Part shown: piece after piece, positions 1 through 64,000 of the stretch | Numbering within the stretch: position 1 is the first letter of the stretch | Layout: each line of letters begins with the position of its first letter | From: Raillietiella orientalis | Lineage: Eukaryota | Length of the DNA stretch: 64,000 nucleotides | NCBI GenBank assembly: GCA_036172245.1 | Contig: JAYWIR010000002.1 | Location: 1-64,000 of the forward strand | Direction: 5' to 3' | Position numbers and translations under genes: made by a program | Notes under the pieces: model-generated | What the model was told of the DNA's origin: nothing | The model's input: only the letters and a program-made list of their open reading frames with translations | Databases searched by the model: none

Positions 1-1529
1 TCTCCTCCGCCCTTTGTGTTATGTTCGCTCGCCCCCTCACTCGATGAAGAGCACCGGCAGCAGCACCTCCTTCGTAAATCACTGTGGAGCCTGCAAGGTT
101 CAGGACCCACCTGAAAGACTTGGTGTCTCCGCGCCAGGATGCTGGCTTGGGATCCTGACCAGCCAGAAGGTGGGGCTGCAGTTGCGGTTCCGACTTTTGA
201 CACTCTGAGCCAAATTGTGGTGGAGAGGTGTCACCTCCCCTGAGCGCACCAGGAGAGTTGACGCCTCTCCCTGGTGTGCTCTGGCAACGAAGGGCTTCTC
301 TCGTTGCTACCGCGCTGCCGATTCAGGATGTCGGGATTCAGCTTTTACCCTGAGGCACACGTTGACATGCACCCTCGCATGCAGTGGACAGCGTTAAAGA
401 GCTCCATGAGACCCTAGGCGAACGTTTTTTCCAGTACATAGCGAACCCTCGAAAAAAAGGAAGACCACCCTTTCTCGAGAAGGATCTCCGCCTTCGATGG
501 CGCGTCTAGCCCTTTTCCCCACCAAGAGTCCAGGTCGCCCTCGCCATTTCTCGGCGCCAGTTCTCCCCAGTGGCTCCGATCGCACCCGCGAAAATGGCCT
601 GCAGCTATTGATCGGTTTCCAAGCGACTGCCCTTTTCCAGGAATCCTCTGCTTCGGAGGCGCCATGACATCCACAGACGCCTCTCTCATCCGCCCTTGGA
701 TAGGCTTCCGAATTCCTTCCTCCCTCCCCTACTCCGAGAAATTGCATTTTTCACGACTGTCGCCGTTCCCTTTCTCGACTTTCGCAGAGCCGCTTTCCTC
801 CTCCTGCCGCCTCAGCAGCAGCAGCGCGGGGAGCCAGTGAGCTCTTCGGCGTCACCCCAGCCTCGCCCTTGACTTTCCGTCCCTCGGGTACGCGCCCCTC
901 CCTGCCCTCTGTCTAGCGCGCGCACGCGCATCGCTTGCGGAATTCCGTCCCGTCGCATTCATCTTCCGCCGCTCGGTGGTTCGTCATTCCGCTACCGAGC
1001 CACTCCGCACCTCCCCCGCCTCTCCTCCTCCTCCTTCACATCCCGGACAGCTCCGGGTAGTGAGCTCTCCTCAACCTTTTCCCTCCCTTCCGAAAGAGGG
1101 TCACCCCTCCCCTGACGAATCCCCCAAGTTCGGAAGAGGTCGAGGGAGGAAGAGCCGTCGACGGCGCGGCTCCATCGGACCGAGAAGCACGCCGAAACCC
1201 AGCAGCGGCTCGGCGGTGCCCTACTTGGCCTCTGCTTGGGGCAGCTTTCCGGAATGCGATTGCCACCGTCGTCTCCTCGCCTTCCGTGTGACGCACGGGC
1301 GCGACCTCGCCGCACGAGGGAGAGGACGCGTGTGCTCAAGCATTCGGGAGGTATCCCGGGCGACCTTGGAAAAGCAGTTCCTAACATTTTCCGAGCTTTC
1401 GTGTTTTTTTTTTGCGAGGGAGAGAGGCCGCACTCCCTAAGAATCGGGAGCTCCCGGAAACACTCGTTCGTTCCTGCCCGAGACCGTCTGGAGCGAAAGC
1501 GAGGAGCAGCGATCCCGCGCACCTCCGAC

Positions 1530-1760
1530 GGCGGTCGTGCAGCTCCGAGGGTCCGCGCGTGAAAGGTCGAGACCCGGGTGTCGAGGGTTCGAACCCCGTC
1601 CGGGAAATGTTCGACGCCGAGAAGTGCGGGGTGCGTAGTCCCACCCGCGAGATGAAGTTGGCCGCTGGCCTCTTCGGGTGCGTTACCGGGGGAAGACGAG
1701 ATTGGGAGCTGATCCTCCGGGGTCCCTTCCAGGAATCAAGGAGCCCTTTAGGTTCCCCCT
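1530..1760 (+). mobile_element. tRNA-derived SINE, copy 1 (5' portion)
   Basis: Head GGCGGTCGTGCAGCTCCGAGG and B-box GGTTCGAACCC (1586-1596). Shares CCAGGAATCAAGGAGCC (1729-1745) exactly with 62481-62497 and aligns by eye with three other copies. Confidence 0.7.
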
Positions 1761-4700
1761 CCGGTTGTCATCAAGCTCTTCACTTCCCGGACGTTCCATG
1801 GTCCAGGAAGGGAAGAAAGAGAGGTGCGGCGGCGAGGGAGAAAGGAGAGGAGAAGAGTGGTCTCTCACACGACGACGAGGGGGACGGGAACTCCGCTCTC
1901 TCCCTCCCCGCACCTTGGTCGAACGCGGGGTTTCGTCCCGGATCCTCTAGAGGTATGAAGCCCCCATCCATCGTCCACCAAATTAAACCGGATGGGCCAT
2001 CAGATGGGTCCTCGCCTCTCGTTACACCTGCTGCTCCCGCTCGTTTAGCCTGAGTTATGTTTCCCGGTGGGACACGGGGGGGAGTTTTCCCGCTCCTGCG
2101 AGGAACACATTGCCAAGTTCTCCCCTGGCTCCGCAGGGGACTCTCGCGGATAACAAGGCCCGGGTCAGGAGCTGCCGTTAGCCGGTTAATGAAATGCAGA
2201 TCGGCAGTCCCGACCCTCCCTACTAATGGGCGCGCTAACAACGGGTTCCCGCCAGTTCATTAGGGAAACAAGGCGGCGTTGCAAGCAGCGCGGTATAAAC
2301 GGGAAGAGAGTTCCATCCCTCGCTCTGCCACTTCCGCGGCTTCGTTTGGGGAGACGAATCCCCCCCTCTCTCCCCGCGTTCGCGTCGCTCCCGTTCGTCC
2401 GGCAAGGAGCAGAGATCTCGGGCGCGCCTTCTTGCGCCTGGGAGCGCTCGTGGGTTGCGGCGGGAAGAGGGGCAGCAGGCCAGAAAAGCAGGAGACAAGC
2501 GGGACGTTGGTTCCCTGGCAGGAAAACGTCGAGCATCAGGAAACTGCATCCGAGAAACTACCGGTCGTCTCAGGAGGGCGACCCCGGTGGTAGCTGACGG
2601 AAGGGAGGCCGTCAGGTGAGGAAGCTCGTCTTCCGTGGGAAACAGCGGCGTGACCACGAGTCGGATGCCTTCCTTTCCTGAAGACGCTCGCAGTAGCTGT
2701 CGTCATCTACCGGAGGACGCGGGAGACGGGGCGGCGACACCCTTTTCCTTCCGTTTTTCGGGAAGCGGAGCGCGCCAGAGACGACGCGCGATTACTGGAA
2801 GCACCCGGAGTTGTACGAAAAGACCTACCGTTTCGACCGTGGCCTCGCGACTGGCGCCTCGTAAGCAGCTCGAGGGTGGCGAACAGGAAGAGATGGACTT
2901 CCTAGGTCTGTAGCCTCGAGACATCGGCAAGTCGGCGTTCAGTTCGAGTGACCAAAACGCATCGCAGGGGTACCGCGACACCCCGAAGATCCTATTCAGG
3001 ATATGATCGGTCGAAGGGTCGTTCCTTTGGGATGTCATCAGCTGCTCCCTCGCCGACGATTCCCTACAGCGTGGGAGGCATCTGTGGTGGCCGGGCTGGA
3101 AGAAGGGCACGTGGCTGTCGCCCTCGTGAGGGGGGATCCGCGGAACGGTCCAAGCTGGGGAGTGGCATACAAAGGCGCCACAGCAAGAAGGGGTTCATCC
3201 TAGCTCGAAACCTGTGACAGCATCCCACCTCGCCCCTCTCATATCCCGCCCCTGAGACTATGCTCATCATCGGAGGCCGGTCCCTCCCTCCCTCCAGCCA
3301 TTTATACATTTACTGACCCTCCCTCCACCACCACCCTGGCACTGACTTCAGTCAGGTCTGGTTGAACCTTTGGGTGTCCGGCCGGCACGTGCCTTCCCTA
3401 TACCAATTTCATTTCTGTAGTAGAAGCAGATGAACACTCATTCCGAGACCCCAGTCCATCTGCGAGGACGCAGCCTACGTCAGTGGACCCCAAGTCTCGT
3501 CTCCAGACTGGCATCGCAAATCAGAGAAGGGAAGAAGGAAAAAGTGGTCATCTTTTCTTCTTTTTCTCTCGCGGAGCGAGAACCTGACGCTGTAGCAAAG
3601 GTCGATGCAAACGATGAGAAGAGGAGGGGAGGAAGGGAGGAGGAGCTGAGAATTGCAGAAAGCATGGGGATGATGTGAGAAGGAGCGCACACTTCCGTCG
3701 GCGTATTTCTCCTTTCGTTCCGCGAACCGCCATCGGGATCCGCGTCTGGCGCCCGAGAACGCTACCTGCGGGGGAGCTCCGCCACGACGGCAGCCCTAGG
3801 GACGCCGGCGAAGTGGCTATTGGGTAGCAGCCGGAAGCGCAATGGATCCACGCCGCGCGTGTGTCATCGTGGAGGCGCTCGGCATGCCCATGAGGCCGAT
3901 CGGGTCGCCCGCCCGGAAGCTCCCGCACCCTGGTCCTGGGAGCCTTGAAACCTTCACTGCTCTGCGCGGAGACCACGCCCAGTCCATCCCGTTCCCCTCT
4001 CCCCCGTCTCCTTGGCTCCACTACAAGTGTCTCCGCGGGAGGAAACGGTCCTCTCGACGCTGCGTGGTCTAGAGATGAGTCGAGTGGACCCAACCCCGCG
4101 CGCTTCCGGTAGAGGCATGTCGAGATGGAGGAGACCGCCTCAGACTGAAGCTGTGCCCTTTGACGGCGCTTCTTTGAGGAAGGGAGGGAGGGAGGAAGGG
4201 GGGGTGGAGAGCAGTGCGCGCGCGTCCGACGAGGGCCGCTCGCATTTTCCCTGGGGAAGGCTGCCCTCCCCCCGCTACTCCTACGGCGACCATCAGACAA
4301 AAGGAGCCGCGAAGATGACGAGCAGCGATCGTTCGCATGCCTCCTCCCTGCTGGATCACGGAGGGAGCTCACTTGACCAGGCTTCGCCGCACCCACCGTC
4401 TGGAAGCTGAACTGACGCTCGAGGGGAGATAACACGGGTTTCCTCGTGTCTTCCCTGCATCCTTGTCACCCTCTGAAGCCTCCTCCCTCTTCCAGGCTGT
4501 AGACCGCTCGGAGTCATGGGATTCCCTCCCACACACACACGAAAATGCGCTCAGGAGATCTGGGGTCATATTCAAGGCGCGTGAGGCCTGAGGCGCAAGC
4601 TGACGGCCTGAACCATCATGTAGCGGTTCCGCCACAGCTCCTCATTGGGCACCCCTGCTGGGAGAGGTTTCTGACGGAGTCTCTTCCAGAGACTCCTCGG

Positions 4701-6528
4701 GAGGAGGGGGGAGAAGGAGACTCTTTGCGATGACCTGATCTGCAGTCTGGATTTAGACGGAGCTTCGGGTCTCGCCTAAATCCTGCCGAGGAGCTTGTGA
4801 GGATTGCCAGGCACCTCCCGGTCGTCATGGTATGGTACCGAAGCCTCCGCGCCTGCTTGCTGCACAGTGGTGTGCGCGAGACGGAGAGCCGGTTGGAAAA
4901 GATTCCTCGCGTGCCTATCCTCTTTTTCCCTTTGTCCGTCCCGTTTTTCGTCTCTCCAACGCAAGCCGCGCTGCCTTCCTCTTCGGATACTGGACGTCCG
5001 TCCAGGAAGCCAGGGGAACACGCGCCACATCCTCCCTTTTTTTTCCAGAGCCGGAGAGCGACTCGCAGTGCGTCCCCGCGAGCGGGTGGGGACAGGAGAC
5101 CCAGCGTTGCCAAGGGATCCCGCGCGCGTCCACGTTGCGCGGAACGCCGCGGAGCGAACCTTCCGACGGCGGGCGCTCAGCTGCCCTCCATCAGTGCCGC
5201 CGCGGTGCGCTCCCTCGGAGCTCCTCACCACCGGGCGGTGCCCCACCTCCTGCCTCACTGCGCGGCGGGCAGGCCGTGCTCTCCCCAGCCCGCGGCACTC
5301 TTTCCTGATCCCTGTCGCTAACGACTCTTAGAAGCGCGCCAAATCCCATCCCGAGCACTTCCCGCGCCCTCACCGATGAGCCCCTTCGATCGATTTTTTC
5401 CGTCCCCCGCCCTCCTTTCGTCGGGTTTCCCCGAGCGCCGAAAGCGAAGGCAATATGTCGTCCTGCGCGACGTAAATAAACGAACGCCTCGCGAGTTCAC
5501 GTTGCCGCAGCGATCCAGCTGAGAGACGGCATCGTGAGGCTGCGTGGGGAAGAAGGGGAGGACGGGAACGAGGAGGAGAAAGGCGCTCGTGAAACGGGGC
5601 GATCCCCAGTCGCGCGTTCATCTCTAGGCGGCGGGAGCCGGCTGAGCGCTGTGAGCGATTTCCGTCGGGGTAGTGAGGACGCCAAGGCATGGATGCACGG
5701 CGGCAGCACCCATGCCTTGGCGCATATGGATCTCCCCAAGCGAGGAGCCGACAAAGGAAGCGATTCGCCCCTACGGGGAAGGGGGAAGGATGGAAGCACC
5801 GCTGCCCGTTTCGAGGCCACGCCTAGGGTCCTCGCAAGTCCCCTGAACGGTAACTAACCCCTGCCTCGCATTCATCAGGGAAGCGGCCTGGACTGACGGC
5901 ACTTTAGGAGTCAATGCTGGCGAAAGGGAGGACTGCCCACGGTCGCCACTGCCCTGCTGTTGAGTTAAAAATGCTCCACCAGTTGCTCGTTCTGGCCGAT
6001 GACCCGAGGTCTGTCTCCAGTAAATGCCCCGTCCATGCTAGATATTGACACTCCTCTCCTTTCTCGTCTTTTTTTTGCCTCAAGGCCTCTGAGCACCTCA
6101 GCATCCTTCGGGCCCGGGGTTCCGCCCTTCAGCGCTCTTTCCGAAGCTGGTGCTTCCCGCTTTTACCCCGGTCACGCCGGCACTTGACCGAAGAAATGAT
6201 CTCCTCTCCAGGTCTTAGAGTCGCCTCCTTGCTGGCGGCTTTCCTTCTGCGTGCACTTTTCGAAGGAAGGCTGTGGCTGCCGTCCCGGGGAACGGTTCGC
6301 AGTCCCCAGCGCCCGTACGCGAAACGCGGCGTTCCGAGATGTGGAGTTCGGGGGAACCTTCGAACGGTTGCAGGCACACTGACCCGACACCGGTGAGGGC
6401 ACCTTCATACCCCTATCCGATTCACACTGATGGTCTTCTTCTCCCCCGGGTGACTTTCTTAGCCTCTGTCTCCTCCGCCTCCGCCAGGGGAGAATCGCCT
6501 GCTTCCGCGGGGCGGTGAAACCTAATTG

Positions 6529-7225
6529 GGTTGCGGCTGGCGTGCAGCCCGTTCGGGGTCCCGCCGGCGTGCTTCCTCTCGGTCACGCCCCGGACCCGCT
6601 CGCAGGAAGAGGCGAGTAAAAGTGGGAACCTTCTGCTGGACCTGGTGTCATCCAGGAGCGTAGCAACGTGACCTCTCAGAGGAAGAAGCGCTCGTAGCGA
6701 GGACACCAGCCCTGATTCTTCAGGTGGTGTTTGGTCTCCTTGGGAACGAATCTCTCAAGGAATCTCCACCCTCCTCTCTTCATTTTCTGTCTCCAGCCCA
6801 TCACATTGGGCGGCTGCGAGTTGGTCGGGAAGAACAAGCAGCAGTCGAGTGTGGTCGGCTTCACGGCCACACCGTAGCGATCGGGAACACGACCGCTTCC
6901 GGAGCGGCCGAGCTCCTCCCCAATCCTGCTAGCCGCTCCCCTGCCCAACGGAGGCTACCGGGAAAATCGCACCGAGCAGCGCGGGGCCGGTCCATCTCCT
7001 TCCCCATTGAGTCGTCGATTCACTCGATTCACTCCTCCCTCCTCTCTCAGCACTCCTCCCTGGTCGACGATCCTGCCTGAGGAGTACCCTCGCTGTTCCC
7101 AGCGAGGGTACTCCTCCCCTTCCGTTGCGAACCGCCCCACGTCGCTCTTTCCCGTTCCACTTTTGCATGGATTTCGTTTGTTTTTTCCAAATAGCTGCGC
7201 CGGCAATCCGAGACAAAATGGTCAC
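6529..7225 (+). repeat. Dispersed repeat (direct copy of 11875-12300) carrying an internal insert at ~6620-6925
   Basis: Colinear shared blocks with 11875-12300: GGTTGCGGCTGG...GTCCCGCCGGCG; CTGCCCAACGGAGGC...GGGAAAATCGC; CCTGGTCGACGATCCTGCCTG; GCATGGATTTCGTTTGTTTTTTC. Confidence 0.85.
6641..6848 (+). repeat. Inverted copy of 8987-9191
   Basis: Near-identical reverse complement. The translations in the ORF track (6676..6948 - and 8849..9157 +) share WRFLERFVPKETKHHLKNQGWCPRYER. Confidence 0.9.
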
Positions 7226-7499
7226 AGCGGGGCGTTTATCGCAATTAAAGAAATGTGCATCCATGTGCCTTGGAACTCCGGGAACGCGGACGCACAAATC
7301 AGCAGGGAAGAGGAAAACATGAACAGTGGGGATAAGGGAGCGAAGAAAGGGAGAAAAAGTAACTAAACAAATAGGCAGTGGGGGAGGGATCCCTGGCGCA
7401 TACGTTTATCGTCTCCGCGACAAGTGCTAATGGCGGTGGGAGAAGGAAAAAGGGTCAGTGGGCTTCTGTCCTGTGTCCACATAGATGTCTCGCAATTAG

Positions 7500-8100
7500 G
7501 GAGGTCTTCTCCTTTATTTCCGCTCCGAGGTGAGGACATCTTGCTACCTCCTCCATCACGAGGCGGTAAACCCCGTGACCTCCCTCTGGTGCTGTCTCGT
7601 GGCGATTCACCGTGACCGCCTCTATCGGATGCAGCGCGGAATAGCCAGTGGTTGAGAGCCTTCGAGGTGTGGGTGATCGCCTGGGAAGGTGGCGAGAGCA
7701 GTCGGACCTCTTGCACCCAGAGCACTTTGGCCAGCGACCAGGAAGGACAGCCTCCTCTACTCAGTCCCTCCTCTTCGCCACTCTTCTTCCGATACGATTG
7801 CCGACTCTTCACCGGGACAGGCAGCAGCCAGCAAAGTGGCTCGACCTTTGTCTCGGAGTGCCAAGTCCAGTCGGAGCCCGCGGTCGCCTTCAGGCAGTGA
7901 TCGTCACGAAAACCACCACCAGCTCCCCCACCTTTTCCACGTCGCCACCTTGACGGAGCTGACTGGATGGTGGCACCTCTCTGCGGCGGAGTTGGCATTT
8001 CTCATACAGAATCCGAGGACGCGGGCCAGGGTGCCTTCCCATGCTGAACGCCTCCTGGGAGCTCGACGGGCACCACTCTCACGGTCACTCGAGTTTAATC
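7500..8100 (+). mobile_element. Decayed non-LTR retrotransposon (LINE) RT fragment, N-terminal part
   Basis: Frameshifted peptides GKPRDLP..., RAFEV.., RLGRWREQSDLLHPEHFGQRPGRT resemble the LINE RT segment GK...YRPISL...K.FE...RL..W.E...LL...QFGFRPGRST. Confidence 0.5.
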
Positions 8101-8986
8101 GGGAGCAACGTGTAGGAACCGCTCAGTGGTCAATGAACCTCAGTTAATCCCCCGGTGCGCAAGAACGCGTGCAGAGGAACGGCGAGTCGCTCAGAGAACT
8201 TCGCGATGCCCCGCAAGCAGGCAGAGAGCAAGAACAGGATGCTGCGTGCCGTCCTCCATAGTCGCGGCGCGCGCTGGAGAAACACCTTGAATCCTCTCCA
8301 GGGGCAAACTCTTAGAGGTAATTCAGATGAGCAGCAGTGTCAAGAAACCAGATAATGATGGAGCCTCCCGCTGCGCTGGGAAACCAACGAGGCCCCGATG
8401 TAGGATGAGGCCCTACCACTGCTAAGATATACCAAGATGAAAGCTCCGGAGCACTGCATTCGTTTGGACCACCTTCCTCAACATCTGACTGCATACGGTC
8501 AAGATTTCATGCGCATTTCTCCTTCTTTATGTACCGGACCTGCTCTTTAGGGAGGGCGGTGCGAAACAAAACCAGGTCCAGGAAGGGAGGAGGGAGCCAC
8601 CCTTGAGTGCCTGGCCCTGGGAGACAGTCCTTCCGACGTCCCTTTCCTGAGATCTTCCTGCAGGTCGGTTATGTTCCCTCACTAATGGACCGCGTGCTCT
8701 CCCAGTCGCTTTGAAGCCAAAAAGAGATAAGCGTCAGCTGCCGGGTTCTGCAGCATTTAGAAGTGCATCCTCCAGAGAGCTCTTGCAGTGTTTTCTGCTC
8801 CCGTCAATCTTGGGACGCTGTCCGTTTTCTTTCCTCTTCCCGTAAAGGATGAAGGAAAACGGGATTACTGGGATGGAGGCTGCAACCTTTCAGGAAAAGC
8901 AAAGCTGCCGATTTTATCTGATGTGCATCCGCTCCTGTCGTCTCCGCTGCTTCCTCCTTTTCGTTTCGTCTTCCCTTCTAGCAATC

Positions 8987-9300
8987 GACTGCTGCGTGTG
9001 CTCTCCATCCAACTCGCAGCCGCACAACGTGATGGGCTGGAGACAGAAAATGAAGAGAGAAGGGTGGAGATTCCTTGAGAGATTCGTTCCCAAGGAGACC
9101 AAACACCACCTGAAGAATCAGGGCTGGTGTCCTCGCTACGAGCGCTCCTTCCTCTGAGAGGTTGCGTTGCTACTCTCCTGCATGGCACCAACTCCAGCAG
9201 AGGCAGTTCCCTCTTTTCTTTGCTGCCTCTCTCGTGGAGCCGTCAAGGAACATTTTCACCAGAGGAATTCGAAAAGCAGACTTCTTTCTACCTTGGTGGG
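8987..9300 (+). repeat. Repeat segment: 8987-9191 is inverted to 6641-6848; 9130-9300 is inverted to 13735-13910
   Basis: Shared core GAGCGCTCCTTCCTCTGAGAGG, and GTCAAGGAACATTT matches the reverse complement of AAATGTTCCTTGAC at ~13782-13795. Confidence 0.8.
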
Positions 9301-9764
9301 GTTGGGGTGGGTTCTGAGAAGGGGAGAAGAAAGCACAATTGGCGATTTTTTGCCTATTGTCGTTTCAGCCATGTGATCGTCGACGAGGCTGAGCGATAGC
9401 GCTCACGGAGACACGAAGACACGCCATCAGCCTCCTTTCTCGTTGCATGATTCTGACAACCGCCAAGGAAAGTTTCCATGGCCTTGCAGTTCAGTGAACT
9501 GAGTACCAAGCCAATGAGGGGCCCGGATCACCATCAACATCACCTTTTTTTTTCTTTTTAACAGGGTCGCCAACGAAACAAGATGCTTTAAAAAAAAACA
9601 CTTTTGGTGGTGCATGCGGACCTTTCTTCTAGGGAAGGGCATTTCGTATCGGGTCCTCACACGTGCCAAGCTCGGCGGAGGAGCCGTGAGGAACCACTCG
9701 GAAGGAACGACATGACCAATCTGCAGTCTTCTCGCCAACGCCTTCTAGCTATCTTCTAGCTACG

Positions 9765-10338
9765 GCTCACCGCTTCCGGGTGCATAATCTGCTTCCCGTA
9801 TGCTTCTGGGGATCTGTTGCACGCTGCCGACACCAGGAGGAAGCAGCGGCCTTCCCCTCCTACACCCCATCCCTCTAACGAATGCCGGTGTTTGGTTCCG
9901 GAAGGTTCCTCCGTGCTCCGGAAGGCGTGGCCGATTTCGAGAATGAAGCAGTGGAGAATCTCCGCTGCATGTTTTCATAGTCGTGGGCTGGAAACAACTG
10001 TTTCCAGCTCGTTTATATCAATAAACGTCCCGGCGTGACCGGGTGAAAAATTTCGAGCCCGATGCCGGCACGGGCCGGGATCACGTGACCCGGAAAGTTC
10101 GCAACACCCTGCGAACGGGCGCCGATCGATAGGAGGTGGAAGGGGCACACCACGGTGATCGCAATCCTGCCCTCCCGTGGTGATGCTATCGCAGTGCACG
10201 CTTCGCGATGATGACCTGGTGCTTCCGCTTAGCAGTTCGTCCCCAAGGAGACCCGATGCCACTGGAGAATCGTTGTCCTCACCACGAGCGCTCCTTCCTC
10301 TGAGAGGTCGCGTTGCCACGCTCCTGCCAGGCACCAGG
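9765..10338 (+). repeat. Inverted copy of 13845-14303, with an extra 116 bp at 9942-10057
   Basis: ORF-track translations 9975..10334(-) and 9760..9978(-) match 13846..14334(+), e.g. SSSRSVHCDSITTGGQDCDHRGVPLPPPIDRRPF. Confidence 0.9.
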
Positions 10339-10449
10339 TCTTAGAGTGGAGGGCTTCTTTTCGACTTGGCCGCTTTATACAGGGGAGCAGCGCGGCACCT
10401 ACAGACGAAGGGAAGAGGAGGGCCGCAAAGAAAGGCCAAGAAAGTTCGC

Positions 10450-11250
10450 CAGCAGCACGGGTGACGAGTCGGAAGTCGTGTCGCTGTTGCGAGATCCGCT
10501 CGGATTCTGGACGCGTGCCATTGTGCTGGAAGCAGTGTTTGGAGTCAGCTTTCAACGAGTGCCAACATTTCCATCGGCGACGCTCTTGTCTACGATTCCC
10601 CTGCGTGGTCCACCTCTGGGCCATCCCTTTAGTGGAAGAGATGTGATGGGAGAAAGACTGTCATGGGATCAGGCGTGCATTCCTTGGGGAAAAGGAAGGA
10701 AACACCGTTCCAGACTCAGGCCTTTGGGACTGCCATGTCCTTCTCCGCACTGCAGCACACTGCATCGATTGGATGACTTTGCGTGAATCTCTGCTCCCTC
10801 GTTGCTCGGAGTTCTTCTGAGTCTCCTTTTCCGCTCTCCAGTCTTTTTCCTGTCATTTTTTTCCTTTTCTTTTGAAGAGCAAGCAGAAGTCAAGCTGGAT
10901 GCCCCAGGCAGTTTGATCTACATCTCCCGCGAACTGGACATCTGTCTCGGGAAGTATTGTCCTATAAGGCGACTGGATCAGCTGAAGATGGAACGGTCCA
11001 TGCCTTCCTCCTTCCCTGGACTCTTCCCCAAGTGCCCCATTCTAAATCTAACCGAGACGTTTGCCGTCCTCCCCGCGTACACATCCTGCTCTCACTCCCC
11101 TAGGTTGTCCCAAACCATCCAGAGTCAGATGCCACTCTCCACCCGAGCCACGTCGCCGCCAGCGGTGCAAGCGTTTTCCAGGAAAATATCGAGATGCCTC
11201 CGGAACGTCTCCTGGAGAACTTCCTGAAGGCGAGAGGACGTCGCGACCGC
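10450..11250 (+). mobile_element. Possible decayed LINE RT fragment, C-terminal part
   Basis: Weak, frameshifted resemblance to GVPQGS.LSPTLF, FD..L.W..H and Y.S..RP.L.Y segments (GVSFQRVPTFPSATLL; FDLHLPRTGHL; AYTSCSHSPRLSQ). Confidence 0.3.
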
Positions 11251-11874
11251 GCGTCTTGGACGTACCCATGGGAAAGAAGGAGCGCGGAGTGGGGGAAGTG
11301 GAGGACAAGTGGGAAGGTAGGAAGTGGTTTCGAGCCCTCGGGGAGAATTGGGGAGGCCGCGTTCCTGGATTCGACGGCGGCGTGGAGGCCCCACTTGTAC
11401 CACACGTTCCTTCCGGAAGACTTGATGCTCCCCTCAGCACGTGACCTCACTGGACGGATGGCTGAATGCAGTGCGTTTCTTTTGACTTCTGAGACGGCGT
11501 GTGCAAGGAAAAGTCTCGGGCTGCCTCGCTGCTGCCGAGAGCATTGGTCGACCGGTGATCCGTGAGGAATCTTCATCCCACTTCCCAGGGGTGGGTTTTT
11601 TGTCTCCCTTCCTTCCACTTGGCGAGCAATGCGGCCGGAAGTCAGTTCTCAGCTGCGTTGCGCGCGCCCAGTCCTGCGAGATCAAACTGCGAGGGGTTGA
11701 TGAGCAGAACAGAGGATTTCCGCCCCTCGCAGAAGGCAGGTGGGATGCGTCCCGAGAGCACGACGATTGGTTCTTTGGTCTTCATCTCCTCTGGAAGGCT
11801 TTCTCATCCTGTGGCTGCTCCGCCTCCGCTAGGGGCTCCTCGCCTACCTTCCGCGCAAAAGGGAAACGGGACTC

Positions 11875-12300
11875 GGTTGCGGCTGGTGCGCAGCCCGTCC
11901 AGGGTCCCGCCGGCGCTCTTCCTTCCAGTCACGACTCGGACCCGCACGCGGGAAGCGCAAAGACGCGACGTCTTCCTTAGCGACCAACCATCTCCCCACT
12001 TCTCCCCGTCGCTCCGCTGCCCAACGGAGGCCCCCGGGAAAATCGCGCCGAGCCCAGCAAGGAACCTCGAAGGGGGACCGGACCATCGCCTTCCCCGTTC
12101 ACTCGTCGATTCACTTTCTGGTCCTTCCTCCTCTCTCTGCACTCCTTCCTGGTCGACGATCCTGCCTGGTCCTGTCCCCAGCGAGTTTGCTCCTCCCCTT
12201 CCGTTGCGGACCGGCTCACGTCGCTCTTTCCCTGACTGCATGGATTTCGTTTGTTTTTTCGAAATAGCTGAGCCGACAATCCGGGACGGGAAGGTCACAT
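11875..12300 (+). repeat. Dispersed repeat (direct copy of 6529-7225, lacking its insert)
   Basis: Same colinear blocks as listed for 6529-7225. Confidence 0.85.
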
Positions 12301-13734
12301 CCCGGAGCACTCAGCCGAATTGCAGCTCCCACGCAACGACAAAGAATCAGTCAAGAAAGGAGGACGTTCCAAGGAGGATTTCCTTAGAGAGGTGGCTCTT
12401 AGGAGAGTCTACCTACTCGCACGTCGACTGCTGCTGCGTAGTGGGCGGCCTGCTGGGCTTCGAGAGCAGCCCACCGCCTAGCCTTAGGCTGAGTTGTGGA
12501 TCACCTTCATGCTGTCTCTCGTGTGCAGTTCCTGCCGGAGTCGCCGTGAGGTTCGTGTGGGAGGACCTTCGCCGGATGGCGTGCGGCCATTGGTGAGACC
12601 CCATTGGTGAGCGGCAGTGGGCGATGGAGAGCTGGGCTCCATTTCTAGAGATGACTCCCACCTTTTAGAATGCTACAGAGAGTGGGCAGGGAACTTATTG
12701 GTGGGTTTCGAAGGCTCTTTAGAAGCTGTATTCCTCCGAAGAATCTGATTTTTCACCGGAGGGCGCTTCGAGCGAACGCACTCCGAAGCCTCCCACTCCC
12801 CACAGAACACAAAAGAGATGCTTCACTTCTGGAAGGGGGAGAGGGGAGCAGGAGGACGACAACTGCCGAATAGATGAGCTGTAGTGAAGAGGACGCGTAA
12901 CTAGAGAGAAGGGGAATCTCGGAAAGCGCTGAAGGGAGGAAGCGCCATCTTTAGAGGAATCCCAGAGGAGACTTGGGCTGGCAGCGAAAGCACTTGCGCT
13001 CCAGCGATGTGGGTGGCTCTTCATCTGTTTGGGGGTCGGTCGGGAAGCAAAGGGAGACTGCACCCTCCACATGAAAAGGAATCCGGTCGACGCGAAGGAG
13101 ACGAGTGTGACCTCCTGTGTCTTTTCAGAGACCGGCTTCGCCACTTCTGAAACGAAGGAAATTTTTCGCCGAAGATGCTGATGTTTTGGCGCCGATAGGG
13201 AGTTCTCTTGCCTTCGCAGCTTCCTTGACAGGGTAGAGGGTGGAAAGCCGGCGGCAGCTCCGGTCGACTACGCACCCGTCGCTCCGGGGTGCGCGAGGAG
13301 GCGCTGGAATGCTCAGGGTCCTTCACGCGTTCCGATTGGCTTTCGTGTCTCCTGAGCAGCGCGGACCCCTCGCTGTTCTGAGCAGCGGGCTAAGACGCCT
13401 GTCGGAGAGGCGTGGAAGGTTCCTCTCTTTCACTTCACTCCACTTTTTCCTTTCTCTCTGTTTTTGTTTTTGTTTTTTGTTGCCTTCCTGACTGCGGTCC
13501 AATAAGCTGACGGCCGCCGCCGGCCATCCATGTCCTTTCGCCCGGATGGTTTCCTTGAATCTCGCCCGCTGAGGTTCGCACGTGTCTGGATCCGCTGCGG
13601 AATTCCTGGAAGAGCACCGATGACCTCGGTTTGCAAGCCCCAGCCAAAGGACTGCATCGAGTTGTTCACAAGTCTTTTAGGTAAGCTGAGCATGCAGGTA
13701 ATCCCTGGAGCTCGTGCTCTCCCTCTCATATCCC

Positions 13735-14303
13735 CCCTCCCAAAGGAAGCACGATTCTTTGTTCTTCGCATTCCTCTGTGGAAATGTTCCTTGACAGCTG
13801 TCTAAAGGAAGCTGCAAAGAAAAGAAGGAACTGACGCCTCTAGCCTTGGTACCAGGCAGGAGCGTGGCAACGCAACTTCTCAGAGGAAGGAGCGCTCCTG
13901 GTGAGGACAACGGCTCTCCGGTGGCATCGGGTCTCCTTGGGGACGAACTGCTAAGCAGAAGCATCACGTCATCATCGCGAAGCGTGCACTGCGATAGCAT
14001 CACCACGGGAGGGCAGGATTGCGATCACCGTGGTGTGCCCCTTCCACCTCCCATCGATCGGCGCCCGTTTGCAGAGAGTTGCGAACTTTCCGGGTCACGT
14101 GATCCCGGCCCGTGCCGGCATCGGGTTCGAAATAGGCCACGCTTGCCGGAGCACGAAGGAACCTTCCGGAACCAAACACCGGCATCCGCTGGAGGGATGG
14201 GGAGTAGGAGGGGAGGGCCGCTGCTTCTCCCTGGTGTCGGAAGCGCGCAACAGAGCCCCAGAAGCATGCGGGAAGAGATCATGCACCCGGAAGCGGTGAG
14301 CCA
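13735..14303 (-). repeat. Inverted copy of 9130-9300 and 9765-10338
   Basis: Reverse-complement matches to both upstream segments through the shared GAGCGCTCCTTCCTCTGAGA core. Confidence 0.85.
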
Positions 14304-15541
14304 TGCAAGCCCCGTCGATGCGCACATGCCTTGAACGAACTCTTAACAGAGCAGCTTTCGCATCAAAAGAAGCTGAGCGTCCTTCCTGAAGGACACTCCC
14401 AGCTCCGGAGATGCATTTCTTGAAGATGCAAGAATGGTGCATGATCGGGGAGCTGCAAATCTGCAGTTCTTCCGTTCCCGTGCAGCTCATCTTTTGGACT
14501 ATTCTTTTCTCTTGGATTTCTTCCTTGACACTCCTCTTTTCGAGGACAGCTTGCCAGCCCGAACTACTTTGCCTCTTCGATGTAAAGAAAGTGCTGTGCA
14601 GATGACCTCTGACTTTTTAACCCTCAACGCGACACTTCAGTGTTCCTGGACTGTCTTTCTCAACTCGCGCAATAGTCACGCGGCTTCTGGAGTTTCACAC
14701 AAAGCGATTTCCTGCCGGAGGGCAAGTTTTCCTTTGATACGTGTCCCGATCCGCGTGGAGAGTGTAAACATGCGAACTATCTGGGACGACCCTCCGAACA
14801 AACCACGAATGCATACGATTCCTACCCGTATTGCAAAGCCCCGACGCTTCCCTGTTCTCTCCAGGACAGGACTGCCGGTTCACTTCCATCGACATGTGTC
14901 AAAACCTCGAATTCTGAGATCGAACCTTCAGCTGCTGCACGATGGTGGCGTGACATTCGTACGCACAGCGCTGCATGCCTCCCTTTTTTCTTCCTTTACG
15001 GCTTGCCCCATTCCCTCGTCTTCGCATCTCCTTCTTCGTCCTCCACTCCTCTCTCCGACAAGGCCTTGGCCCAAAGATTTCCTCTCTTTCCCTTCCTCCC
15101 TTTTATTCCCCTTCCTCTTCTTCCGGCTCTTCCTGTCCTACTCGAGAGAGCGGCTGGCAGCTCTCCTCACAGGAACCGACCGTAAGCGAGACATCCCAGA
15201 CTCCGGTTTCAGGAAGGAAGGCTCCATCTGCATCCTGCGCTTTTCGCCGAGTACTGAGTCCTCCCGGACAGCTTCCTCAGCGAGGACAGTTGGCGGCCGG
15301 CCCTGCTCCTTCACGAATCGGCGAGAGAGGGCGGAGAGTGGACGGCCGCGCGCCTGCCCAGGGAACATCGAATGAGACTCCGCCGGTGCCTCTGCTGCCC
15401 TTCTGTTCTCCCTGTCCCTCCCCCCTACCTCCTCCCGGCACGGACCTCTCCCCGCGCGCAGTAGTCTGAGCCTCCCTTGCCGTCCATGCGGTCCGGCGGC
15501 GGTCGCGCATCCTCGGAGGACTCCTCGTAGAGGTCCCGTCC

Positions 15542-15761
15542 ATGGCCAGAGCGTCCTCTACGGCGGGGCGCATCCGCCACTACCTGCGCATATTTGTGGC
15601 CCACCTCTTCAGCCATGTGGGCCTCTGTGGCCTAGTGGTCGGCTATTCCATCATGGGCGCCTTCCTGTTCGAGAGGATCGAGGCGGACTTCGAGCTGCAG
15701 CAAAGGAGGAGGATGGCAGTGTCCCGGGCGAAGTGTCTCCAGGACCTCTGGAACATCACAG
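15542..15761 (+). CDS. Two-pore-domain (K2P/TWK-type) potassium channel, exon 1 (M1 helix and cap)
   Basis: MARASS...HLFSHVGLCGLVVGYSIMGAFLFERIE...LWNIT, followed by a phase-1 donor G|GTGGGG. The start codon is tentative; an upstream exon is possible. Confidence 0.85.
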
Positions 15762-17911
15762 GTGGGGCAGGAGCGGGGAGACTCCAAGGGTTTCGCGGCG
15801 GCGATGCGTGAGGCTGCCTTCAGCAGCCCTTCCCCTCTGCGCGGGAGGAAGAGGTCGGGTGAGGAAGGCCGAAGGTTCCTCCCGCTCTTCCTTTCCTTCC
15901 CCTCTCGCGCATCCCCAGCGCGCTCCTTTAGACCAGCTCCCCCCTCTCCAGGGAGATGGGAACGGCGAAACACGAGGGAGGAGTCCGCTCTGGAGCCAAG
16001 AGTTGCGTCGTGTCGCGGTCCGCTCCGGAAAAAACTGGGAACGAGGAGAGAGAGCCATCGGGGCGGTCTGGAAGGACCCCTTTGTTCCCCTCCCCCTCTT
16101 AACTGCTGGAAGCGCGAGACTTCCCTGCAAGAAGGCTCTCCCTGAGAGGGGTAGAGGATACGAGCGAGGGGGAGCGGAAGGGAGGCCATCCCACCTCTTC
16201 CGTCGAGTGGGGATCGAATTACCTGGCAACGATAGAACTGTCGATCAGGCAGAAAAAGGGGAGGGAGGGGCTAGGTATCCCAGAACCACCGGACACGAGG
16301 AGGGGAGGAAGACCATCCTTCGGGAACCAACGCGGCGAGCGCGAGGGTTGGAGGAGGAGAGTCGACAGGACCACCGCGATCCATGACTCTCCGCGGAATC
16401 CCCAAGAACGCCGGGGACGCCTCACTCCTTGGAACTTCTTTACTCACCCCCGAGCTGGGAAGGGCTGGTCCCTGCGAACTTGGGAGCCTCCCGCCTCCTA
16501 CGCCCATCCCTCTGCGGAAGGGGGCTATGTACGCAGCTTCGAGACGGGGTCAGGGATGGACAGTCCCTCCCTCTTGCTCCCTTTAGAATGGCCCTTTCCT
16601 CGCTCCCCCTACGAGAGATGTTACTCGTTCCCGTACGCCCGAATCGGGGAGTGCTCTCAGGGAAGACAGGGAGTCCACCGGGTGAAGGAAGTTAGTCGAG
16701 GTCTCCTGCGGGACCCTGTGGAAACCCTGTCCGCAGCGCTTCCCGATCTCTCACGGAGGCACGAAAAGAATCGGCTACCGATTCAAACAATCCCAGGTTC
16801 GCCTCCCGGTTCCCGAAGGAGCTTGCCGCTTCCCGATAAGGAGTCCAAATCCGGGATGAGAGGGAGCAGAGCGGTTTCGGGAACTTGATGGACCATTCAC
16901 GACACCCCTTCCCCTCGCTGTCCCCACCCTCACGCAAGCAGGCGCAGCCCATCCTCCAGTAAAGGCAAATCACGAGGGTGAGCGGTCCTCGACAAACCCG
17001 TCGCTCCGCCTGCTTCGTGAAGAAGAGGGGAAGGAGAGGAGGGAGACAACCCAGCATCTCGCGGTCTGCTGCTAGGCTGCGGAGCCCTGCCGGGAGGGCA
17101 CTTCCTTTCAGAGAAGCCCCCTAGAACCCCATCCAGGAGGATCCTCTGCCTCACCCTGTTCCTTCCCCTTATCTCGTGCCTTCTCCAGAGAGCTCTGGGG
17201 AGTACTGAGCGTTCCGGGTGCTCGGAGGATCTTCCAGACGGAGCGCCGACCCAGCAGTCTCCTCCTCTTCCCTGCTGCCGTCCCCCGTTCGCCACGAGGA
17301 AGAACCGCAGATCTGCCTATGAGAGATATTCGCTCAGCATCCTGAGGAGTGGGTTTCTTCGCGCCAGGTGCCGAGTCCGTAAGGGAAAAAGCTCTCCCGG
17401 GAATCCGGTCAGAGAAGGAGCGCGGAAGCGGCGCAAGCACCCTCGAAACGGCCCTCTTTCGGGGATACGAGAACGATTACCAGGGGTGGGAGGGTATCGC
17501 CGCGGTTTGCAAACACCTTATTAGCCCCCATTTTTTTCACCACACATCCTATTCAGTCTTCCTCCCTCTCTGAGAGGGAAGAGAGAGAGATGGAAGGTCA
17601 CCCACCTCCCTCCGCTTGAGTAAGTCTCTGCCTCAGCGGTGGGAGCCGGGGAGGAAGGAGCCCGAAGCGCATTTTCCCTCCCAAGCGACGACGGCTCGGG
17701 AACAGACGCTCCTCTCCTTCTCTTCCTGAGGCCCCTCGAGGGGGTGAAACCGGGGACGTCCTCGGTCGTCGGAAGAGACAGGACGAGAGGTCTCCCCCTT
17801 CCCCTCCGCAGTCCGTGGAGGTCCAGCAAGGTCGGAGTGACGCTCCCCTCTTCCCTCGCGCAGGACCCGGGCGGGTGATCCGGACTCTCAATGACGCACC
17901 GTTTCTACCAG

Positions 17912-18100
17912 AGTCCCTGAACATCCTGTACGAGGAGAGGTGGAAGGCCCTGGTCAGGACCCGTCTGAAGACGTTCGAGACCGGCGTCCTGCAGGCGGCA
18001 AAGAACGACGGGTACGACGGGAAAGAGCCCGAGGACACCGAGCGCCAGTGGGCCTTCAGCGGCTCCCTGCTGTACTCGGTGACCATCATCACGACCATAG
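17912..18100 (+). CDS. K2P potassium channel, exon 2 (cap and pore helix 1)
   Basis: Acceptor TTTCTACCAG; encodes ESLNILYEERW...QWAFSGSLLYSVTIITTIG; donor G|GTGAGC. Phases match exons 1 and 3. Confidence 0.92.
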
Positions 18101-21100
18101 GTGAGCCCTGGGGACACGTCTCAGACGGGACGAGCGAAGTTCACCGGGTAGCGAGTAGGGGGGGCTGGCTACCTCTCCGTCCGTCGTGGTCACGTGTGGG
18201 AGCCTCCCTGTCCCTACCCACGGCACCTCTACGCCCGCAAGACCCCGACCCTTCATCCCTCTTCCTTGCCATCCTTCTCCCCTCTCTTCCGGAAGGGGAG
18301 AGCGAGGGTCCGGAACACGAGTTTCCGGACCCATCTCGCCCTGACGGGCAGCTGGGCTTGCTCTGCCTCCCCCCCGACCGGGAACGAGCAAGCCTAGCCC
18401 TGGCTCGCCCGACTCCACTGCTCCGAACCGATTCCCCCCCCCCCCCCCCCTCTCTGCCGTCTATGGGATGACGGCCGGACGCCTGTCCTTCCCTAGATTC
18501 TGCATTGCGAGCATCCCCCGTCCCGACCCCTTTCTCTGGGAAAGCGGCGTGGAGCACCCCGCGGCGACTGTTGCCCGTGAACGGGAAGAAGGAACAGGAA
18601 AGGACGCTCGATGAGCCTCCGCTCCTTTTTGATCGTGCTACGATCTGCTTCCAATTACTCCGAAGGGAGGATGCTGGAGACGGATAAGAGGTGATGGATC
18701 GGCGGGGGATGCGCTGAAGTGGGGGGATCGGCTTGACAGGAAGAGGAGAGGGGGGGGGGAACTTTTTCTCCTCTTCCTCCCTCCCTTCACTCTTTCGTCC
18801 TCAACCGATCGCTGCAGCTCCCCCATGGTCCGGGAGAAACGGTGCGCGCTCGTCGGCCCTCCCACGCGGCCCCGCGCAAGCAGCAGCAACGGAAGCGCGG
18901 GTGCAGGACTAGCAAACCTTGCCGGAATTCTCTTCCCTCCCTCTTCCTCGATTTCCTCCGCACTCTTCCTGTGTCTTCTGGCCAGGACGACATGCTTGTT
19001 ATCCTTTCTTCCCTGGGAGAGGGATACCCTGAGATCTGGAGCACACTCCCTGATTGCGATCCGACACGCCCCACCCCTGTCTCGGTCTCCCACACCTACG
19101 CCGTTGCTGCAGCGACTGTCAGCGCCGCGCGAGCCATTCCGAGGGGCGGTCATTCTCTGGGAAGGGGGGAGAGAGGAAGTTCGGAATCTCTTAGCTGTGA
19201 GGACAGAGATCAGGGCCCTTCCTCCCACGGGAGTCAGTGAGAAAACAAGTCCCGTGAACGCCAGCCGACCGACCGACCCCTTGCCGTGTCCCTCTTCCTC
19301 CCCCGCAGGCGCTCCCCCTTCGATGATTCCCGTTCCATTCCAAAGCGGACCCGGGCACCTCCGTCTCGCAAGGGAGCGGAAAAACGGAGGCAGTGTAGCT
19401 GTTCCTGGGGAGGAGGGAGCAGCCCATCTCCAGGGAGGGCGCGATGGACAGGAAGCCCAACCCGTGCAGGCGGGATCCGGGTGGGTGGATCGCCCTCCGG
19501 ACCCAGAACCAGGGGAAGCGGCGACGGCCCCCGCCCTTGGCCAGCTCCTGAGCCTCACGAACGATCGCCAAGGCATGTCGCCAAGCGGCGCGCCACCAGC
19601 GTGGGCGCTCCAGCAGAGAATGCGCGCGGACCGCGAAGGAACTGCCTCTCTCCCTGCCCTTCCTTTTGCGCCGGAAGGGGCGAGGGTGGATGAGGGAGTG
19701 GGGCGAGCAGCTCGGAAGAACCGACGCCGACGCCGAGGGACGTCAGCGGGGGGAGCATCTACTGCTCGAACAGAGGGAAGGACCCCAAACCCATCCTGAA
19801 GACCGGAAGGTGGGGTGGCGGATGGTGGCGGAGTAGGCGATGAGGATGACCAGGTGTCTGGAAGACCCCCGTCTCTCAGGATGGGCGGGAGACCAGAAGT
19901 CCTCCGCCCTTCTTCCTCGCCTCACGGTCCTGATGGCGTTGCGGAGAGCTACCTTTCCTAGAGAGCCTCCGGCTTACAGGAAGGACGGCAGCAGTGCCGC
20001 AGAGAGAGAGGAGTGAAGTCCGGAGATGGTAGGATGCTGCCCTCGTGTCCAACCTGCATCCGCGGGACGTGGAATCCCCCTGCCCGTTCGGTCTCCGCCT
20101 CCAGGAAAAGCATTGCCGGGAGCAGCGACACCTGGCTCGCTCGACTCGCCGGAGGGGACGCCCACAGTTCAAGTGAGACGGGGGAAGGCGATGACGCGCC
20201 CTCCCGCCCGGGGGAGTGTCGCGGATGCGCAGTTCGAAGGAACGCGGCGCCTGCGAGTGGGGGCCGGCTGCGGCGTGTGGGTTGCCTCACTTTACGCGCC
20301 ATCTGGTGACGTGGGGCGCGTCCTTCGTCCTCCCTGCCTCCCTCTCCCTTTTTCCTTTCTCTCTCTCTCTCACTCTCCACGACGGACCGGACCGTCGCCC
20401 GCGATCCGGACGAATTGCAACGCGGAGCCCCGCTGATACGAAACGCAGGACCAGCAGTGCAAGGGGGACACATGTGCTTTTCTTTCGGCACCAGGATCTG
20501 CTCCCGCTACTCGGGAGCGCCCTTTGTTCCTTTTGCGCTCCCCTGAGAATGAAGTGGGGAAGCAGCAGCATGGTTCTCTTTCACTCCGCTCGCCGTCTGT
20601 CCAGCCGGGAAAGAACCGGTAGTGCGCCGGGGGTTCAGAGGGAAATTCAGGGCTCGGAAGAACGTGCTAGAAAGGGGTAGTGAACCACTCGCCTTCTTCT
20701 ACCAAGACCGATTTGTGAAGGGGACGGAAGAGGACCCCTGGTCGCCTCCTATCCAGAGTGCATCTGGAGTCCCGGAGGCACGAATTCTGGTGCCTCACAT
20801 CCGGCATCCAATGAAAGGACACAGCAGACTTTAATCTCTTCGCCTCCTGGACTAATACGTTCTCTCCCGTAGGTTCGCTTTCCTGCGTTCGCTTTCGTAC
20901 TTCCGTTTGCCTTTCGCAGTTAGCGCTCCCGTTCCCTACCGCGTGGCCACCTCGTGATCTCGCCGGGAATTTTTGGCATTGAGGCGGATCATCCGTCGTC
21001 CACGACCTCACTCGACGCCTCGGGAAGCTGAGTCCGCCGCTGCAGCATCTCCTCCAAAATCACAGCCCTCTTGGGGATGGATTCTTCGAATTCTCCTCTG

Positions 21101-24100
21101 ACGCATCTGTGCCTACGACCAACGACGCGGTGAACGACGATCCTTCTGCAGGGCGGCGGTAACGGTTGCAAGTCCCTGCTGATACATCTACCCTTCCTCC
21201 TGCGTTCCTGTGGAAGATCCGTCTCTCCTTCCTCGTCCCTCAATGACCTTCTTGCCCCCCCTTCCCCCTTTCCACGGGCATATCCCCGCACCGCTCGACC
21301 TGCCGTAGCGACGGCGCTCCCCGTACTGTCGTGCGTTTCCACGAGGCAATCCGCACGATCGGAAGCAAAGTGGCGGCAAGGAGACTGGACTCAGGGTACT
21401 CGAGCCAACCTCGAAGAGGGTAGGGAGATGAAGGATCATCAGTTCTGCAGGCATGGGATGAATTTCTCCCCTCCCCCTTTTTTGTTTTTTTTATTATTTT
21501 GCTGGTTGCGGTTGCCGTTTGCATATTTTTGCTTCCTCGGAAACTCCTGGCTCTTGGTTTCCATGAACGCACGGAGATGCTGGGCGTCGCCGCCGCCCGG
21601 AACGCCAGCTGCACGAAGAAAAATTGACGAAAACAAGACGGCCCCATTGAGAAGTTCCCCACCCACCCCAGGCAAAGGCAGCCGGAGCGAAGTTTCTTCC
21701 TGAGAAGAGAATCCTCTGTACCCTTCCGGGAATCTACGAGCCGCGCCTCGTTGTTGAGGACCACCGGACGGAAAACGGTCCGGACGGACAAGAAAATCGG
21801 ATTTCGGCGGGAGCGAGGGGGAAGTCTCCGTTTCGCGGATGGGTGCAGTGGACGACGACCTGGGCGCGAGGCGTCTCCGGGAGAATGCAGAGCTTGAGGT
21901 GGTAGCGCCCGGTGACCGCCGCCGCTCCCGGAAAACGCACTTCCCGAGATGACGGGAAGCTTGCTCGAGAGCAGTGAACGGAGGAGCCAGAATTCCTGCC
22001 TTCCAGGATCAGCGCACGCGCCGAAAGACTCCGCCTTAAGGCGAGATCTCCGGCCGTTCCGTCCCGTTCCTCTTGGCTAAAGGCAGCGCCCCAGAACGGG
22101 GGAAAAGCGAACCTCGCTCTGAGGAGGAGGCGGTCTGCACCAGAGTACCCCAATTCTATCCCCTCCTTCCCACCCATCGGACGCACCGCAGCACGTGACA
22201 CGGGACTGGTCGCTCGAGCAGGAAGCAGGGTGGATGCTGTGATCGTGTGCTCCCGTCCTGCGCTGTCCATTCCTTCACGGGAGGAGGAGAAGCAGGGTAC
22301 ATCGCGCGGACGCCCCTGAGGGGTACGCACAACCTAAGGTCAAGTCGGGTTCCTCCCTCCGTCGGAGAGTCCCGTCCCCGGCGGCCTCACCCGTCCATGA
22401 GTCTTCCCTCACGAAAGGGGCGAGTCGGCCAGAGACGGTGAGAGAACTCCGTGGCACGCAGGGCATCCGCTGACCACCCTCCTCGCAGAGTCCCACGCGT
22501 CACTTAGTAAGATGCTGGGATCTGGCGCGTTCGCCACCAGTGCATTTCCTCCCGGTTCACGGCCTCTCCGTGGCGGAAGAACCGAAGAGGTCTTTCTGAC
22601 GCCGCATTTTGCTTAGGGAAGCCGCAGGTCACCCCCCAGTGAAGCGCCCTCCCGTGTATGAAGAAGTGGGAGGGGGAGGGCAAAAGTCTTCAAGAATTCT
22701 GGTCAGGAGCTTCAGACTCGCACCTTTCGCTTTTCTTGTATGCTGGAGGACGACTCCCTCCCGTGTAACCAGGGACGAAAAATGTGGTGCTTCGCAGGGA
22801 CCTTCGTGGAGACGGAAAGCGATGGTCGCACTTGCATCCCGGTTGCCAGGAAGCTCGGAGAAGGGCGTTTCATCCGTTTCCTGTTCTTTCCTTCGCGAGT
22901 GACTCCGAGAGTGCCGCGCTGCTTTCGAATGCGCTGACTGATCTCGGTAGCAATCTCCAAAACCGTCCCAAAACATCCTTGGACCCGCTCTGGACTCCGA
23001 TCACTTTTCAGGGAGACCCGCGCGAATGAAACGGCAGAAGGTCCAATAGCCGAGCACCGCGATGTGTACGACCATTTTCCGCACACGACTCTCCGGTCAC
23101 CGATGACGTACCGAATCAAGAGGAGGATAGTGCTTTCTCCCATGAGAAGAGGACACCCTTTTCCTCAGAGCACGCTCTCAGACACTTCGCCCCCTTCCTC
23201 GGTCTGCAACTTCGCGAGATCGAAAACGAATGATGTGAAAGAAGAAGAAAAAATCACCATCGGCGCGCCTTTTCCGGAAGGCCATTCGCGAGCGAAGTAT
23301 CTCCGCGAGGAAGATTGTGCGGTGGGCAGTCGCATGCTGCGTGCTGAGGCCCCTCCAGCTACGCTGCCGACGAAGCCACGGCGGTTCCTCACTGAGCTCA
23401 GCCACGGAAGGAACTCGGCTCCAGAGCTCTTCCTGCGCCACAGCGAGTTTGGCGCAATTTATTCTTGCAGCTTAGGTATTTCTCTTCGATAAACCAATGA
23501 CGAGTAATAAAAAAGAGCTGGAATGGGCAGGAGGGGAGAGTGGCATCAAAGGAAACGAGAGCCCTCGATGGAGATGGAAAGAAGTTACTGGTGAATAAAT
23601 CTGTCAGAGATGAGATCGTGAAAGCACTCTCTTTGGTAGAGAAATACACGGGATCGCCCGATAAGGAAGATCAGCGATTCCTCTTTGTTTTCTTTTTTTT
23701 TTTTGGCTTTCTCGTTCCTCTCCGAGAAACTGTCGCTGATGAGGAAGCCCGCTCAACGCGGATCGGAGACGATCTGTCTGTTTTGACTGCGGTCTTGCAT
23801 GCCCACCAGATATCGACTGACTCCGGCGTGAATCCGGCGGAACGCCATGTTGCGTCGATGGCGAGAAATCCGCGCTCGTGCGGAACGCGTCATTAAAATC
23901 CAAAAAAAAATAATGTGCAGAAAAGAGCTCTGGCACCACTGCCACTTGAAGCAGGGCGTTCGATCCCAATTTAGGGAAATTTCTTTGCAATCTTCAGCTG
24001 CTCGGTCCTGAAATGGGGTTGCTACGATGGGACCCTGGGGACTTCACGCAGCCAGTGAATTCTTTTGGGTTTTTTGCTTCTTCTTCTTCTTAAAAGGACC

Positions 24101-24189
24101 AGTAGCGACCAGGGAAGATCGTTATTATTGACCTAGGATGGAAGGAATCCCTCAGGGTTCTTTTGTTTTCGCTGCTTTCCTTCCACCTT

Positions 24190-24907
24190 TTTTTGTTCTT
24201 TTTTGGTTCGCCAAGTGCTGAAAAACCGTCCGCTTCCTCAGAGGGAGCTCACAAAGCTCTTGAGCGCTGTCCACGTCACCCGAGGGGGCATGTGACTCTT
24301 CAAGTTACAGGGGGTAAACCTGGAGTGGCCACCCTATGAATCCAAGAAGCTCCGGGCGAAGGAGTCCGTTCCTATTATGCTTGACAGAGAACCCTGAAGA
24401 GCACACTCTCCCTGGTTGTCTCCGAAGGGAACCCCTAAAAGAGCCTCTTCCTCATTCCTCATTCGCTTCTCACTTCTTCTCCGTCGGGAACCCGCAAGGG
24501 AACTGCTCCCTGTTGCTCCTCTGAAGAGAACCCCGAATTCCCAATTTCTCTGGGGGGCGCCTCCCCAAAAGGGGTAGCGCGCTTCTGACACTCTGGAGAG
24601 GCATCAACCAGCTCCATGGTACGCGATACAATGTGGCCCCATTTTCACAACCGGTTGGGAACTCCGAAGGGGACCGGCTCGTTTGTTTTGGGAGGATCCC
24701 AGATGGTCAACTTCCAATCCCGGTCAGCCAAGAGAGGCTTTCAGCTTCCACCAATCACTGAGGCATACAGGCCAACCAGAGTCATCTCGAGGGGGGGGCT
24801 CCAAACCCACGACGCGCGTCCCATTTCTCGGAGTGTCGATCCTTCCGCGGACGGGATTCGAAGCGCTTGGTGCTGCCGCGCGCGGTGGCCGCAGCCACAC
24901 GGCCGCC
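24190..24907 (-). mobile_element. tRNA-derived SINE, copy 2 (near full length, ~0.7 kb, A-rich tail), inside K2P intron 2
   Basis: Colinear with 60392-61100; both carry GACACTCTGGAGAG.CATCAACCAGCTCCATGGTACGCGAT. Degenerate B-box at 24853-24863 and a T-rich run on the + strand at the 3' end. Confidence 0.8.
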
Positions 24908-26180
24908 AGCCCGGGCAAACGCTGGTTTCTTTGTGTGCGCGTGCGAAAGGCCAGCATCGACCTCCCGAAAAGATCGTTCCTATCCATGATGAAAGTCTTG
25001 TGGGCTCTTCCATCTGATCCTTTCTCCTCCCAGCTTCTGTTTTTTCGGTTTTCCTTCTTTTTCGGCTCCCAAGAAGTACTCAGGAACAGTTCGACTCCCG
25101 GGGGCCTTGGAGCGGCTCGACGATGCTGCCACACGCGGGTTCACAATTCCCTTAAAGCAAGGTCACGCCACCCGGAGGTGCTGCAACTCAGCCAGGGAGA
25201 AACCTCAAAGGGACCACCCTAACTAATCCAGGAATGCTCCGAGGGTGCAATCTCTCCCTCTTGTCGTCTCCGAATGCTTTCGGTTCTTCGTGTGTCACTT
25301 CACGTGCGCATGCGTGTTTTCCGCTCGTGAAACCGTCATGGTCTCGCAACCAGGACCACTTTCGGAAAGGCTGAGGAAACGAGATAATCACACAGGGGGC
25401 ATCGGCCAGCGTGTCTACGAGCTGCCTATGCGCGTAGCGGACAGCGCACCACCCCGGCGCCTGCGCAGTTCGCAAGCTGCCGAACGAGACATTGTGCGCA
25501 CCGTGCAACCGCGGAGTTATTATTAAATGCCACTTCGTCGCATTTATTTATTTTTTTTCTGCCATAAAGTCGCACGAGTTTGTTTCACGTGGAAGTTTGA
25601 CACGCATCTGGAGTTACAGAAAGCATACTTTTGAGAATGCTTCTCTGAGAAACAAAGTTTCGGCTGAGGGAACTCTTCCTCCTTCGAAGAACGGACAGCA
25701 GTATCTGCTTTTCCCATTCCTAGTCATGATCAGTGACGCTTTGCTCTTCCCACTACGTGGCTCTGTCCGAATACTCAGCGGATAACATGTGTAACGTTAA
25801 TGAGCTGCGAAGATGAGGAACACATTGGAAAATGAAAGGATGGTATCATGGTATGATGCTCTTTGCTTGGTGAAAGCAAGCCGAAGAAATGCTCTCATCG
25901 TGGATCCATTAAGCGATTGCGATGCTGCGGCCCTGTCTTCCGTCATCATCAGCGCTGCTCCAGCTTCCGCAGCAGTTTCCGTGCTTCTGTGCAAATCATA
26001 CGGGGGTTGAAGAAATCTTAGCAAGGGAGACTCTTAAGAGGAGATTCGAAATACTCATGCAAGCTACTCCTTGCCTTCGGTCACTAGGCACTAGATAGTC
26101 TTGGATCTCGGCAGGTCATTTCCTGCTTGAAACTGGAAATCTACTGTTTGCCTTAAAACAGCATAAATACGCTTAACCCC

Positions 26181-26214
26181 CGTATAACGCGGGTATTCCG
26201 TTCCGCGTTATACG
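26181..26214. repeat. Perfect 12-bp inverted repeat, possibly the remnant end of a Tigger/pogo-like MITE
   Basis: CGTATAACGCGG-N10-CCGCGTTATACG is directly visible. The MITE interpretation rests on recalled resemblance only. Confidence 0.45.
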
Positions 26215-29200
26215 AATCCGTGTCACACCAACTCTGTGGGTTACACGCGGATAATAAGATAGCATTTATAAAAGATGAAAAATCTACCTTGAGCATTATG
26301 TTGGCAGAATGGTTACGTTAGAGCAGAAGAAACAGAAAAAATCAAGTGCTTATTGCTTGTTTGGCTCAAAATAAGAAAAAAGAAGAAACACTGAGGTTTT
26401 TTTTTGATATTTAATTGGTTGCAGCAATTCCTCCATCATCCCGGTTGCTGGAAAACTTTCGCCCTACTTTATTCGCGAAAATTTGAATGGAGCGTAATGT
26501 ACCCGGCTCGAGTCACGTGTTTCGTGTTCTTTTCCTTGTTTTTTTTTTTTTTTTTAAAAAAAAAGAAAAAAAAAGAACGCAGGTGACCTGGAACCGCACC
26601 ACAAAATTGAAATTCATGCGCGGCGCCGTCGCATGACTGGGGCTGACTCTCCGCGTTGTACGAGGACCGTCGCCATTTTTTTTTTTTTTCTTCGTCACGC
26701 TGCACGAACCCGCGTGGTGCGGGGGTCCACCTTACGCATTCCCACCCACCGACCCCTCCTCACCCGCCCCTCCCCGGAACGAGATGCTTCAAGAATCGTC
26801 AAACGACTGCGAGTAATGTTTCTCTTAGAAAGGAGCAACCAGGTCGGATCCCCACGAGGGTAGTCGTGGGTGTTCAAGAGTGTTCTTGGGTAGGGGACAC
26901 AGTGGGAACCGTTTTCGCTCGGACGGGATGCTCGCTTCGGGGGCCAGGGTCCTTGTACCGTGGGGAACCAGCACGGACGGAATCCTTCGCAATTTTCCGG
27001 GACGGTTGCCGATCCTCGCGTGTGTGGAGCTCGTCGAACCTTGAAATCATCTGCCCTTACTCCTTCGTGCGTTTCGAACAGCAGCCTTAGGGCTGCTGTT
27101 CGAAACGCACGAAGCTCACCAGCATGTGTCTTCTTACCAGATCTCTCGGTGGTCTTTTTTTCCAGTGCGAACTCATCGTTGCTTGGGTAGGCGCATCTTT
27201 TCTCCTCAGCCTCCCACACTCCCATGCAGGTCCTGAAAAGTTTTCCGGACACATTGATGCTGCTTACACAATGGAACGGTCTTCCTTGTGCCGCTGCCGA
27301 TGCATATCAGCCCGCAAACCGCTACCAATGGCAACGGCCCACTTTCAGGACCAGTCGCGATAAAGTGCCTGTGGTCGTTTGGTGGGAACACTCATGCAAA
27401 TATCTAATTGTAAAAATGCAAATGAGCAAAGCTTAAATTGATCCCTTTGTTAATGTTTTTTTTTTTTTTTTTTATTTTATGCAGGTAGTTTCTATCAACT
27501 CTTGATGTCCATTAACCCACAAAATGTTAATTGGACGTCATACAGGTACAAGAAAATTCATTGTGACCAGTATTAATTGTGTCTGTTGACTGTGATACAT
27601 AAAAACTGTGGATAAGTGGATGTGTTTGACTCCTTGAAGCATGTTTTCGAATCTCTGTTGCACTTCAGCTCCCTGGAGCTTTCCTCGGTTCCCTTCGTAT
27701 CTCCGTGCTCCGGTTGCGCCACGCATCCTTTGCCTGGAACGTCCACTCGCAAGCCTCCTCGCCTATCGGGCACAGGACCGGGACGTTAGGGTGTTTGTTT
27801 TTCCGCAGGAAACTCACCGCAGTCCGCGCTCGGAAAATTCGAGAAAAAAACGAAAGAGGCGTTCGCCGTAGGCTGCGAGTTTCGCTCGCAAAAAAAAAGA
27901 CAAAGGAAAATCAAAACCAAATGGAATCCAAGGATCTCTTCAGGCGTCCGATGGGGGATGCGTTGAACCGACCCCTTTTGATCGTCCGAAGCGAAGATCA
28001 CACACGTTCGTGGTGATCTTTGACGAGCACCTTCCCCTACGAGTGTTTGCGTATTTACGGACTTGCGCTCGTGTGCACTCGTGCACGGTCACACGTGTCG
28101 CTCGCGCGCGGCTGACTGGAAACAGATGAAAGCTGTCCGAGAAGCACGCCGGAGGCAAGGGAAACGGAAGCTTGGTTATTTTGTCGGAAAGTCCTGATCA
28201 TAACCGCGCGGACAAAGAGCATGTTCCGATAGAAAGCCACCCGTACCGCAGATTCACCCACGTGCTCTGCTAGAGGACGTTGGGCGAGCCCTTGAAATCA
28301 GCAGGTGGATCTCTTCCGGCTTTTGAGAAACGGAAGAATCGGTGAGGGATTTCGCGGGGAAAGCTCTGCGCTTCAGAGTGCTCATCGCCGTGGGGAGGTC
28401 GGACCTTCCAGCTGATCGCGCGATGATGCCCTCGTAGTGGTGCCAATCGAACTGGCTGACACCTAGACTGACCGACTTTTCTTTTTTTTCTTGTCACTCA
28501 ATCTTTATGTGCCACTGCTGTCGATCACACGGGATGAAGACCGGTTCAGGTTTCAGGTGCCGGGAGAGTCCGGCAGTTTCTCAGGATTAAGAAGACAGAA
28601 GTCGTCCCAAAACAGGATGGCAACACTCGTCTTCCCTGAGGGGGGAAAATCTTCCTCAGAGCAGGCGGACTGGTTCCTTAGCGAGTGTGTGAGGGTGCGC
28701 CGCTCGTGCACCTCAACTGCGATGAAGCACGTTACTGGAGATTTATCTCCACCAGACCTGGAAAATGCAAACTCTTGTGCAAACTCTCACCTACGATGAC
28801 AAGGGACTGCCTGTTCCCCCCTTCCCTCCCTCTTTTTCGTCAACACCCTCCGCCCCTTCGCATAAGGAAGCGGAAAGGATGCGATTTGACCTCTCGGGCC
28901 CAGCAATCTCAATAGAGTCCAACTTGCGAGTCAGGCGTTCCAGTCTTATGCGTGCTCCGTGGAACGAGAGAGCGGGGGAGATTTCAAGCGAGAAATTCGC
29001 AGCTGGAGTATGAGGATTCTGCGAACGCGAGGCTTACCCGCAAGGTTTCGGAGAAGACAGAGAACTCCTCTCTTCGAGAGAAACTCCATTCACCTGGAGG
29101 ACCTGCTTCCCGCTAAGTGGAGACTACAGTTCACTAAAGAGGGAGGCAAAGACAAGGAGGAACTCAGCACTCCAAGGACACCCACCCGGAAACTCCGCTA

Positions 29201-30149
29201 CCCGCCTACCAGATCAGGTCATGGAAGCGCGGATCCCTATACCTCCAGAAAGGCCACAGAAAAGGGGGAGTCGTGAACTGCGTGGTGGCATCCCAGCTCC
29301 GCAATGCTGGAAGAAATCCGCCCGCAGTCCACCATAAAAACACCGCAACTTCCTTTTCTGATGGATGCTCGCATCTCGAACAAGGACAAAAGATACATCT
29401 CCAATCCAGTCTGAGGACTATAGGAAATTTTTTCACAAGGACTGCAGAAACGAAACCCAAATGAGGTGTCTTCCTCTTCCCCCTTCCCCTTCCTTCCCCT
29501 CTCCCCCCATTTAACTCAGCTACGAGCATCTTGCGCTCTGCGGTATGAGCAAATATGGCGGCAGGATGCATAAGGGATGCGCCTACTACAAAACGAAGAT
29601 CGCATTCTTCCAGATGCCCATACGCCTCACTCAACATTTGAACATCCAGATTTTCTCCGAACCAGATCCAAGTTCGGACGCAGAAGGCGTCTTCGCCACA
29701 CTTCTTTGCAACAAGGAAGATGTCCGTTCCTTCAGCTGACATGGGCCTATTCTTTGTCAACGTGGACAGACTGGACTGTTACAATTTTGCTCCAGTCTGC
29801 TCATATTCCGCTCATTTCCCATATATCACTGGGCTTCAGCATAGAGCAGCATTCATCTGCTTACATTTCATCAGCATTGGGTATAACAGTGGCTAAGTAC
29901 TCTCCTGCTATTTGAGCACATTTGGAGGCGTGTAGCAAAGGCTACGTGTGCTGAATTGGACCTCTTGCCCAGCTCAAGCTCACGCTTCTGCAATGAAAGA
30001 ACTCACACTCCAATGGAGAGCTTATGTAAAATGGGCACGGGCTAGCAGCATTTATCGATCTGTAAGTTTTCAATCACCATGAAATGTTGAGGATACTAGC
30101 TTCTGCAGAAACACCAGCACTGCATCCTGTTCGGTCAGTTTGGATATGG

Positions 30150-30600
30150 TTCAGCACTTTCTAGAGTGGTTTCCTGAAAGGATGCTTACTTGGTCATATG
30201 ACCCCTTGCGGAACACAACCTCCATGAGGGAAGGAGTCTTAAGGACTGCCTTGTCCTCAGTCGCCGCGAGTCTCTCTACAAGATCGGAATGAGCAAACCT
30301 CTCCCAGGCATGCATGTAGAAGCGTGTCAAGAAAAAGATCCCGAAGACATCAGGAGCCACAGAGTGCTCTCATGTCAAAGAGCGAGGTCATCGGTTCGGT
30401 TTTAAATCTTCCGAATGAGACAACGGGCTTCGACCACTGGAAGCCTCGCGCACCTTCGTTGATACGGGTCGCCACTTCCGGCAAGCTGTTCTCGTAGAGG
30501 GAACCAGAACTACCTAGTAGTTGGCTGGAGATTCGGCACACGAGGACTGAGCCATGACCCATGAGGTTCCCAGAAGCCCTGACTGCCACGGTTCTCCGGT
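30150..30600 (-). mobile_element. Possible decayed RTE-like LINE ORF2 C-terminal fragment
   Basis: LLGSSGSLYENSLPEVATRINEGARGF...RALCGS resembles YLGS....EI..RI..A...F...LLYGSE. Confidence 0.35.
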
Positions 30601-31919
30601 CTGAAAGCTTCTCGGAATATTCCCTTGGAGCTGAAAGCACAGATAAACCAGCAATAAGAAGAGGGTACGCCCAAAACCACCTACCCGCTTTCTCTAAGCA
30701 GAAGGAAAGAGGAAATGCCACTGTGGGCGAAGAACTGTTCCATCTATGGAAAAGGTAGTCTCGCCATCGGCATGGAAGAAAGCATCTGAGACAAGCGCAA
30801 AGGTCAAAAAGAAGAAATGTCACCATTCTCAGATGATGGAAAATCCAAGGGTCAAACCATTGCTGGGGATTGGCTACTCATTGGGTTTGAAAAGCCACAG
30901 AAAAGAGTTTGAATAGAAACAGTTCGAAGCTTCTGTGGAGGCGACCTGGAGAAGAGCTTCTTGATGGATTCAGAATTTTATGTCAAGAGTCGAGAAAGAG
31001 CAGAGTCGAGCAAAGACACTTTCGGATGGAGGAAAACCACGAGATCGGGATCAGAATCCTTGGAAGGACGCGAAAACGTGAGACAAGAAAATCGTTGCTA
31101 GTGCTTGTGGAAACCTTGAGATGAGAGGCTGCTAGTCAACTTCTTGGATGCACAGCACTAAGCAGAGAGACTCAGAACGTCAGCGGTATCAATCCTTAAG
31201 TGTCCGTAACTCAGAACGCCCCACAGGGCAGGTTAGTAAAAGTGAAGAAAAAGACACTTCCAGTGAAGCCATAGGTTGAGCAAGAGAAAGTTCACGATTC
31301 AAGCACTGAAGAATCCCTCACATATTTGCTGTCAGGACAGAGAGATGGAGAGTGGTGCGCGCCGTGAGCTTTTGCCTCTGTTAAAGGAGCCCGCAGTTCC
31401 CTTTAGAACCACAGTCATTCCTACTTGCGTATCTCGAGCAGCGGATTCAGAACGAACTCGGATAAATCGAAATTCAAAAAATCGAAACTGCCATCCTTAA
31501 CTGGCTGGACAGAGCGCTGGAAAACAGTTTGATGATGATGCTGTTTTTTTTTTTTTTTTTTTTTTTTTCCCCCTGGTTACAGACGTGCGGATGATTTACA
31601 GCGAACACTGATAGCTTGGATGCACAGGCAGCATCTCAAGGGCTCGGAATGCATCCCCGATCGACTTGATACGATGCGCTGATATCACACACTCTTATGC
31701 GAAAACAGAGCGCCGATCCACGTACTGGGTCAAGTTTGTGGCTGAAATCTTGACTGCTGCATGGCTCCCGTTCAAGTGGCTGAAAAGCCGGTTCCGTACA
31801 GGCGCCACTCGATTTACCTCACGGGTGCCTGTCCCCGTCATTGGTGTCATTGAATGAACCGATATTCCGATGAGCTTTCAGGAGGATTACGTGTGTGTGT
31901 TCTTTTCTTTATTTTGCAG

Positions 31920-32671
31920 GTTATGGAAACATTGCTCCCAAGACAAACACAGGCAAGATAATGACTATGTTGTATGCGTTGCTAGGGATACCCCTCATGC
32001 TCCTCTATCTGGCAAATATCGGTTCTTTCCTGGCCAATGCCTTCAAATTTACTTATTCTAAACTGTGTCGGTGCAGATCAATAAGAAAACGGCCCAGGTA
32101 CCTAGTGGTGTCTGAAAACATCCACCTGGACAACGTTCCATCCCTGCAAATCTCCGAAAGCAATCCTCAAGAATCCTTCGCGGTTCTTAGCCAGCAAGAT
32201 TCCCTGCAGCCATCTTCTTGCCTGGTGGAAATCGGAGAATCCACCTCGCTGACGCAAGAGCAGGAGAAGGACAGAAGCGTGCCACACAACAGTTCGTTCT
32301 TCACTTTAGACGGTGATGCTCAAAAAGACGTCCCCTCGATGAATCAAGTCAGAGTGCCGATCAGCTTGGTGCTCCAAGTTCTCGTGCTCTATATATGCAT
32401 CGGAGCAGCCATCTTTTCCCAGTGGGAAGGATGGGATTTATTGAATGGTGCCTATTTCTGTTTCGTGACATTGACCACTATCGGGTTTGGGGACCTCGTG
32501 CCTGGAAGTTCCGTGTTAAGTGCTGAGACGGAGGAGGCCAAGATAGTCATTTGCTGTCTCTACCTGCTGCTCGGATTGGCGACTTTGGCGATGGCACTGA
32601 GTTTGGTGCAGGAAGAAGTGGTGGCAAGACTCAAAAATATAGGACGTGTGCTGGGAATCGTCCAGGAATGA
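31920..32671 (+). CDS. K2P potassium channel, exon 3 (end of filter 1, M2-M4, pore 2, stop)
   Basis: Acceptor TTTATTTTGCAG; G+GT completes TIGYGNIAPKT; second filter YFCFVTLTTIGFGDLVP; TGA at 32669-32671. The joined CDS is 1161 nt (386 aa). Confidence 0.95.
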
Positions 32672-35600
32672 ACGATGTAAACATGAAGTCAGCTGCGCCG
32701 ATTAACAGCTGAAAGGATATTCTAGAAAGTTCGAGGGAAAAAATGGGTGGCGCGGTGAGAACCGTCACCTTCTCAGTTTTCCAAAGATTATCTTATCGAT
32801 TCCATCTCACGACAGTGGTTACTTCTCACCGTGGGCAATTTCTCAGAGGTTCTGCTGTTTTATTAATGGAGAAACTATTTTGAAAAAGAGAAATTTTAAT
32901 AATAGTAATATAACTGTTATTAGAAAAAAAATTACTTTATTTCTTTATACTCCTTTCCTTACGACAGAGAATTACTGTGATCCGACCAAAATTCCCTTCA
33001 CTTGAGATCTGAAAAACTGCAGGACGAAAACGTCGGCTGCATTTCTTATTTATTTCTTCGTATTACTGCATGTTTGCCCCCTCCCCTTCCCACCACACAC
33101 ACACGAGCGGTTTTTGTTTATTATCTTGTCTAATTAATTTTTTAGCATAATAAAACACGAAAACTATAAAGAATTTCCATCTCAACAACCATATCGGAAG
33201 TGTAGGTGTGCTTTGAGAAATTCTGGATGAAAAGTTCCCAATGGTCAGTCGATTTTGCCGTACTCACAGCAAAAAGGGCACTTCGTTTACTTATCCGTCT
33301 GCTTCGCTCTTCGGAGACGGCCAAGATCGTTCGTGGGAGATTTAGTGAAAGTATCAAATGTTTTTTTGGAAAATATGCATAAGTATTTCTCTTTTATTCG
33401 CGAAATCCATTGAGACGAACTGTCAATAAGAAAACAGATCCATTTTCGCCACGTTTCGAGTGAATGAGAATGGAATGGGGATGGATGAGGAGCGAATCTG
33501 CTTAACCCATTGATGATTACGTAACTCATAAGTTTTAGAACCCCGGAATCTCTGAATTCAGTCGGAAACATTTCTATTCTCATCGCTGCAATGGTATGTT
33601 GCAATGCTGCTTGCTATATGAGTAGCTGTGCCTTCCCTAAGAGTGGAAGAAAAAAAAAAAAAAAAGTGGTTTTCAAGCATGAAAGCAGTCTTCGCAAATG
33701 AGGAAAGTGTATCAGCCTCCAAGAACGTGTTTGCTTTTAACACACACTGCACACGCTGGTGAGCAAAACTGTGCTTTCCTGAAACACAAGATCACATTGA
33801 AGAGATGCTTGTGGGTGGTGGCAGTGAGGCATTGCCAGTAAGGATCGAAATGAAACACGAATTCGAACAACCACCACAATAACATTGCAATTGGGATGCT
33901 CTTGGTATAAGGCATAGGAACGTCCCTCCACCCTCAAAAAAAAAAAATAACACACGAGTTCATTCAACAGGCAAATTGACCGCGGAGGAAGGATGCGGTT
34001 TTCACACACTTTTGTTCTCATTTCTCTCCATGGGAACTGTGGAAAAATAATGAAAGTTGCGCTTGGACCAGACGAACCCAAAAGTGAAATTTCGAAAACT
34101 CTGTGGTTCGGGTACACCTCATACAATCAAAGGATTTGGGGAAAGGCTCTTTCCATATTGAGACCACAACTGCTGGTGTATAGGAGAAAACGTGTTTGTA
34201 AGTTAATTATGACTGTGAGCATTACCGTAGGTCCTGCGGTTTCAAGCAAAACGACAGTTTAGCAGAAATTTCGTAATTTAAGGCTTCTCAAAGCTTCTTG
34301 AACCGTCGCCTGGATTTCTTGAATCGCGCATGTCTAGATTGCAGCTCAGAAACTCTTCCGTGAACAAATACGATGCATTGATAATAGCTAATCAACGGTC
34401 ACCCTGACAAACTTTGGAGGACAAAGACTTCTTAGATTTAGGTGGGGACATTTATATCACCTAATGGGAGATGTATAGTGGGGTGATGTCAGCTAATGGA
34501 AGGATCACACTCACTCTTGCATCGATTTACAAATCAGCCGTGTGCACTTTGGCTGCACATTTCCATTGGAAATATGTCAGTGCCTTAGGAGAAACTATGG
34601 AAATTAAATTAATGCAACACATCATTGCACTACATTGCATATTTAAACTCGGAACCAAAAATCATCAGCTGGTGAATCATTTCACGATTCATGTCTTAGA
34701 AGTGAGACCAGATACTGGAAAAACTTAATTAAAGAAAATACAACTCTGTAGCGATACTGGGATTTCTTGAAGTGTGCTTCCTTGAAAAGCACACCATCTC
34801 CCACTTTCTGAATCCCTGCCCTCCAAATTTCGAATGCATTGCTGGAAACCGTGAAAAACAAACAAGCTGAAATAACAACTAATTAATGCCAGCCACTCCA
34901 CAAATGAAAGTCCATCTTAAGATCACACAAACACTGGACCACAGCATTGGAAAGATTTAAGGCAGATCGAAGAAGAACGCCCGGCTTTGGGCGGTCAGTG
35001 ATAAATCACCGAATATTCTCATTTGTATTTCACTAAGCTTGATCAGGATTTTAGAGTTAGTTTGACACAAAGAAATGAGATGTTTCACATCTTATGGAAA
35101 CATAAGAAATATTACCACTGGCGTGCTTTGCTTGGTCTTAATGAAATGCTTACAGCAAAAATTCCAGCAAATGCATTCCTTGTTTTTGTGCGTATTGGGA
35201 ATTGTGTGCCCCATTTAATCAATGGGTTGCGCCCACGAAATGTCGATTCATATAGGCCTTTCCACTTGAAGAAATCTCATTTGCAGATCAATACATTCCT
35301 CCTCATCTTTTAATATCATGATTCCGGATGGCTATAGCAAAAGTAACTTCATGATTTTTAAGCGAGATTTCTTTTGATAAAAAAATCTTGCTCCTGGCTA
35401 CTTTCTTCGGAATTGCTCACTCTCGTGTAAGCACCTCAAGCACGCTACAAAACTTTCTAAAAAATGAAAGTATCTCAGAACTTTGAAGCTAGTTGCCCCT
35501 AACCAAGATCACCTGCTGATAACGCGGACTATTGGTACTCCTTTTCGTAGGATTTCAAGAGATGAAATCAGAAACCATTCTCACAGAGCAACTTTTTTCT

Positions 35601-37312
35601 CATATGAGCATCTTGCAAACAAAGATAAGATGGCATGAAAGCACTTTTGGCCATAAACTGTCTCGAGCAGTTAGGCTGTCTCAAGGATTCAACTTGCAAA
35701 CTACAATAGCCACTGAAACACTGTGGGTTTTTTTTCTTCTTCATTCCAAGTCAGGTACCAAAGGAAGCCATAAACATTATCAGCATTCCTTACCGAATGT
35801 TCTACTGACGCCTCCAAATTCCCCCTCGAAATTTCAAGTTTCTCAACCAACCAATTATGGACTGTGCACAGAGTAATTTGTTTAAAATGTATGCATGCAT
35901 GGTGTTACAAGACCAACGAATAATACAATTAACCATAGTGAAAGTGGTCATCGTTTCTTCGGGTATACTCAGTGAAAATAATCATTGTTTTAAAAAGAAA
36001 CAGAATTATATTAACGTGGACTGTCAGTGCTGTCATTCAAGAGCAACTCTGTGTTGTCTATGAAAAATAAGAGGAACTTTTCATTGGTACCTCAAATAGG
36101 TCGTTCAAGCATGCATTGTCTGAGCTACCAGAACCATGCTTTGTGGACCATCATAATATTTGATGTCGGTCATTCGTAGCTCCTGCTCTTCAAACTTACC
36201 AAAGATCGTTCCTGATGCTAATTGGATGTTAAATCATTTATCTAATTCGATCTCTGTCACGTTACCATTGTAAAAAAACAAACTATGATAACAAAACAGA
36301 GATCACGAGAACCGATTGCAATAGACTCGAATAGCTTCTTTGGCTCGAATTTCACGTCCAACACGTTCAGAATCGACATGGATGCCAATATTCCCTGCGA
36401 ATGAGTGAAAACGAGCTTTACCACTGCTGATTTTATATACGTATTACGGAATTAAGAATTCCATTCATGGAAAAGTTGTGCTATTATCCTTCTTTATTTA
36501 ACATCTGGTCACTTTGCTCCTTTTTTTTTTTTGTTATGCATTGATAAGTTGCTGTTTGTTTCTACGAGGGTATTGAAAAGAGATGAATCTAGGTTTTCCT
36601 CTATAGGAACTGTTGCATACATATGGAAAGAAGCATATTTTTGTGTCTGCGTGGTTTGTCTCGGTACTTAATCCTCCTTATGAGGGCAAAGTTGCATTAT
36701 TATTCTGACACGAAAAGTGGCAGTGGTACGGTAGAAGAAATAGAAAATAGCATTGCTGTGCAATTGAAAAGCATGCAGCCGTTGAATTTCTTGTTGGAAG
36801 TACGTCATCGGAGAATGAGCACCAGTCGACGAGTGACCATGGCAACATGGTACTGTTCACGGAGATGGACAAAGCGCAGCAGAAACTGTGTACGCACCAG
36901 ATAGCTGATTTGCTGAACAAAACGTATAGCAGGGGACCTTACATGGACTATTCAATAACACACACCGCTCTGCTTATTGAAAAACACTCTCCGTTCTTAC
37001 CACTTCAAGAAGCTGATGCTGTATGTTGCAGTGACTCTTGGGAGTACGGAAAATGTACACACGTTTTTCTCATGCTGACTGGTTTGAAAAGCAGATGAAT
37101 GAATTTTATTGCCATTAAGATGAGGGCGAGTGCTTCGGCTCGCACATCGTAACAGGAAACGAAATCGGACTGCTTTACAACGAACTTCAGAGTAGGGACG
37201 GTAAAATATCCCCAGAAGTGACATCATTGACAAAAGGTTTGGGCCGAATCATCTGCGTGAAAAGTCGCTCTTACGAATTGGAAGAATGCAAAGCGAATGC
37301 TACTTTGCTGTT

Positions 37313-37381
37313 GCTTCCTAGTAAATTAGTAATTTACTAGGAAGCGACCAGGAAGTAAATTACTTCTTAGTGACTTCCTGG
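37313..37381. repeat. Two adjacent palindromes at the left insertion junction
   Basis: GCTTCCTAGTAAATTA-G-TAATTTACTAGGAAGC (perfect 16-bp arms, 37313-37345) and CCAGGAAGT-N16-ACTTCCTGG (37348-37381). Confidence 0.9.
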
Positions 37382-37572
37382 ACGAAACCCACCAAGAGAA
37401 AACGGTCGTTTTGACAAAGATAAGACACAAAAGACGTACAATTTCATAGGAAAGTACATAAAAGCAAAAGGTCGAGAACCGCGCAAGGCAATTAATACAT
37501 TAACCAAATTTATTCGAGTTCAGGAGGAAAATAATGTAAAATCAGCAAGAATAAGACTGGTGAGGAATATGC

Positions 37573-37975
37573 TACTTCCTGCATAGGTAACCCGCATATT
37601 ATCCTAGCCAATTGCTCAAACTGACTAACGTTACATGCATCCAAGCTCCAGTGGCAGGAATTGTGAGGTCTTGGAGCTAGTTCGTTAACTAGCAGCTTAT
37701 TATTTCTAGTAATGAAAAATTCAATAGCAAGGATTCCTACTGCATCAAGCGCATCTGCTATTTTCTCTGCGGTTTGTTGAGCTAATTTACTATCTATTTT
37801 AGCTGGCACTGTTGAAGCATCAAGTATTCCATCAACGTGGTGATTTTCTGCTATGGGAAAAAAAGTCACTTCACCGTTTTTATCTCTTGCAATAACTGTT
37901 GAAGCCTCTTTGAGTAAATCAACACCTGCCTCGAGGATATACTTTGTGTTCCAGCAAAGGGAAACAAATTGTTTC
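37573..37975 (-). pseudogene. purK: Internal fragment of bacterial N5-CAIR synthetase (ATP-grasp domain)
   Basis: One open frame: WNTKYILEAGVDLLKEASTVIARDKNGEVTFFPIAENHHVDGIL...GILAIEFF...LLVNELAPRPHNSCHWSLDACNVSQFEQLARIICGLP. It contains the PurK signature NE.APRPHNS.H and SQFEQ, and both ends of the gene are missing. Confidence 0.92.
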
Positions 37976-38175
37976 TCTTCTTGACTTTTCCTCCATTCAG
38001 CGCTCCTATTACGCTCCTCACCCTTCTTCTTTTGAATCCTGGTTTATCTGCAAATAATCTTCTGCCTCCAGGAGCCCATCCGTATGCATAAAATTTATTG
38101 TCTTTTATGCCTGATTCGTCTATAAATATTAAATCTCCTTTTCTTATTTTCGCCACTTTTTTGTAAATTCCGTCT
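37976..38175 (-). pseudogene. IS630-family transposase fragment (first catalytic Asp region)
   Basis: LIFIDESGIKDNKFYAYGWAPGGRRL...SVIGAL matches the IS630 motifs (Y/F)IDE(S/A)G, YGWAPxG and SxIGAL. Confidence 0.85.
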
Positions 38176-38242
38176 GAAGCTATTATTTATCTTCAGTCTG
38201 AGCACACAAAACGATAAAAAATTCACTGTACTTGGCTCCTTA

Positions 38243-38405
38243 TGGTTAATTTTTTGCACTATGTGCACCCCATGTCATTAAACTTTCAAGGTTTCTACCT
38301 ACCTAATATAAACTAAAATGCGCTTGTTAAAGGGTTTAACACAGTAAAAAACGCCAATTTAAAAAATAGATAGTGAATAACTAGCTAACAGGGTTTCTTT
38401 TGCCT
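38243..38405 (+). repeat. Wolbachia-type AT-rich intergenic repeat unit, ending at the IS110 insertion site
   Basis: AAAAACGCCAATTTAAAAAATAGATAGTGAATAACTAGCTA...GGGTTTCTTTTGCCT resembles, from memory, a dispersed Wolbachia intergenic repeat. Not verified by search. Confidence 0.5.
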
Positions 38406-38407
38406 TG

Positions 38408-38413
38408 TATATT
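38408..38413 (+). promoter_or_regulatory. Candidate sigma70 -10 box of the IS110 circle-junction promoter
   Basis: TATATT begins 3 nt inside the left end and ends 8 nt before the first bridge-RNA stem. In IS621 the -10 lies in the left end and the -35 in the right end, which is absent here. Confidence 0.55.
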
Positions 38414-38419
38414 GTAAAA

Positions 38420-38589
38420 AGCATCTAATGTTTTAGGCTGTAGCATTAGGTGGAGAAGGGAAAAACTCTGGCTTTTGCCTTAGATATATAATCTGTAAAA
38501 AAGAAAAGAGTTCCCTTCTCAAAAGTAAAGGCTGGACGGTATCGTAGAAAGACCTAAATGGTTCTAATTCTATATTCAGCCTTACTTTT
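38420..38589 (+). ncRNA. IS110 bridge RNA (5' hairpin, target-binding loop, donor-binding loop lacking its right donor guide)
   Basis: Hairpin 38422-38452. Stem GAGAAGGG..AACTCT/AGAGTTCCCTTCTC encloses guides CTTTTGCCT (38472-38480) and AAAAAAG (38497-38503). Stem AAAAGTAAAGGCTG/CAGCCTTACTTTT encloses ACGGTATC (38536-38543). The first guide is identical to the flank at 38397-38405. Confidence 0.82.
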
Positions 38590-38597
38590 CATTTTTA

Positions 38598-38745
38598 ATG
38601 GTAGCGTATGGGATGATCAACAACTTTCTGGGCATAGATCTATCAAAAGATCGCTTTGATGTTTGTCTCTCATTCATAAGTAAAAAAGGTAAACGTGAAA
38701 CTAGGAAAAGGAGCTTTAAGAACGATGATAGTGGGTTTCAAGGCT
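38598..38745 (+). pseudogene. IS110 recombinase N-terminal fragment (RuvC-like DEDD domain, first Asp)
   Basis: MVAYGMINNFLGIDLSKDRFDVCLSFISKKGKRETRKRSFKNDDSGFQG matches the IS110 motifs GID.SK..(F/L)DV and F.N...G. Too short to appear in the ORF track. Confidence 0.88.
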
Positions 38746-38777
38746 CCTTTGATTATTACTGACTATTATGAGAAGAG

Positions 38778-38893
38778 CTATAAAATCATCTCTGACAGAT
38801 ACAGAAATAGACGAAAACATTTTGGTTTAAGATTTAATTTGATTGCTGCTGTTCACAATTCTGAGCTCCCTATATGAATTTTGAAACAAGTCC
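38778..38893 (+). pseudogene. IS5-superfamily (ISL2-like) transposase C-terminus with probable right terminal repeat
   Basis: YKIISDRYRNRRKHFGLRFNLIAAVHNSEL* matches KI..DRYRNRRKRFGLRFNLIA.IYN.EL. It is followed by TTTTGAAACAAGTC. Confidence 0.75.
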
Positions 38894-38894
38894 A

Positions 38895-39025
38895 TTAACA
38901 GAGTCTTTTGGCTGCCATTTGCTCTATCTTCCAACATATTCACCAGATTTGAATTCTGTAGAACACTGTTGGCATAGCATCAAAAGTCGCCTCAGACCTC
39001 TAATGCATCAACACACAGATTTACA
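38895..39025 (+). pseudogene. IS630-family transposase C-terminal fragment (catalytic Glu region)
   Basis: FGCHLLYLPTYSPDLNSVEHCWHSIK matches LP.YSPDLNPIE..W. It lies on the opposite strand to the other IS630 piece. Confidence 0.88.
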
Positions 39026-40181
39026 TGCTTCCTAGTAAAGATGCAGTAGGAGAAAATCTGCTATTATCATTAATTCCAAGCAAAGGTTCGGCAGTTTTTA
39101 ACCCCAAAGCAAGTGAACTCGCACAGTTCCACCTGAGGAGCAGCGTGGCAATGCAAGACCGCAGATAAGGCGAGTGCTTCTGCTCCTTACTTTCATGACA
39201 TCAAAGTATTCGCCCTTAAGGTGACTTGTCTCCCAAAATTTCTACCTGCTCACAGAATCTTACGGGATCTTCCCAAGAAACCCTTCTTATAAAATAGAGG
39301 CTGCCTCGGAATTGCTCTGGTCAGATTACGAAAGTGAGAAGAAATTTGGACGGTCATATAAATTGCTGATTCGGGGAGGTTGAATGTATCACCTGCCAGC
39401 ATACCCTCGAGTATGTCTCCAAGTATTTTCATTAGTTGGCCTATGCTTCTCACAGGCTGATTCAATGATTGTTTCACAAAGTTCTGTGTCCTTTGAAACC
39501 AAAAACTAACGATTATGGAAAGTTTGACTAGGAATGAAAAATAGAATTAGTTTTCGCGTAAAATTGAAACAAAAGCTTTAGATTCGGTTGACGTCATGAC
39601 GCTGATTCACCTCTCAACAGAGAACGATTTGCCTCTTCCGTTTCACGCTACGTCGAAGTAATGAATTCCCAGCTTCCTAATGATAAACCTTGCAATAAAC
39701 AAAAAATCCACTTGACCAAACTTCCACCCAGTTTGGAAGGCAATGCTTGCGTGTATTACACAATTATCATCAGGTAAAAGAAAAGAAAAAAAATCCACAT
39801 AAACACTGACAAAAGCTAAATTATTTTTAAACGAACGTTTTCCATCTTTTCTTTTGCAAATGCTGAGACTAAAATGTCAATGCTCTTCACAATGCATTTT
39901 GTAATAGAAATACTAGATTTAAGCATGATACTTGCAACTGATGAAAGCTAAATACTGTTGCTCAAAACGCATCGCAAATGTTGGTATGCCTGCATAAAAA
40001 GATTGTAACGCGGCAAATGTCTATCAGCAGTTGCTGGAAATTTCCTGCAGATATTTATTATTATTCCTTGCATTTCAATATACCCTTGAAAAAAATTCCT
40101 TTATAAGTAATATCAAATGATAGCAACTGAACATATAAAACAATAATCCTTTATTAACATGGGCATTAATATTTGCAATGC

Positions 40182-43100
40182 TTACTCTAGAGCAGAATCT
40201 TTAGGTTTTTTACTTACTTCATCCGATTTAGTCACAGGGATAGGACAATTAACATTTGCATCAGCAGATTTGGCATGAACTTTTGTTTTGGACTTTGACT
40301 GAAAGGTATTTTTTTTGTTCAATGCCTGCAATCCAGAAGGACCAGTTTTATCATAAGCAAGTGGGCGAGCTTTTGCTGAATTTTTTATTGAAACGGGGCA
40401 TGCTCGGTTTGTGCTACTGGTTGGCATATGCCTTTTCACAGGCTCCTGAGAATTAGAAACCGGACAACCAGAAATGTTACGCTTTAGTGGCGGATTTTGG
40501 TCATTGCTGGATAATTTTTTAGCACCGTGTAAAACGCTTGATGCAGATGCCCCACTATGTTTAGTGGCTGTAGAAACTACCTTTGCAGGCTGACTAGATG
40601 CAACTGGTTTTTTACCAGGTATTTTTAAATCTTTTGTTTGTTCCCGTTTACATGTTTGAGCTGTAGTTGAAGACCTTGCAGGAGACTGTTTACTCTTTCT
40701 GATTTTATTTTTTGCATCTGTAGATTCTTTGGACAGGGGTTCCACTTTTGGTTTTCTATGTGATACAGCCAATTGTTCCTTATTCTTATGAACTACTGTT
40801 TGTTGCTTCACATCCACATGATGTTTAGACTCTGAAGTACTTCCTTTATTTTTCAGTCTGTCAATACCAGGTTGCCTCTTCTGACAAGCTGCAGAAGCTT
40901 TTGCTTGACCTGACTGCCCTTTTGGAAGCACAGGTGAATGCCTTTTGTTTCCCTTAATTATTTCAGTTTCTTTGGCTGACACCTTCCCTAAAACTGCATC
41001 CTTTCGAAGATGCTGTATATCTTCTTCCACTAGTTGCAGCACATCATCCTCAAGCTTCTGATTATCCTTCTTCCCCACAGTATAGACTTCCTTTCTCACA
41101 CAAGGAGGCTCATCAGCTACTGGACCCTTAGGAGGATCTTTCATTTTGACAATAACATCTTCATGCACTTCCTTAGGGAGAGAGACAGTAGGTTCTTTGC
41201 TCCCAGAAGGATCATTTGAACCTGCATCCTTGGGCTCAGTATCAGAAAAATCTTTTTTATTACATACACCTTTTCCATGGCTGTCTTTTCCCTTTAACTC
41301 TTTAGAATCGTCATAATGTGGTTCCTTGCCATCATTTAGAGGAGTCTGATCTTGACTTTTATCTTCAGCTAATCTTCTTGGAAGTTCAGGATTAACCACA
41401 TTTGGAGTAGGATCCTGTTTATTTGATAGCTTGTCTTCTGAAGGTGACAACACATCTTGTTTTTCTTCTGTTGTATGTTTTCTCTTTTCATCCTTTCCAA
41501 ATGAATGCACATTGTCAGCTGCATTGCATTTTTCTTGGGATTCATCATCATCACTCTTTTTGTCCTTTTTCAAGACAAATTCTTGATTCAGAAAATCTTG
41601 GTTTAATGATTCTCTCAAAGAATTGATGTCTATGAACTGTTTACGATTGATGTTTTGTTCTTTTTCAGAAAAACACGACTGATTTTTTGGATTTTTGTCA
41701 TCTTTTCTAACAATATCATATGAATGAATTACCTCTGCCTGTTTTGATGCAAACGAGAAATCCAAAAACTTGTTCATTCCAGATTCTGTTTTGAGAGTTA
41801 CAGGAAGTTCAGGCTTGGGAATTACAGGGAGTTCAGGCTTGGGAGTTACAGAGAGTTCAGGCTTAGGAATTACAGGGAGTTCAGGCTTGGGGGTTATGGG
41901 GAATTGAAGCTTGGGAGTTACAGGGAGTTCAGGCTTGGGAGTTATGGGGAATTGAAGCTTGGGAGTTACAGGAAGTTCAGGCTTGGGAGTTACAGGGAGT
42001 TCAGGTTTGGGAGTTACAGGGAGTTCAGGCTTGGGAGTTACAGGGAGTTCAGGTTTGGGAGTTACAGGGAGTTCAGGTTTGGGAGTTACAGGGAGTTCAG
42101 GTGTGGGAGTTACAGGGAGTTCAGGCTGGGGGGTTACAGGGAGTTCAGGCTGGGGGGTTACAGGGAGTTCAGGCTGGAGAGTTACAGAGAGTTCAGGCTT
42201 GGGAGTTACAGGGACTTCAGGCTTGGGAGTTAAAGGAATTTCTTCCTTGGAAGTTCCAGGGAATTCTGGCTTCAAAATCGATGGGGGCTCCACTTGAGTG
42301 CTTCCAAGTTTGCCCAAATTTTGTGTTAGTGAATTATTGTTAACTAAATGGACATTGTCTTCATAAGGGGAATAAAAAGACGTAGTTTCTTCTAATGCAT
42401 GGGCATTATCCACTCCAGTCACAGAAGATTTAGTCAAAAGTGGTTCTGATTTTGGATTCACTGATGCAACTTCTTTCTTATCTTCTTGATTTGCAAAGTC
42501 TTGCACTCGTTTATCTAAACCAGAAAAATTTTCAGGTTGACCAATTTCTTCCTCTGGAAGTAACAGAATACTGCTTCCTTGCTTCATACTGCAATATTTC
42601 CAGTCATCATCAGAATCATCAACAGCTTCTTCCACTAATCCTTCAGGCATCTCATCTGATGCTACTAGAAGTCGTATACTTCCTAAAATGAATGTGATAT
42701 ACTTACAAGCAGATTTATTATCTGTACCTTCATTGTCATACGAGTCATCAGCTAAATTGTATTTACTGTCAAATGTACTGACATCACCATAATTACTTGG
42801 AAGATCCTTACTCATGGCTACCTTCTTGGATGCAAAAGGATCTATAAGAACTACTACTTTTGAAGTGTTTTTATTCTTGACTCGAATATTTTGAGGATGA
42901 TTAAGATATACAACTATCACAGTAATATTGTCTTGTGACCCCTTGCAAATGGCTGTTTTCACCAATTCTGCACTAGCACTGTACCACTGGTCTAGAAGAG
43001 AAAAAAAAAATTACAGCGCTCCCGATACAAATGAACCTTCCTTGTTGTGTCACACGTACACTCAACTTGATTACTGAATTTTAATTTTAAAACTTGCGCA

Positions 43101-46100
43101 CAAGGCTTTTGAAACTAGCACACTACATTGGCACAGGGTTGTTAACACTGCGCTGAAACATCATGAAATACTGGTTTGAACGGTGTGAGAATTATTACGC
43201 ATACTCAATTCTGGTAAATTTTGTTAGTAAGCGATCGAATTTCTCAGAAACTGGAAAACCTTCACACTTCACGTTTTTGCACTGCGCATTCATGCCACAC
43301 ACACGAGCGCAACTTCTCACCTTCAAACTATTGGCAAATACTCAAACAAAACGGATTTCCGCATCGAATATCTTAAACAGTTTTCTAATAATAATACAAT
43401 GCCTAACCTGATGCCTGTTAGTACTCATTAATAAAACAGGTTACGAACTAATTGGCGCATTTCAGCACAATACTGCAATAGATGAATACACAAAAAAGAA
43501 ACATCCAAGACGCAACGCACGCAAAAAAAAAAAAAAAAAACGATACAGATAAAGGCATGTTTTGGGACCACACCCGATCACGCGAAATGCTGCAACCACA
43601 CTCGGAAATGCACGGCTACATTCAAACATCACGCTCATAAATTTTGAACTGCCGACACAAGCTGCAGCTCGACAAGGCAAAAACTCTTAGGCACGCAAAA
43701 ACACCCACTGCTGAGGAAAGCTTCGCTGGTCACGCATAACGATTAACATCCAATAACACGTCGGGGCACAAGAAACCACCCGCAACCAAAAGAAAGAAAG
43801 AAGGGGAAAAAAAACACAGGCGATGACTAGAACACATGCACGCGTTATGACAGGGACCGTCTTGGGAACTCCCTGCAGTCAATTTGCTGGCGGTTCGGGA
43901 GTCGCAAGGAGAGAGCACCAGGAGCAGTGTGGGCAACCGAGATCGAGCAGCAGGGAAAGTCATATCGACAAAACCGAAGATGCCCACGCAGTGAGGAATC
44001 TCAAATCGCCACCGGGTGGTGGTAGGCAAATGAACAGGCCCTTTCAAGTTGCTGGGGAGAGTAAACACTCGGGAAAACAAGGGCAGAAGTACACAAACCG
44101 GTAATATTTGTCATGTTGTGATTCCTACTGCGCACACGAAACCTTTTCCGAGTTAAAACAACCCGGAACGTGCCGAGATGATGCTACATTGAAATTTGGA
44201 ACCCATGTATACACAAATAGGAGTAACACTTCATGGAAAGGCAGCAATACTTGAACTAAAAACTTTGATAATCATATCTGCAAAAGATTTATGCTTCCTC
44301 TGCAAGTACGGTAAATGGGAAAGACCCTGCTGACAAATTACTGATTTCGGGATACAGAATCAAACTAAGACCCAACACGGCAGTTCAATGTTTTAAATCG
44401 TTCTCACCATAGTGGTTTATTAAAGTTGAATTCATCAATCAGAATTGGATTCGGAGAAATCCCAAAACAAACAAATTACGGATTTCAAAATTTGCTAAAA
44501 CGAACACAATTGATTATATTTAAAATTAGGTTTAATTGTGTCTGGATAACAATATGAATACGAAAGAAAATATAAAACATACATCTGAAAATTCATACTG
44601 GCACAAAAGCAAAAACTACATATTTTCCAGTGAATCAATTTTCTGGAACCAAGTACTTACCTGGTGTGTCCTTCACAAGTGAATTTACCAGTTGTGCTGC
44701 CTCTGCTGCTTTTACAGAATCCCAAAGGCCATCACATGCCAAAATAAGAAAATCTTCATCACCATCAAGATGAATCATGCGAACATCTGGCTCCGCAATA
44801 ATATATGGCTTATATCTCACATCGCCTGAGAAAGTGTTAGGAAGAAAAAAACAAAAAAATGATAGGATACTCAACCAAACCTTGTGGAAAAATACCGAAC
44901 AAATCTACATTTTTTTTACTTTTCCTTAGAGCATGTGCCCCCCCATTACTTTAAAAGCATATGTTTCATATAGATGTTCCTTTGAACAACATGCACTGCA
45001 ACTCAGCATTCAAATAGCAGGTTTATGTGCAACTGATTTCTTCATATACCACCAAAGTTTCGCATTAAAATAGAAAAATTAACTTGAATTTTCATTGTTT
45101 TGACATGCACTTGTGATGAGAATCAAACAAAATCCCACAATTTATACTTTTACTGAAGTTCTTCATATAATATATTGAAGACATGAAAGAAAACTGAATG
45201 ATCAACACATTTAATTTCACCCTAATGGCAATGTATGTTATATTAAACACATTACATTTACTCACCAATAGCACGTGATATAGATAGATATCCATTGACT
45301 CTTAATTCTCCAACATTAAATGAAACAAAACCACCTTGATCAACAATCCTGTTCTTTTCTCTCTTAAAATTTTAATTAGAAAACACAAAACTTCACAAAT
45401 TACCTCCTCAGTTGGTTTGTGTGGCTTTACAATTTGATAAGATAAACCTTGTTTCACCAAAGCAGCTTGTGAATCCCCCAGCCAAGCAATGTATAGTATT
45501 TTATCCCGTATCATAGCTACTACTGCTGTTGTGCCACCTCTTAACGTCTATAATACAGAGTACAAGATTTTTGTAATGCTTGATACTCACCTGCTCCTCA
45601 CTCTTGCTTAAAAAGACTTCATCAGTCATAAGAAAGCCATCCCGTATGGCATCAGGAAGATGATGCTTAAAATTGGGACTGCGTACAATATGAGCATGAA
45701 GGTGAGCAGCTGAATAACATGCAGCATCAATACCTGCATGCCCATCAAATATAGCATAATAACTAGTTGGAGAACAATCCTATAGCATGCAGACTTTTAG
45801 TCCCACCATGAGATTTTAGATATTACCTTCACATTCATTAAGCATCCTAAATCTTCAATTATCACATGTTCATCTTCCATTTTGAAGCGATGATTACGAA
45901 CAGCATAAGATGTTGCCAACATAAAAGGTTCTGGAACTTTCACATCCTTTAAAGACTGTAGAAATTCACTATCATGCAAAAGCTCTTCTGTCATTGTTCT
46001 TACCACCTGTACTAATGCACATGGCTTATAACCTGCTGGCAATGAAACCTATACACTGGTCAACTCTTACCCATGTCAGAAAGTTCAAAGGAATAAGAAC

Positions 46101-49079
46101 TTTGAATGGAATTTTTCCGAAGGATTTCAGCACTAATCATCTGAGCCAATTGATACAAATATGTTAAAGAGCAATCTCTGAAAAACAAAACACTACAACT
46201 GGAAATTGTTCTCTTGAAATCTGTAGATTCAATACTGATCCTAGACTCAAGCTTATTATAAACATTTTCGATTTTTTAACTTTTATACAAACTCCAGAAA
46301 CATTTCACTAACCAAAACACCCAAAGAGTTCCAGTAGTTTGGTAAGAAAGCATGTTAAAAAACAATGGTTTCCAAAATTTCAATTGTTTTAACAGTTTTT
46401 GTAATACTAACATATCTTTTTCTTAAATCCATAAAGCAAACTGAGATATTATTTCCTTTACATTATTATTTTAAATTCTGCTATAACTTTCCCACAGGAA
46501 AACAGTCTGCTGCTTTAAGCTTCAGAGTCAAGCAAGTCATGCCTCCTTAATAAAGTCTTCTCGTGACCAAAACTGATGAAGCTGTAATTTTGATCACTAC
46601 CTTACACTAACAAATGTTGAAAGTTTCGCAATCATGTATAGTATTAATATTATCCAGAAATGAAAAATACTTCCTATAAAAAGTAATGTCCTTCCCATAT
46701 ATTTTGCACTTTATGCTGAATTTTTGAAAATATTAAAAGATTGAATGATGAATGAATAAAAACAGTTGAAAAATGTAAAGCATTTCACTTAGGGGGTGAG
46801 ACATCACAAGTTCCATGTATTAACTGAGTTCCTCACTATAACTCAAGAATTAAAATACCCTAAAATTCATCAAACCAATTATGAAACTTAAACAGTTCAT
46901 CAAATTGCTTTAGAGGCGCGTAAAATCTTCAAACTTCTATCCATGTTTTTTTGGGGAAAAACTAAAACAGCCAATTGTACAGCTATAGTCTGACACAAAC
47001 AAATACTAATTTATGATAAAAATTAGTCAAAACAAATTAACAGTAAATCTACCATGCAATGACATTTCTGAATTGGTGCATTAACCATAGTCTTCCATTT
47101 GGGAAGACACTGCTATTGGAGACAAATACAGATAAATATTGTGTGTGAATCAAACACTGAATGCTGCAAAGTACAATTCAGCATATGAGCATTATGTATG
47201 TTATGTAAGAGCACTAAAGGAACAAAAATCACATATCACTGTAGAAAAATTTCTGCTATCAAGTGGTAAAATTTCACTTTGGCAGATTGAAATTTAAGAT
47301 CTATTACCGAATTCGGAATACAGAAGTTACAAACACTCAACAAATCAACCCAAACCAATTTGAATGGCCTTCAAAAAAAAAATTGAATTGCAGTTTGATT
47401 ACTAACAGAAGATGAGTGAGAATATTCGGTGAGTGAGCTTTGAGAACTGAAACGTGGAAATTCCTTTTACAAACACATATGTACGATCAAAACTCGAATA
47501 GAGGTGCTTAATCATGAATTTTTATCAACAAAAAAATCCCTCAAGAGAAATTTTGATTGCTAGCAATGCCAAGCAGCAGTTCATTTGAGACTATGTATTC
47601 CTCATATCCATTGGAATGATCATAGCAATTGATTTCTTTCATTGAAAGTCCTCAATAACATTTTCATGTTAATCTGTCTGACAATCTGATAGACAAGAAA
47701 ATGTACGAATTAATACTTTGCATATTGTTTCACAAAATGGAGAAACATTGGCAATGGTAAGAAAAACACATACAGATACCCCATCAGCTCTCCTACAGCC
47801 ACCAGTTTCTCCTTTTGTTTTACTTTACTTAAAGGAATTATTCAATGTACTTTCTATTTTTCATTTCTTATTTTTTATTTGTTTTCATAACAAAAAATAA
47901 GAATGTAATAAACGTATGTCATGGAACTGAATCAGACTATGTAATGTTAGTATAATTAAATTGAGTGTGGTCGTGAATGCTTAGTGTTTTGCTCATTTCA
48001 GGCTACTGAATTCACAAATGATCAATTTTTTAATAACATATGCTGTCACATTTTATTGCATCTGATAAGTTTTACAAATAATTCTTTAATTTTTGATGCA
48101 GTCATCATCTTGCAAAAAATTTTATAACCAATATGCACTTATACAACCATTTCTTTGGATTACCATCGAAGTTCCCTATCATTCTAAAGAAAAATTGCAC
48201 CATGTTAAAGCATTTCATTCTTGGTTTCATTAATATTATCCTCATGCACAGAATTCACACGTCGTGTCCTAAATATTTCCAATGTGCAAGGGAAAAATGA
48301 ACAAAATCTGAATCATTCCAAAAATTTCAAATAATGAAAAACAATTTACACCCAAACTTAACACAAGACATTGGTTAAATAATATAAACTTTATTTCTAT
48401 ATTAAAAAAATATATATAAACAAGAAAATCTAAAACATGAGCAATGCCCTGAATGCTAACCAGGCAGATGTGCAAGTACAAGTTGGTGGAATCATACTAT
48501 AGCAGTAACCTGCCATACTGGGATCAGAATTGGCATTGCAGTGCTTTACTGTTGCTCATAACAAGGTTGGGAAAAGCAAAGAAATTATTTTATCATTAAA
48601 CTATTTTCAATGTACAAATGAATAAACAGCTTATAACATATCTCAAAAATTCATGAGAATTCTGGAAATTCCATGTGATGCAATGACTCGCATTTTTTCA
48701 ACTTACAAAATAAGCGCATGTACAGGTTGGGACTACATTTCGATTCTGCGGTTGACTAAAGGAAAACTGTGACCTTTATACAAATGCCTTAGGCATGTAA
48801 GATGATTTTATGTCATTTGGCTGATTTATTGGAACAAAATGACTTTGTAGGATCCAATAGGACATACATATTTGGTCCTTAGTGAGTATAAACATATCCT
48901 TTGATAAATACATTCTACTTTGACAGCAACGTTACTTACGCTCCTATTAAATGCTTCAATACTGCAGATCTAACTTCTGCATCCAGTTCTTCATGCTTTA
49001 CATAATAATTGAGTGATACAGGAAAAGAGACTTTCCTCGTCTTGCTTAGGGAATCCTCGGATTTATTGAATATTTCCAT
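40182..49079 (-). CDS. PP2C/PPM-family protein phosphatase, PPM1E/F-like, with a ~900-aa low-complexity C-terminal tail
   Basis: Exons 49079-48940, 46177-46071, 46032-45827, 45779-45591, 45547-45404, 45362-45266, 44825-44661, 42991-40182, with a probable extra intron at 42706-42665. All phases are consistent (3858 nt with that intron retained). Motifs: RFKMEDEH, FDGHAG, GGTTA, AWLGDS, RVNG..SRAIGD, LACDGLWD, GSQDNITV. Confidence 0.92.
41790..42245 (-). repeat. Coding 24-bp minisatellite, 19 units, encoding (PELPVTPK)n
   Basis: Tandem TTGGGAGTTACAGGGAGTTCAGGC-like units on the + strand; 456 bp = 19 x 24. Confidence 0.97.
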
Positions 49080-49129
49080 TACGTTCTATCAGTTGCTGCA
49101 GTTTTTGAATGAAATAATTCTTGGCTAGG

Positions 49130-49330
49130 ATGATTTCGCATGGCTGCAACCCAACGTACCGGGCAACAAGGCCGCTGGTGCGGAGAGACCCGAAACAGAG
49201 CACGATGTGCGCCCACTTGGGGTGACCAGCACTTCAAAACTCACAATGCTACAAAAACTCAACCACCAATAGTTCCCATATCGCGATAAGTACGTAAGCA
49301 ATCTTTCAACTGATAAACCGTCGTAATATT
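49130..49330. promoter_or_regulatory. CpG-rich patch just upstream of the PP2C start; candidate promoter
   Basis: Local cluster of CG dinucleotides in otherwise CpG-poor DNA between the divergent PP2C and SH2B genes. Confidence 0.35.
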
Positions 49331-52300
49331 TGCTTCTAAATCTATGCATAATCGAAGATAATGTTTTTAGTTGTCTCAACACCTTACTGCCAAACAAAAA
49401 GTAGTTTATGTGTGCTTGATGTGCAGGATACTTCCAAAAAAGGGTCAATGGACAGACGTATGGTTTCATATGAAAAGGCACGTTTAGTTTTTCATTGCGC
49501 CTGTATGCCTAAATTCCAAAGCAGAACGGTGCCAAATCAGGAAATACACTAATACAACCATTTAGGAAAACTAAGAGGAAAATTGGTTGATTTTAAAGCA
49601 TTGTTTGTGAAGAAACAAAGCCAAAAGCATACGGGCTAAAACAAAGAGTCGGGTAATAAGAACCAGTTAAATCCTACTTTGATTTCAATTCCTCAAACTC
49701 ACGGAAATCATTTTACAAAGGCATGCATGAATACAACAGTTGAAATGACTAGATCAAGGCAAATTATTTGAGATACAGTAATTACTATGGCTATTTCTGA
49801 AAGAGTGACCACCAATATTGTTGTCGATTTCAGATCATTTAAAATAGAAATATCAGAGTTCACTAAAATTCCATCTTAATCAATGAAGCATACACAAAAC
49901 ATTACACTAGTATCCACTTTGAGTTCTGTCTATAATTTATAATGACTGGGAAGGGATATCTCTTATGCAAGATTGTTCTGAAAATCAATGCAACTCCAAC
50001 ATATTTAGACGAATGCTGAGCAATCTTCAGCTAATAGCATTTGTTTCTGTGGTCAATATCGGAGCCTTATCCATGTCTCTGTATAGAATAATAGAAATAC
50101 TAATGTGCTTGAAATTCACTGCTGATTTAACTTATGTGCATTATATTGTAAATCAAAAGTGTTACATAAAGGTTTCGTAAAGAATGTTTCATAAAGGAAT
50201 ACATCCTTTAAGGCTAGAAATAAAACAATCAATCATTGACTATTAATGTACATAATTGAAGCTATCGTCAGTCCTTGGAAATAAATATAAGGAGCAAAAC
50301 ACTCATGCAAATGGTGCCGGAAATTTCTCTGATGTCTTGTTATAAAACAATGAAAGATTTTTTGATTCGTAGAAAACAATTTTTTAAGAAAAATTCAAGA
50401 TAGAGAACACAAATTCACTTGAAACTGTGGAGTTTTCCAATCTTTTAAAATTCTATTTATGGGCATTTCAATGAAAAATTAGTAACTCAGCACATCTTCA
50501 TTACAATTCTGAAACATGGATCACACTTTTGCTCGAGAGTTTAGGGAACAATATCTGATTTTTATTGTCCGGCAACGAAATGAAACTCAAAGAAATTGCG
50601 AGTTGTTTCGAATACATATGCTGAGGTTGAATGCATCAAAATAAAAAGATTGTAAGAGTGCTATTTTGCAATTTTGAAATATATTTGTTTTGTATGATGG
50701 GTCCTTCTATTGAAAAAATTTGACAAATAATATGTCATAAGAAAAATAATGAAGATTGTGGTAGATGTGTCTTTTTGTTTCTCGCTCAATATTTCATTTC
50801 ATTATAAAGTTATTCGAAATTATCACTAATCATCGTTACTTGTCTTTGTTTTCGTTTCAGAATTCAATTCAATTTTGTGATGTGAACTCTGTGAATAACA
50901 GCAACAGATTTCCAATAAAGAACTAGTTTACAAAATAGGGAAAGTTTATTTTACTTCTGTTGGAACGATACTGAACTGTATTTTCATCAAAAGAGGTATA
51001 TTTATATGTTGCATCTTTTTTTCATTCTTCACTTCATTGTTCCTTGTGTATTCATTAGGTTTTATTATTCACGTGGTAACGTGAAAGCACGCTGCCATCA
51101 CAAATTCGGTGGTCTCGAGAGCTTAAGCCCAGAAAGTCTGAAAAACACAGAGTGTATGCAAATCGTACGTGATTTGAATTAAATTTTTCAGGCAGGACCA
51201 GATTTAAAATGGTTTGTTCATAGATCGTTGCGTTCACAGATCAATTACAAGACTCAATGAACTTTTAGTTTTGTACCCTAGATTACTGAAGGATATAAAT
51301 CTAATTTTAAAGAATATATTAAGAAATCTTTTTGACATTGGATGATTTAACAAGATCTACTCAAAAATGGTACCTCAACTTTGTAAGGAACTCTATACAT
51401 TTATACTCTGGAGGCTGTGCTTTTAAACAGGATGGTTTTGAGTCTTAAAGTCGAAAGTCCACTGAAATCATTCATATTTAAACAGAATTTTCTTTCGTGA
51501 TAATGAATAGAAAGAAAAGGTATATAAGCCTGGAACAGTGGCGAGTTGAAGTATATGACAGTTTGTTGAAACTAAAAACTTATTTATAGAAAAATATTAA
51601 ATCTCAGATAGTAAATAAATAAATGTTTTTTTCTACTTTGTGCACATAAATGTGCTAAAAGGAAGTGTAGGAAAAAAAAATTAAGCAGCTTAAGTTCAGG
51701 AATATCATTTTTTTTTTTTCCGATAAGAGAAAGAACCATGACTCAGTATCAGATATTACTTTCAAAACAGGAACTTAAATGATTAATCACTGGAAGTCTA
51801 GCGAATGCGACTCTTTTGGGTGAAAGTTTTCTCAGATAATTTTAGCTGATAAGGAGTTTTATCTCTATTGCTATTTTTGAGCTATTTTGACAATTGCATT
51901 TGCGTGAGTAAAGGTCAGATATTTTTTTTTATCGTGATAAAAATGGTTTGGGTCCATTGCGAATGTTATTTTCTAAGAAAATAACACAGAAACCATTAAC
52001 TTTGCTGTACACGTGTACAAAATTTCTGTATGTGGTAATCATAGCTGTTGATGACATGAAATGGCAGGGTAAGAGTGTTAAGCAGGCGATGCGAGACGAT
52101 TTGCGTGTTAAATACATCCTTAATCCAAATTCACTGGTTAGTATTGAATAACATTATGTATTTGTATTTCATGTAATTATTTCATGTCTGAAGTAAAAGG
52201 AAATATGTAAAGATCTGCTTTATAATTAAAATTACTCCATTTCCTGACTGTGTATTTACAATTCATATTGATTTCAGAAGTAGATGGTGTCTTTCTTATA

Positions 52301-52390
52301 TCCATGATTTGAATTATATTCAGATGTTAACATTACGGTGATATCCAGTTCCATTTTCTTGAGTTGAGATGAGTTTTAAACTAAAATTGT

Positions 52391-54110
52391 ATGCTACAGA
52401 AGTGTAGTATGCCAGTTAGTGCATGTGTAGAACGTGTAGCCGAAAACAAAGAGTTTCCTTGCCCCGAAAATGCAGAAAATGGTTGGGTACATATCTGTGA
52501 AGAATATGCAAAAAACTGTTCGGTAATTTTATTGCAAAAAATAATAAGATATCTGAAATTAAATGCACAAACTATAGAATCGTTGTCATCTGAACAGATC
52601 ACATCCGAGTTTTACAGAGTATTTTCAAAAAATCTCATAAAGGAATTTAAAAAATGCATTGAAACCGATTCTACATTGTGTGCCGATGGTTTGGAAAATA
52701 CTTTGAAATGTGATGCAGTGGATTACAGTGAAAAAAATTTGAAAGCAGGTTTATCATGTAATTCAGATATAAATATATCCAACATAAAAAAAAAGAAATC
52801 TTTCTTGCCCAGTGTTAATTTTAGAAATTTGAAAAAGAGCATTTTTCGTAAACAGCACTCAGATGAAGTTGAACTTTCTTCAAGTAAACATGTGAAGCAA
52901 ACCAAAAAACAGATTATTAGAATTCCTGTTGAGTGCATTAAATCTGAAAACGTTTGTTACGTTTCCGGTGAAAATCTAGAAGGTGCTCAAAAATGGGAAA
53001 AAGGAAAACTAATTTTATTAAAAGCTGCAGCTGGACCAATGCTGGAATTTTATTCCCCTGCCAAGGTCTGTTTGATCTCTTAAATTTGTATGTGTATTGG
53101 TAGATGTTTACAGTTCATGCTTATTTAGAGTACCTATCCATCTGTTGGGATTTTCACTTACTTGATTGATGAGGTTAGGGAAACAACAAGATTGGAGATG
53201 CCTGATCATGACAATACATTTGTTATCAAGGTATTTCATAATGGCATTAAAATTAGCAAGTTTTTTTTTTTCTTCTGTAGATGCATACAAATATAGAGTT
53301 TGTGGTGGAAGTCCACGACAGTCTGAGTGTTCAAAATTGGCTCTCATGCATTCAGTCTTATTGCAAGAATGATTGGGATTTTAGAGATGTTTGGGAAAGG
53401 TGAGAATATGGAGACGCACTCCACTTTGTTGATGGCTACTATTTAGTAAGAATGAACGACAGGAGCATCAATCCGATTTTAAAAAAGAGCTGTCTGAAAA
53501 CATTGCTGCACCTAGCAGTAGGGTTCAAGAACCTAATGTGTGCCAGCCAGTGAAAGATGCTACTGATTTATCTTACACCAAATTATCTGGTACTCAAATC
53601 AGTAAATCATTTGAAACAGAACGTTATGTCATTCCGGCTTTACAAGAATATCCATGGTGGCATGGAAACTTGTCTAGAGTAACTGCAACAGAGTTTGTGC
53701 TCCAAGGAGGCATGGCTTTTCATGGAGTATTCCTGGTACGGCGTAGTGAGACACGACATCATGAAATGGTTCTGACATTTAACTATGAAGCCAAAGCTAA
53801 GGTAAGATGCGCTTTCCCTTTTAAACTGTCACTTGGCCCCTTTCAGCATTTGCGTTTAACAGTCAACTCAACAGGACAATGCAGAGTACAGCATTTTTGG
53901 TTTGAGTCAATTTTTGATATGTTGGAACATTTTCGCTCATACCCCATACCCTTGGAATCTGGAGGATCATCAGATGTGTGCCTATCCAATTTTGTGATCT
54001 GTAATCAGCATAATACTAATCCAGTGTGCACACATCCGGGTTCAGTGCGAGCACACCGCTCATCCCTGGAATTGCCACCTGTTGGCGAGAATCCGTACAG
54101 TTTTATTTGA
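52391..54110 (+). CDS. SH2B: SH2B/Lnk-family adaptor protein (dimerisation helix, PH, SH2)
   Basis: Exons 52391-53065, 53129-53230, 53281-53399, 53447-53801, 53847-54110 (1515 nt, 504 aa). PH motifs LEFYSPAK and [22 protein letters not shown]2 [39 protein letters not shown]-terminus ENPYSFI. Confidence 0.93.
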
Positions 54111-54117
54111 TCTCCAA

Positions 54118-55500
54118 CTAAACATCCACCGTATCACCATCTAATGATCTTTCTGAAGCTTTGAGCTGTTTTGCCATTTTGGCCAATTTCTTGTGCATCA
54201 TTTGTAGCTGGAAGTATGTTATTTAGCAACAGATTTTTTCCCCCGTTCTCACTTCTTCTTCTTTCTTCTGTAATAATTTCTCTGTTGATTCAGGGCCCTC
54301 ATCTGCATTTGATAAAGCATAGCTAATGTTGGCAAGACATCTGGCTCTAAAACACTCGTAGTGTACATCTTCTGTTATTTCTTTCAAATCCTGCATATGG
54401 GATGAAACCAGAAAACTGCGTAGCTGAGAAAAGTCACTGTGTTCTGGATTGTCCACTAGAATAAAATAAATTTCGAAAAAAGGAAAAGGAAAAGCATTTG
54501 AATTCACGTGTATCACGTGACTGGTTGTGTAATGCGTCAGTTTGTGTAAGCACGCAGAAACTCACCTTCCACTATACCCCAAACGTACTGCCTCCCTCGT
54601 ATACGGCGCCCGTTTACCTCAAATATCGAATTGCTCGCAACTACGGCAAAGGGCATGTTGTCGATCAGAGTCTGTGCCTGGCTTCGAGCTTCGTCGTCGT
54701 CGCTGTCGCAGGTCTGCTGCCAATGTATCTGAAGCAAGCGTGAAGATGCATTTCGTTTTTGCGGCCTCTCACGTGTATTCCATTGCTGTTCAAATCCCGG
54801 TTGATGTTCTTCTTCATCTGCTTGACCTCCTTTGCGGACAAAGTGTCCGCCTTTGCGATAATAGGTATGATGTTCACCTTGTCGCGCAGACGTTTCATAA
54901 AATCGATATCCAACAGCCTCATGCTAGTTGTCACAGTTTGCACGTGTACGTTGCATATTCATCGTGTAGTACCTGTGACCATAAGGGGGAATAAAGTACA
55001 AGCAACAGTGGACGCGATTATCTTGTATGTGCTTCCTGTTCAAGCCACTCTCGTCCTGGAAATACTGGTAGAACTGCTCTGTTACATAATTGTCGATGAC
55101 GCACCAGTCGTCGCTACTGTTTAAAGAGTCACCGAACCCTAAACAAACTCAAAGGTTAACCCAGTGAAATGCAAGCAACAGACCTGGGGTGTCCACAATA
55201 GTCAATCTCAGCTTGATTCCTTTTTCCTCTATTTCCATCATGTGTCTCTCGATTGCTACTGTCTTCATTATCTTGTCTATTGATACAGTATGATAGAGGC
55301 TTCCGGTCTGTTTTCGTACCTGAAACTTCGTCAATGTGTTTCTCTTGACTCAAATTAGACCGGAATAAGTTGTCAATCAGAGTGCTTTTTCCTAGTCCAG
55401 AATCCCCGACTATCATCACTGTGAAATCAAAGCCTCTCTTGACGGACTTGCGATGGATTTGCTCCGGTAAAGTGGCGAAGCCAATGTAGTTGTTATCGTT
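54118..55500 (-). CDS. Septin, SEPT2 group (Sep4/SEPT4-5-like); first exon uncertain
   Basis: Exons 55500-55320, 55276-55184, 55138-54973, 54923-54773, 54728-54566, 54455-54253, 54207-54118. Motifs [54 protein letters not shown] candidate upstream exon lies at 56444-56406 (MKSRSRSSFRVPK|GTAATG). Confidence 0.94.
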
Positions 55501-58500
55501 CTGAAAGAGTGAATAACTGTTAAAGAGAAAGCTAATCACAGACGTTATGAAAGTCAACCGAACAATAAACATCCATGCAATCCTTGCACTGAATGATGAT
55601 TGTTCAGTAAATGTTCTCGACTATCAATGCTTCAAGTGGTTAGAGTAAGAGCTTCAAAACCTTTACTCTTGTGTGAGGTTTGTCACCATATGTTTGCAGC
55701 ACTAGTATAAAAGCATCGCAAAGTTGAAAACTTTTGAAAGACCAATGGCAAGGTACGCAATGAAAATCGTAGGAACTAAGCATTTCAATTTTGCAAGCGT
55801 CATGTTAAAAGTTCGGAAAAAGAAAAATGTACTATCGTCACGATCAATTTGCCAGGTCGTCCTGCGTATAGTGCACATGCGTAAGCATTGTTTCTTTTCA
55901 AATTCTCGAGATTTGTGTTAGCTTCGTGATACTCAGAATTTTCTTGGATTCTCATCCCAGAGTTCTATTCGCATTCCCAGCTTTTTAGCAACAAAGCGAC
56001 ACGTAGAATCGGATATCATCAGTAGGCACCAACCTACTCCTCCATCCAACACCAGATTTCATGAAAGTCAAAAATTCACAGATGGCAATCCGAATCGATC
56101 ATAATGCAGTAAAAAGTTTTCGCGGGAATGCTTTCTTTTGGATCATGTAACAGCCTGTCGATTCTTAGCTTGAACCTCTCTCTCCGATATTCCCGATATC
56201 CGATTTATCACGATTCGTATGTTTGTCCTGCGTCTTAGAGTCTGCTATAAAGGAAAGAGAGAGATTTCATCACTCTGGTATCCCCGACTGCTCCTGCTAC
56301 TGTCTACGGCTCAAGCTCAAAGGTCGCAGCAGTCTTGCCATGAATACAATATGAATTAATGCATGCATGTTTTATATCACACTGTAGTGCACTGTTAAAC
56401 ATTACCTTTGGAACTCTAAAAGAAGACCTAGACCGAGATTTCATACTCCTAGACACTTAATCTCCAGTACATTAAGAAAGAAAAAAGAAAAAAAAAAATT
56501 GGCTATTTTTACACTCTTGAATAAAACGTTTTCTCTTCACTCGTTTCTAAAGTGAGTGCTACAGTGCTGCTTCAGCACGAACCAGGATACTTTAAAATGA
56601 GTAACTGATTTTCGTTCTTCCATTGCAAGCACTCAGTTTTCTAAACTTTCTTTAGAGATTCGGAAACCTAGAATCTCTTGACAATAGATGAATGTCTCCA
56701 TTCCATAGATGGGGGAAAAGTATCTTTTTTGCAATTTTTCCGCGTTCCAATGTCATGAAGCGACAAGAAATGACTACTTGAAGAAGATGAGTGGTGGAAT
56801 CCATAAGCTGAATGTTGGTTTTTCGTGAATGTTAATTGCTAATAATGGATCATTGGTTGTAAAATTTTTGGGAAGAAAGGGTGCACAAACTCGCACGACT
56901 CCGTTTTAAATTTTGAATTGGATTCTATGGTAAATAAATGTTCCAGCTGCCGCTAGGACACGTACAATGAAAGGATGCTGTTAGAAATACGAATTGTATG
57001 AGACCGTGATGCTAAATAAAAAGATTGAAATAAGGTGATGAAAGACACAGAACACCCACAACAACATTATATGGAATAATGTTGTTGTGGGTGTGGATGG
57101 ATGGATCCAGTAAGGATGGATCAAGTAAACTGACAGCAAAATTAGAAAATTTGAGTGCAGGGCCGCAGGAAACGAAAACTTTGCATGTCAAGTCATCGGG
57201 TGTAGATGCCAAAGAAAGACTGGTGATTACGAGGGACAAGTTACTGGAAAGACTCACCATTTCTTAAAGGAACTGTGGAACAATTACAAGATTTTCATCG
57301 AGGCAATCGTTTTCCTTCTCTAATTAGTGGAACACCATCACAAGGGGAAGCCCAAAGTACTAAAAGAATACGCTCTCTCAATTATTCGGTTTGTAGGATG
57401 ATTTATCTATCTGTATTAGGGATGCTCAAACATTTGAATTATCAAATCGAAATTATGCCATAAACATGGTTTCGAGTTTCAAATTGAACTTGAGATTCTT
57501 TGCTCCGTCCTCTCTGTCGAGAGACCAAAGATTGCCCATTCACGGAGACCTCAGATAAATTTGATACTGGAGCCCACACAAAGTGATCACGAGACTATCA
57601 TTTTCTAACTTTCCATGTACTATGAAATTAGTGAAAATGCTGGGAACCATGCATACAATTACGAGGTCATAAGCGTACATATACATATTCTACTACATAC
57701 TCATTGAATGATTTCACTATTCACTGTCAAATAGTATTTTGATTCACAGGTTGAATGCCTCTAAAGAGACAGACAGTGCATCATGGATAACCTTTCCAGA
57801 TTGATCCTAGGTTTCACTATTGACCCCATGTTTTATTTAGAATCATAGGTTGCTCCGCATGGTTATGAAACAAATTTCTCCATCTCGTAATCATTGTAAT
57901 CCTTGCATCAGGAAACAATATTCAATTCTCAGCTTCTGGTGCAGAAACAGGACGATATTTATGACTAATACGAACCGAAGTTCTATTTTCAACATTTTCC
58001 GCTGCCAAAGAATAGTCAAATGCTCTTTGTTTTCGCTCATGATGAGCAATTCACATGCACTCAGTTGATCTGCAAATCACTGACTTCTCATGAAGTTCAA
58101 AGTGTTATTTCAATGAAGATCTTTTCTAAAGATTTCCATAATGATGCGCTGGCACTCAGTATGGGAACGGCTCCTGCACGCGCAGCCTTCTATTTTCTCA
58201 CCGGTCCAGTTCTCTTGTTCCTTCCCTTACGAAATTTTTGTCCAGATTTCTTTCTGAGGAACAGGAAATTGTATCCACTGATGGATGCATGATAATGAAT
58301 AGTGGACCCATTATCATAGCCAGCAATGCTCCTCTGATGACATTGAGTCTGACATTCCCACAGTGCATTGAGATATTCCTTGCGAATAGAAGCATCTCCT
58401 GCAGGTTTAGTTTTTATTATTGTTGTTCAATATGCTTTCCCTTAGATCTTTGGAACTGTCATCCAAAAAGCAAGATGCATTTCAAGGAGTGTACGTGTCG

Positions 58501-58599
58501 AGCCCGTGAAGAAGCTGGAGGAAATCCGCTGCTTTTCTGGTCTCCTAGTCTGTCCCCTATGCAAACTTCTTGCCGGGAGATCCGCCGCTGCCAAATAAG

Positions 58600-59330
58600 C
58601 TCGATTTATTATACCTATGCATCTTTATCGTGCATTCAGCCTTCATCTAGAAGCTTTATCTTTGAGATCTTTGGTGCAATCTTCTAGGAGTATGACTGTA
58701 ATGGTTAACAGTGCTTACTCCCTTTTGTCACGGAAACCTTATATCAGATATCTGTTTAATATCTTCAGATATAGGCATATACAAGAAACTGACACGTCTG
58801 TCTCATCCACTCAACTGCATCCGCTTGCATCTAACAAATATCACTTGCTGTACACCCCAATGTAAGCGGATGCAGAGTTCTCGTTTTGCGGATGTCCTCG
58901 CTTCGCGACCATCCCTTTCGGGTGGCGAACTCTCCCTTGCACGCTTCCTGCGGATGAGAGGTTGCCAACGGCGACCGCTGATTCGCTACTGAATCCCATC
59001 AGATGCATGGCATTTAAAGAACTGTAACCGTTTCGTATATACGAGGTGTTCACGTCGGGCGCCTGAAAGAAACGAAGCCACAATAGCATCAAAAACAAGA
59101 GCTGCCTGAGTTTGGCGATGTCAGCAAGCAGCACGACGTGCTGTTGCTTTGCCTGTCCAGAAGAATGGGTCGGAGGCGCGATTCCAGGAAACGAGCTCGC
59201 GAAAATCCACAAACACTGCTCCCCATAAGGGGCGACCTAGAACGCGGCGGGCGAGAATGCTTCCGTGAAATGCGAATACCTTGCTGTCGGAACCCACTTG
59301 ATTGTATTCGTTCTCACAGATTTTCATTAC
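58600..59330 (-). mobile_element. Decayed LINE (RTE/CR1-like) reverse-transcriptase fragment
   Basis: Ordered, frameshifted remnants GFRQ-G, FSPAAF, VVLLADIAKLRQLL..VN, YLLDASGC..KILNR parallel GVRQG, LSP.LF, D..LLA...LQ.LL..GL.IN and LLYGSE.W. Confidence 0.45.
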
Positions 59331-60391
59331 TGCAGATGAGATACGACCGACGCTTCACTTCACGGCCCGGATTCATTTGTTAAATGAATGGATTGTATCT
59401 GAGACGAGCTCAACATCCGAAATGACTCCCGTAGCCGCAGAAACAAACTGCCGTCTACTCTTTATTGCAGCTAAGACACTTGATTCTTCAGGTTCCTTTC
59501 CCTTCGTGCTTATCCTCCGAGTTCATGAGCCGTTCCGAATCAGTGCGCCTTCAGTATGCTCGCAAAACGTAGACCTACGAGGTCATTACACGGAAAATGG
59601 CAAATCTACTCTGTGCTCTTCTTTTCCTATCCCGGGGAATCGATTTCGAACCAAATTCGCAGGGTAGTTTAGAAACTTCGAATCGCCAACACATCTCTAA
59701 TTCGAATGCTCAAGATGCGATGAAGACTGGCCTTCGGCCCATCCTCAAGGGTAGAGTGAACTGGGTCTGTGCACCTGTCTTGCCCCAATCCCAAAAGAAC
59801 GTCCAAGAATTTGCAAGTGGTTCCACGAGAAAAGGAACCACCAAAAGAGCAGTTCCTCGGAAACGCTTATTCTTCCTCATTTTGTTACTATGACTGCATG
59901 GAACAGTGTGGATCTTTCATCATGCTGAGGCTGAAGAAAACTTGCAGCTTCCTTTTCCAACGATGGTAAGTGCTCTTCTTTTTTCTTACGGCTCCGTAAA
60001 AGCACCTTGCAGCGAAGTAGTAGTTAGGACTTTGTCAGAACTTCTTCTAAACGTGCTGTACCCTACGGTTCGAAGTGGGTTCAAGGAATCGGATGCGCTT
60101 CCTTGTCTTTCGAGTCCACCGCGAGCACCTCCCTCTGCCGTGCCGTTAAAATACGCAACTTCCAACCGATTCCTGATACACCCGCTCTGAAATCGGATCG
60201 AATCCTTTTAGCTCGAGGGAATCGAGCTTCTCCCAAAGTATGTGGAAGTTCAAACCAGCCAACCGTTTCCCTGGGTGATGCAGCCTGTGATGGAAAACTC
60301 TTTTGGTCTTTTGATCAAGATGCACATCGTACAGCTAGGTTTGAACTTTTCTCCCCTGACGAAGTGTGGAAGCCAAGGAGAAAGTAACGTT

Positions 60392-61100
60392 CCTTTTTTT
60401 TCTTGGTTCACCAAATGCTGAAGTACCGTTCGCCTCCTTAAGGGAAGCTCACGAAGCTCTTGAACGCTGTCCACGCCAGCCGAGGGAGCGTGGGCGTGGA
60501 CAGCGTTTTCAAATTAGGTGGCAACCTTGGAGGGACCAGCCTATGAATCCAGGAAAGTTCCGGAGAAAGGGGTTTGTTCATTTTACTCTTGGTAGGGAAC
60601 CCCAAAGGGGACTACCCCCTCATTCTCTCCAGAGGGACCCCCCGGACGGGACCGCTGCTGCAATTTGTTCTCCGGAGGGAACCCGCAAGAGAACCGTTCC
60701 TCGTTTGCTCCTCTGAAGAGAACCCCAAAAGGACGCTTCCCAATTTCGCTGAAGGGCGCTTCTTGACACTCTGGAGAGACATCAACCAGCTCCATGGTAC
60801 GCGATGGACGGTCTCCTCCGAGGGAAGGGAGGAGGAAGGGGGACGACTGTATGTTCACAAGCGGAAGGGAACGACTCCTTGATTTCTGGAAGGTCCCCAA
60901 GGCCACTCAATGGGACAGCATCCGGTCTCCGGATTCCACCCGTACCTCCCCTGGAGGCTACAGGCCAACCAGCGTCATCTTGCGAGGGGGACTCAAAACT
61001 CATGACGACCCATTTCTCGGCGTCGATCCTTCTCCGGGTTGGATTCGAACTTGCAACGTTTACTGTCACGCGCGGAGACCTCTGGAGATACACGGCCGCC
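60392..61100 (-). mobile_element. tRNA-derived SINE, copy 3 (near full length)
   Basis: Head GGCGGCCGTGTATCTCCAGAGG on the - strand; B-box reverse complement GGATTCGAAC at 61041-61050; colinear with copy 2; A-rich tail. Confidence 0.82.
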
Positions 61101-62246
61101 GCCAACGCGGGCACTGGAAGGTGGCGTTGCAAGAACAGGGACGGCGTTTCGGAAGGGGGCATTGATGCTGACCACGAGAACGCCAGAGGCCTGCCAGTCG
61201 AGGACTCCGACTGATTTCCCCAATCGGAGGTCTCTTGGTACCCGTAAGAATCCCTCCAGTAACGTTCCTTTACGGATCTACTTCAGGAACAGGAGGCTCT
61301 TTGTAGTGGTCCCTTCATTTATCCCGAGGGCAAGACACCTTCCAATCTGCTGTCGCTTTGTCACAGATAGGATAATTCCTTTCTTTCTCAGTTTCTCAAG
61401 CGCTTCGCTCTGTGTTGCTGGTGTATCTGGTGTTTAGATAGCAGGTGTGAACATCATGTAATAAGGCAATGGAATTACTCATCAATCAGTTTCCAGTTTC
61501 CTGACGCTTCTTCAAACCCGCCCGCTGAGTCTTCCGTCTTTGTTTTCTGACCATTTCTTCCTGGATCCGGAATTTCAGAAGTCAGAAATATCCTTCAGTT
61601 TAGATGCTCTATGGTGTCTCTCGCTTTTCTTTATCCACTCTCAGAAACACTTCATCGGTCCATTCTTCATCCTTCTCCATCGCGCTGTTTTTGTTTTTTG
61701 TTTTTTGTTTTTTTTTTTTCCTAGCGTTTTTCCATCGCCGAAATTGGTTGTAGAACTTGTTCTTTCTACAATGGACTACTTTCTTCTAAGCTCATTCGAT
61801 CAGATGACGCGATCCATCTCCGATATCTGAACCAACACGTGCTATTGCCTGGCTAAGCCGTTTGCTGCTGCTCCTGTTTCGTGATGGATCCATTTCAAGA
61901 GACTCTCGTATGCTCGCGAAGTTCCTGAGTGGGCTCTGTGCTTCTCTCATTCCTCGTCTGAAAATCAGCTCGCTGCGTCCGAAGTCCTCCGAGTCTTTCG
62001 GTGCTGTTGCCCTGAGCGAGATGGCTCTTGCCTAATAACAGCACACGGTCTCTAAAGAAACAAACCGACCCGTCTCGTCACGTGAGAAGAAAAGAAAATC
62101 GAGCTTGGCAAACCTGCAAATCACAAGAAATTTTCACAACATGAGCAGTTTTTGAGAGCAAGGCGCACTTCTGCCCACTCGATGCGCCCTAGTGGTCAAA
62201 ATTCAATCGTTATGAGGGATGCATTCCGAGAAAATATGCCCTCCTC

Positions 62247-62815
62247 GGCGACCATGTGGTTACAGAGGTCTCGGCGCGTCACACAGATTGTTGTGGGTTC
62301 GAATCCCGCTCGGGGAAGGATCGATGCCGAGAAATGGGTGCGTTGTGGGTTTCGAGTCCCCCCCGCGAGATGACGCTGTTTGTCCTGTGTAGGTTTCGGG
62401 TGCAGCACTAGTGCAAGCCGGAAACGGAATGCCTTCATTGACTGGCCGGGATTGAAAGTTGAACCTCAGAGGGTCCACTCCCAGGAATCAAGGAGCCTGT
62501 TCCTTTCGGGGCTCCTCTCCGGTGGTGAAAATGGAGCCGTCTCCCGCCCCGGGGAGGAGGGAACCCTCCACTGTAGGTGGAGCTGGTTGATGCCTCTCCA
62601 GTGTCAAGTAGCACCCTTCAGATAGATTTGGAAGCGTCCCTTTGGGGCTCTCTCCAGAGAAGTAACAAGGAGTGGTTCCCTTACGGGTTTCCTCTGGAGA
62701 GGAAACGATGGATGCTGGTCCCTCCTGAGAGGTCCCTTCGGGGTACACCCTCAGGCACTCTTGGGGGTGGCGTGAACAGCGCTAAAGAGCTTCATGAGTC
62801 AAAAAACCAAGCGCA
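62247..62815 (+). mobile_element. tRNA-derived SINE, copy 4 (internal deletion)
   Basis: Head GGCGACCATGTGGTTACAGAGG; perfect B-box GGTTCGAATCCC (62296-62307); GGAGCTGGTTGATGCCTCTCCAG matches copies 2 and 3. Confidence 0.82.
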
Positions 62816-64000
62816 AAACCGAGAATTCTATTAGAGAATTAGCCCCCTTTTCATTGCAAATCCTAAACGGCTGATTTTTAGAGATGGAAATCGTTCCGTA
62901 CTCAAGAACGACGGCCAGGGATATCTGGGCGGATGCGAGCAGATCGGATGTCCGAGACAGAGCCAACGACACCGAGAACGAATTCGTGTTCGCGGTTTTT
63001 CTCAGCTGCGATTGAAAGTAACAAATTGCAGCTTCTCCCGGTTTACAAGACGTGAAGCTTCCTGCAACCTAAGGGATCGAGAAAGAGCTCTTGGCATTTG
63101 AAAGCGTAATGAGATCTGGGATCGAAAATTCGCGAAGGATAAACAATTTAGGGCTTCATGTTGTCTACGCGTCACTTGACGGAAATGTTGCTACGAAGCC
63201 ACTCCTTGTGGACAAGATGAAGACCTCAAAATCAATTTGCAACCAAGAGGATTTAGCGACGCTCGAGTACCAACGAAGGTATGCTCGTTCGTGAGGCTCT
63301 AGGGACTTCTTTCCGAAAGTGCAGATACAAAGCAGAAGGAATATGTGGACACGGCAAGTCACATTGGGGGATTTGTAAACCGTGAATATGTGAAACAACA
63401 AAAGAAAGAATATGTGAAATGTGGCCATGGGATTTTAAACCGCTTGGATGAAAGAAAAAAAAAAAAGGTGATCAGCGGTGGTGATACCACGGTATTCGAG
63501 TCAGGATATCCGTTCTACGAGGGAGTTTCAGGACAGAGTTCCGAGTCAAAATCAGGATTGCCAAGTCCATAAATGTTTACAGTGATCAAATTTTAGAAAT
63601 TGCACGAGGTCAACCAACTCCTGTGGAAAAAAAGGTCACAGGGGACCGCTCGGACGGTAAGCGAAGCTCAAGTTGTGAAAGAAACGCCCATCGGCCATGC
63701 GGTGAGCTCCGTGCACGGTGGGTTTCCGTGGTGCTTGCGAAGGAACATGAAACTGTGCGGCGTTGACATCACTTTGAATAATTGACGGCTACCGTTCGGG
63801 ACGGACTCGGGAATTTCGTGACTGAAATCGAGCACTCTGCGTCCTCGCATTACTGAAAGGCCTGCAAGTTTACCAAAATTATCGTGCTAAGCAGAGTCAT
63901 TAAGAGAGTGAGTGACTCTATCCTTCTGTACATACATAAGCCCTTGCAAAAAAACAAGTAAATATTTATATGTTGGAAGCATGCTTCAGTGACAAATGAG

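Follow-up and report, generated by a model that had tools for sequence, protein, structure and literature searches.

In the genome of Raillietiella orientalis, a 1,700-bp insert is probably (we put it at roughly 0.7) a dead nuclear Wolbachia transfer whose patchwork of fragments was made in one repair event. The insert lies within the 64,000-nt stretch analysed here (contig JAYWIR010000002.1, positions 1 to 64,000; the window, to which all coordinates refer) and is enclosed by a 14-bp repeat, TGCTTCCTAGTAAA, with exact copies at 37312-37325 and 39026-39039, both on the plus strand. Of its 1,700 bases, 1,643 (97%) map to Wolbachia, which supports the donor genus named in a preliminary description of this DNA. 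The entry of Wolbachia into animal chromosomes is usually assumed and seldom read from junctions; this insert is functionless, yet the course of its repair stays fully legible in the duplication, the fold-back filler and the joints between fragments.

Composition of the insert

The insert is not one transferred block but consists of about eight truncated pieces, 45-410 bp long, and neighbouring fragments come from separate sites of the donor and differ in orientation. Four mapped pieces lie at about 21, 300, 819 and 1,139 kb of one complete genome (G001), in both orientations. The preliminary description did not mention this multi-piece structure.

The leftmost piece (37374..37573, plus strand) is a scrap from within a Wolbachia regulator gene of the two-HTH (XRE) type, matching L201 at 74%. 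Next to it (37570..37980, minus strand) is an internal part of an ATP-grasp gene (Pfam PF02222, E = 4.7e-37) which we take to be purK; it is truncated at both ends, carries a 9-nt deletion and is 92% identical in nucleotide sequence to Wolbachia of Tettigetta isshikii, and its top 20 matches are all Wolbachia or Rickettsiales bins. It is followed by a scrap of an IS630-like transposase (37984..38170, minus strand; DDE_3, E = 7.8e-5, below the curated cut-off), with nucleotide matches of 72-84% in five of 41 genomes of the genus, and by 233 internal bp of a multicopy Wolbachia repeat of about 320 bp (38174..38406), cut at both ends, which has a best match of 89% and occurs in dozens of copies per Wolbachia genome. 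Neither the insert nor the multicopy repeat gave an Rfam match that reached the gathering score. Next comes the 5' beginning of an IS110-like transposase together with the DNA upstream of it (38405..38741, plus strand), which matches at 83% what two phage WO records label 'mobile element protein'; the corresponding Pfam match, DEDD_Tnp_IS110 (E = 0.012), is below the cut-off. A short piece (38745..38791) is a putative multicopy Wolbachia sequence, with 30-38-nt matches at 91-97% in three genomes (G006, G014 and G036) and weak matches only in local BLAST. The piece after it (38772..38896, plus strand) is the 3' end of an element of the IS5 family and extends into the terminal repeat of that element; it is 86-91% identical to many Wolbachia copies and matches a plasmid sequence annotated as IS5 family transposase. 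The mosaic ends with a second DDE region of an IS630-like transposase (38884..39025, plus strand; DDE_3, E = 9.8e-11, above the cut-off), 85-89% identical to Wolbachia.

The regulator scrap and the purK piece overlap by 4-5 nt (TGCT), and the multicopy repeat and the IS110-like piece by 2 nt (TT); such short overlaps are uncertain because the genomes compared are those of relatives of the true donor strain (identities of 72-92%). The IS5 and second IS630-like pieces meet inside a common short motif, and this joint could predate the transfer because it sits at the IS5 end. The best donor ORF for the regulator scrap has two HTH_3 stretches and radC (RadC) as its neighbour, which suggests, in the light of the wmk context given in PMC12504857, that the scrap may derive from a wmk-like gene.

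Probable target-site duplication and templated filler

The repeat that the preliminary description had placed around the insert is real, and several comparisons set it apart from chance. The probability that chance would place two identical 14-mers no more than about 150 nt from the two ends of the insert is about 2e-4. At up to two mismatches the 14-mer has five matches against a chance mean of 0.42, and at least five were found in none of 100 shuffles; in a placement null of 142 random pairs no repeat scored above 12, as against 14 for this pair. The left copy is host sequence outside all Wolbachia matches. Since no empty allele or paralog was found (searches of assembly DNA and of proteins returned no paralog of either flank at DNA or protein level, and the one DNA match to the flanks is a 129-bp stretch at 73%, about 1.6 kb upstream of the site), we infer, rather than read from an empty site, that the pair is a target-site duplication, and the earlier statement that it defines the insertion site to the base would depend on that empty allele.

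At the right border, IS630-like similarity stops at 39025 in three donors and extends to 39030 in others. Two of six donors, and another copy of the element in this host, continue the IS630-like sequence with GCTT, bases 2-5 of the right repeat; this motif is possibly a 4-nt microhomology between the IS630-like piece and the repeat. Because of this spread and of the GCTT continuation, the earlier statement that the right copy begins where the similarity ends holds to within 0-5 nt (39025-39030).

The left repeat is not flush with Wolbachia DNA. Between them lie 48 nt (37326..37373) of locally templated filler, made of inverted and direct copies of nearby DNA. This filler holds an inverted copy of 13 of the 14 bases of the left repeat, as part of a perfect 16-bp fold-back (37313-37328 with 37330-37345); positions 37348-37356 repeat, in inverted orientation, the bases with which the leftmost Wolbachia piece begins (37373-37381), and 37354-37362 are a direct copy of 37320-37328. 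The preliminary description did not include the fold-back filler.

SD-MMEJ (polymerase theta) junctions are characterized by filler that is copied, in inverted or direct orientation, from neighbouring DNA, and the present junction appears to bear the signature of synthesis-dependent end joining. Its structure fits the snap-back and multi-round SD-MMEJ described in the available text of PMC2943611, and PMC5730883, as far as its text was available, reports that staggered breaks yield duplications, sometimes with templated inserts. Perfect hairpins of at least 11 bp occur at five of 36 insert ends in this genome, against one of 357 and six of 685 control windows (P = 3e-5 and 9e-5, Fisher's exact test), a comparison to be read with caution, as the threshold was chosen after hairpins had been seen by eye, one of the five is the present locus and the hairpin at L003 may be at an inner junction.

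Repair of a staggered break, as first proposed, is supported as the likely source of the duplication. We suggest that a germline break, its ends offset by about 14 nt, opened in a single-copy and probably decayed part of the host genome at a time when the nucleus contained fragmented supergroup-F-like Wolbachia DNA. Fold-back synthesis at the left end, in several rounds, would have built the 48-nt filler from the target end and the first fragment, by a route such as that of synthesis-dependent MMEJ (polymerase theta type). Filling in of both overhangs would have doubled the 14 bp. Neutral decay of about 3% has followed.

Donor, decay and infection history

In a tree of the 408-bp purK piece, the insert groups as sister with the strains of Mansonella ozzardi and Tettigetta (support 96/75 and 93/79, unstarred). 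These strains presumably belong to supergroup F, and this moderately supported grouping suggests a supergroup-F-like donor.

The purK piece has decayed by about 3% in a neutral manner: of 302 sites that do not otherwise vary, 10 show a change private to the insert, in addition to the deletion, and nine of the 10 fall at codon positions 1-2, against 36 of 74 changes in relatives (P = 0.017). No gene in the insert is intact and all pieces are truncated. Unpolarised differences show an AT-to-GC drift (334 versus 171); ADAR-type editing was considered for the A-to-G excess and rejected, the sense strand having 128 A-to-G and 106 T-to-C differences. At about 3% decay a 14-bp pair would still be perfect about 39% of the time, and the perfect repeat does not support the view that the event was fairly young.

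The insert documents a past infection of the lineage by a probably F-like Wolbachia. Present infection, which had also been considered, is not indicated: neither a second nor an intact copy of purK was found in the assembly, although symbiont contigs may have been filtered out.

Host setting and other inserts in the genome

In the 210-Mb assembly the insert is embedded in a contig of host nuclear DNA, and eukaryotic exons separated by introns (two-pore channel, SH2 and septin) lie around it, so that its description as a nuclear insertion is supported by surroundings of intron-bearing animal DNA. The target itself is single-copy host DNA that has probably decayed. Two candidate features in the flank were rejected: a Cys/His motif at about 37020-37065, which is reminiscent of the SWIM finger of a Mutator-type element, was blank in Pfam, phmmer (0 matches in 1.84 billion proteins) and Atlas, and a Rhabdo_NV match (E = 0.015, below the cut-off) was taken as chance.

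The genome probably contains several hundred such Wolbachia fragments. A capture-recapture estimate of about 470 places was discarded, as its sole recapture came from a stretch (L164) already known to hold that piece. At least two pieces are present at 16 of the 19 host loci with a match. Flanking repeats of 14-18 bp exceed the null at three of 18 loci (14, 18 and 17 bp), with L011 and L015 excluded from this count and from the hairpin count because the Wolbachia block reaches the end of the locus; a repeat at L006 (score 12) was rejected as low-complexity and within the null. Among the 10 assessable of 53 inner junctions at other loci, two have microhomology, two are blunt and six have 1-11 unassigned bases. 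With several hundred fragments estimated, the route of entry, namely end joining of DNA fragments at breaks that LINEs may or may not have cut, becomes statistically testable.

Alternative origins

The staggered cut could have been made by the endonuclease of a host non-LTR retrotransposon, whose reverse transcriptase may have started synthesis at each of the two target ends and switched from one bacterial template to another in the style of twin priming; we regard such LINE-assisted capture as unlikely. LINE target-site duplications measure about 7-20 bp, and the 14 bp found here, like the 18 and 17 bp elsewhere, fall within the size range of LINE-mediated (TPRT) insertion. The first and last coding pieces point apart in five loci, towards each other in one and in the same direction in seven; the 5:1 ratio of divergent to convergent loci would fit this reading but is not significant (one-sided P of about 0.11, calculated by hand), and gives a weak hint that orientation is non-random. 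Against this reading, the three duplications have no common cleavage motif, the insert has neither a poly(A) or simple-repeat tail nor LINE sequence, and simple twin priming would call for the opposite sense in its first piece. Matches to rRNA among the host pieces number four against 3-4 expected, and may be host rRNA; this lack of enrichment argues against RNA templates, and the donor was probably DNA. The earlier suggestion that a LINE endonuclease was the cutter is accordingly unproven, while a role confined to the endonuclease is possible. The fuller proposal, in which a host LINE endonuclease cuts and fragments are stitched from both target ends to give the 14-18-bp duplications and the divergent coding pieces, seems to us slightly less likely again; if it were true, hundreds of patchworks would form a natural junction library of a specific, repeatable route of DNA transfer from bacterium to animal.

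It is more doubtful still that IS elements, inserting into one another and decaying within the bacterium, built all or part of the mosaic before it moved as a block, or that it grew by repeated host insertion at one site. Mobile or repeated DNA accounts for five or six of the eight pieces, a larger share than random sampling would suggest, the IS5 piece stops at its own terminal repeat, and L011 and L015 hold larger contiguous donor blocks that contain the multicopy repeat. However, most pieces lack their element ends, the cut points are arbitrary, purK and the multicopy repeat both being internal pieces, and a single duplication encloses all the pieces. A search of five Wolbachia genomes with the whole insert gave no match spanning two pieces, and L014 and L019 join single-copy genes from far-apart donor sites. 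Nor does the insert have the borders of a bacterial IS transposition (IS630, IS5, IS110), being bounded by the regulator scrap with its filler and by an internal DDE scrap.

An assembly chimera or live-symbiont contamination is very improbable: although the insert stretch was found in one sequencing run (X1, public and of low depth; share 0.09; no RNA run listed) that is possibly not independent and whose contigs do not reach the outer junctions, gaps that carry no weight either way, these contigs bridge two inner junctions with 0 differences at a depth near that of the host flank contig (3 versus 5.7), the filler is copied from both host and donor ends, the decay and AT-to-GC drift are those described above, dozens of small inserts of similar kind lie deep within large contigs, and the assembly has no intact purK.

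Comparison with known systems

The preferred reading, a nuclear Wolbachia transfer (NUWT) assembled in one repair event, has parallels in the clade-F-like fossils of Dictyocaulus viviparus (PMC4046930) and in filarial NUWTs (bioRxiv 10.1101/2025.03.17.643741). Shared with these are fragmented Wolbachia DNA in host contigs, neutral decay, hundreds of inserts per genome (here an estimate), a donor that is here probably F-like, and value as a marker of past infection. The present insert differs in having about eight far-apart pieces, readable junctions, a target duplication and fold-back filler. The words mosaic, chimeric, junction and mechanism are absent from the main text of the filarial study, the supplements of which may hold junction data, and in our literature search, thin on subscription journals, no study of NUWTs that deals with target duplications or mosaic junctions came up.

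With the SD-MMEJ (polymerase theta) junctions of PMC2943611 and PMC5730883, in their available text, the locus shares snap-back inverted repeats, multi-round templated filler and duplication of overhang segments. Those junctions come from induced breaks in model organisms with genetic tests, whereas here the enzyme is suggested by sequence alone, and PMC5730883 assigns most such duplications to classical NHEJ.

There is also a structural likeness to complex NUMTs/NUPTs and mosaic organelle insertions (available parts of PMC12129026 and PMC6215612), in which several donor fragments are joined at once with microhomology, blunt joints and filler. In rice, organelle insertions have target-site duplications of more than 5 bp in 13% of cases, with microhomology and fillers, and complex ones arise from single events (PMC12129026, as far as available). 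The donor there is an organelle, whereas here it is a bacterial endosymbiont and the host an animal. The insert is therefore not a member of that class but works like one, and appears to be a nuclear Wolbachia transfer built in the manner of the complex organelle insertions of plants.

Composition and host setting of the insert

We found that Wolbachia accounts for 1,643 of the 1,700 bases between the two flanking repeats (with piece limits as set in this analysis), which bears out the Wolbachia-like origin claimed in the preliminary description. From left to right, the patchwork comprises a two-HTH regulator scrap of 200 bp, for which the best donor adjoins radC; a minus-strand purK-type piece of 410 bp; an IS630-like scrap; the middle section of a multicopy repeat ~320 bp long; the start of an IS110-like gene; a short multicopy piece, defined from the table of matches only; an IS5 element's 3' end; and another IS630-like scrap. 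The regulator scrap may be wmk-like, judging by the context described in the accessible part of PMC12504857. Four of the pieces lie hundreds of kilobases apart, in both orientations, in one complete Wolbachia chromosome, and among the matches listed for the whole insert against five Wolbachia genomes none spans two pieces. IS pieces make up a high share of the insert.

The 14-bp repeat has exactly two exact copies, both on the plus strand (37312-37325 and 39026-39039), and an inverted near-copy at 37333-37346; five matches appear when up to two mismatches are allowed, versus a mean of 0.42 by chance. In a placement null none of 142 random pairs had a best score above 12, and this repeat scores 14. 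The perfect repeat previously described on both sides is real. A search of the host assembly (210 Mb in 491 contigs, the window being the beginning of contig C2) for an empty site or a paralog of either flank found none. The insert is not set apart by GC content (36.5%, versus 39-40% in the flanks). Along the window (1-64000) GC falls from ~60% (1-23 kb) to ~31% (46-53 kb) and then rises again, a strong isochore-like structure in which AT-rich DNA is gene-dense. The window also contains intron-split exons that code for a two-pore ion channel, for an SH2 protein and for a septin. A single frame is open through the repeat on both sides (69 codons left, 43 right; chance ~3%, computed by hand), and because database searches returned no relatives of this frame we take it as no more than a hint of coding DNA that has since decayed. 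In the left flank (36593-37325) lie several short open frames, together with a Cys/His motif reminiscent of a SWIM finger, a reading for which no database support was found. A 942-codon open frame at 40182-43010 (minus strand), with a 24-nt tandem repeat (PKPELPVT-like), has no Pfam match; its start looks like the final part of a PP2C phosphatase domain.

Junctions and read evidence

TGCT is common to the regulator and purK pieces at their joint, TT to the multicopy repeat and IS110 pieces, and a short motif at the IS5 end to the IS5 and last IS630 pieces; overlaps of so few bases are uncertain because the true donor is missing, the donors compared being 72-92% identical. Three bases separate purK from the first IS630 piece. 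At the right end, the last base with donor similarity is 39025, and GCTT (bases 2-5 of the repeat) continues the donor sequence in two of six donors and in a second host copy of the element. Between the left repeat copy and the first Wolbachia piece lies a 48-nt filler. Within it are a perfect 16-bp fold-back made from the target end and two 9-mers, an inverted one copied from the start of the first piece and a direct one copied from the target end. This filler fits the snap-back and multi-round products of synthesis-dependent MMEJ in Drosophila, as they appear in the accessible part of PMC2943611.

One public sequencing run, X1, contains 9% of sampled words of the sequence. Among the contigs listed, two of 151 nt bridge the purK/IS630 and IS630/repeat joints at depth 3 with no differences, versus depth 5.7 for a host-flank contig; these are inner joints only, the outer junctions being uncovered, and it is possible that the assembly and the run are not independent. 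Another contig departs from the window at 38147 (255 unlike letters) and probably stems from a different copy of the IS630-like element.

Other inserts in the host genome

The insert has matches at 22 other host places, 19 of which were excised for study. The sample is not random, as the loci were recognised by IS and repeat pieces that they share with the insert; at least two Wolbachia pieces were present in 16 of 19 (matches at E 1e-4; the present insert counted, L007 without a match), with a median length of 141 bp over 72 pieces. Flanking repeats exceeded the null in three of the 18 loci with both ends visible: this insert (14/14), L002 (17/18; 1053-1070 and 2476-2493) and L010 (16/17; 1320-1336 and 1803-1819), the latter two being further patchworks whose repeats have one mismatch each. 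Inner junctions could be assessed in 10 of 53 cases, of which two showed microhomology, two were blunt and six had 1-11 unassigned bases. The first and last coding pieces were divergent in five loci, convergent in one and in the same direction in seven (a crude ORF-based count; not significant).

Perfect hairpins of at least 11 bp, a threshold fixed after some had been spotted by eye, were found at 5 of 36 insert ends; control windows gave 1 of 357 in one set and 6 of 685 in another. They include fold-backs in L008 (22 and 11 bp; 1122-1169 and 1584-1610), L003 (20 bp; 809-853) and L018 (11 bp; 407-435), and the three longest-tested cores of this set were absent from the Wolbachia loci compared. 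Four perfect hairpins in host DNA of the window, at 7079-7116 (17-bp arms), 26181-26214 (12), 27063-27114 (24) and 57052-57094 (19), have no Wolbachia match and could be scars of fold-back repair in which no DNA was captured.

Longer blocks also occur: 1.7 kb of contiguous Wolbachia sequence in L011 (1466-3209), and ~2 kb in L015 (77-3181), interrupted by an unmapped 757-bp stretch. On contig C56 (~13,400-29,700), at least five matches (73-93% identity) cluster over ~16 kb and may belong either to one far larger mosaic or to several separate inserts. The same 51-bp piece occurs twice on contig C3, 20 kb apart (3245010 and 3265084), probably through later host segmental duplication.

Genome-wide load and mechanism

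Three 20-kb Wolbachia stretches, chosen non-randomly (two for rRNA, one containing a known piece), gave 99 host matches: 48 multicopy, 4 rRNA and 47 single-copy DNA. The single-copy matches fall in 38 places on 25 contigs (38 matches in 32 places on 20 contigs at ≥75% identity). Weak matches may be orthologues belonging to the host, and only the best candidates were scored. Scaled to the Wolbachia chromosome, this gives roughly 780-970 fragments, or 0.11-0.17 Mb, in the host. Bacterial RNA is mostly rRNA, whereas the four rRNA matches (possibly host rRNA) compare with 3-4 expected; a DNA rather than an RNA donor is therefore favoured.

The best reading is a single event in which fragmented bacterial DNA would have been end-joined into a staggered break of the host DNA. 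In the accessible part of PMC5730883, staggered breaks yield overhang duplications, mostly via classical NHEJ, and polymerase theta at such breaks yields duplications sometimes with templated inserts. It is possible that LINE cutting made the break, as the duplication lengths fit; however, the duplications share no motif and there is no tail.

Donor and age

Identity of the purK piece to the Tettigetta strain is 92%, and a tree of 26 rows places the piece as sister to the strains of Mansonella ozzardi and Tettigetta (supports 96/75 and 93/79, neither starred). This placement suggests a donor in supergroup F, the supergroup labels of the strains being taken in part from the study of filarial nematodes (bioRxiv 10.1101/2025.03.17.643741). 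At 302 sites invariant across eight relatives the piece has 10 private changes, nine of them at codon positions 1-2, versus 36 of 74 in the relatives (leave-one-out, P = 0.017), and it also has a 9-nt deletion. Decay of the insert is ~3%, an upper estimate. The perfect duplication had been read as a sign of a fairly young event; this does not follow, because at such decay the probability that a 14-bp pair is still perfect is 0.39. Among host pieces with ≥85% identity, 334 differences are AT-to-GC and 171 are GC-to-AT (unpolarised).

Comparison with known systems

The locus is functionless and the class of insert already known; its value lies in how cleanly it records its junctions, in a genome where such events abound. 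A topic search found no paper on nuclear Wolbachia transfers (NUWTs) with target duplication or mosaic microhomology junctions. In the parts of the sources consulted, the NUWTs of Dictyocaulus (PMC4046930) and of filarial nematodes (bioRxiv 10.1101/2025.03.17.643741) are of the same kind as the present insert, and complex NUMTs and NUPTs have the same build. Rice organelle insertions, as far as the accessible text of PMC12129026 goes (cf. PMC6215612), show microhomology at 48% of junctions and TSDs >5 bp in 13%; they also have fillers, and their complex inserts arise in single events, the same mix of features as in the present insert.

Follow-up and report, generated by a model that had tools for sequence, protein, structure and literature searches.

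Bridge RNAs and the IS110 elements of Wolbachia

Since their description in 2024, bridge RNAs have been anticipated in the majority of IS110-group elements, so that finding one more is in itself unsurprising, and any IS110 element should have a guide that matches its own insertion site. The transfer of Wolbachia DNA to arthropods is equally well known, and the nuclear inserts that result from it are short, rearranged and pseudogenised stretches of DNA lying between host genes.

The closest described system is IS621 of Escherichia coli (Durrant et al., 2024, PMC11208160; PMC11208158). As far as the text available of these two papers describes it, IS621 shares with the elements discussed here a left end of about 191–207 bp, the succession of a 5′ stem-loop, a target-binding loop and a donor-binding loop, a left target guide of 9 nt that reads as the top strand, a right target guide that ends in AG, a CT core, and a promoter split over the junction of the right end with the left end, found here in the Wolbachia relatives of our element. 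The target is again a short repeat with many copies in the host genome, IS621 also inserting into repeated elements. According to the same text (PMC11208160), the left target guide base-pairs to the target's bottom strand and both target guides include the CT core; the left guide should therefore read as the top strand of the left target followed by CT, as is seen in the window. The recombinases match as well, as detailed below. The differences are of several kinds: the right target guide pairs seven bases (the core plus five) in most Wolbachia copies vs four in IS621, in the description available of the latter; the Wolbachia host is an obligate intracellular symbiont whose elements are known here from their sequence; and the window copy lacks a right donor guide, a right end and an enzyme. 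No match resulted when a full Wolbachia element was searched as DNA, in distant mode, against the genomes of E. coli, and the donor sequence ACAGTAT-CT-TGTAT, which the first-pass annotation gave for IS621, occurs nowhere in the main text of PMC11208160.

On the side of the endosymbiont, the IS110 groups ISWen2 and ISWpi12-14 of Wolbachia were catalogued in 2011, a genome containing many degraded copies besides some intact ones (Cerveau et al., PMC3205602), and ISWpi12 is found on plasmid pWCP (PMC6401122). These groups share with the present elements the host genus, the IS family and the abundance of degraded copies; both papers predate bridge RNAs and, in the text available of them, describe the ends of the elements only as non-coding flanks. 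In the literature covered by a full-text search, no paper links Wolbachia with bridge RNAs. The supplements of Durrant et al. may list Wolbachia orthologues.

A bridge RNA gene at the left end of a truncated element

The window, by which we mean the whole 64-kb stretch of DNA analysed, carries at positions 38406–38757 what we consider quite probably to be the left 350 bp of a Wolbachia IS621-like IS110 element: a bridge RNA gene followed by about the first 49 codons of the recombinase, inserted at this site in the bacterium, transferred later to an arthropod chromosome, and inert there. Judged by the features tested, the element can be assigned to the known IS621-type bridge RNA systems, the mechanism of which is already known.

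The non-coding left end, which is the bridge RNA gene, occupies 38406–38597 on the forward strand, with 79–87% identity to Wolbachia copies and a covariance model score of 210 bits (E 6.4e-49). When 38397–38760 was compared by BLAST with 16 Wolbachia or Rickettsiales loci, retrieved via the recombinase reading frame of the window, this identity of 79–87% started one to five bases before 38406, and in the alignment of the 16 loci each copy begins with TGTAT right after CT (TT in one), while the DNA further left is unrelated. In the window, as in 31 of the 32 copies that were compared with it in the first set described below (L015 has TT), TGTAT comes after CT, and CT also follows ACGGTAT at the right ends of 14 copies. 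The left end of the window thus diverges from living copies by 13–21%, a figure in which divergence of the donor and decay after transfer are inseparable. One locus, G001:298052, was considered as sharing the insertion site and rejected, as flank and guide differ there.

The segment 38406–38600 folds with a minimum free energy of −59.5 kcal/mol (z −5.53; none of 200 shuffles was as stable) into a 5′ hairpin and two domains, each made of a stem, an internal loop and a stem-loop. The 5′ stem-loop lies at 38422–38452 (forward strand, as are all parts of this RNA) and is present both in the fold of the window and in the consensus fold. It is followed by the target-binding loop domain at 38453–38520, with outer stems, an internal loop and an inner hairpin that are seen in the folds and in covariation, and by the donor-binding loop domain at 38521–38589, recognized in the folds and damaged by an 11-nt deletion after 38577. 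A search of Rfam 15, with E values up to 1, left the leader without a match.

The guides can be placed in this frame. The left target guide, CTTTTGCCT at 38472–38480, fills the 5′ side of loop 1, falls in the hypervariable column block of the family and is identical at nine of nine positions to 38397–38405, that is, to the left target CTTTTGC plus the CT core at the element junction (forward strand), directly after which TGTAT marks the start of homology with 16 Wolbachia IS110 copies. A T follows both occurrences, so that the match extends to ten of ten. As a word, CTTTTGCCT is not rare, with three occurrences in the 64-kb window vs 1.22 expected, and three or more in 9 of 100 shuffles; what is not due to chance is its placement at both sites, one copy ending at the first base of the Wolbachia IS110 homology and the other occupying loop 1. 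On the 3′ side of loop 1, the right target guide AAAAAAG (38497–38503) is complementary to CT+TTTTT; it predicts CT followed by TTTTT to the right of the core, and unbroken copies of the target repeat have a fitting sequence behind their CT. On the 5′ side of loop 2 stands the left donor guide, ACGGTATCG at 38536–38544 (with ACGGTATC as 38536–38543), and the right ends of 14 related elements read ...ACGGTAT, then CT.

The bridge RNA leader occupies 192 nt upstream of the N-terminal fragment of an IS110 recombinase, on the same strand. This 5′ fragment of the gene (38598–38762, forward strand) matches the IS110 DEDD Pfam family with E 0.0075, below the curated cut-off, and its homology ends near 38744–38757. 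Compared with the full-length Wolbachia recombinase L001, the reading frame has 41 of 48 residues identical (residues 6–53), and the likeness stops after about residue 49. L001 itself, 345 residues long, contains both IS110 Pfam domains (PF01548, E 2.5e-26; PF02371, E 5.3e-23) and aligns with the IS621 transposase 8wt6 over 319 residues (E 2.4e-56) and with ISCro4, 9t56 (E 1.3e-54). Five identical copies with an open frame of 345 codons are found in the Wolbachia genome G002.

Most of this had been anticipated by the first-pass annotation, which had read the leader as a 5′ hairpin followed by two loop domains in an IS621-type three-part layout, had placed it ahead of an IS110 recombinase start, had pointed to AAAAAAG opposite the loop 1 guide with its AG complementary to the CT core, and had found the loop 1 word identical to the DNA ending at the left junction. 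The stability of the fold, the Pfam match together with the identity to L001, and the positions of both guides bear these statements out, the last of them with one base more than had been claimed.

The copy in the window is dead: it has no right end, its right donor guide is deleted, and homology to the recombinase is over after some 49 codons. Since the right end is missing, there is no left donor and no −35 box, and the donor side of this very copy is not comparable in the window. The 11-nt deletion, which is absent from all 19 homologues, removes the ACAAG segment that constitutes the right donor guide, and four further substitutions affect positions that are invariant in the same 19 sequences. 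It had been proposed that the element was non-functional because the recombinase is cut; the element is indeed dead and the cut is real, at about 49 codons, but it is not the sole cause, the missing right end and the deletion adding to it.

Covariation and spread of the RNA family

Twenty distinct left ends of the Wolbachia type yield a consensus fold of 46 pairs, in which the 5′ hairpin and the two loop domains recur; hypervariability in this alignment is limited to two blocks, the two sides of loop 1. Within the Wolbachia set alone, compensatory change is seen in two of the 46 pairs. The model built from the Wolbachia copies retrieves this RNA on a Bandiella plasmid (E 6.3e-22) and on a Rickettsia plasmid (E 3e-15), then in seven full-length matches at loci of Eremiobacterota/Vulcanimicrobiota (E 4.9e-06 to 0.014) and, more weakly, in an element of an Enterobacter plasmid (E 0.035), in each case immediately upstream of an IS110 gene. 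In an alignment of 15 rows, which includes one weak minus-strand match and three partial matches, 92.1% of 443 cells pair, vs 36–42% when partners are slid by one to three columns, and changes on both sides occur in 38 of the 46 pairs, vs 10–18 when slid (none of 500 shuffles); as this alignment was fitted to the structure of the model, its pairing figures lean towards that structure, the margin still being large.

Within Wolbachia, the RNA family is present in 41 of 60 species genomes. Among plasmids, a DNA search returned only the Bandiella and Rickettsia relatives, with 67–72% identity over parts of the sequence, and a protein search returned many IS110 genes, none of them labelled IS621. 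The Rickettsia and Bandiella plasmid relatives (L059:440–700 and L060:440–700) display a feature of their own: they have CA, not CT, at both junctions, and CA is also what their right guides, those for the top strand (..TG, ACATG), are consistent with, but the left guides, which pair with the bottom strand, still contain CT.

Guides and flanks in related copies

If loop 1 programs the target, guides and flanks should vary together. A first set, consisting of the window and 32 copies from five genomes, was aligned and its guide columns were compared with the flanks, against 20,000 permutations. For the left guide, with 27 distinct pairs of guide and flank, 109 of 189 non-core positions match, vs a permuted mean of 57.0; for the right guide, where 14 right ends could be mapped and gave 12 distinct pairs, 50 of 60 positions match vs 29.9. 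None of the 20,000 permutations reached either value.

A second set came from a search of 60 Wolbachia species genomes with the covariance model, which provided 30 loci, one per genome, 29 of them with a full left end by BLAST. Seven loci repeating the first set were dropped (L063, L065, L066, L068, L069, L081 and L082), as were L083, with the same guide and flank as L053, and L064, the flank of which is cut by a contig end; among the 20 loci kept are three rows of poor alignment, which tell against the reading. The left guide matches at 87 of 140 positions, vs 41.7 in permutations (0 of 20,000), and the right guide, over nine pairs, at 31 of 45 vs 15.0 (19 of 20,000). Related copies are not independent and the permutations treat them as if they were, so that these figures are not true probabilities. 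The two tests that had been set for the bridge RNA reading at the outset, covariation of the stems among homologues and insertion sites that track the sequence of loop 1, were therefore both passed, the former through distant relatives (38 of 46 pairs), the latter in each of the two sets.

The agreement is not universal. Poor matches to their own flanks are found in the second set for L077 (one of seven), L085 (two of seven) and L089 (none of seven), and in genome G005 fourteen copies mismatch their own left guide, 13 of them with matches at only one to four of seven positions. L077, in genome G052, stands directly after a sequence identical to the right end of another copy, with the flank ACGGTATCT, an arrangement suggestive of copies in tandem or of insertion at a site resembling the donor. 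Altogether, at least 29 different left target guides are found among the 62 rows examined.

The target repeat and its empty sites

To the left of the junction, 38174–38405 (strand not assigned) belongs to a multi-copy, MITE-like Wolbachia repeat, with 67–81% identity to dozens of copies in G001–G004, and this repeat, which ends in the left target and the core, is the insertion site of the IS110 element. Seven unbroken copies of the repeat were fetched, and all seven read TTTT or more after ...GCCT. One of them, L033, contains the whole 14-mer CTTTTGC-CT-TTTTT, while L034 and L035 share the exact 9-mer; the 14-mer of the unbroken repeat matches both target guides of the window copy. Counted exactly, this 14-mer is present 140 times in G002, 69 in G004, 11 in G001, eight in G003 and not at all in G005, vs zero or one occurrence in the same genomes for the reversed 14-mer used as a control.

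In one copy (L057:1116–1688, from G004) the repeat is a non-coding unit of about 570 bp bounded by perfect inverted repeats of 18 bp. The same copy carries the 14-bp target twice, within a direct repeat of 45 nt. The flank had been considered as part of an IS630 transposase gene; this was rejected, as the matching Wolbachia repeat is that non-coding element of some 570 bp, with inverted repeats of its own.

The left guide variant of the window is found in none of the 60 Wolbachia genomes, so that no living counterpart of it is known. As the target of the fossil is a Wolbachia repeat, fitted by both guides, insertion is likely to have occurred in the bacterium, before transfer. The window copy would have been aimed at CTTTTGC-CT-TTTTT, which is part of a small repeat with as many as 140 occurrences in one Wolbachia genome, and would have inserted into that repeat while still in Wolbachia; later, a short scrambled piece of Wolbachia DNA with the end of the IS110 element would have joined an arthropod chromosome, to remain inert there. 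We infer this order of events, insertion and then transfer, from the arrangement of the sequences.

A scrambled patch of Wolbachia-like DNA between arthropod-like exons

Wolbachia-like DNA in the 64-kb window is confined to 37375–39030, a patch of 1.65 kb put together from at least five truncated pieces, the orientation of which varies. The leftmost, at 37375–37568 (strand not assigned), resembles a multi-copy Wolbachia sequence, with 68–72% identity to several places in G001 and G003. It is followed on the reverse strand by a purK-like (ATP-grasp) fragment of 412 bp, cut at both ends (37569–37980; 76–84% identity to a single place in each of G001–G005; Pfam ATP-grasp E 3e-28, profile positions 94–179), and, on the same strand, by a fragment of an IS630-type (DDE_3) transposase that covers the N-terminal part of the domain only (37989–38156; Pfam DDE_3 E 6.2e-05, profile positions 1–47 of 146, below the curated cut-off). 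After the target repeat and the IS110 fragment, the right end of the patch consists of IS630-type transposase fragments with the C-terminal part of DDE_3 (38772–39030, forward strand; 76–89% identity to many copies in G002, G004, G003 and G005; Pfam E 8.8e-11). The GC content of the patch, 0.366, is close to the 0.39 and 0.38 of its flanks. Genes of the patch are cut short or decayed: of purK 412 bp are left, three pieces of IS are incomplete, and a private deletion affects the bridge RNA gene.

The surroundings are of another nature. An exon of a two-pore potassium channel lies at 31895–32671, with its best named relatives, at 36–46% identity, in mites, a millipede, spiders, ticks and horseshoe crabs; on the other side of the patch is an SH2 exon (53538–54110), and both flanking exons are arthropod-like. 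Near the patch, an open reading frame for 927 amino acids on the reverse strand (40182–42965) has no Pfam match; it contains, at 41791–42272, 20 copies of a 24-nt unit coding for a proline-rich repeat of the PELPVTPK type. About 20 bp to the left of the patch, 37301–37357 forms a near-perfect hairpin of 57 nt, with a weak miRNA-like Rfam match (E 0.34) far below the gathering score. Along the window, the GC content shifts sharply, from 0.59 over positions 1–25000 to 0.37 further on (34000–58000); in the GC-rich part, which extends to about 30 kb, 14 of the 15 long reading frames tested have no Pfam match, the exception being a weak Sir2 match at 29206–29760 (E 0.00052, below the cut-off).

A Wolbachia mosaic between arthropod-like exons makes nuclear transfer likely, and the patch, as assembled, is likely a nuclear Wolbachia insert in an arthropod chromosome. 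The evidence for this is that of the assembly, since the one public DNA run examined, X1 (word share 0.10), bridges no junction: its contigs at 37879–38029, 38076–38226 and 39697–39870 are short (151–174 nt) and identical to the window, and they speak neither for nor against integration or expression. The state of the DNA, short, rearranged and pseudogenised, is that of other nuclear Wolbachia inserts, here with 1.65 kb in 64 kb and known from the assembly. The earlier proposal of an endosymbiont of the Wolbachia type as donor agrees with the Wolbachia-like sequences of the patch; as for its transfer to a eukaryotic chromosome, the arthropod-like surroundings go with the proposal, while the evidence of integration itself is the assembly.

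Alternative readings

Two other explanations bear on how this DNA came to its place. Reads from the bacteria of an infected animal might have been misjoined into a host contig, and the patch would then not be chromosomal at all; neither junction is supported by reads, the contigs of X1 bridging none, which counts in favour of such an artefact. Misjoins, however, normally import a long intact stretch, whereas the pieces found here, at least five, are short and truncated and differ in orientation (412 bp of purK and 350 bp of IS110 are among them); we also find non-Wolbachia DNA on both sides, a bridge RNA gene marked by a private deletion of 11 nt and four private substitutions, and an identity of only 67–89% to five Wolbachia genomes, so that we regard a misjoin as unlikely. 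Still less probable is a donor other than Wolbachia, namely another intracellular bacterium of the Rickettsiales with the same IS family. The presence of the RNA and its recombinase on Rickettsia and Bandiella plasmids would fit such a donor, as would the fact that no tested genome comes closer than 87% at the left end; yet all 16 close loci are from Wolbachia or from a Rickettsiales metagenome-assembled genome that a genus search places with Wolbachia, the purK piece, which is no part of an IS, and the target repeat also match Wolbachia genomes, and a much greater distance separates the copies of Rickettsia and Bandiella, which show 67–72% identity over parts of their length only.

The other two concern the RNA. 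That the fossil is still in use by the host, for instance as a transcribed structured RNA, is favoured by a fold that is still very stable (z −5.53); a weak promoter-like site also spans the junction, though a scan that returns one site where 1.2 are expected by chance is uninformative. The bacterial −35 box, however, belongs to the right end, which is missing here, a deletion has taken the right donor guide, there is no recombinase gene, and among the public runs listed as sharing the sequence of the window there is no RNA run, so that continued use by the host is highly improbable. As to the view that AT-rich DNA produced both the nine-base match and the fold by chance, it can draw on the fact that the 9-mer alone is not rare; but its exact position at both places, the match of the right guide, the permutations within the family and the covariation of the stems all contradict it. 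The chance reading of the match is already refuted by the guide–flank permutation tests together with stem covariation, and the explanation as a whole deserves practically no credence. We therefore retain the reading of the locus as the left end of a Wolbachia bridge RNA element, inserted in the bacterium and then transferred.

Donor side and proposed mechanism

The donor side has to be read in the relatives of the window copy. The right ends of 14 of them consist of ...TTGACT, 11 nt, ACGGTAT and then CT. On the 5′ side of loop 2 the relatives read ACGGTATC(G/T), a left donor guide that fits right ends in ...ACGGTAT-CT; on the 3′ side, ACAAG, found in 19 of 19, is the complement of CT+TGT at the left end and thus the right donor guide. 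When the right end is joined to TGTATCTTG, a promoter sequence appears, with TTGACT as the −35 box, a spacer of 17 nt and TATCTT as the −10 box, in all 14 copies with a mapped right end, as far as their sequence tells; this is the arrangement of IS621, where the promoter is split over the same junction (Durrant et al., PMC11208160, in the text available).

The following scenario would account for these features. The excised circle would join the right and left ends of the element, and the join would create the promoter TTGACT, 17 nt, TATCTT, from which an RNA of about 180–190 nt would be made. Transcription of the Wolbachia elements and the ends of their RNA are predicted from the promoter and the fold, the RNA presumably starting some 15 nt into the left end, a short way ahead of the 5′ hairpin. 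Loop 1 would pair with both strands of the target, loop 2 with the joined ends of the element itself, and the recombinase would exchange strands at the CT core.

Perspectives for Wolbachia

The fourteen G005 copies that disagree with their own guides deserve a separate comment. They are near-identical IS110 derivatives of 2.5 kb (L038–L051; L054:104–2645) with a patatin-like reading frame (Pfam E 5.5e-10) and a recombinase frame that is broken as assembled, errors in the assembly of this metagenome-derived genome being possible. The target spelled by their own loop 1 is essentially absent from the genome (two matches at up to two mismatches, vs 24 for the reversed control), while eight of the 14 stand at sites of the AATAGAC-CT type, which is the target of a short subfamily residing in the same genome (L013, L014, L016 and L052); the one right flank that could be fully mapped, that of L054, reads CT+CTTGC and fits the target of the short subfamily, for which G005 offers 19 empty sites vs one in the control. 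Either trans guidance or a subsequent alteration of the loop could explain this situation. The location of these derivatives at the sites of another subfamily suggests that the bridge RNA of one element may move another that shares its ends, and it is possible, if rather doubtful, that Wolbachia harbours a naturally diversified and partly trans-acting bridge-recombinase system. To our knowledge, Wolbachia is without genetic tools and has so far resisted genetic transformation. Were such a system real, it would provide a native programmable recombinase in that very bacterium, and the extinct guide of the window would indicate a landing site of which one genome contains as many as 140 copies.

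The case of the window is thus a neat illustration and not a novel type of system: stranded in arthropod DNA, a guide still spells the site into which its element was once inserted. A dead fragment alone lets one read, via its guide, the sequence at which the element was aimed. The bridge RNA family, found in 41 of the 60 Wolbachia species genomes, has many different guides, and some of its copies look intact. An endogenous programmable recombinase in Wolbachia would be a reasonable candidate for testing.

Follow-up and report, generated by a model that had tools for sequence, protein, structure and literature searches.

The closest described system is that of the IS110-type element IS621 of Escherichia coli, whose 177-nt bridge RNA was described by Durrant et al. 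2024 (PMC11208160) and whose bridge RNA system is also the subject of Hiraizumi et al. 2024 (PMC11208158). According to the accessible text of the former, nine RNA bases of the IS621 right donor guide (RDG) pair discontiguously with seven donor bases, and the bridge RNA functions in trans. In Pseudomonas putida, ISPpu9 and ISPpu10 of the IS110 family insert in REP or conserved intergenic sequences (PMC12288879; bioRxiv 10.64898/2026.03.19.712850, as far as their accessible text goes), and landing of IS110-type elements in multicopy intergenic repeats is already known from IS621, ISPpu9 and ISPpu10. The IS110-family groups ISWen2, ISWpi12, ISWpi13, ISWpi14 and IS110-wA have been reported from Wolbachia by Cerveau et al. 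2011 (PMC3205602); that study predates bridge RNAs, and its accessible text gives no target rule. No paper combining "Wolbachia" and "bridge RNA" turned up in the literature searched, and the supplements of Durrant et al. may list Wolbachia elements or targets.

We analyzed a 64,000-nucleotide stretch of DNA, hereafter the window, in which positions 38406-38743 are very probably the decayed left stump of an IS621-type Wolbachia IS110 element that was once guided to the site CTTTTGC-CT-TTTTT in an intergenic repeat (Table 1). As in IS621, to judge from the accessible text of PMC11208160, the left end of the Wolbachia element encodes the bridge RNA ahead of the DEDD recombinase gene, and this RNA forms two stem-loops, each with an internal loop; the left target guide (LTG), of 9 nt, repeats the top-strand letters of the left target together with the CT core, the right target guide (RTG) is the reverse complement of the core, again CT, plus the right target, the RDG has 9 nt that pair discontiguously with 7 donor bases, joining of the right and left ends restores a sigma-70-like promoter, and the natural target lies within a multicopy non-coding repeat. 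Unlike IS621, which by the same text has an RTG block of 2+2 nt and the target ATCAGGCCTAC in the E. coli REP, the Wolbachia element has an RTG block of 5+2 nt, giving a 14-bp target, and what it targets is the T-run that follows a small hairpin within a ~150-bp module; moreover, the window copy is a dead stump. The insertions of ISPpu9 and ISPpu10 likewise all lie in copies of one conserved intergenic repeat, as the available part of PMC12288879 has it, and these elements differ in host, repeat and guide sequences. The Wolbachia groups of Cerveau et al. share genus and IS family with the present element and, in the accessible part of that paper (PMC3205602), are placed in prophage WO regions, like the wMel copy described below. 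What makes the locus noteworthy is a successful blind prediction, an abundant repeat with an invariant core, and hints of trans-guiding.

Table 1. Features of the Wolbachia-like patch and of the IS110 remnant (positions are those of the window)
Feature	Position	Strand	Evidence or remark
Wolbachia-like purK (ATP-grasp) gene fragment, left edge of patch	37569..37980	-	Pfam ATP-grasp E=3e-28 on ORF 37510-37869
IS630-family (DDE_3) transposase gene, internal fragment	37989..38156	-	Pfam DDE_3 profile positions 1-47, E=6e-5, under curated cut-off
Left part of dispersed intergenic Wolbachia repeat unit	38174..38405	+	73-84% identity, 54 places in G001, 55 in G005
Left target + core dinucleotide CTTTTGC-CT (CTTTTGCCT) at insertion junction	38397..38405	+	9/9 identical to left target guide
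IS110-family remnant: left end with bridge RNA gene and ~45 recombinase codons	38406..38743	+	blastn against intact copies
Left target guide (LTG) CTTTTGCCT, then TAGATAT	38472..38480	+	Hypervariable block; 5' side of first internal loop, stem-loop 1
Right target guide (RTG) AAAAAAG, reverse complement CT+TTTTT	38497..38503	+	Second hypervariable block of family alignment
Left donor guide (LDG) ACGGTATCG, fits right end ACGGTATCT of intact relatives	38536..38544	+	Kept in 28/28 full-length left ends
8-bp deletion site, right donor guide (RDG) lost: nnACAAGG of GTATnnACAAGG	38575..38576	+	Block present in 28 other left ends and in L171
DEDD recombinase gene, N-terminal stump (MINNFLGIDLSKDRF...)	38613..38743	+	DEDD_Tnp_IS110; alignment to wMel gene
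Fragment of another multicopy Wolbachia element	38772..38901	.	85-87% identity, many places in G001, G005, G059
IS630-family (DDE_3) transposase gene, C-terminal fragment, right edge of patch	38884..39030	+	Pfam DDE_3 E=8.8e-11

The boundaries of the remnant were determined by comparison with intact copies. Homology to the intact Wolbachia IS110 copy of a wMel prophage record (MN180250.1) begins at 38403-38406, the element starts with TGTATATTG at 38406, and homology to intact elements stops at 38743-38757. The remnant is 94.8% identical to a left end from a metagenome (L171) and 93.7% identical to a remnant in genome G041. A preliminary description of the window had assigned 38243-38543 to an IS110; the element is indeed present, but the first 163 bases of that span are flank and only the last 138 belong to the element. 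The motifs on which that description was built, namely CTTTTGCCT in the flank, the same CTTTTGCCT inside, AAAAAAG and ACGGTATCG, were all confirmed at their positions: the flank reads ...CTTTTGCCT directly before TGTAT, and CTTTTGCCT-TAGATAT recurs 66 bases inside the element.

The window copy is dead: its right end is missing, its recombinase gene truncated and its RDG deleted. The right end ACGGTATCT was absent from the entire window. The recombinase stump of ~45 codons matched DEDD_Tnp_IS110 with E=0.0059 (16.8 bits, below the Pfam cut-off of 29), and pairwise alignment showed that seven bases of the annotated wMel start region are missing from it. The deletion at 38575/38576, three bases after a G>A change at 38572, removed the 3' side of the second loop of the bridge RNA. 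With the RDG deleted and the recombinase gone, the bridge RNA could no longer recognize a donor, and no match of the donor loop to the copy's own ends was found, the RDG being deleted and the right end absent. A scan of 37000-40500 against Rfam 15, at E up to 1, detected no bridge-RNA family and only a chance miRNA match, and the plasmid collection searched gave no match. The fragment is broken and now sits in a Wolbachia-like patch within eukaryotic-looking DNA, which makes it inert. The guides do match the repeat, as had been proposed, but a dead stump in a non-Wolbachia context was, rather than is, programmed against it.

We compared the window copy with its relatives. The wMel prophage record (MN180250.1, L001) aligns from window position 38403 onward with 83% identity and contains an intact 1487-bp element (L001:3004-4490; TGTATC...ACGGTATCT) with a 344-aa gene. 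In this copy the flank reads ...ATATCTCCT before TGTAT, and the internal position that holds the LTG in the window reads ATATCTCCT-TAGATAT; the internal 9-mer thus covaries with the flank between the two copies, with guide and flank identical at 9/9 bases in both. A protein-guided scan that covered each species with a single genome yielded 38 loci, mostly from Wolbachia, and alignment of 29 related left ends with that of the window showed that the backbone hardly varies and that only two blocks are hypervariable, the 7 bases before CT-TAGATAT and the 5 bases that follow AATCTGT and precede AG. Because these two blocks alone vary among the 29 left ends, and do so in step with the flanks, the 9/9 identity of guide and flank in the window is not due to chance.

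Left flank, both guides and any right end were then tabulated for the 29 loci. A right end was found by the pattern A[CT]GGTATCT in 21 of the 29, at 1.27-2.54 kb downstream of the left end, and a conserved TTGTTGAC...AAGA block precedes the right ends found; as an independent check, 14 loci align by blastn with the wMel element up to its very last base. The right flank agrees with the reverse complement of the RTG at 5/5 bases in L005, L008, L022, L023, L028, L030 and L033 and at 4/5 in L001, L004, L006, L007, L021 and L024, with a G-T wobble possible in L001 and L021, and the right flanks of five G001 copies that carry the window's RTG match it at 3-5 of 5 bases. Guides fitted their own flanks with a mean of 4.9/7 on the left (n=16) and 4.5/5 on the right (n=13), as against 1.7/7 and 1.7/5 when crossed with the flanks of other lineages, in a comparison that leaves out the 12 copies of wCori; some G001 copies fit their own LTG poorly (0-4 of 7). 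These comparisons of guides with flanks define a target code of 7+CT+5 for the Wolbachia IS110 subfamily.

The predicted RNA fold and the donor side agree with this reading of the left end. The consensus fold of 14 left ends (RNAalifold) has 42 pairs in two stem-loops, with compensatory changes at 3 pairs, and the large internal loop of each stem-loop contains either LTG and RTG or LDG and RDG. Intact relatives (83-87% DNA identity) match DEDD_Tnp_IS110 (E=4e-25) and Transposase_20 (E=3e-22). Their donor guides are an LDG ACGGTATC(G/T), set against the right end ACGGTATCT, and an RDG GTATnnACAAG, set against the left end CT-TGTAT; the left flank and the right end of the element both finish in CT, and the ends TGTATC... 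and ...GGTATCT form no inverted repeat. The preliminary description had given the donor as ACGGTAT-CT-TGTAT. The ends of the relatives fit it, and related elements do end in ...GACGGTATCT followed by the five bases that the RTG predicts, but the TGTAT half had been read from the start of the element, its guide being deleted in the window copy. Once joined, the end sequences read TTGACT-17-TATCTT across the junction, which is promoter-like and agrees with the remark on a natural -35 box in the accessible text of Durrant et al. (PMC11208160).

In a living element of this kind, the target loop (LTG CTTTTGCCT, RTG AAAAAAG) would specify the 14-bp site CTTTTGC-CT-TTTTT, and the donor loop (LDG ACGGTATCG, RDG GTATnnACAAG) would recognize the joined ends ACGGTAT-CT-TGTAT of the circularized element. 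The recombinase would exchange strands at the CT core, a chemistry that we infer by homology to IS621, and the element would thereby be placed between GCCT and the T-run, at a module end of an abundant intergenic Wolbachia repeat. The copy in the window was subsequently broken, other IS debris having cut the recombinase gene after ~45 codons, the right end having been lost and the RDG deleted.

We next examined the predicted target. Because the right target half is gone from the window, the T-run is known solely from other units of the repeat. A T-run of at least 4 Ts follows GCCT in 26/26 uninterrupted units aligned from four Wolbachia genomes, with at least 5 Ts in 24/26 and TTTTC in 2/26. 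The target CTTTTGC-CT-TTTTT was therefore predicted correctly on both sides, its left half by the 9/9 match of LTG and flank and its unseen right half by the Ts after GCCT in every empty unit. The left half was less uniform: exact CTTTTGC was present in 14/26 units and the whole 14-mer in 12/26, and the main subfamily in G001 has TATTTGC instead. Across Wolbachia, the exact 14-mer had 1387 matches in 44/60 species genomes, with up to 140 per genome, and the reversed control had 6. IS621-type guide rules could thus be read from a 200-base fossil, and a target half absent from it was predicted and then confirmed in other genomes.

The 163 bases to the left of the element matched 54 places in G001, 55 in G005, 4 in G003, 3 in G004 and 0 in G002; the search scored no more than 40 candidates from each genome. 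The flank had been described as the end of a dispersed Wolbachia repeat unit. Such a repeat was confirmed, but the unit has two modules, and the insertion lies where the first of them ends, not where the unit ends. The whole unit spans ~460 bp, opens with TTGACA-17-TATTAT (11/12) and comprises two related modules, each ending GGGnTT-CTTTTGCC-TTTTTT. The part left in the window is module 1 lacking its promoter-like first ~40 bases, and its right side is cut by the IS110 insertion.

In G001, the 42 exact sites of the first 400 kb all share one architecture, in which AAAAACGCC is followed by ~40 variable bases and the core, and neighboring sites on the same strand are spaced by 133-158 bases. Only 1/42 of these sites lies within an ORF of at least 100 aa and 0/42 within one of at least 150 aa, while such ORFs cover 80% and 74%, respectively. 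A profile restricted to module sequence upstream of the core found 70 modules in the same 400 kb, of which 36 contain the exact 14-mer and 12, 10 and 12 differ from it by one, two and three mismatches. The repeat that these results bring out is intergenic, very abundant in Wolbachia and almost invariant in its 14-bp core. It resembles REP/REPIN sequences in its high copy number (~70 modules per 400 kb in G001), its intergenic position and its conserved short hairpin-bearing core; it is unlike them in that its modules are ~130-160 bp long, often paired and open with the promoter-like TTGACA-17-TATTAT, and in that its hairpin, of only 4-5 bp, is not called by the terminator scan.

Several identities for the repeat were considered. 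RNAfold places a 5-pair hairpin, (A)GGGC-7 nt-GCC(UU), directly before the T-run, yet the terminator scan of the module did not call it, so that a role of the module end as an intrinsic terminator is weakly supported and the end may at most be termed terminator-like. The possibility that the repeat is part of the adjoining IS630 fragment was rejected, since units elsewhere stand alone between unrelated flanks, as was its identity with the Rfam family WsnRNA46, a palindromic element that lies beside some units and not inside them. None of the published descriptions in the literature searched matched the repeat, and the accessible portions of the literature on Wolbachia VNTRs, Cappable-seq and CGTC/GTAG REPs offered no testable match at the sequence level. 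The module could conceivably correspond to the periods of the wMel VNTR-141/105 (PMC3287509).

Two further left ends share the specificity of the window copy. At G041:C54, a left end that shares its LTG context with the window, with 93.7% identity, breaks off after 79 bases; it follows CTTTTGCCT where module 2 of a repeat unit ends. Lying at a site that the guides specify, this remnant represents a second, independent cognate insertion. The metagenome contig L171 (1146 bp) carries a left end, 94.8% identical to the window, in which both target guides are those of the window and the RDG GTATTAACAAGG is intact; it is the only left end found that combines the window's guides with an intact donor loop. 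Its left flank, ...CTAAAGGGCT, adjoins a palindromic repeat and fits the LTG AATAGGGCT of lineage L021, not its own. A complete element with the window's target loop was found neither in the 60 Wolbachia species genomes nor in IMG/VR, and the exact guide-plus-stem pattern had 0 matches in both. A 16-mer search with up to 1 mismatch gave 3 matches in the 60 genomes, none with bridge-RNA context, and 49 in IMG/VR, all without such context; 6/7 matches of a 19-mer in metagenomes were unrelated, and matches of the left-junction pattern with up to 2 mismatches were mostly chance or from other lineages.

The preliminary description had likened the targeting to a safe-harbor strategy. Landing in the repeat may be advantageous to the element, which the data allow and do not prove. 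A possible but less probable reading is that the targeting is real and involves no strategy, guides that drift onto an abundant 14-mer simply leaving more survivors because non-coding sites tolerate insertion. In keeping with this, other lineages target non-repeats: the predicted target of the lineage of G001 itself had 0 matches at 0-1 mismatch in 400 kb, which indicates that repeat targeting is not universal in the subfamily, and the wMel copy sits between phage genes. Just two cognate insertions of the window's lineage are known, and both are dead. Against it, the predicted target of lineage L033 is also multicopy, with 19 matches at up to 1 mismatch in G002 and 1 for the control, and IS621 and ISPpu9/10 show the same habit in the accessible accounts of them. 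An RNA-guided recombinase that is native to Wolbachia and whose target is non-coding and multicopy would be a conceivable engineering handle for the genus.

We also asked how far the guides of a copy account for its position. In wCori (G002), 12 copies share the LTG GTCGTAACT, which reads GTCGTAATT in L011, and all have the RTG TAACAAG. The left flank is (A/T)TAGACCT in 6/12 of them and the right flank is CTTGC in 3/7 for which it is known; both correspond to the guides of L033, a lineage resident in the same genome (AATAGACCT / GCAAGAG), and only L011 on the left and L015 on the right fit their own guides. Own guides, therefore, do not always account for position. Since element ends and donor loop are common to all lineages, guiding in trans by the bridge RNA of a neighbor would be a simple explanation, judging from these sequences, and the bridge RNA of any lineage could move the circle of any other.

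By the same argument, a bridge RNA from another source could have placed the window copy, or the copy could have had its target loop swapped after insertion, its match to the flank then being fortunate. L171, with the window's guides, at an L021-type site, the six wCori copies at L033-type sites, the conservation of donor ends and LDG/RDG across all lineages, and the trans activity of the bridge RNA given in the accessible text of Durrant et al. (PMC11208160) all speak for such a course. We nevertheless consider it unlikely for the window copy, because this copy and the independent G041 copy each stand at a site of their own guides, with 9/9 matches in different modules, and because most lineages match their own flanks. 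For the subfamily as a whole, we tentatively raise the possibility of a Wolbachia IS110 guild with a common donor end and donor loop and differing target loops, in which co-resident elements move each other's circles and in which the ~150-bp module ending CTTTTGCCTTTTTT, as a so far undescribed analogue of REP, provides 44/60 species with a native intergenic landing pad in many copies. If true, this would account for the copies found at the target of another lineage, and a native bridge recombinase could be a route to the genetic manipulation of Wolbachia. To our knowledge, Wolbachia has resisted transformation.

We also examined the setting of the remnant. The G+C content of the window is ~0.6 over the first 24 kb and 0.3-0.45 beyond. 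When 30001-48000 was compared with five Wolbachia genomes (G001, G003, G005, G007 and G059), all of the matches listed fell within ~37569-39030. This 1.5-kb patch is a mosaic of purK, an internal IS630-family piece, part of the repeat, the IS110 stump, a multicopy element and a C-terminal IS630-family piece, which are 83-89% identical to the five genomes. The purK fragment has 83-85% DNA identity to a single place in each of the five, and the C-terminal IS630-family fragment has 88-89% identity to >30 places in G005; the ORF 38695-38877, which overlaps the fragment of the other multicopy element, had no Pfam match. The DNA around the patch looks eukaryotic, with few long ORFs (12 of at least 200 aa in the whole 64 kb), one of them two-pore K+ channel-like (Ion_trans_2, E=1.4e-28), its composition, and no Wolbachia matches listed outside the patch. 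We infer that the patch goes back to an old insertion of Wolbachia DNA into a eukaryote-like genome. A chimeric assembly or contamination, instead of DNA integrated in the host genome, would be in line with the small size of the patch, only about 1.5 kb, and is nonetheless quite improbable: the patch is just 83-89% identical to the Wolbachia genomes compared, it consists of truncated pieces in a mosaic with private deletions, and reads of a living symbiont would be expected to be intact and contiguous with further Wolbachia DNA.

Finally, that the identity of 38397-38405 and 38472-38480 is a direct repeat that arose by chance or duplication and has no guide function is extremely unlikely, for although the sequence is AT-rich and low in complexity, both positions covary with the flanks in >10 lineages and the predicted right half, unseen in the window, is present in empty units.

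At two other loci, one common to G044 and G015 and one in G043, CTTTTGCCT is followed by just TGTATCT(TG) and then by unrelated DNA. These sites may be footprints or may have arisen by chance.

The full repeat units, which are the dispersed intergenic Wolbachia sequences of the kind in which the IS110 stump is inserted, were found to open in 11 of 12 cases with a near-consensus sigma-70-like site, TTGACA-17-TAT(T/C)AT, directed into the unit. Such a site suggests that the units may be transcribed as small RNAs with ends at the T-runs. A search of the units themselves against Rfam gave no match, and no known RNA was matched to them. Some of the units were adjoined by WsnRNA46, a palindromic Rfam family with a cut-off of 65.3 bits. 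A palindrome similar to WsnRNA46 also forms the flank of L171, the metagenome left end that carries the guides of the stump, and likewise that of L021, another IS110 lineage.

Coordinates of features at the repeat units, in wCori and around the IS110 stump
Feature	Position	Strand	Remarks
Sigma-70-like site at unit start	L048:1737-1765	minus	also in aligned repeat units
WsnRNA46	L056:1185-1308	both	79 bits
WsnRNA46	L048:741-849	both	52 bits, under cut-off
Module end with IS110-like trace	L143 (G044:C1:823764); L145 (G015:C1:1150763)		same locus
Module end with IS110-like trace	L144 (G043:C8:32556)
wCori IS110 loci	L010-L020, L029, L033 (CP116769.1)		example copy, L016:2274-4816
Patatin-like ORF in wCori IS110 cargo	L016:3624-4364	opposite	Pfam Patatin, E=5.5e-10
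IS630-family (DDE_3) transposase gene fragment, left	window 37866-38156
IS630-family (DDE_3) transposase gene fragment, right	window 38874-39035
Open frame, 927 aa	window 40182-42965	minus	just right of Wolbachia-like patch
24-bp tandem repeat, 20 copies	window 41791-42272		within 927-aa frame

At L143, L145 and L144, the module end CTTTTGCCT was followed by just TGTATCT(TG), which corresponds to the opening 7-9 bases of the IS110 left end; the DNA beyond this trace is unrelated and holds no IS110 sequence. These traces may be the deletion footprint of an earlier IS110 insertion, or they may have arisen by chance.

The main IS110 lineage of wCori was 2.54 kb long rather than 1.5 kb; a cargo of ~1.3 kb, which includes the patatin-like ORF on the opposite strand, separates its recombinase gene from its right end. 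The sites of half of its copies were fitted by the guides of L033, another IS110 lineage resident in wCori, and not by their own guides. The left flank of one wCori copy, L011, was similar to a stretch within the wCori cargo, and that stretch fits the left target guide of the main lineage itself.

In the window, the repeat and IS110 stump were flanked on either side by IS630-family fragments of opposite orientation, the right one of which showed 88-89% identity to >30 places in one Wolbachia genome (G005). The tandem repeat of the 927-aa frame encodes PELPVTPK-type repeats; Pfam gave no match on this frame, which looks like host coding sequence.
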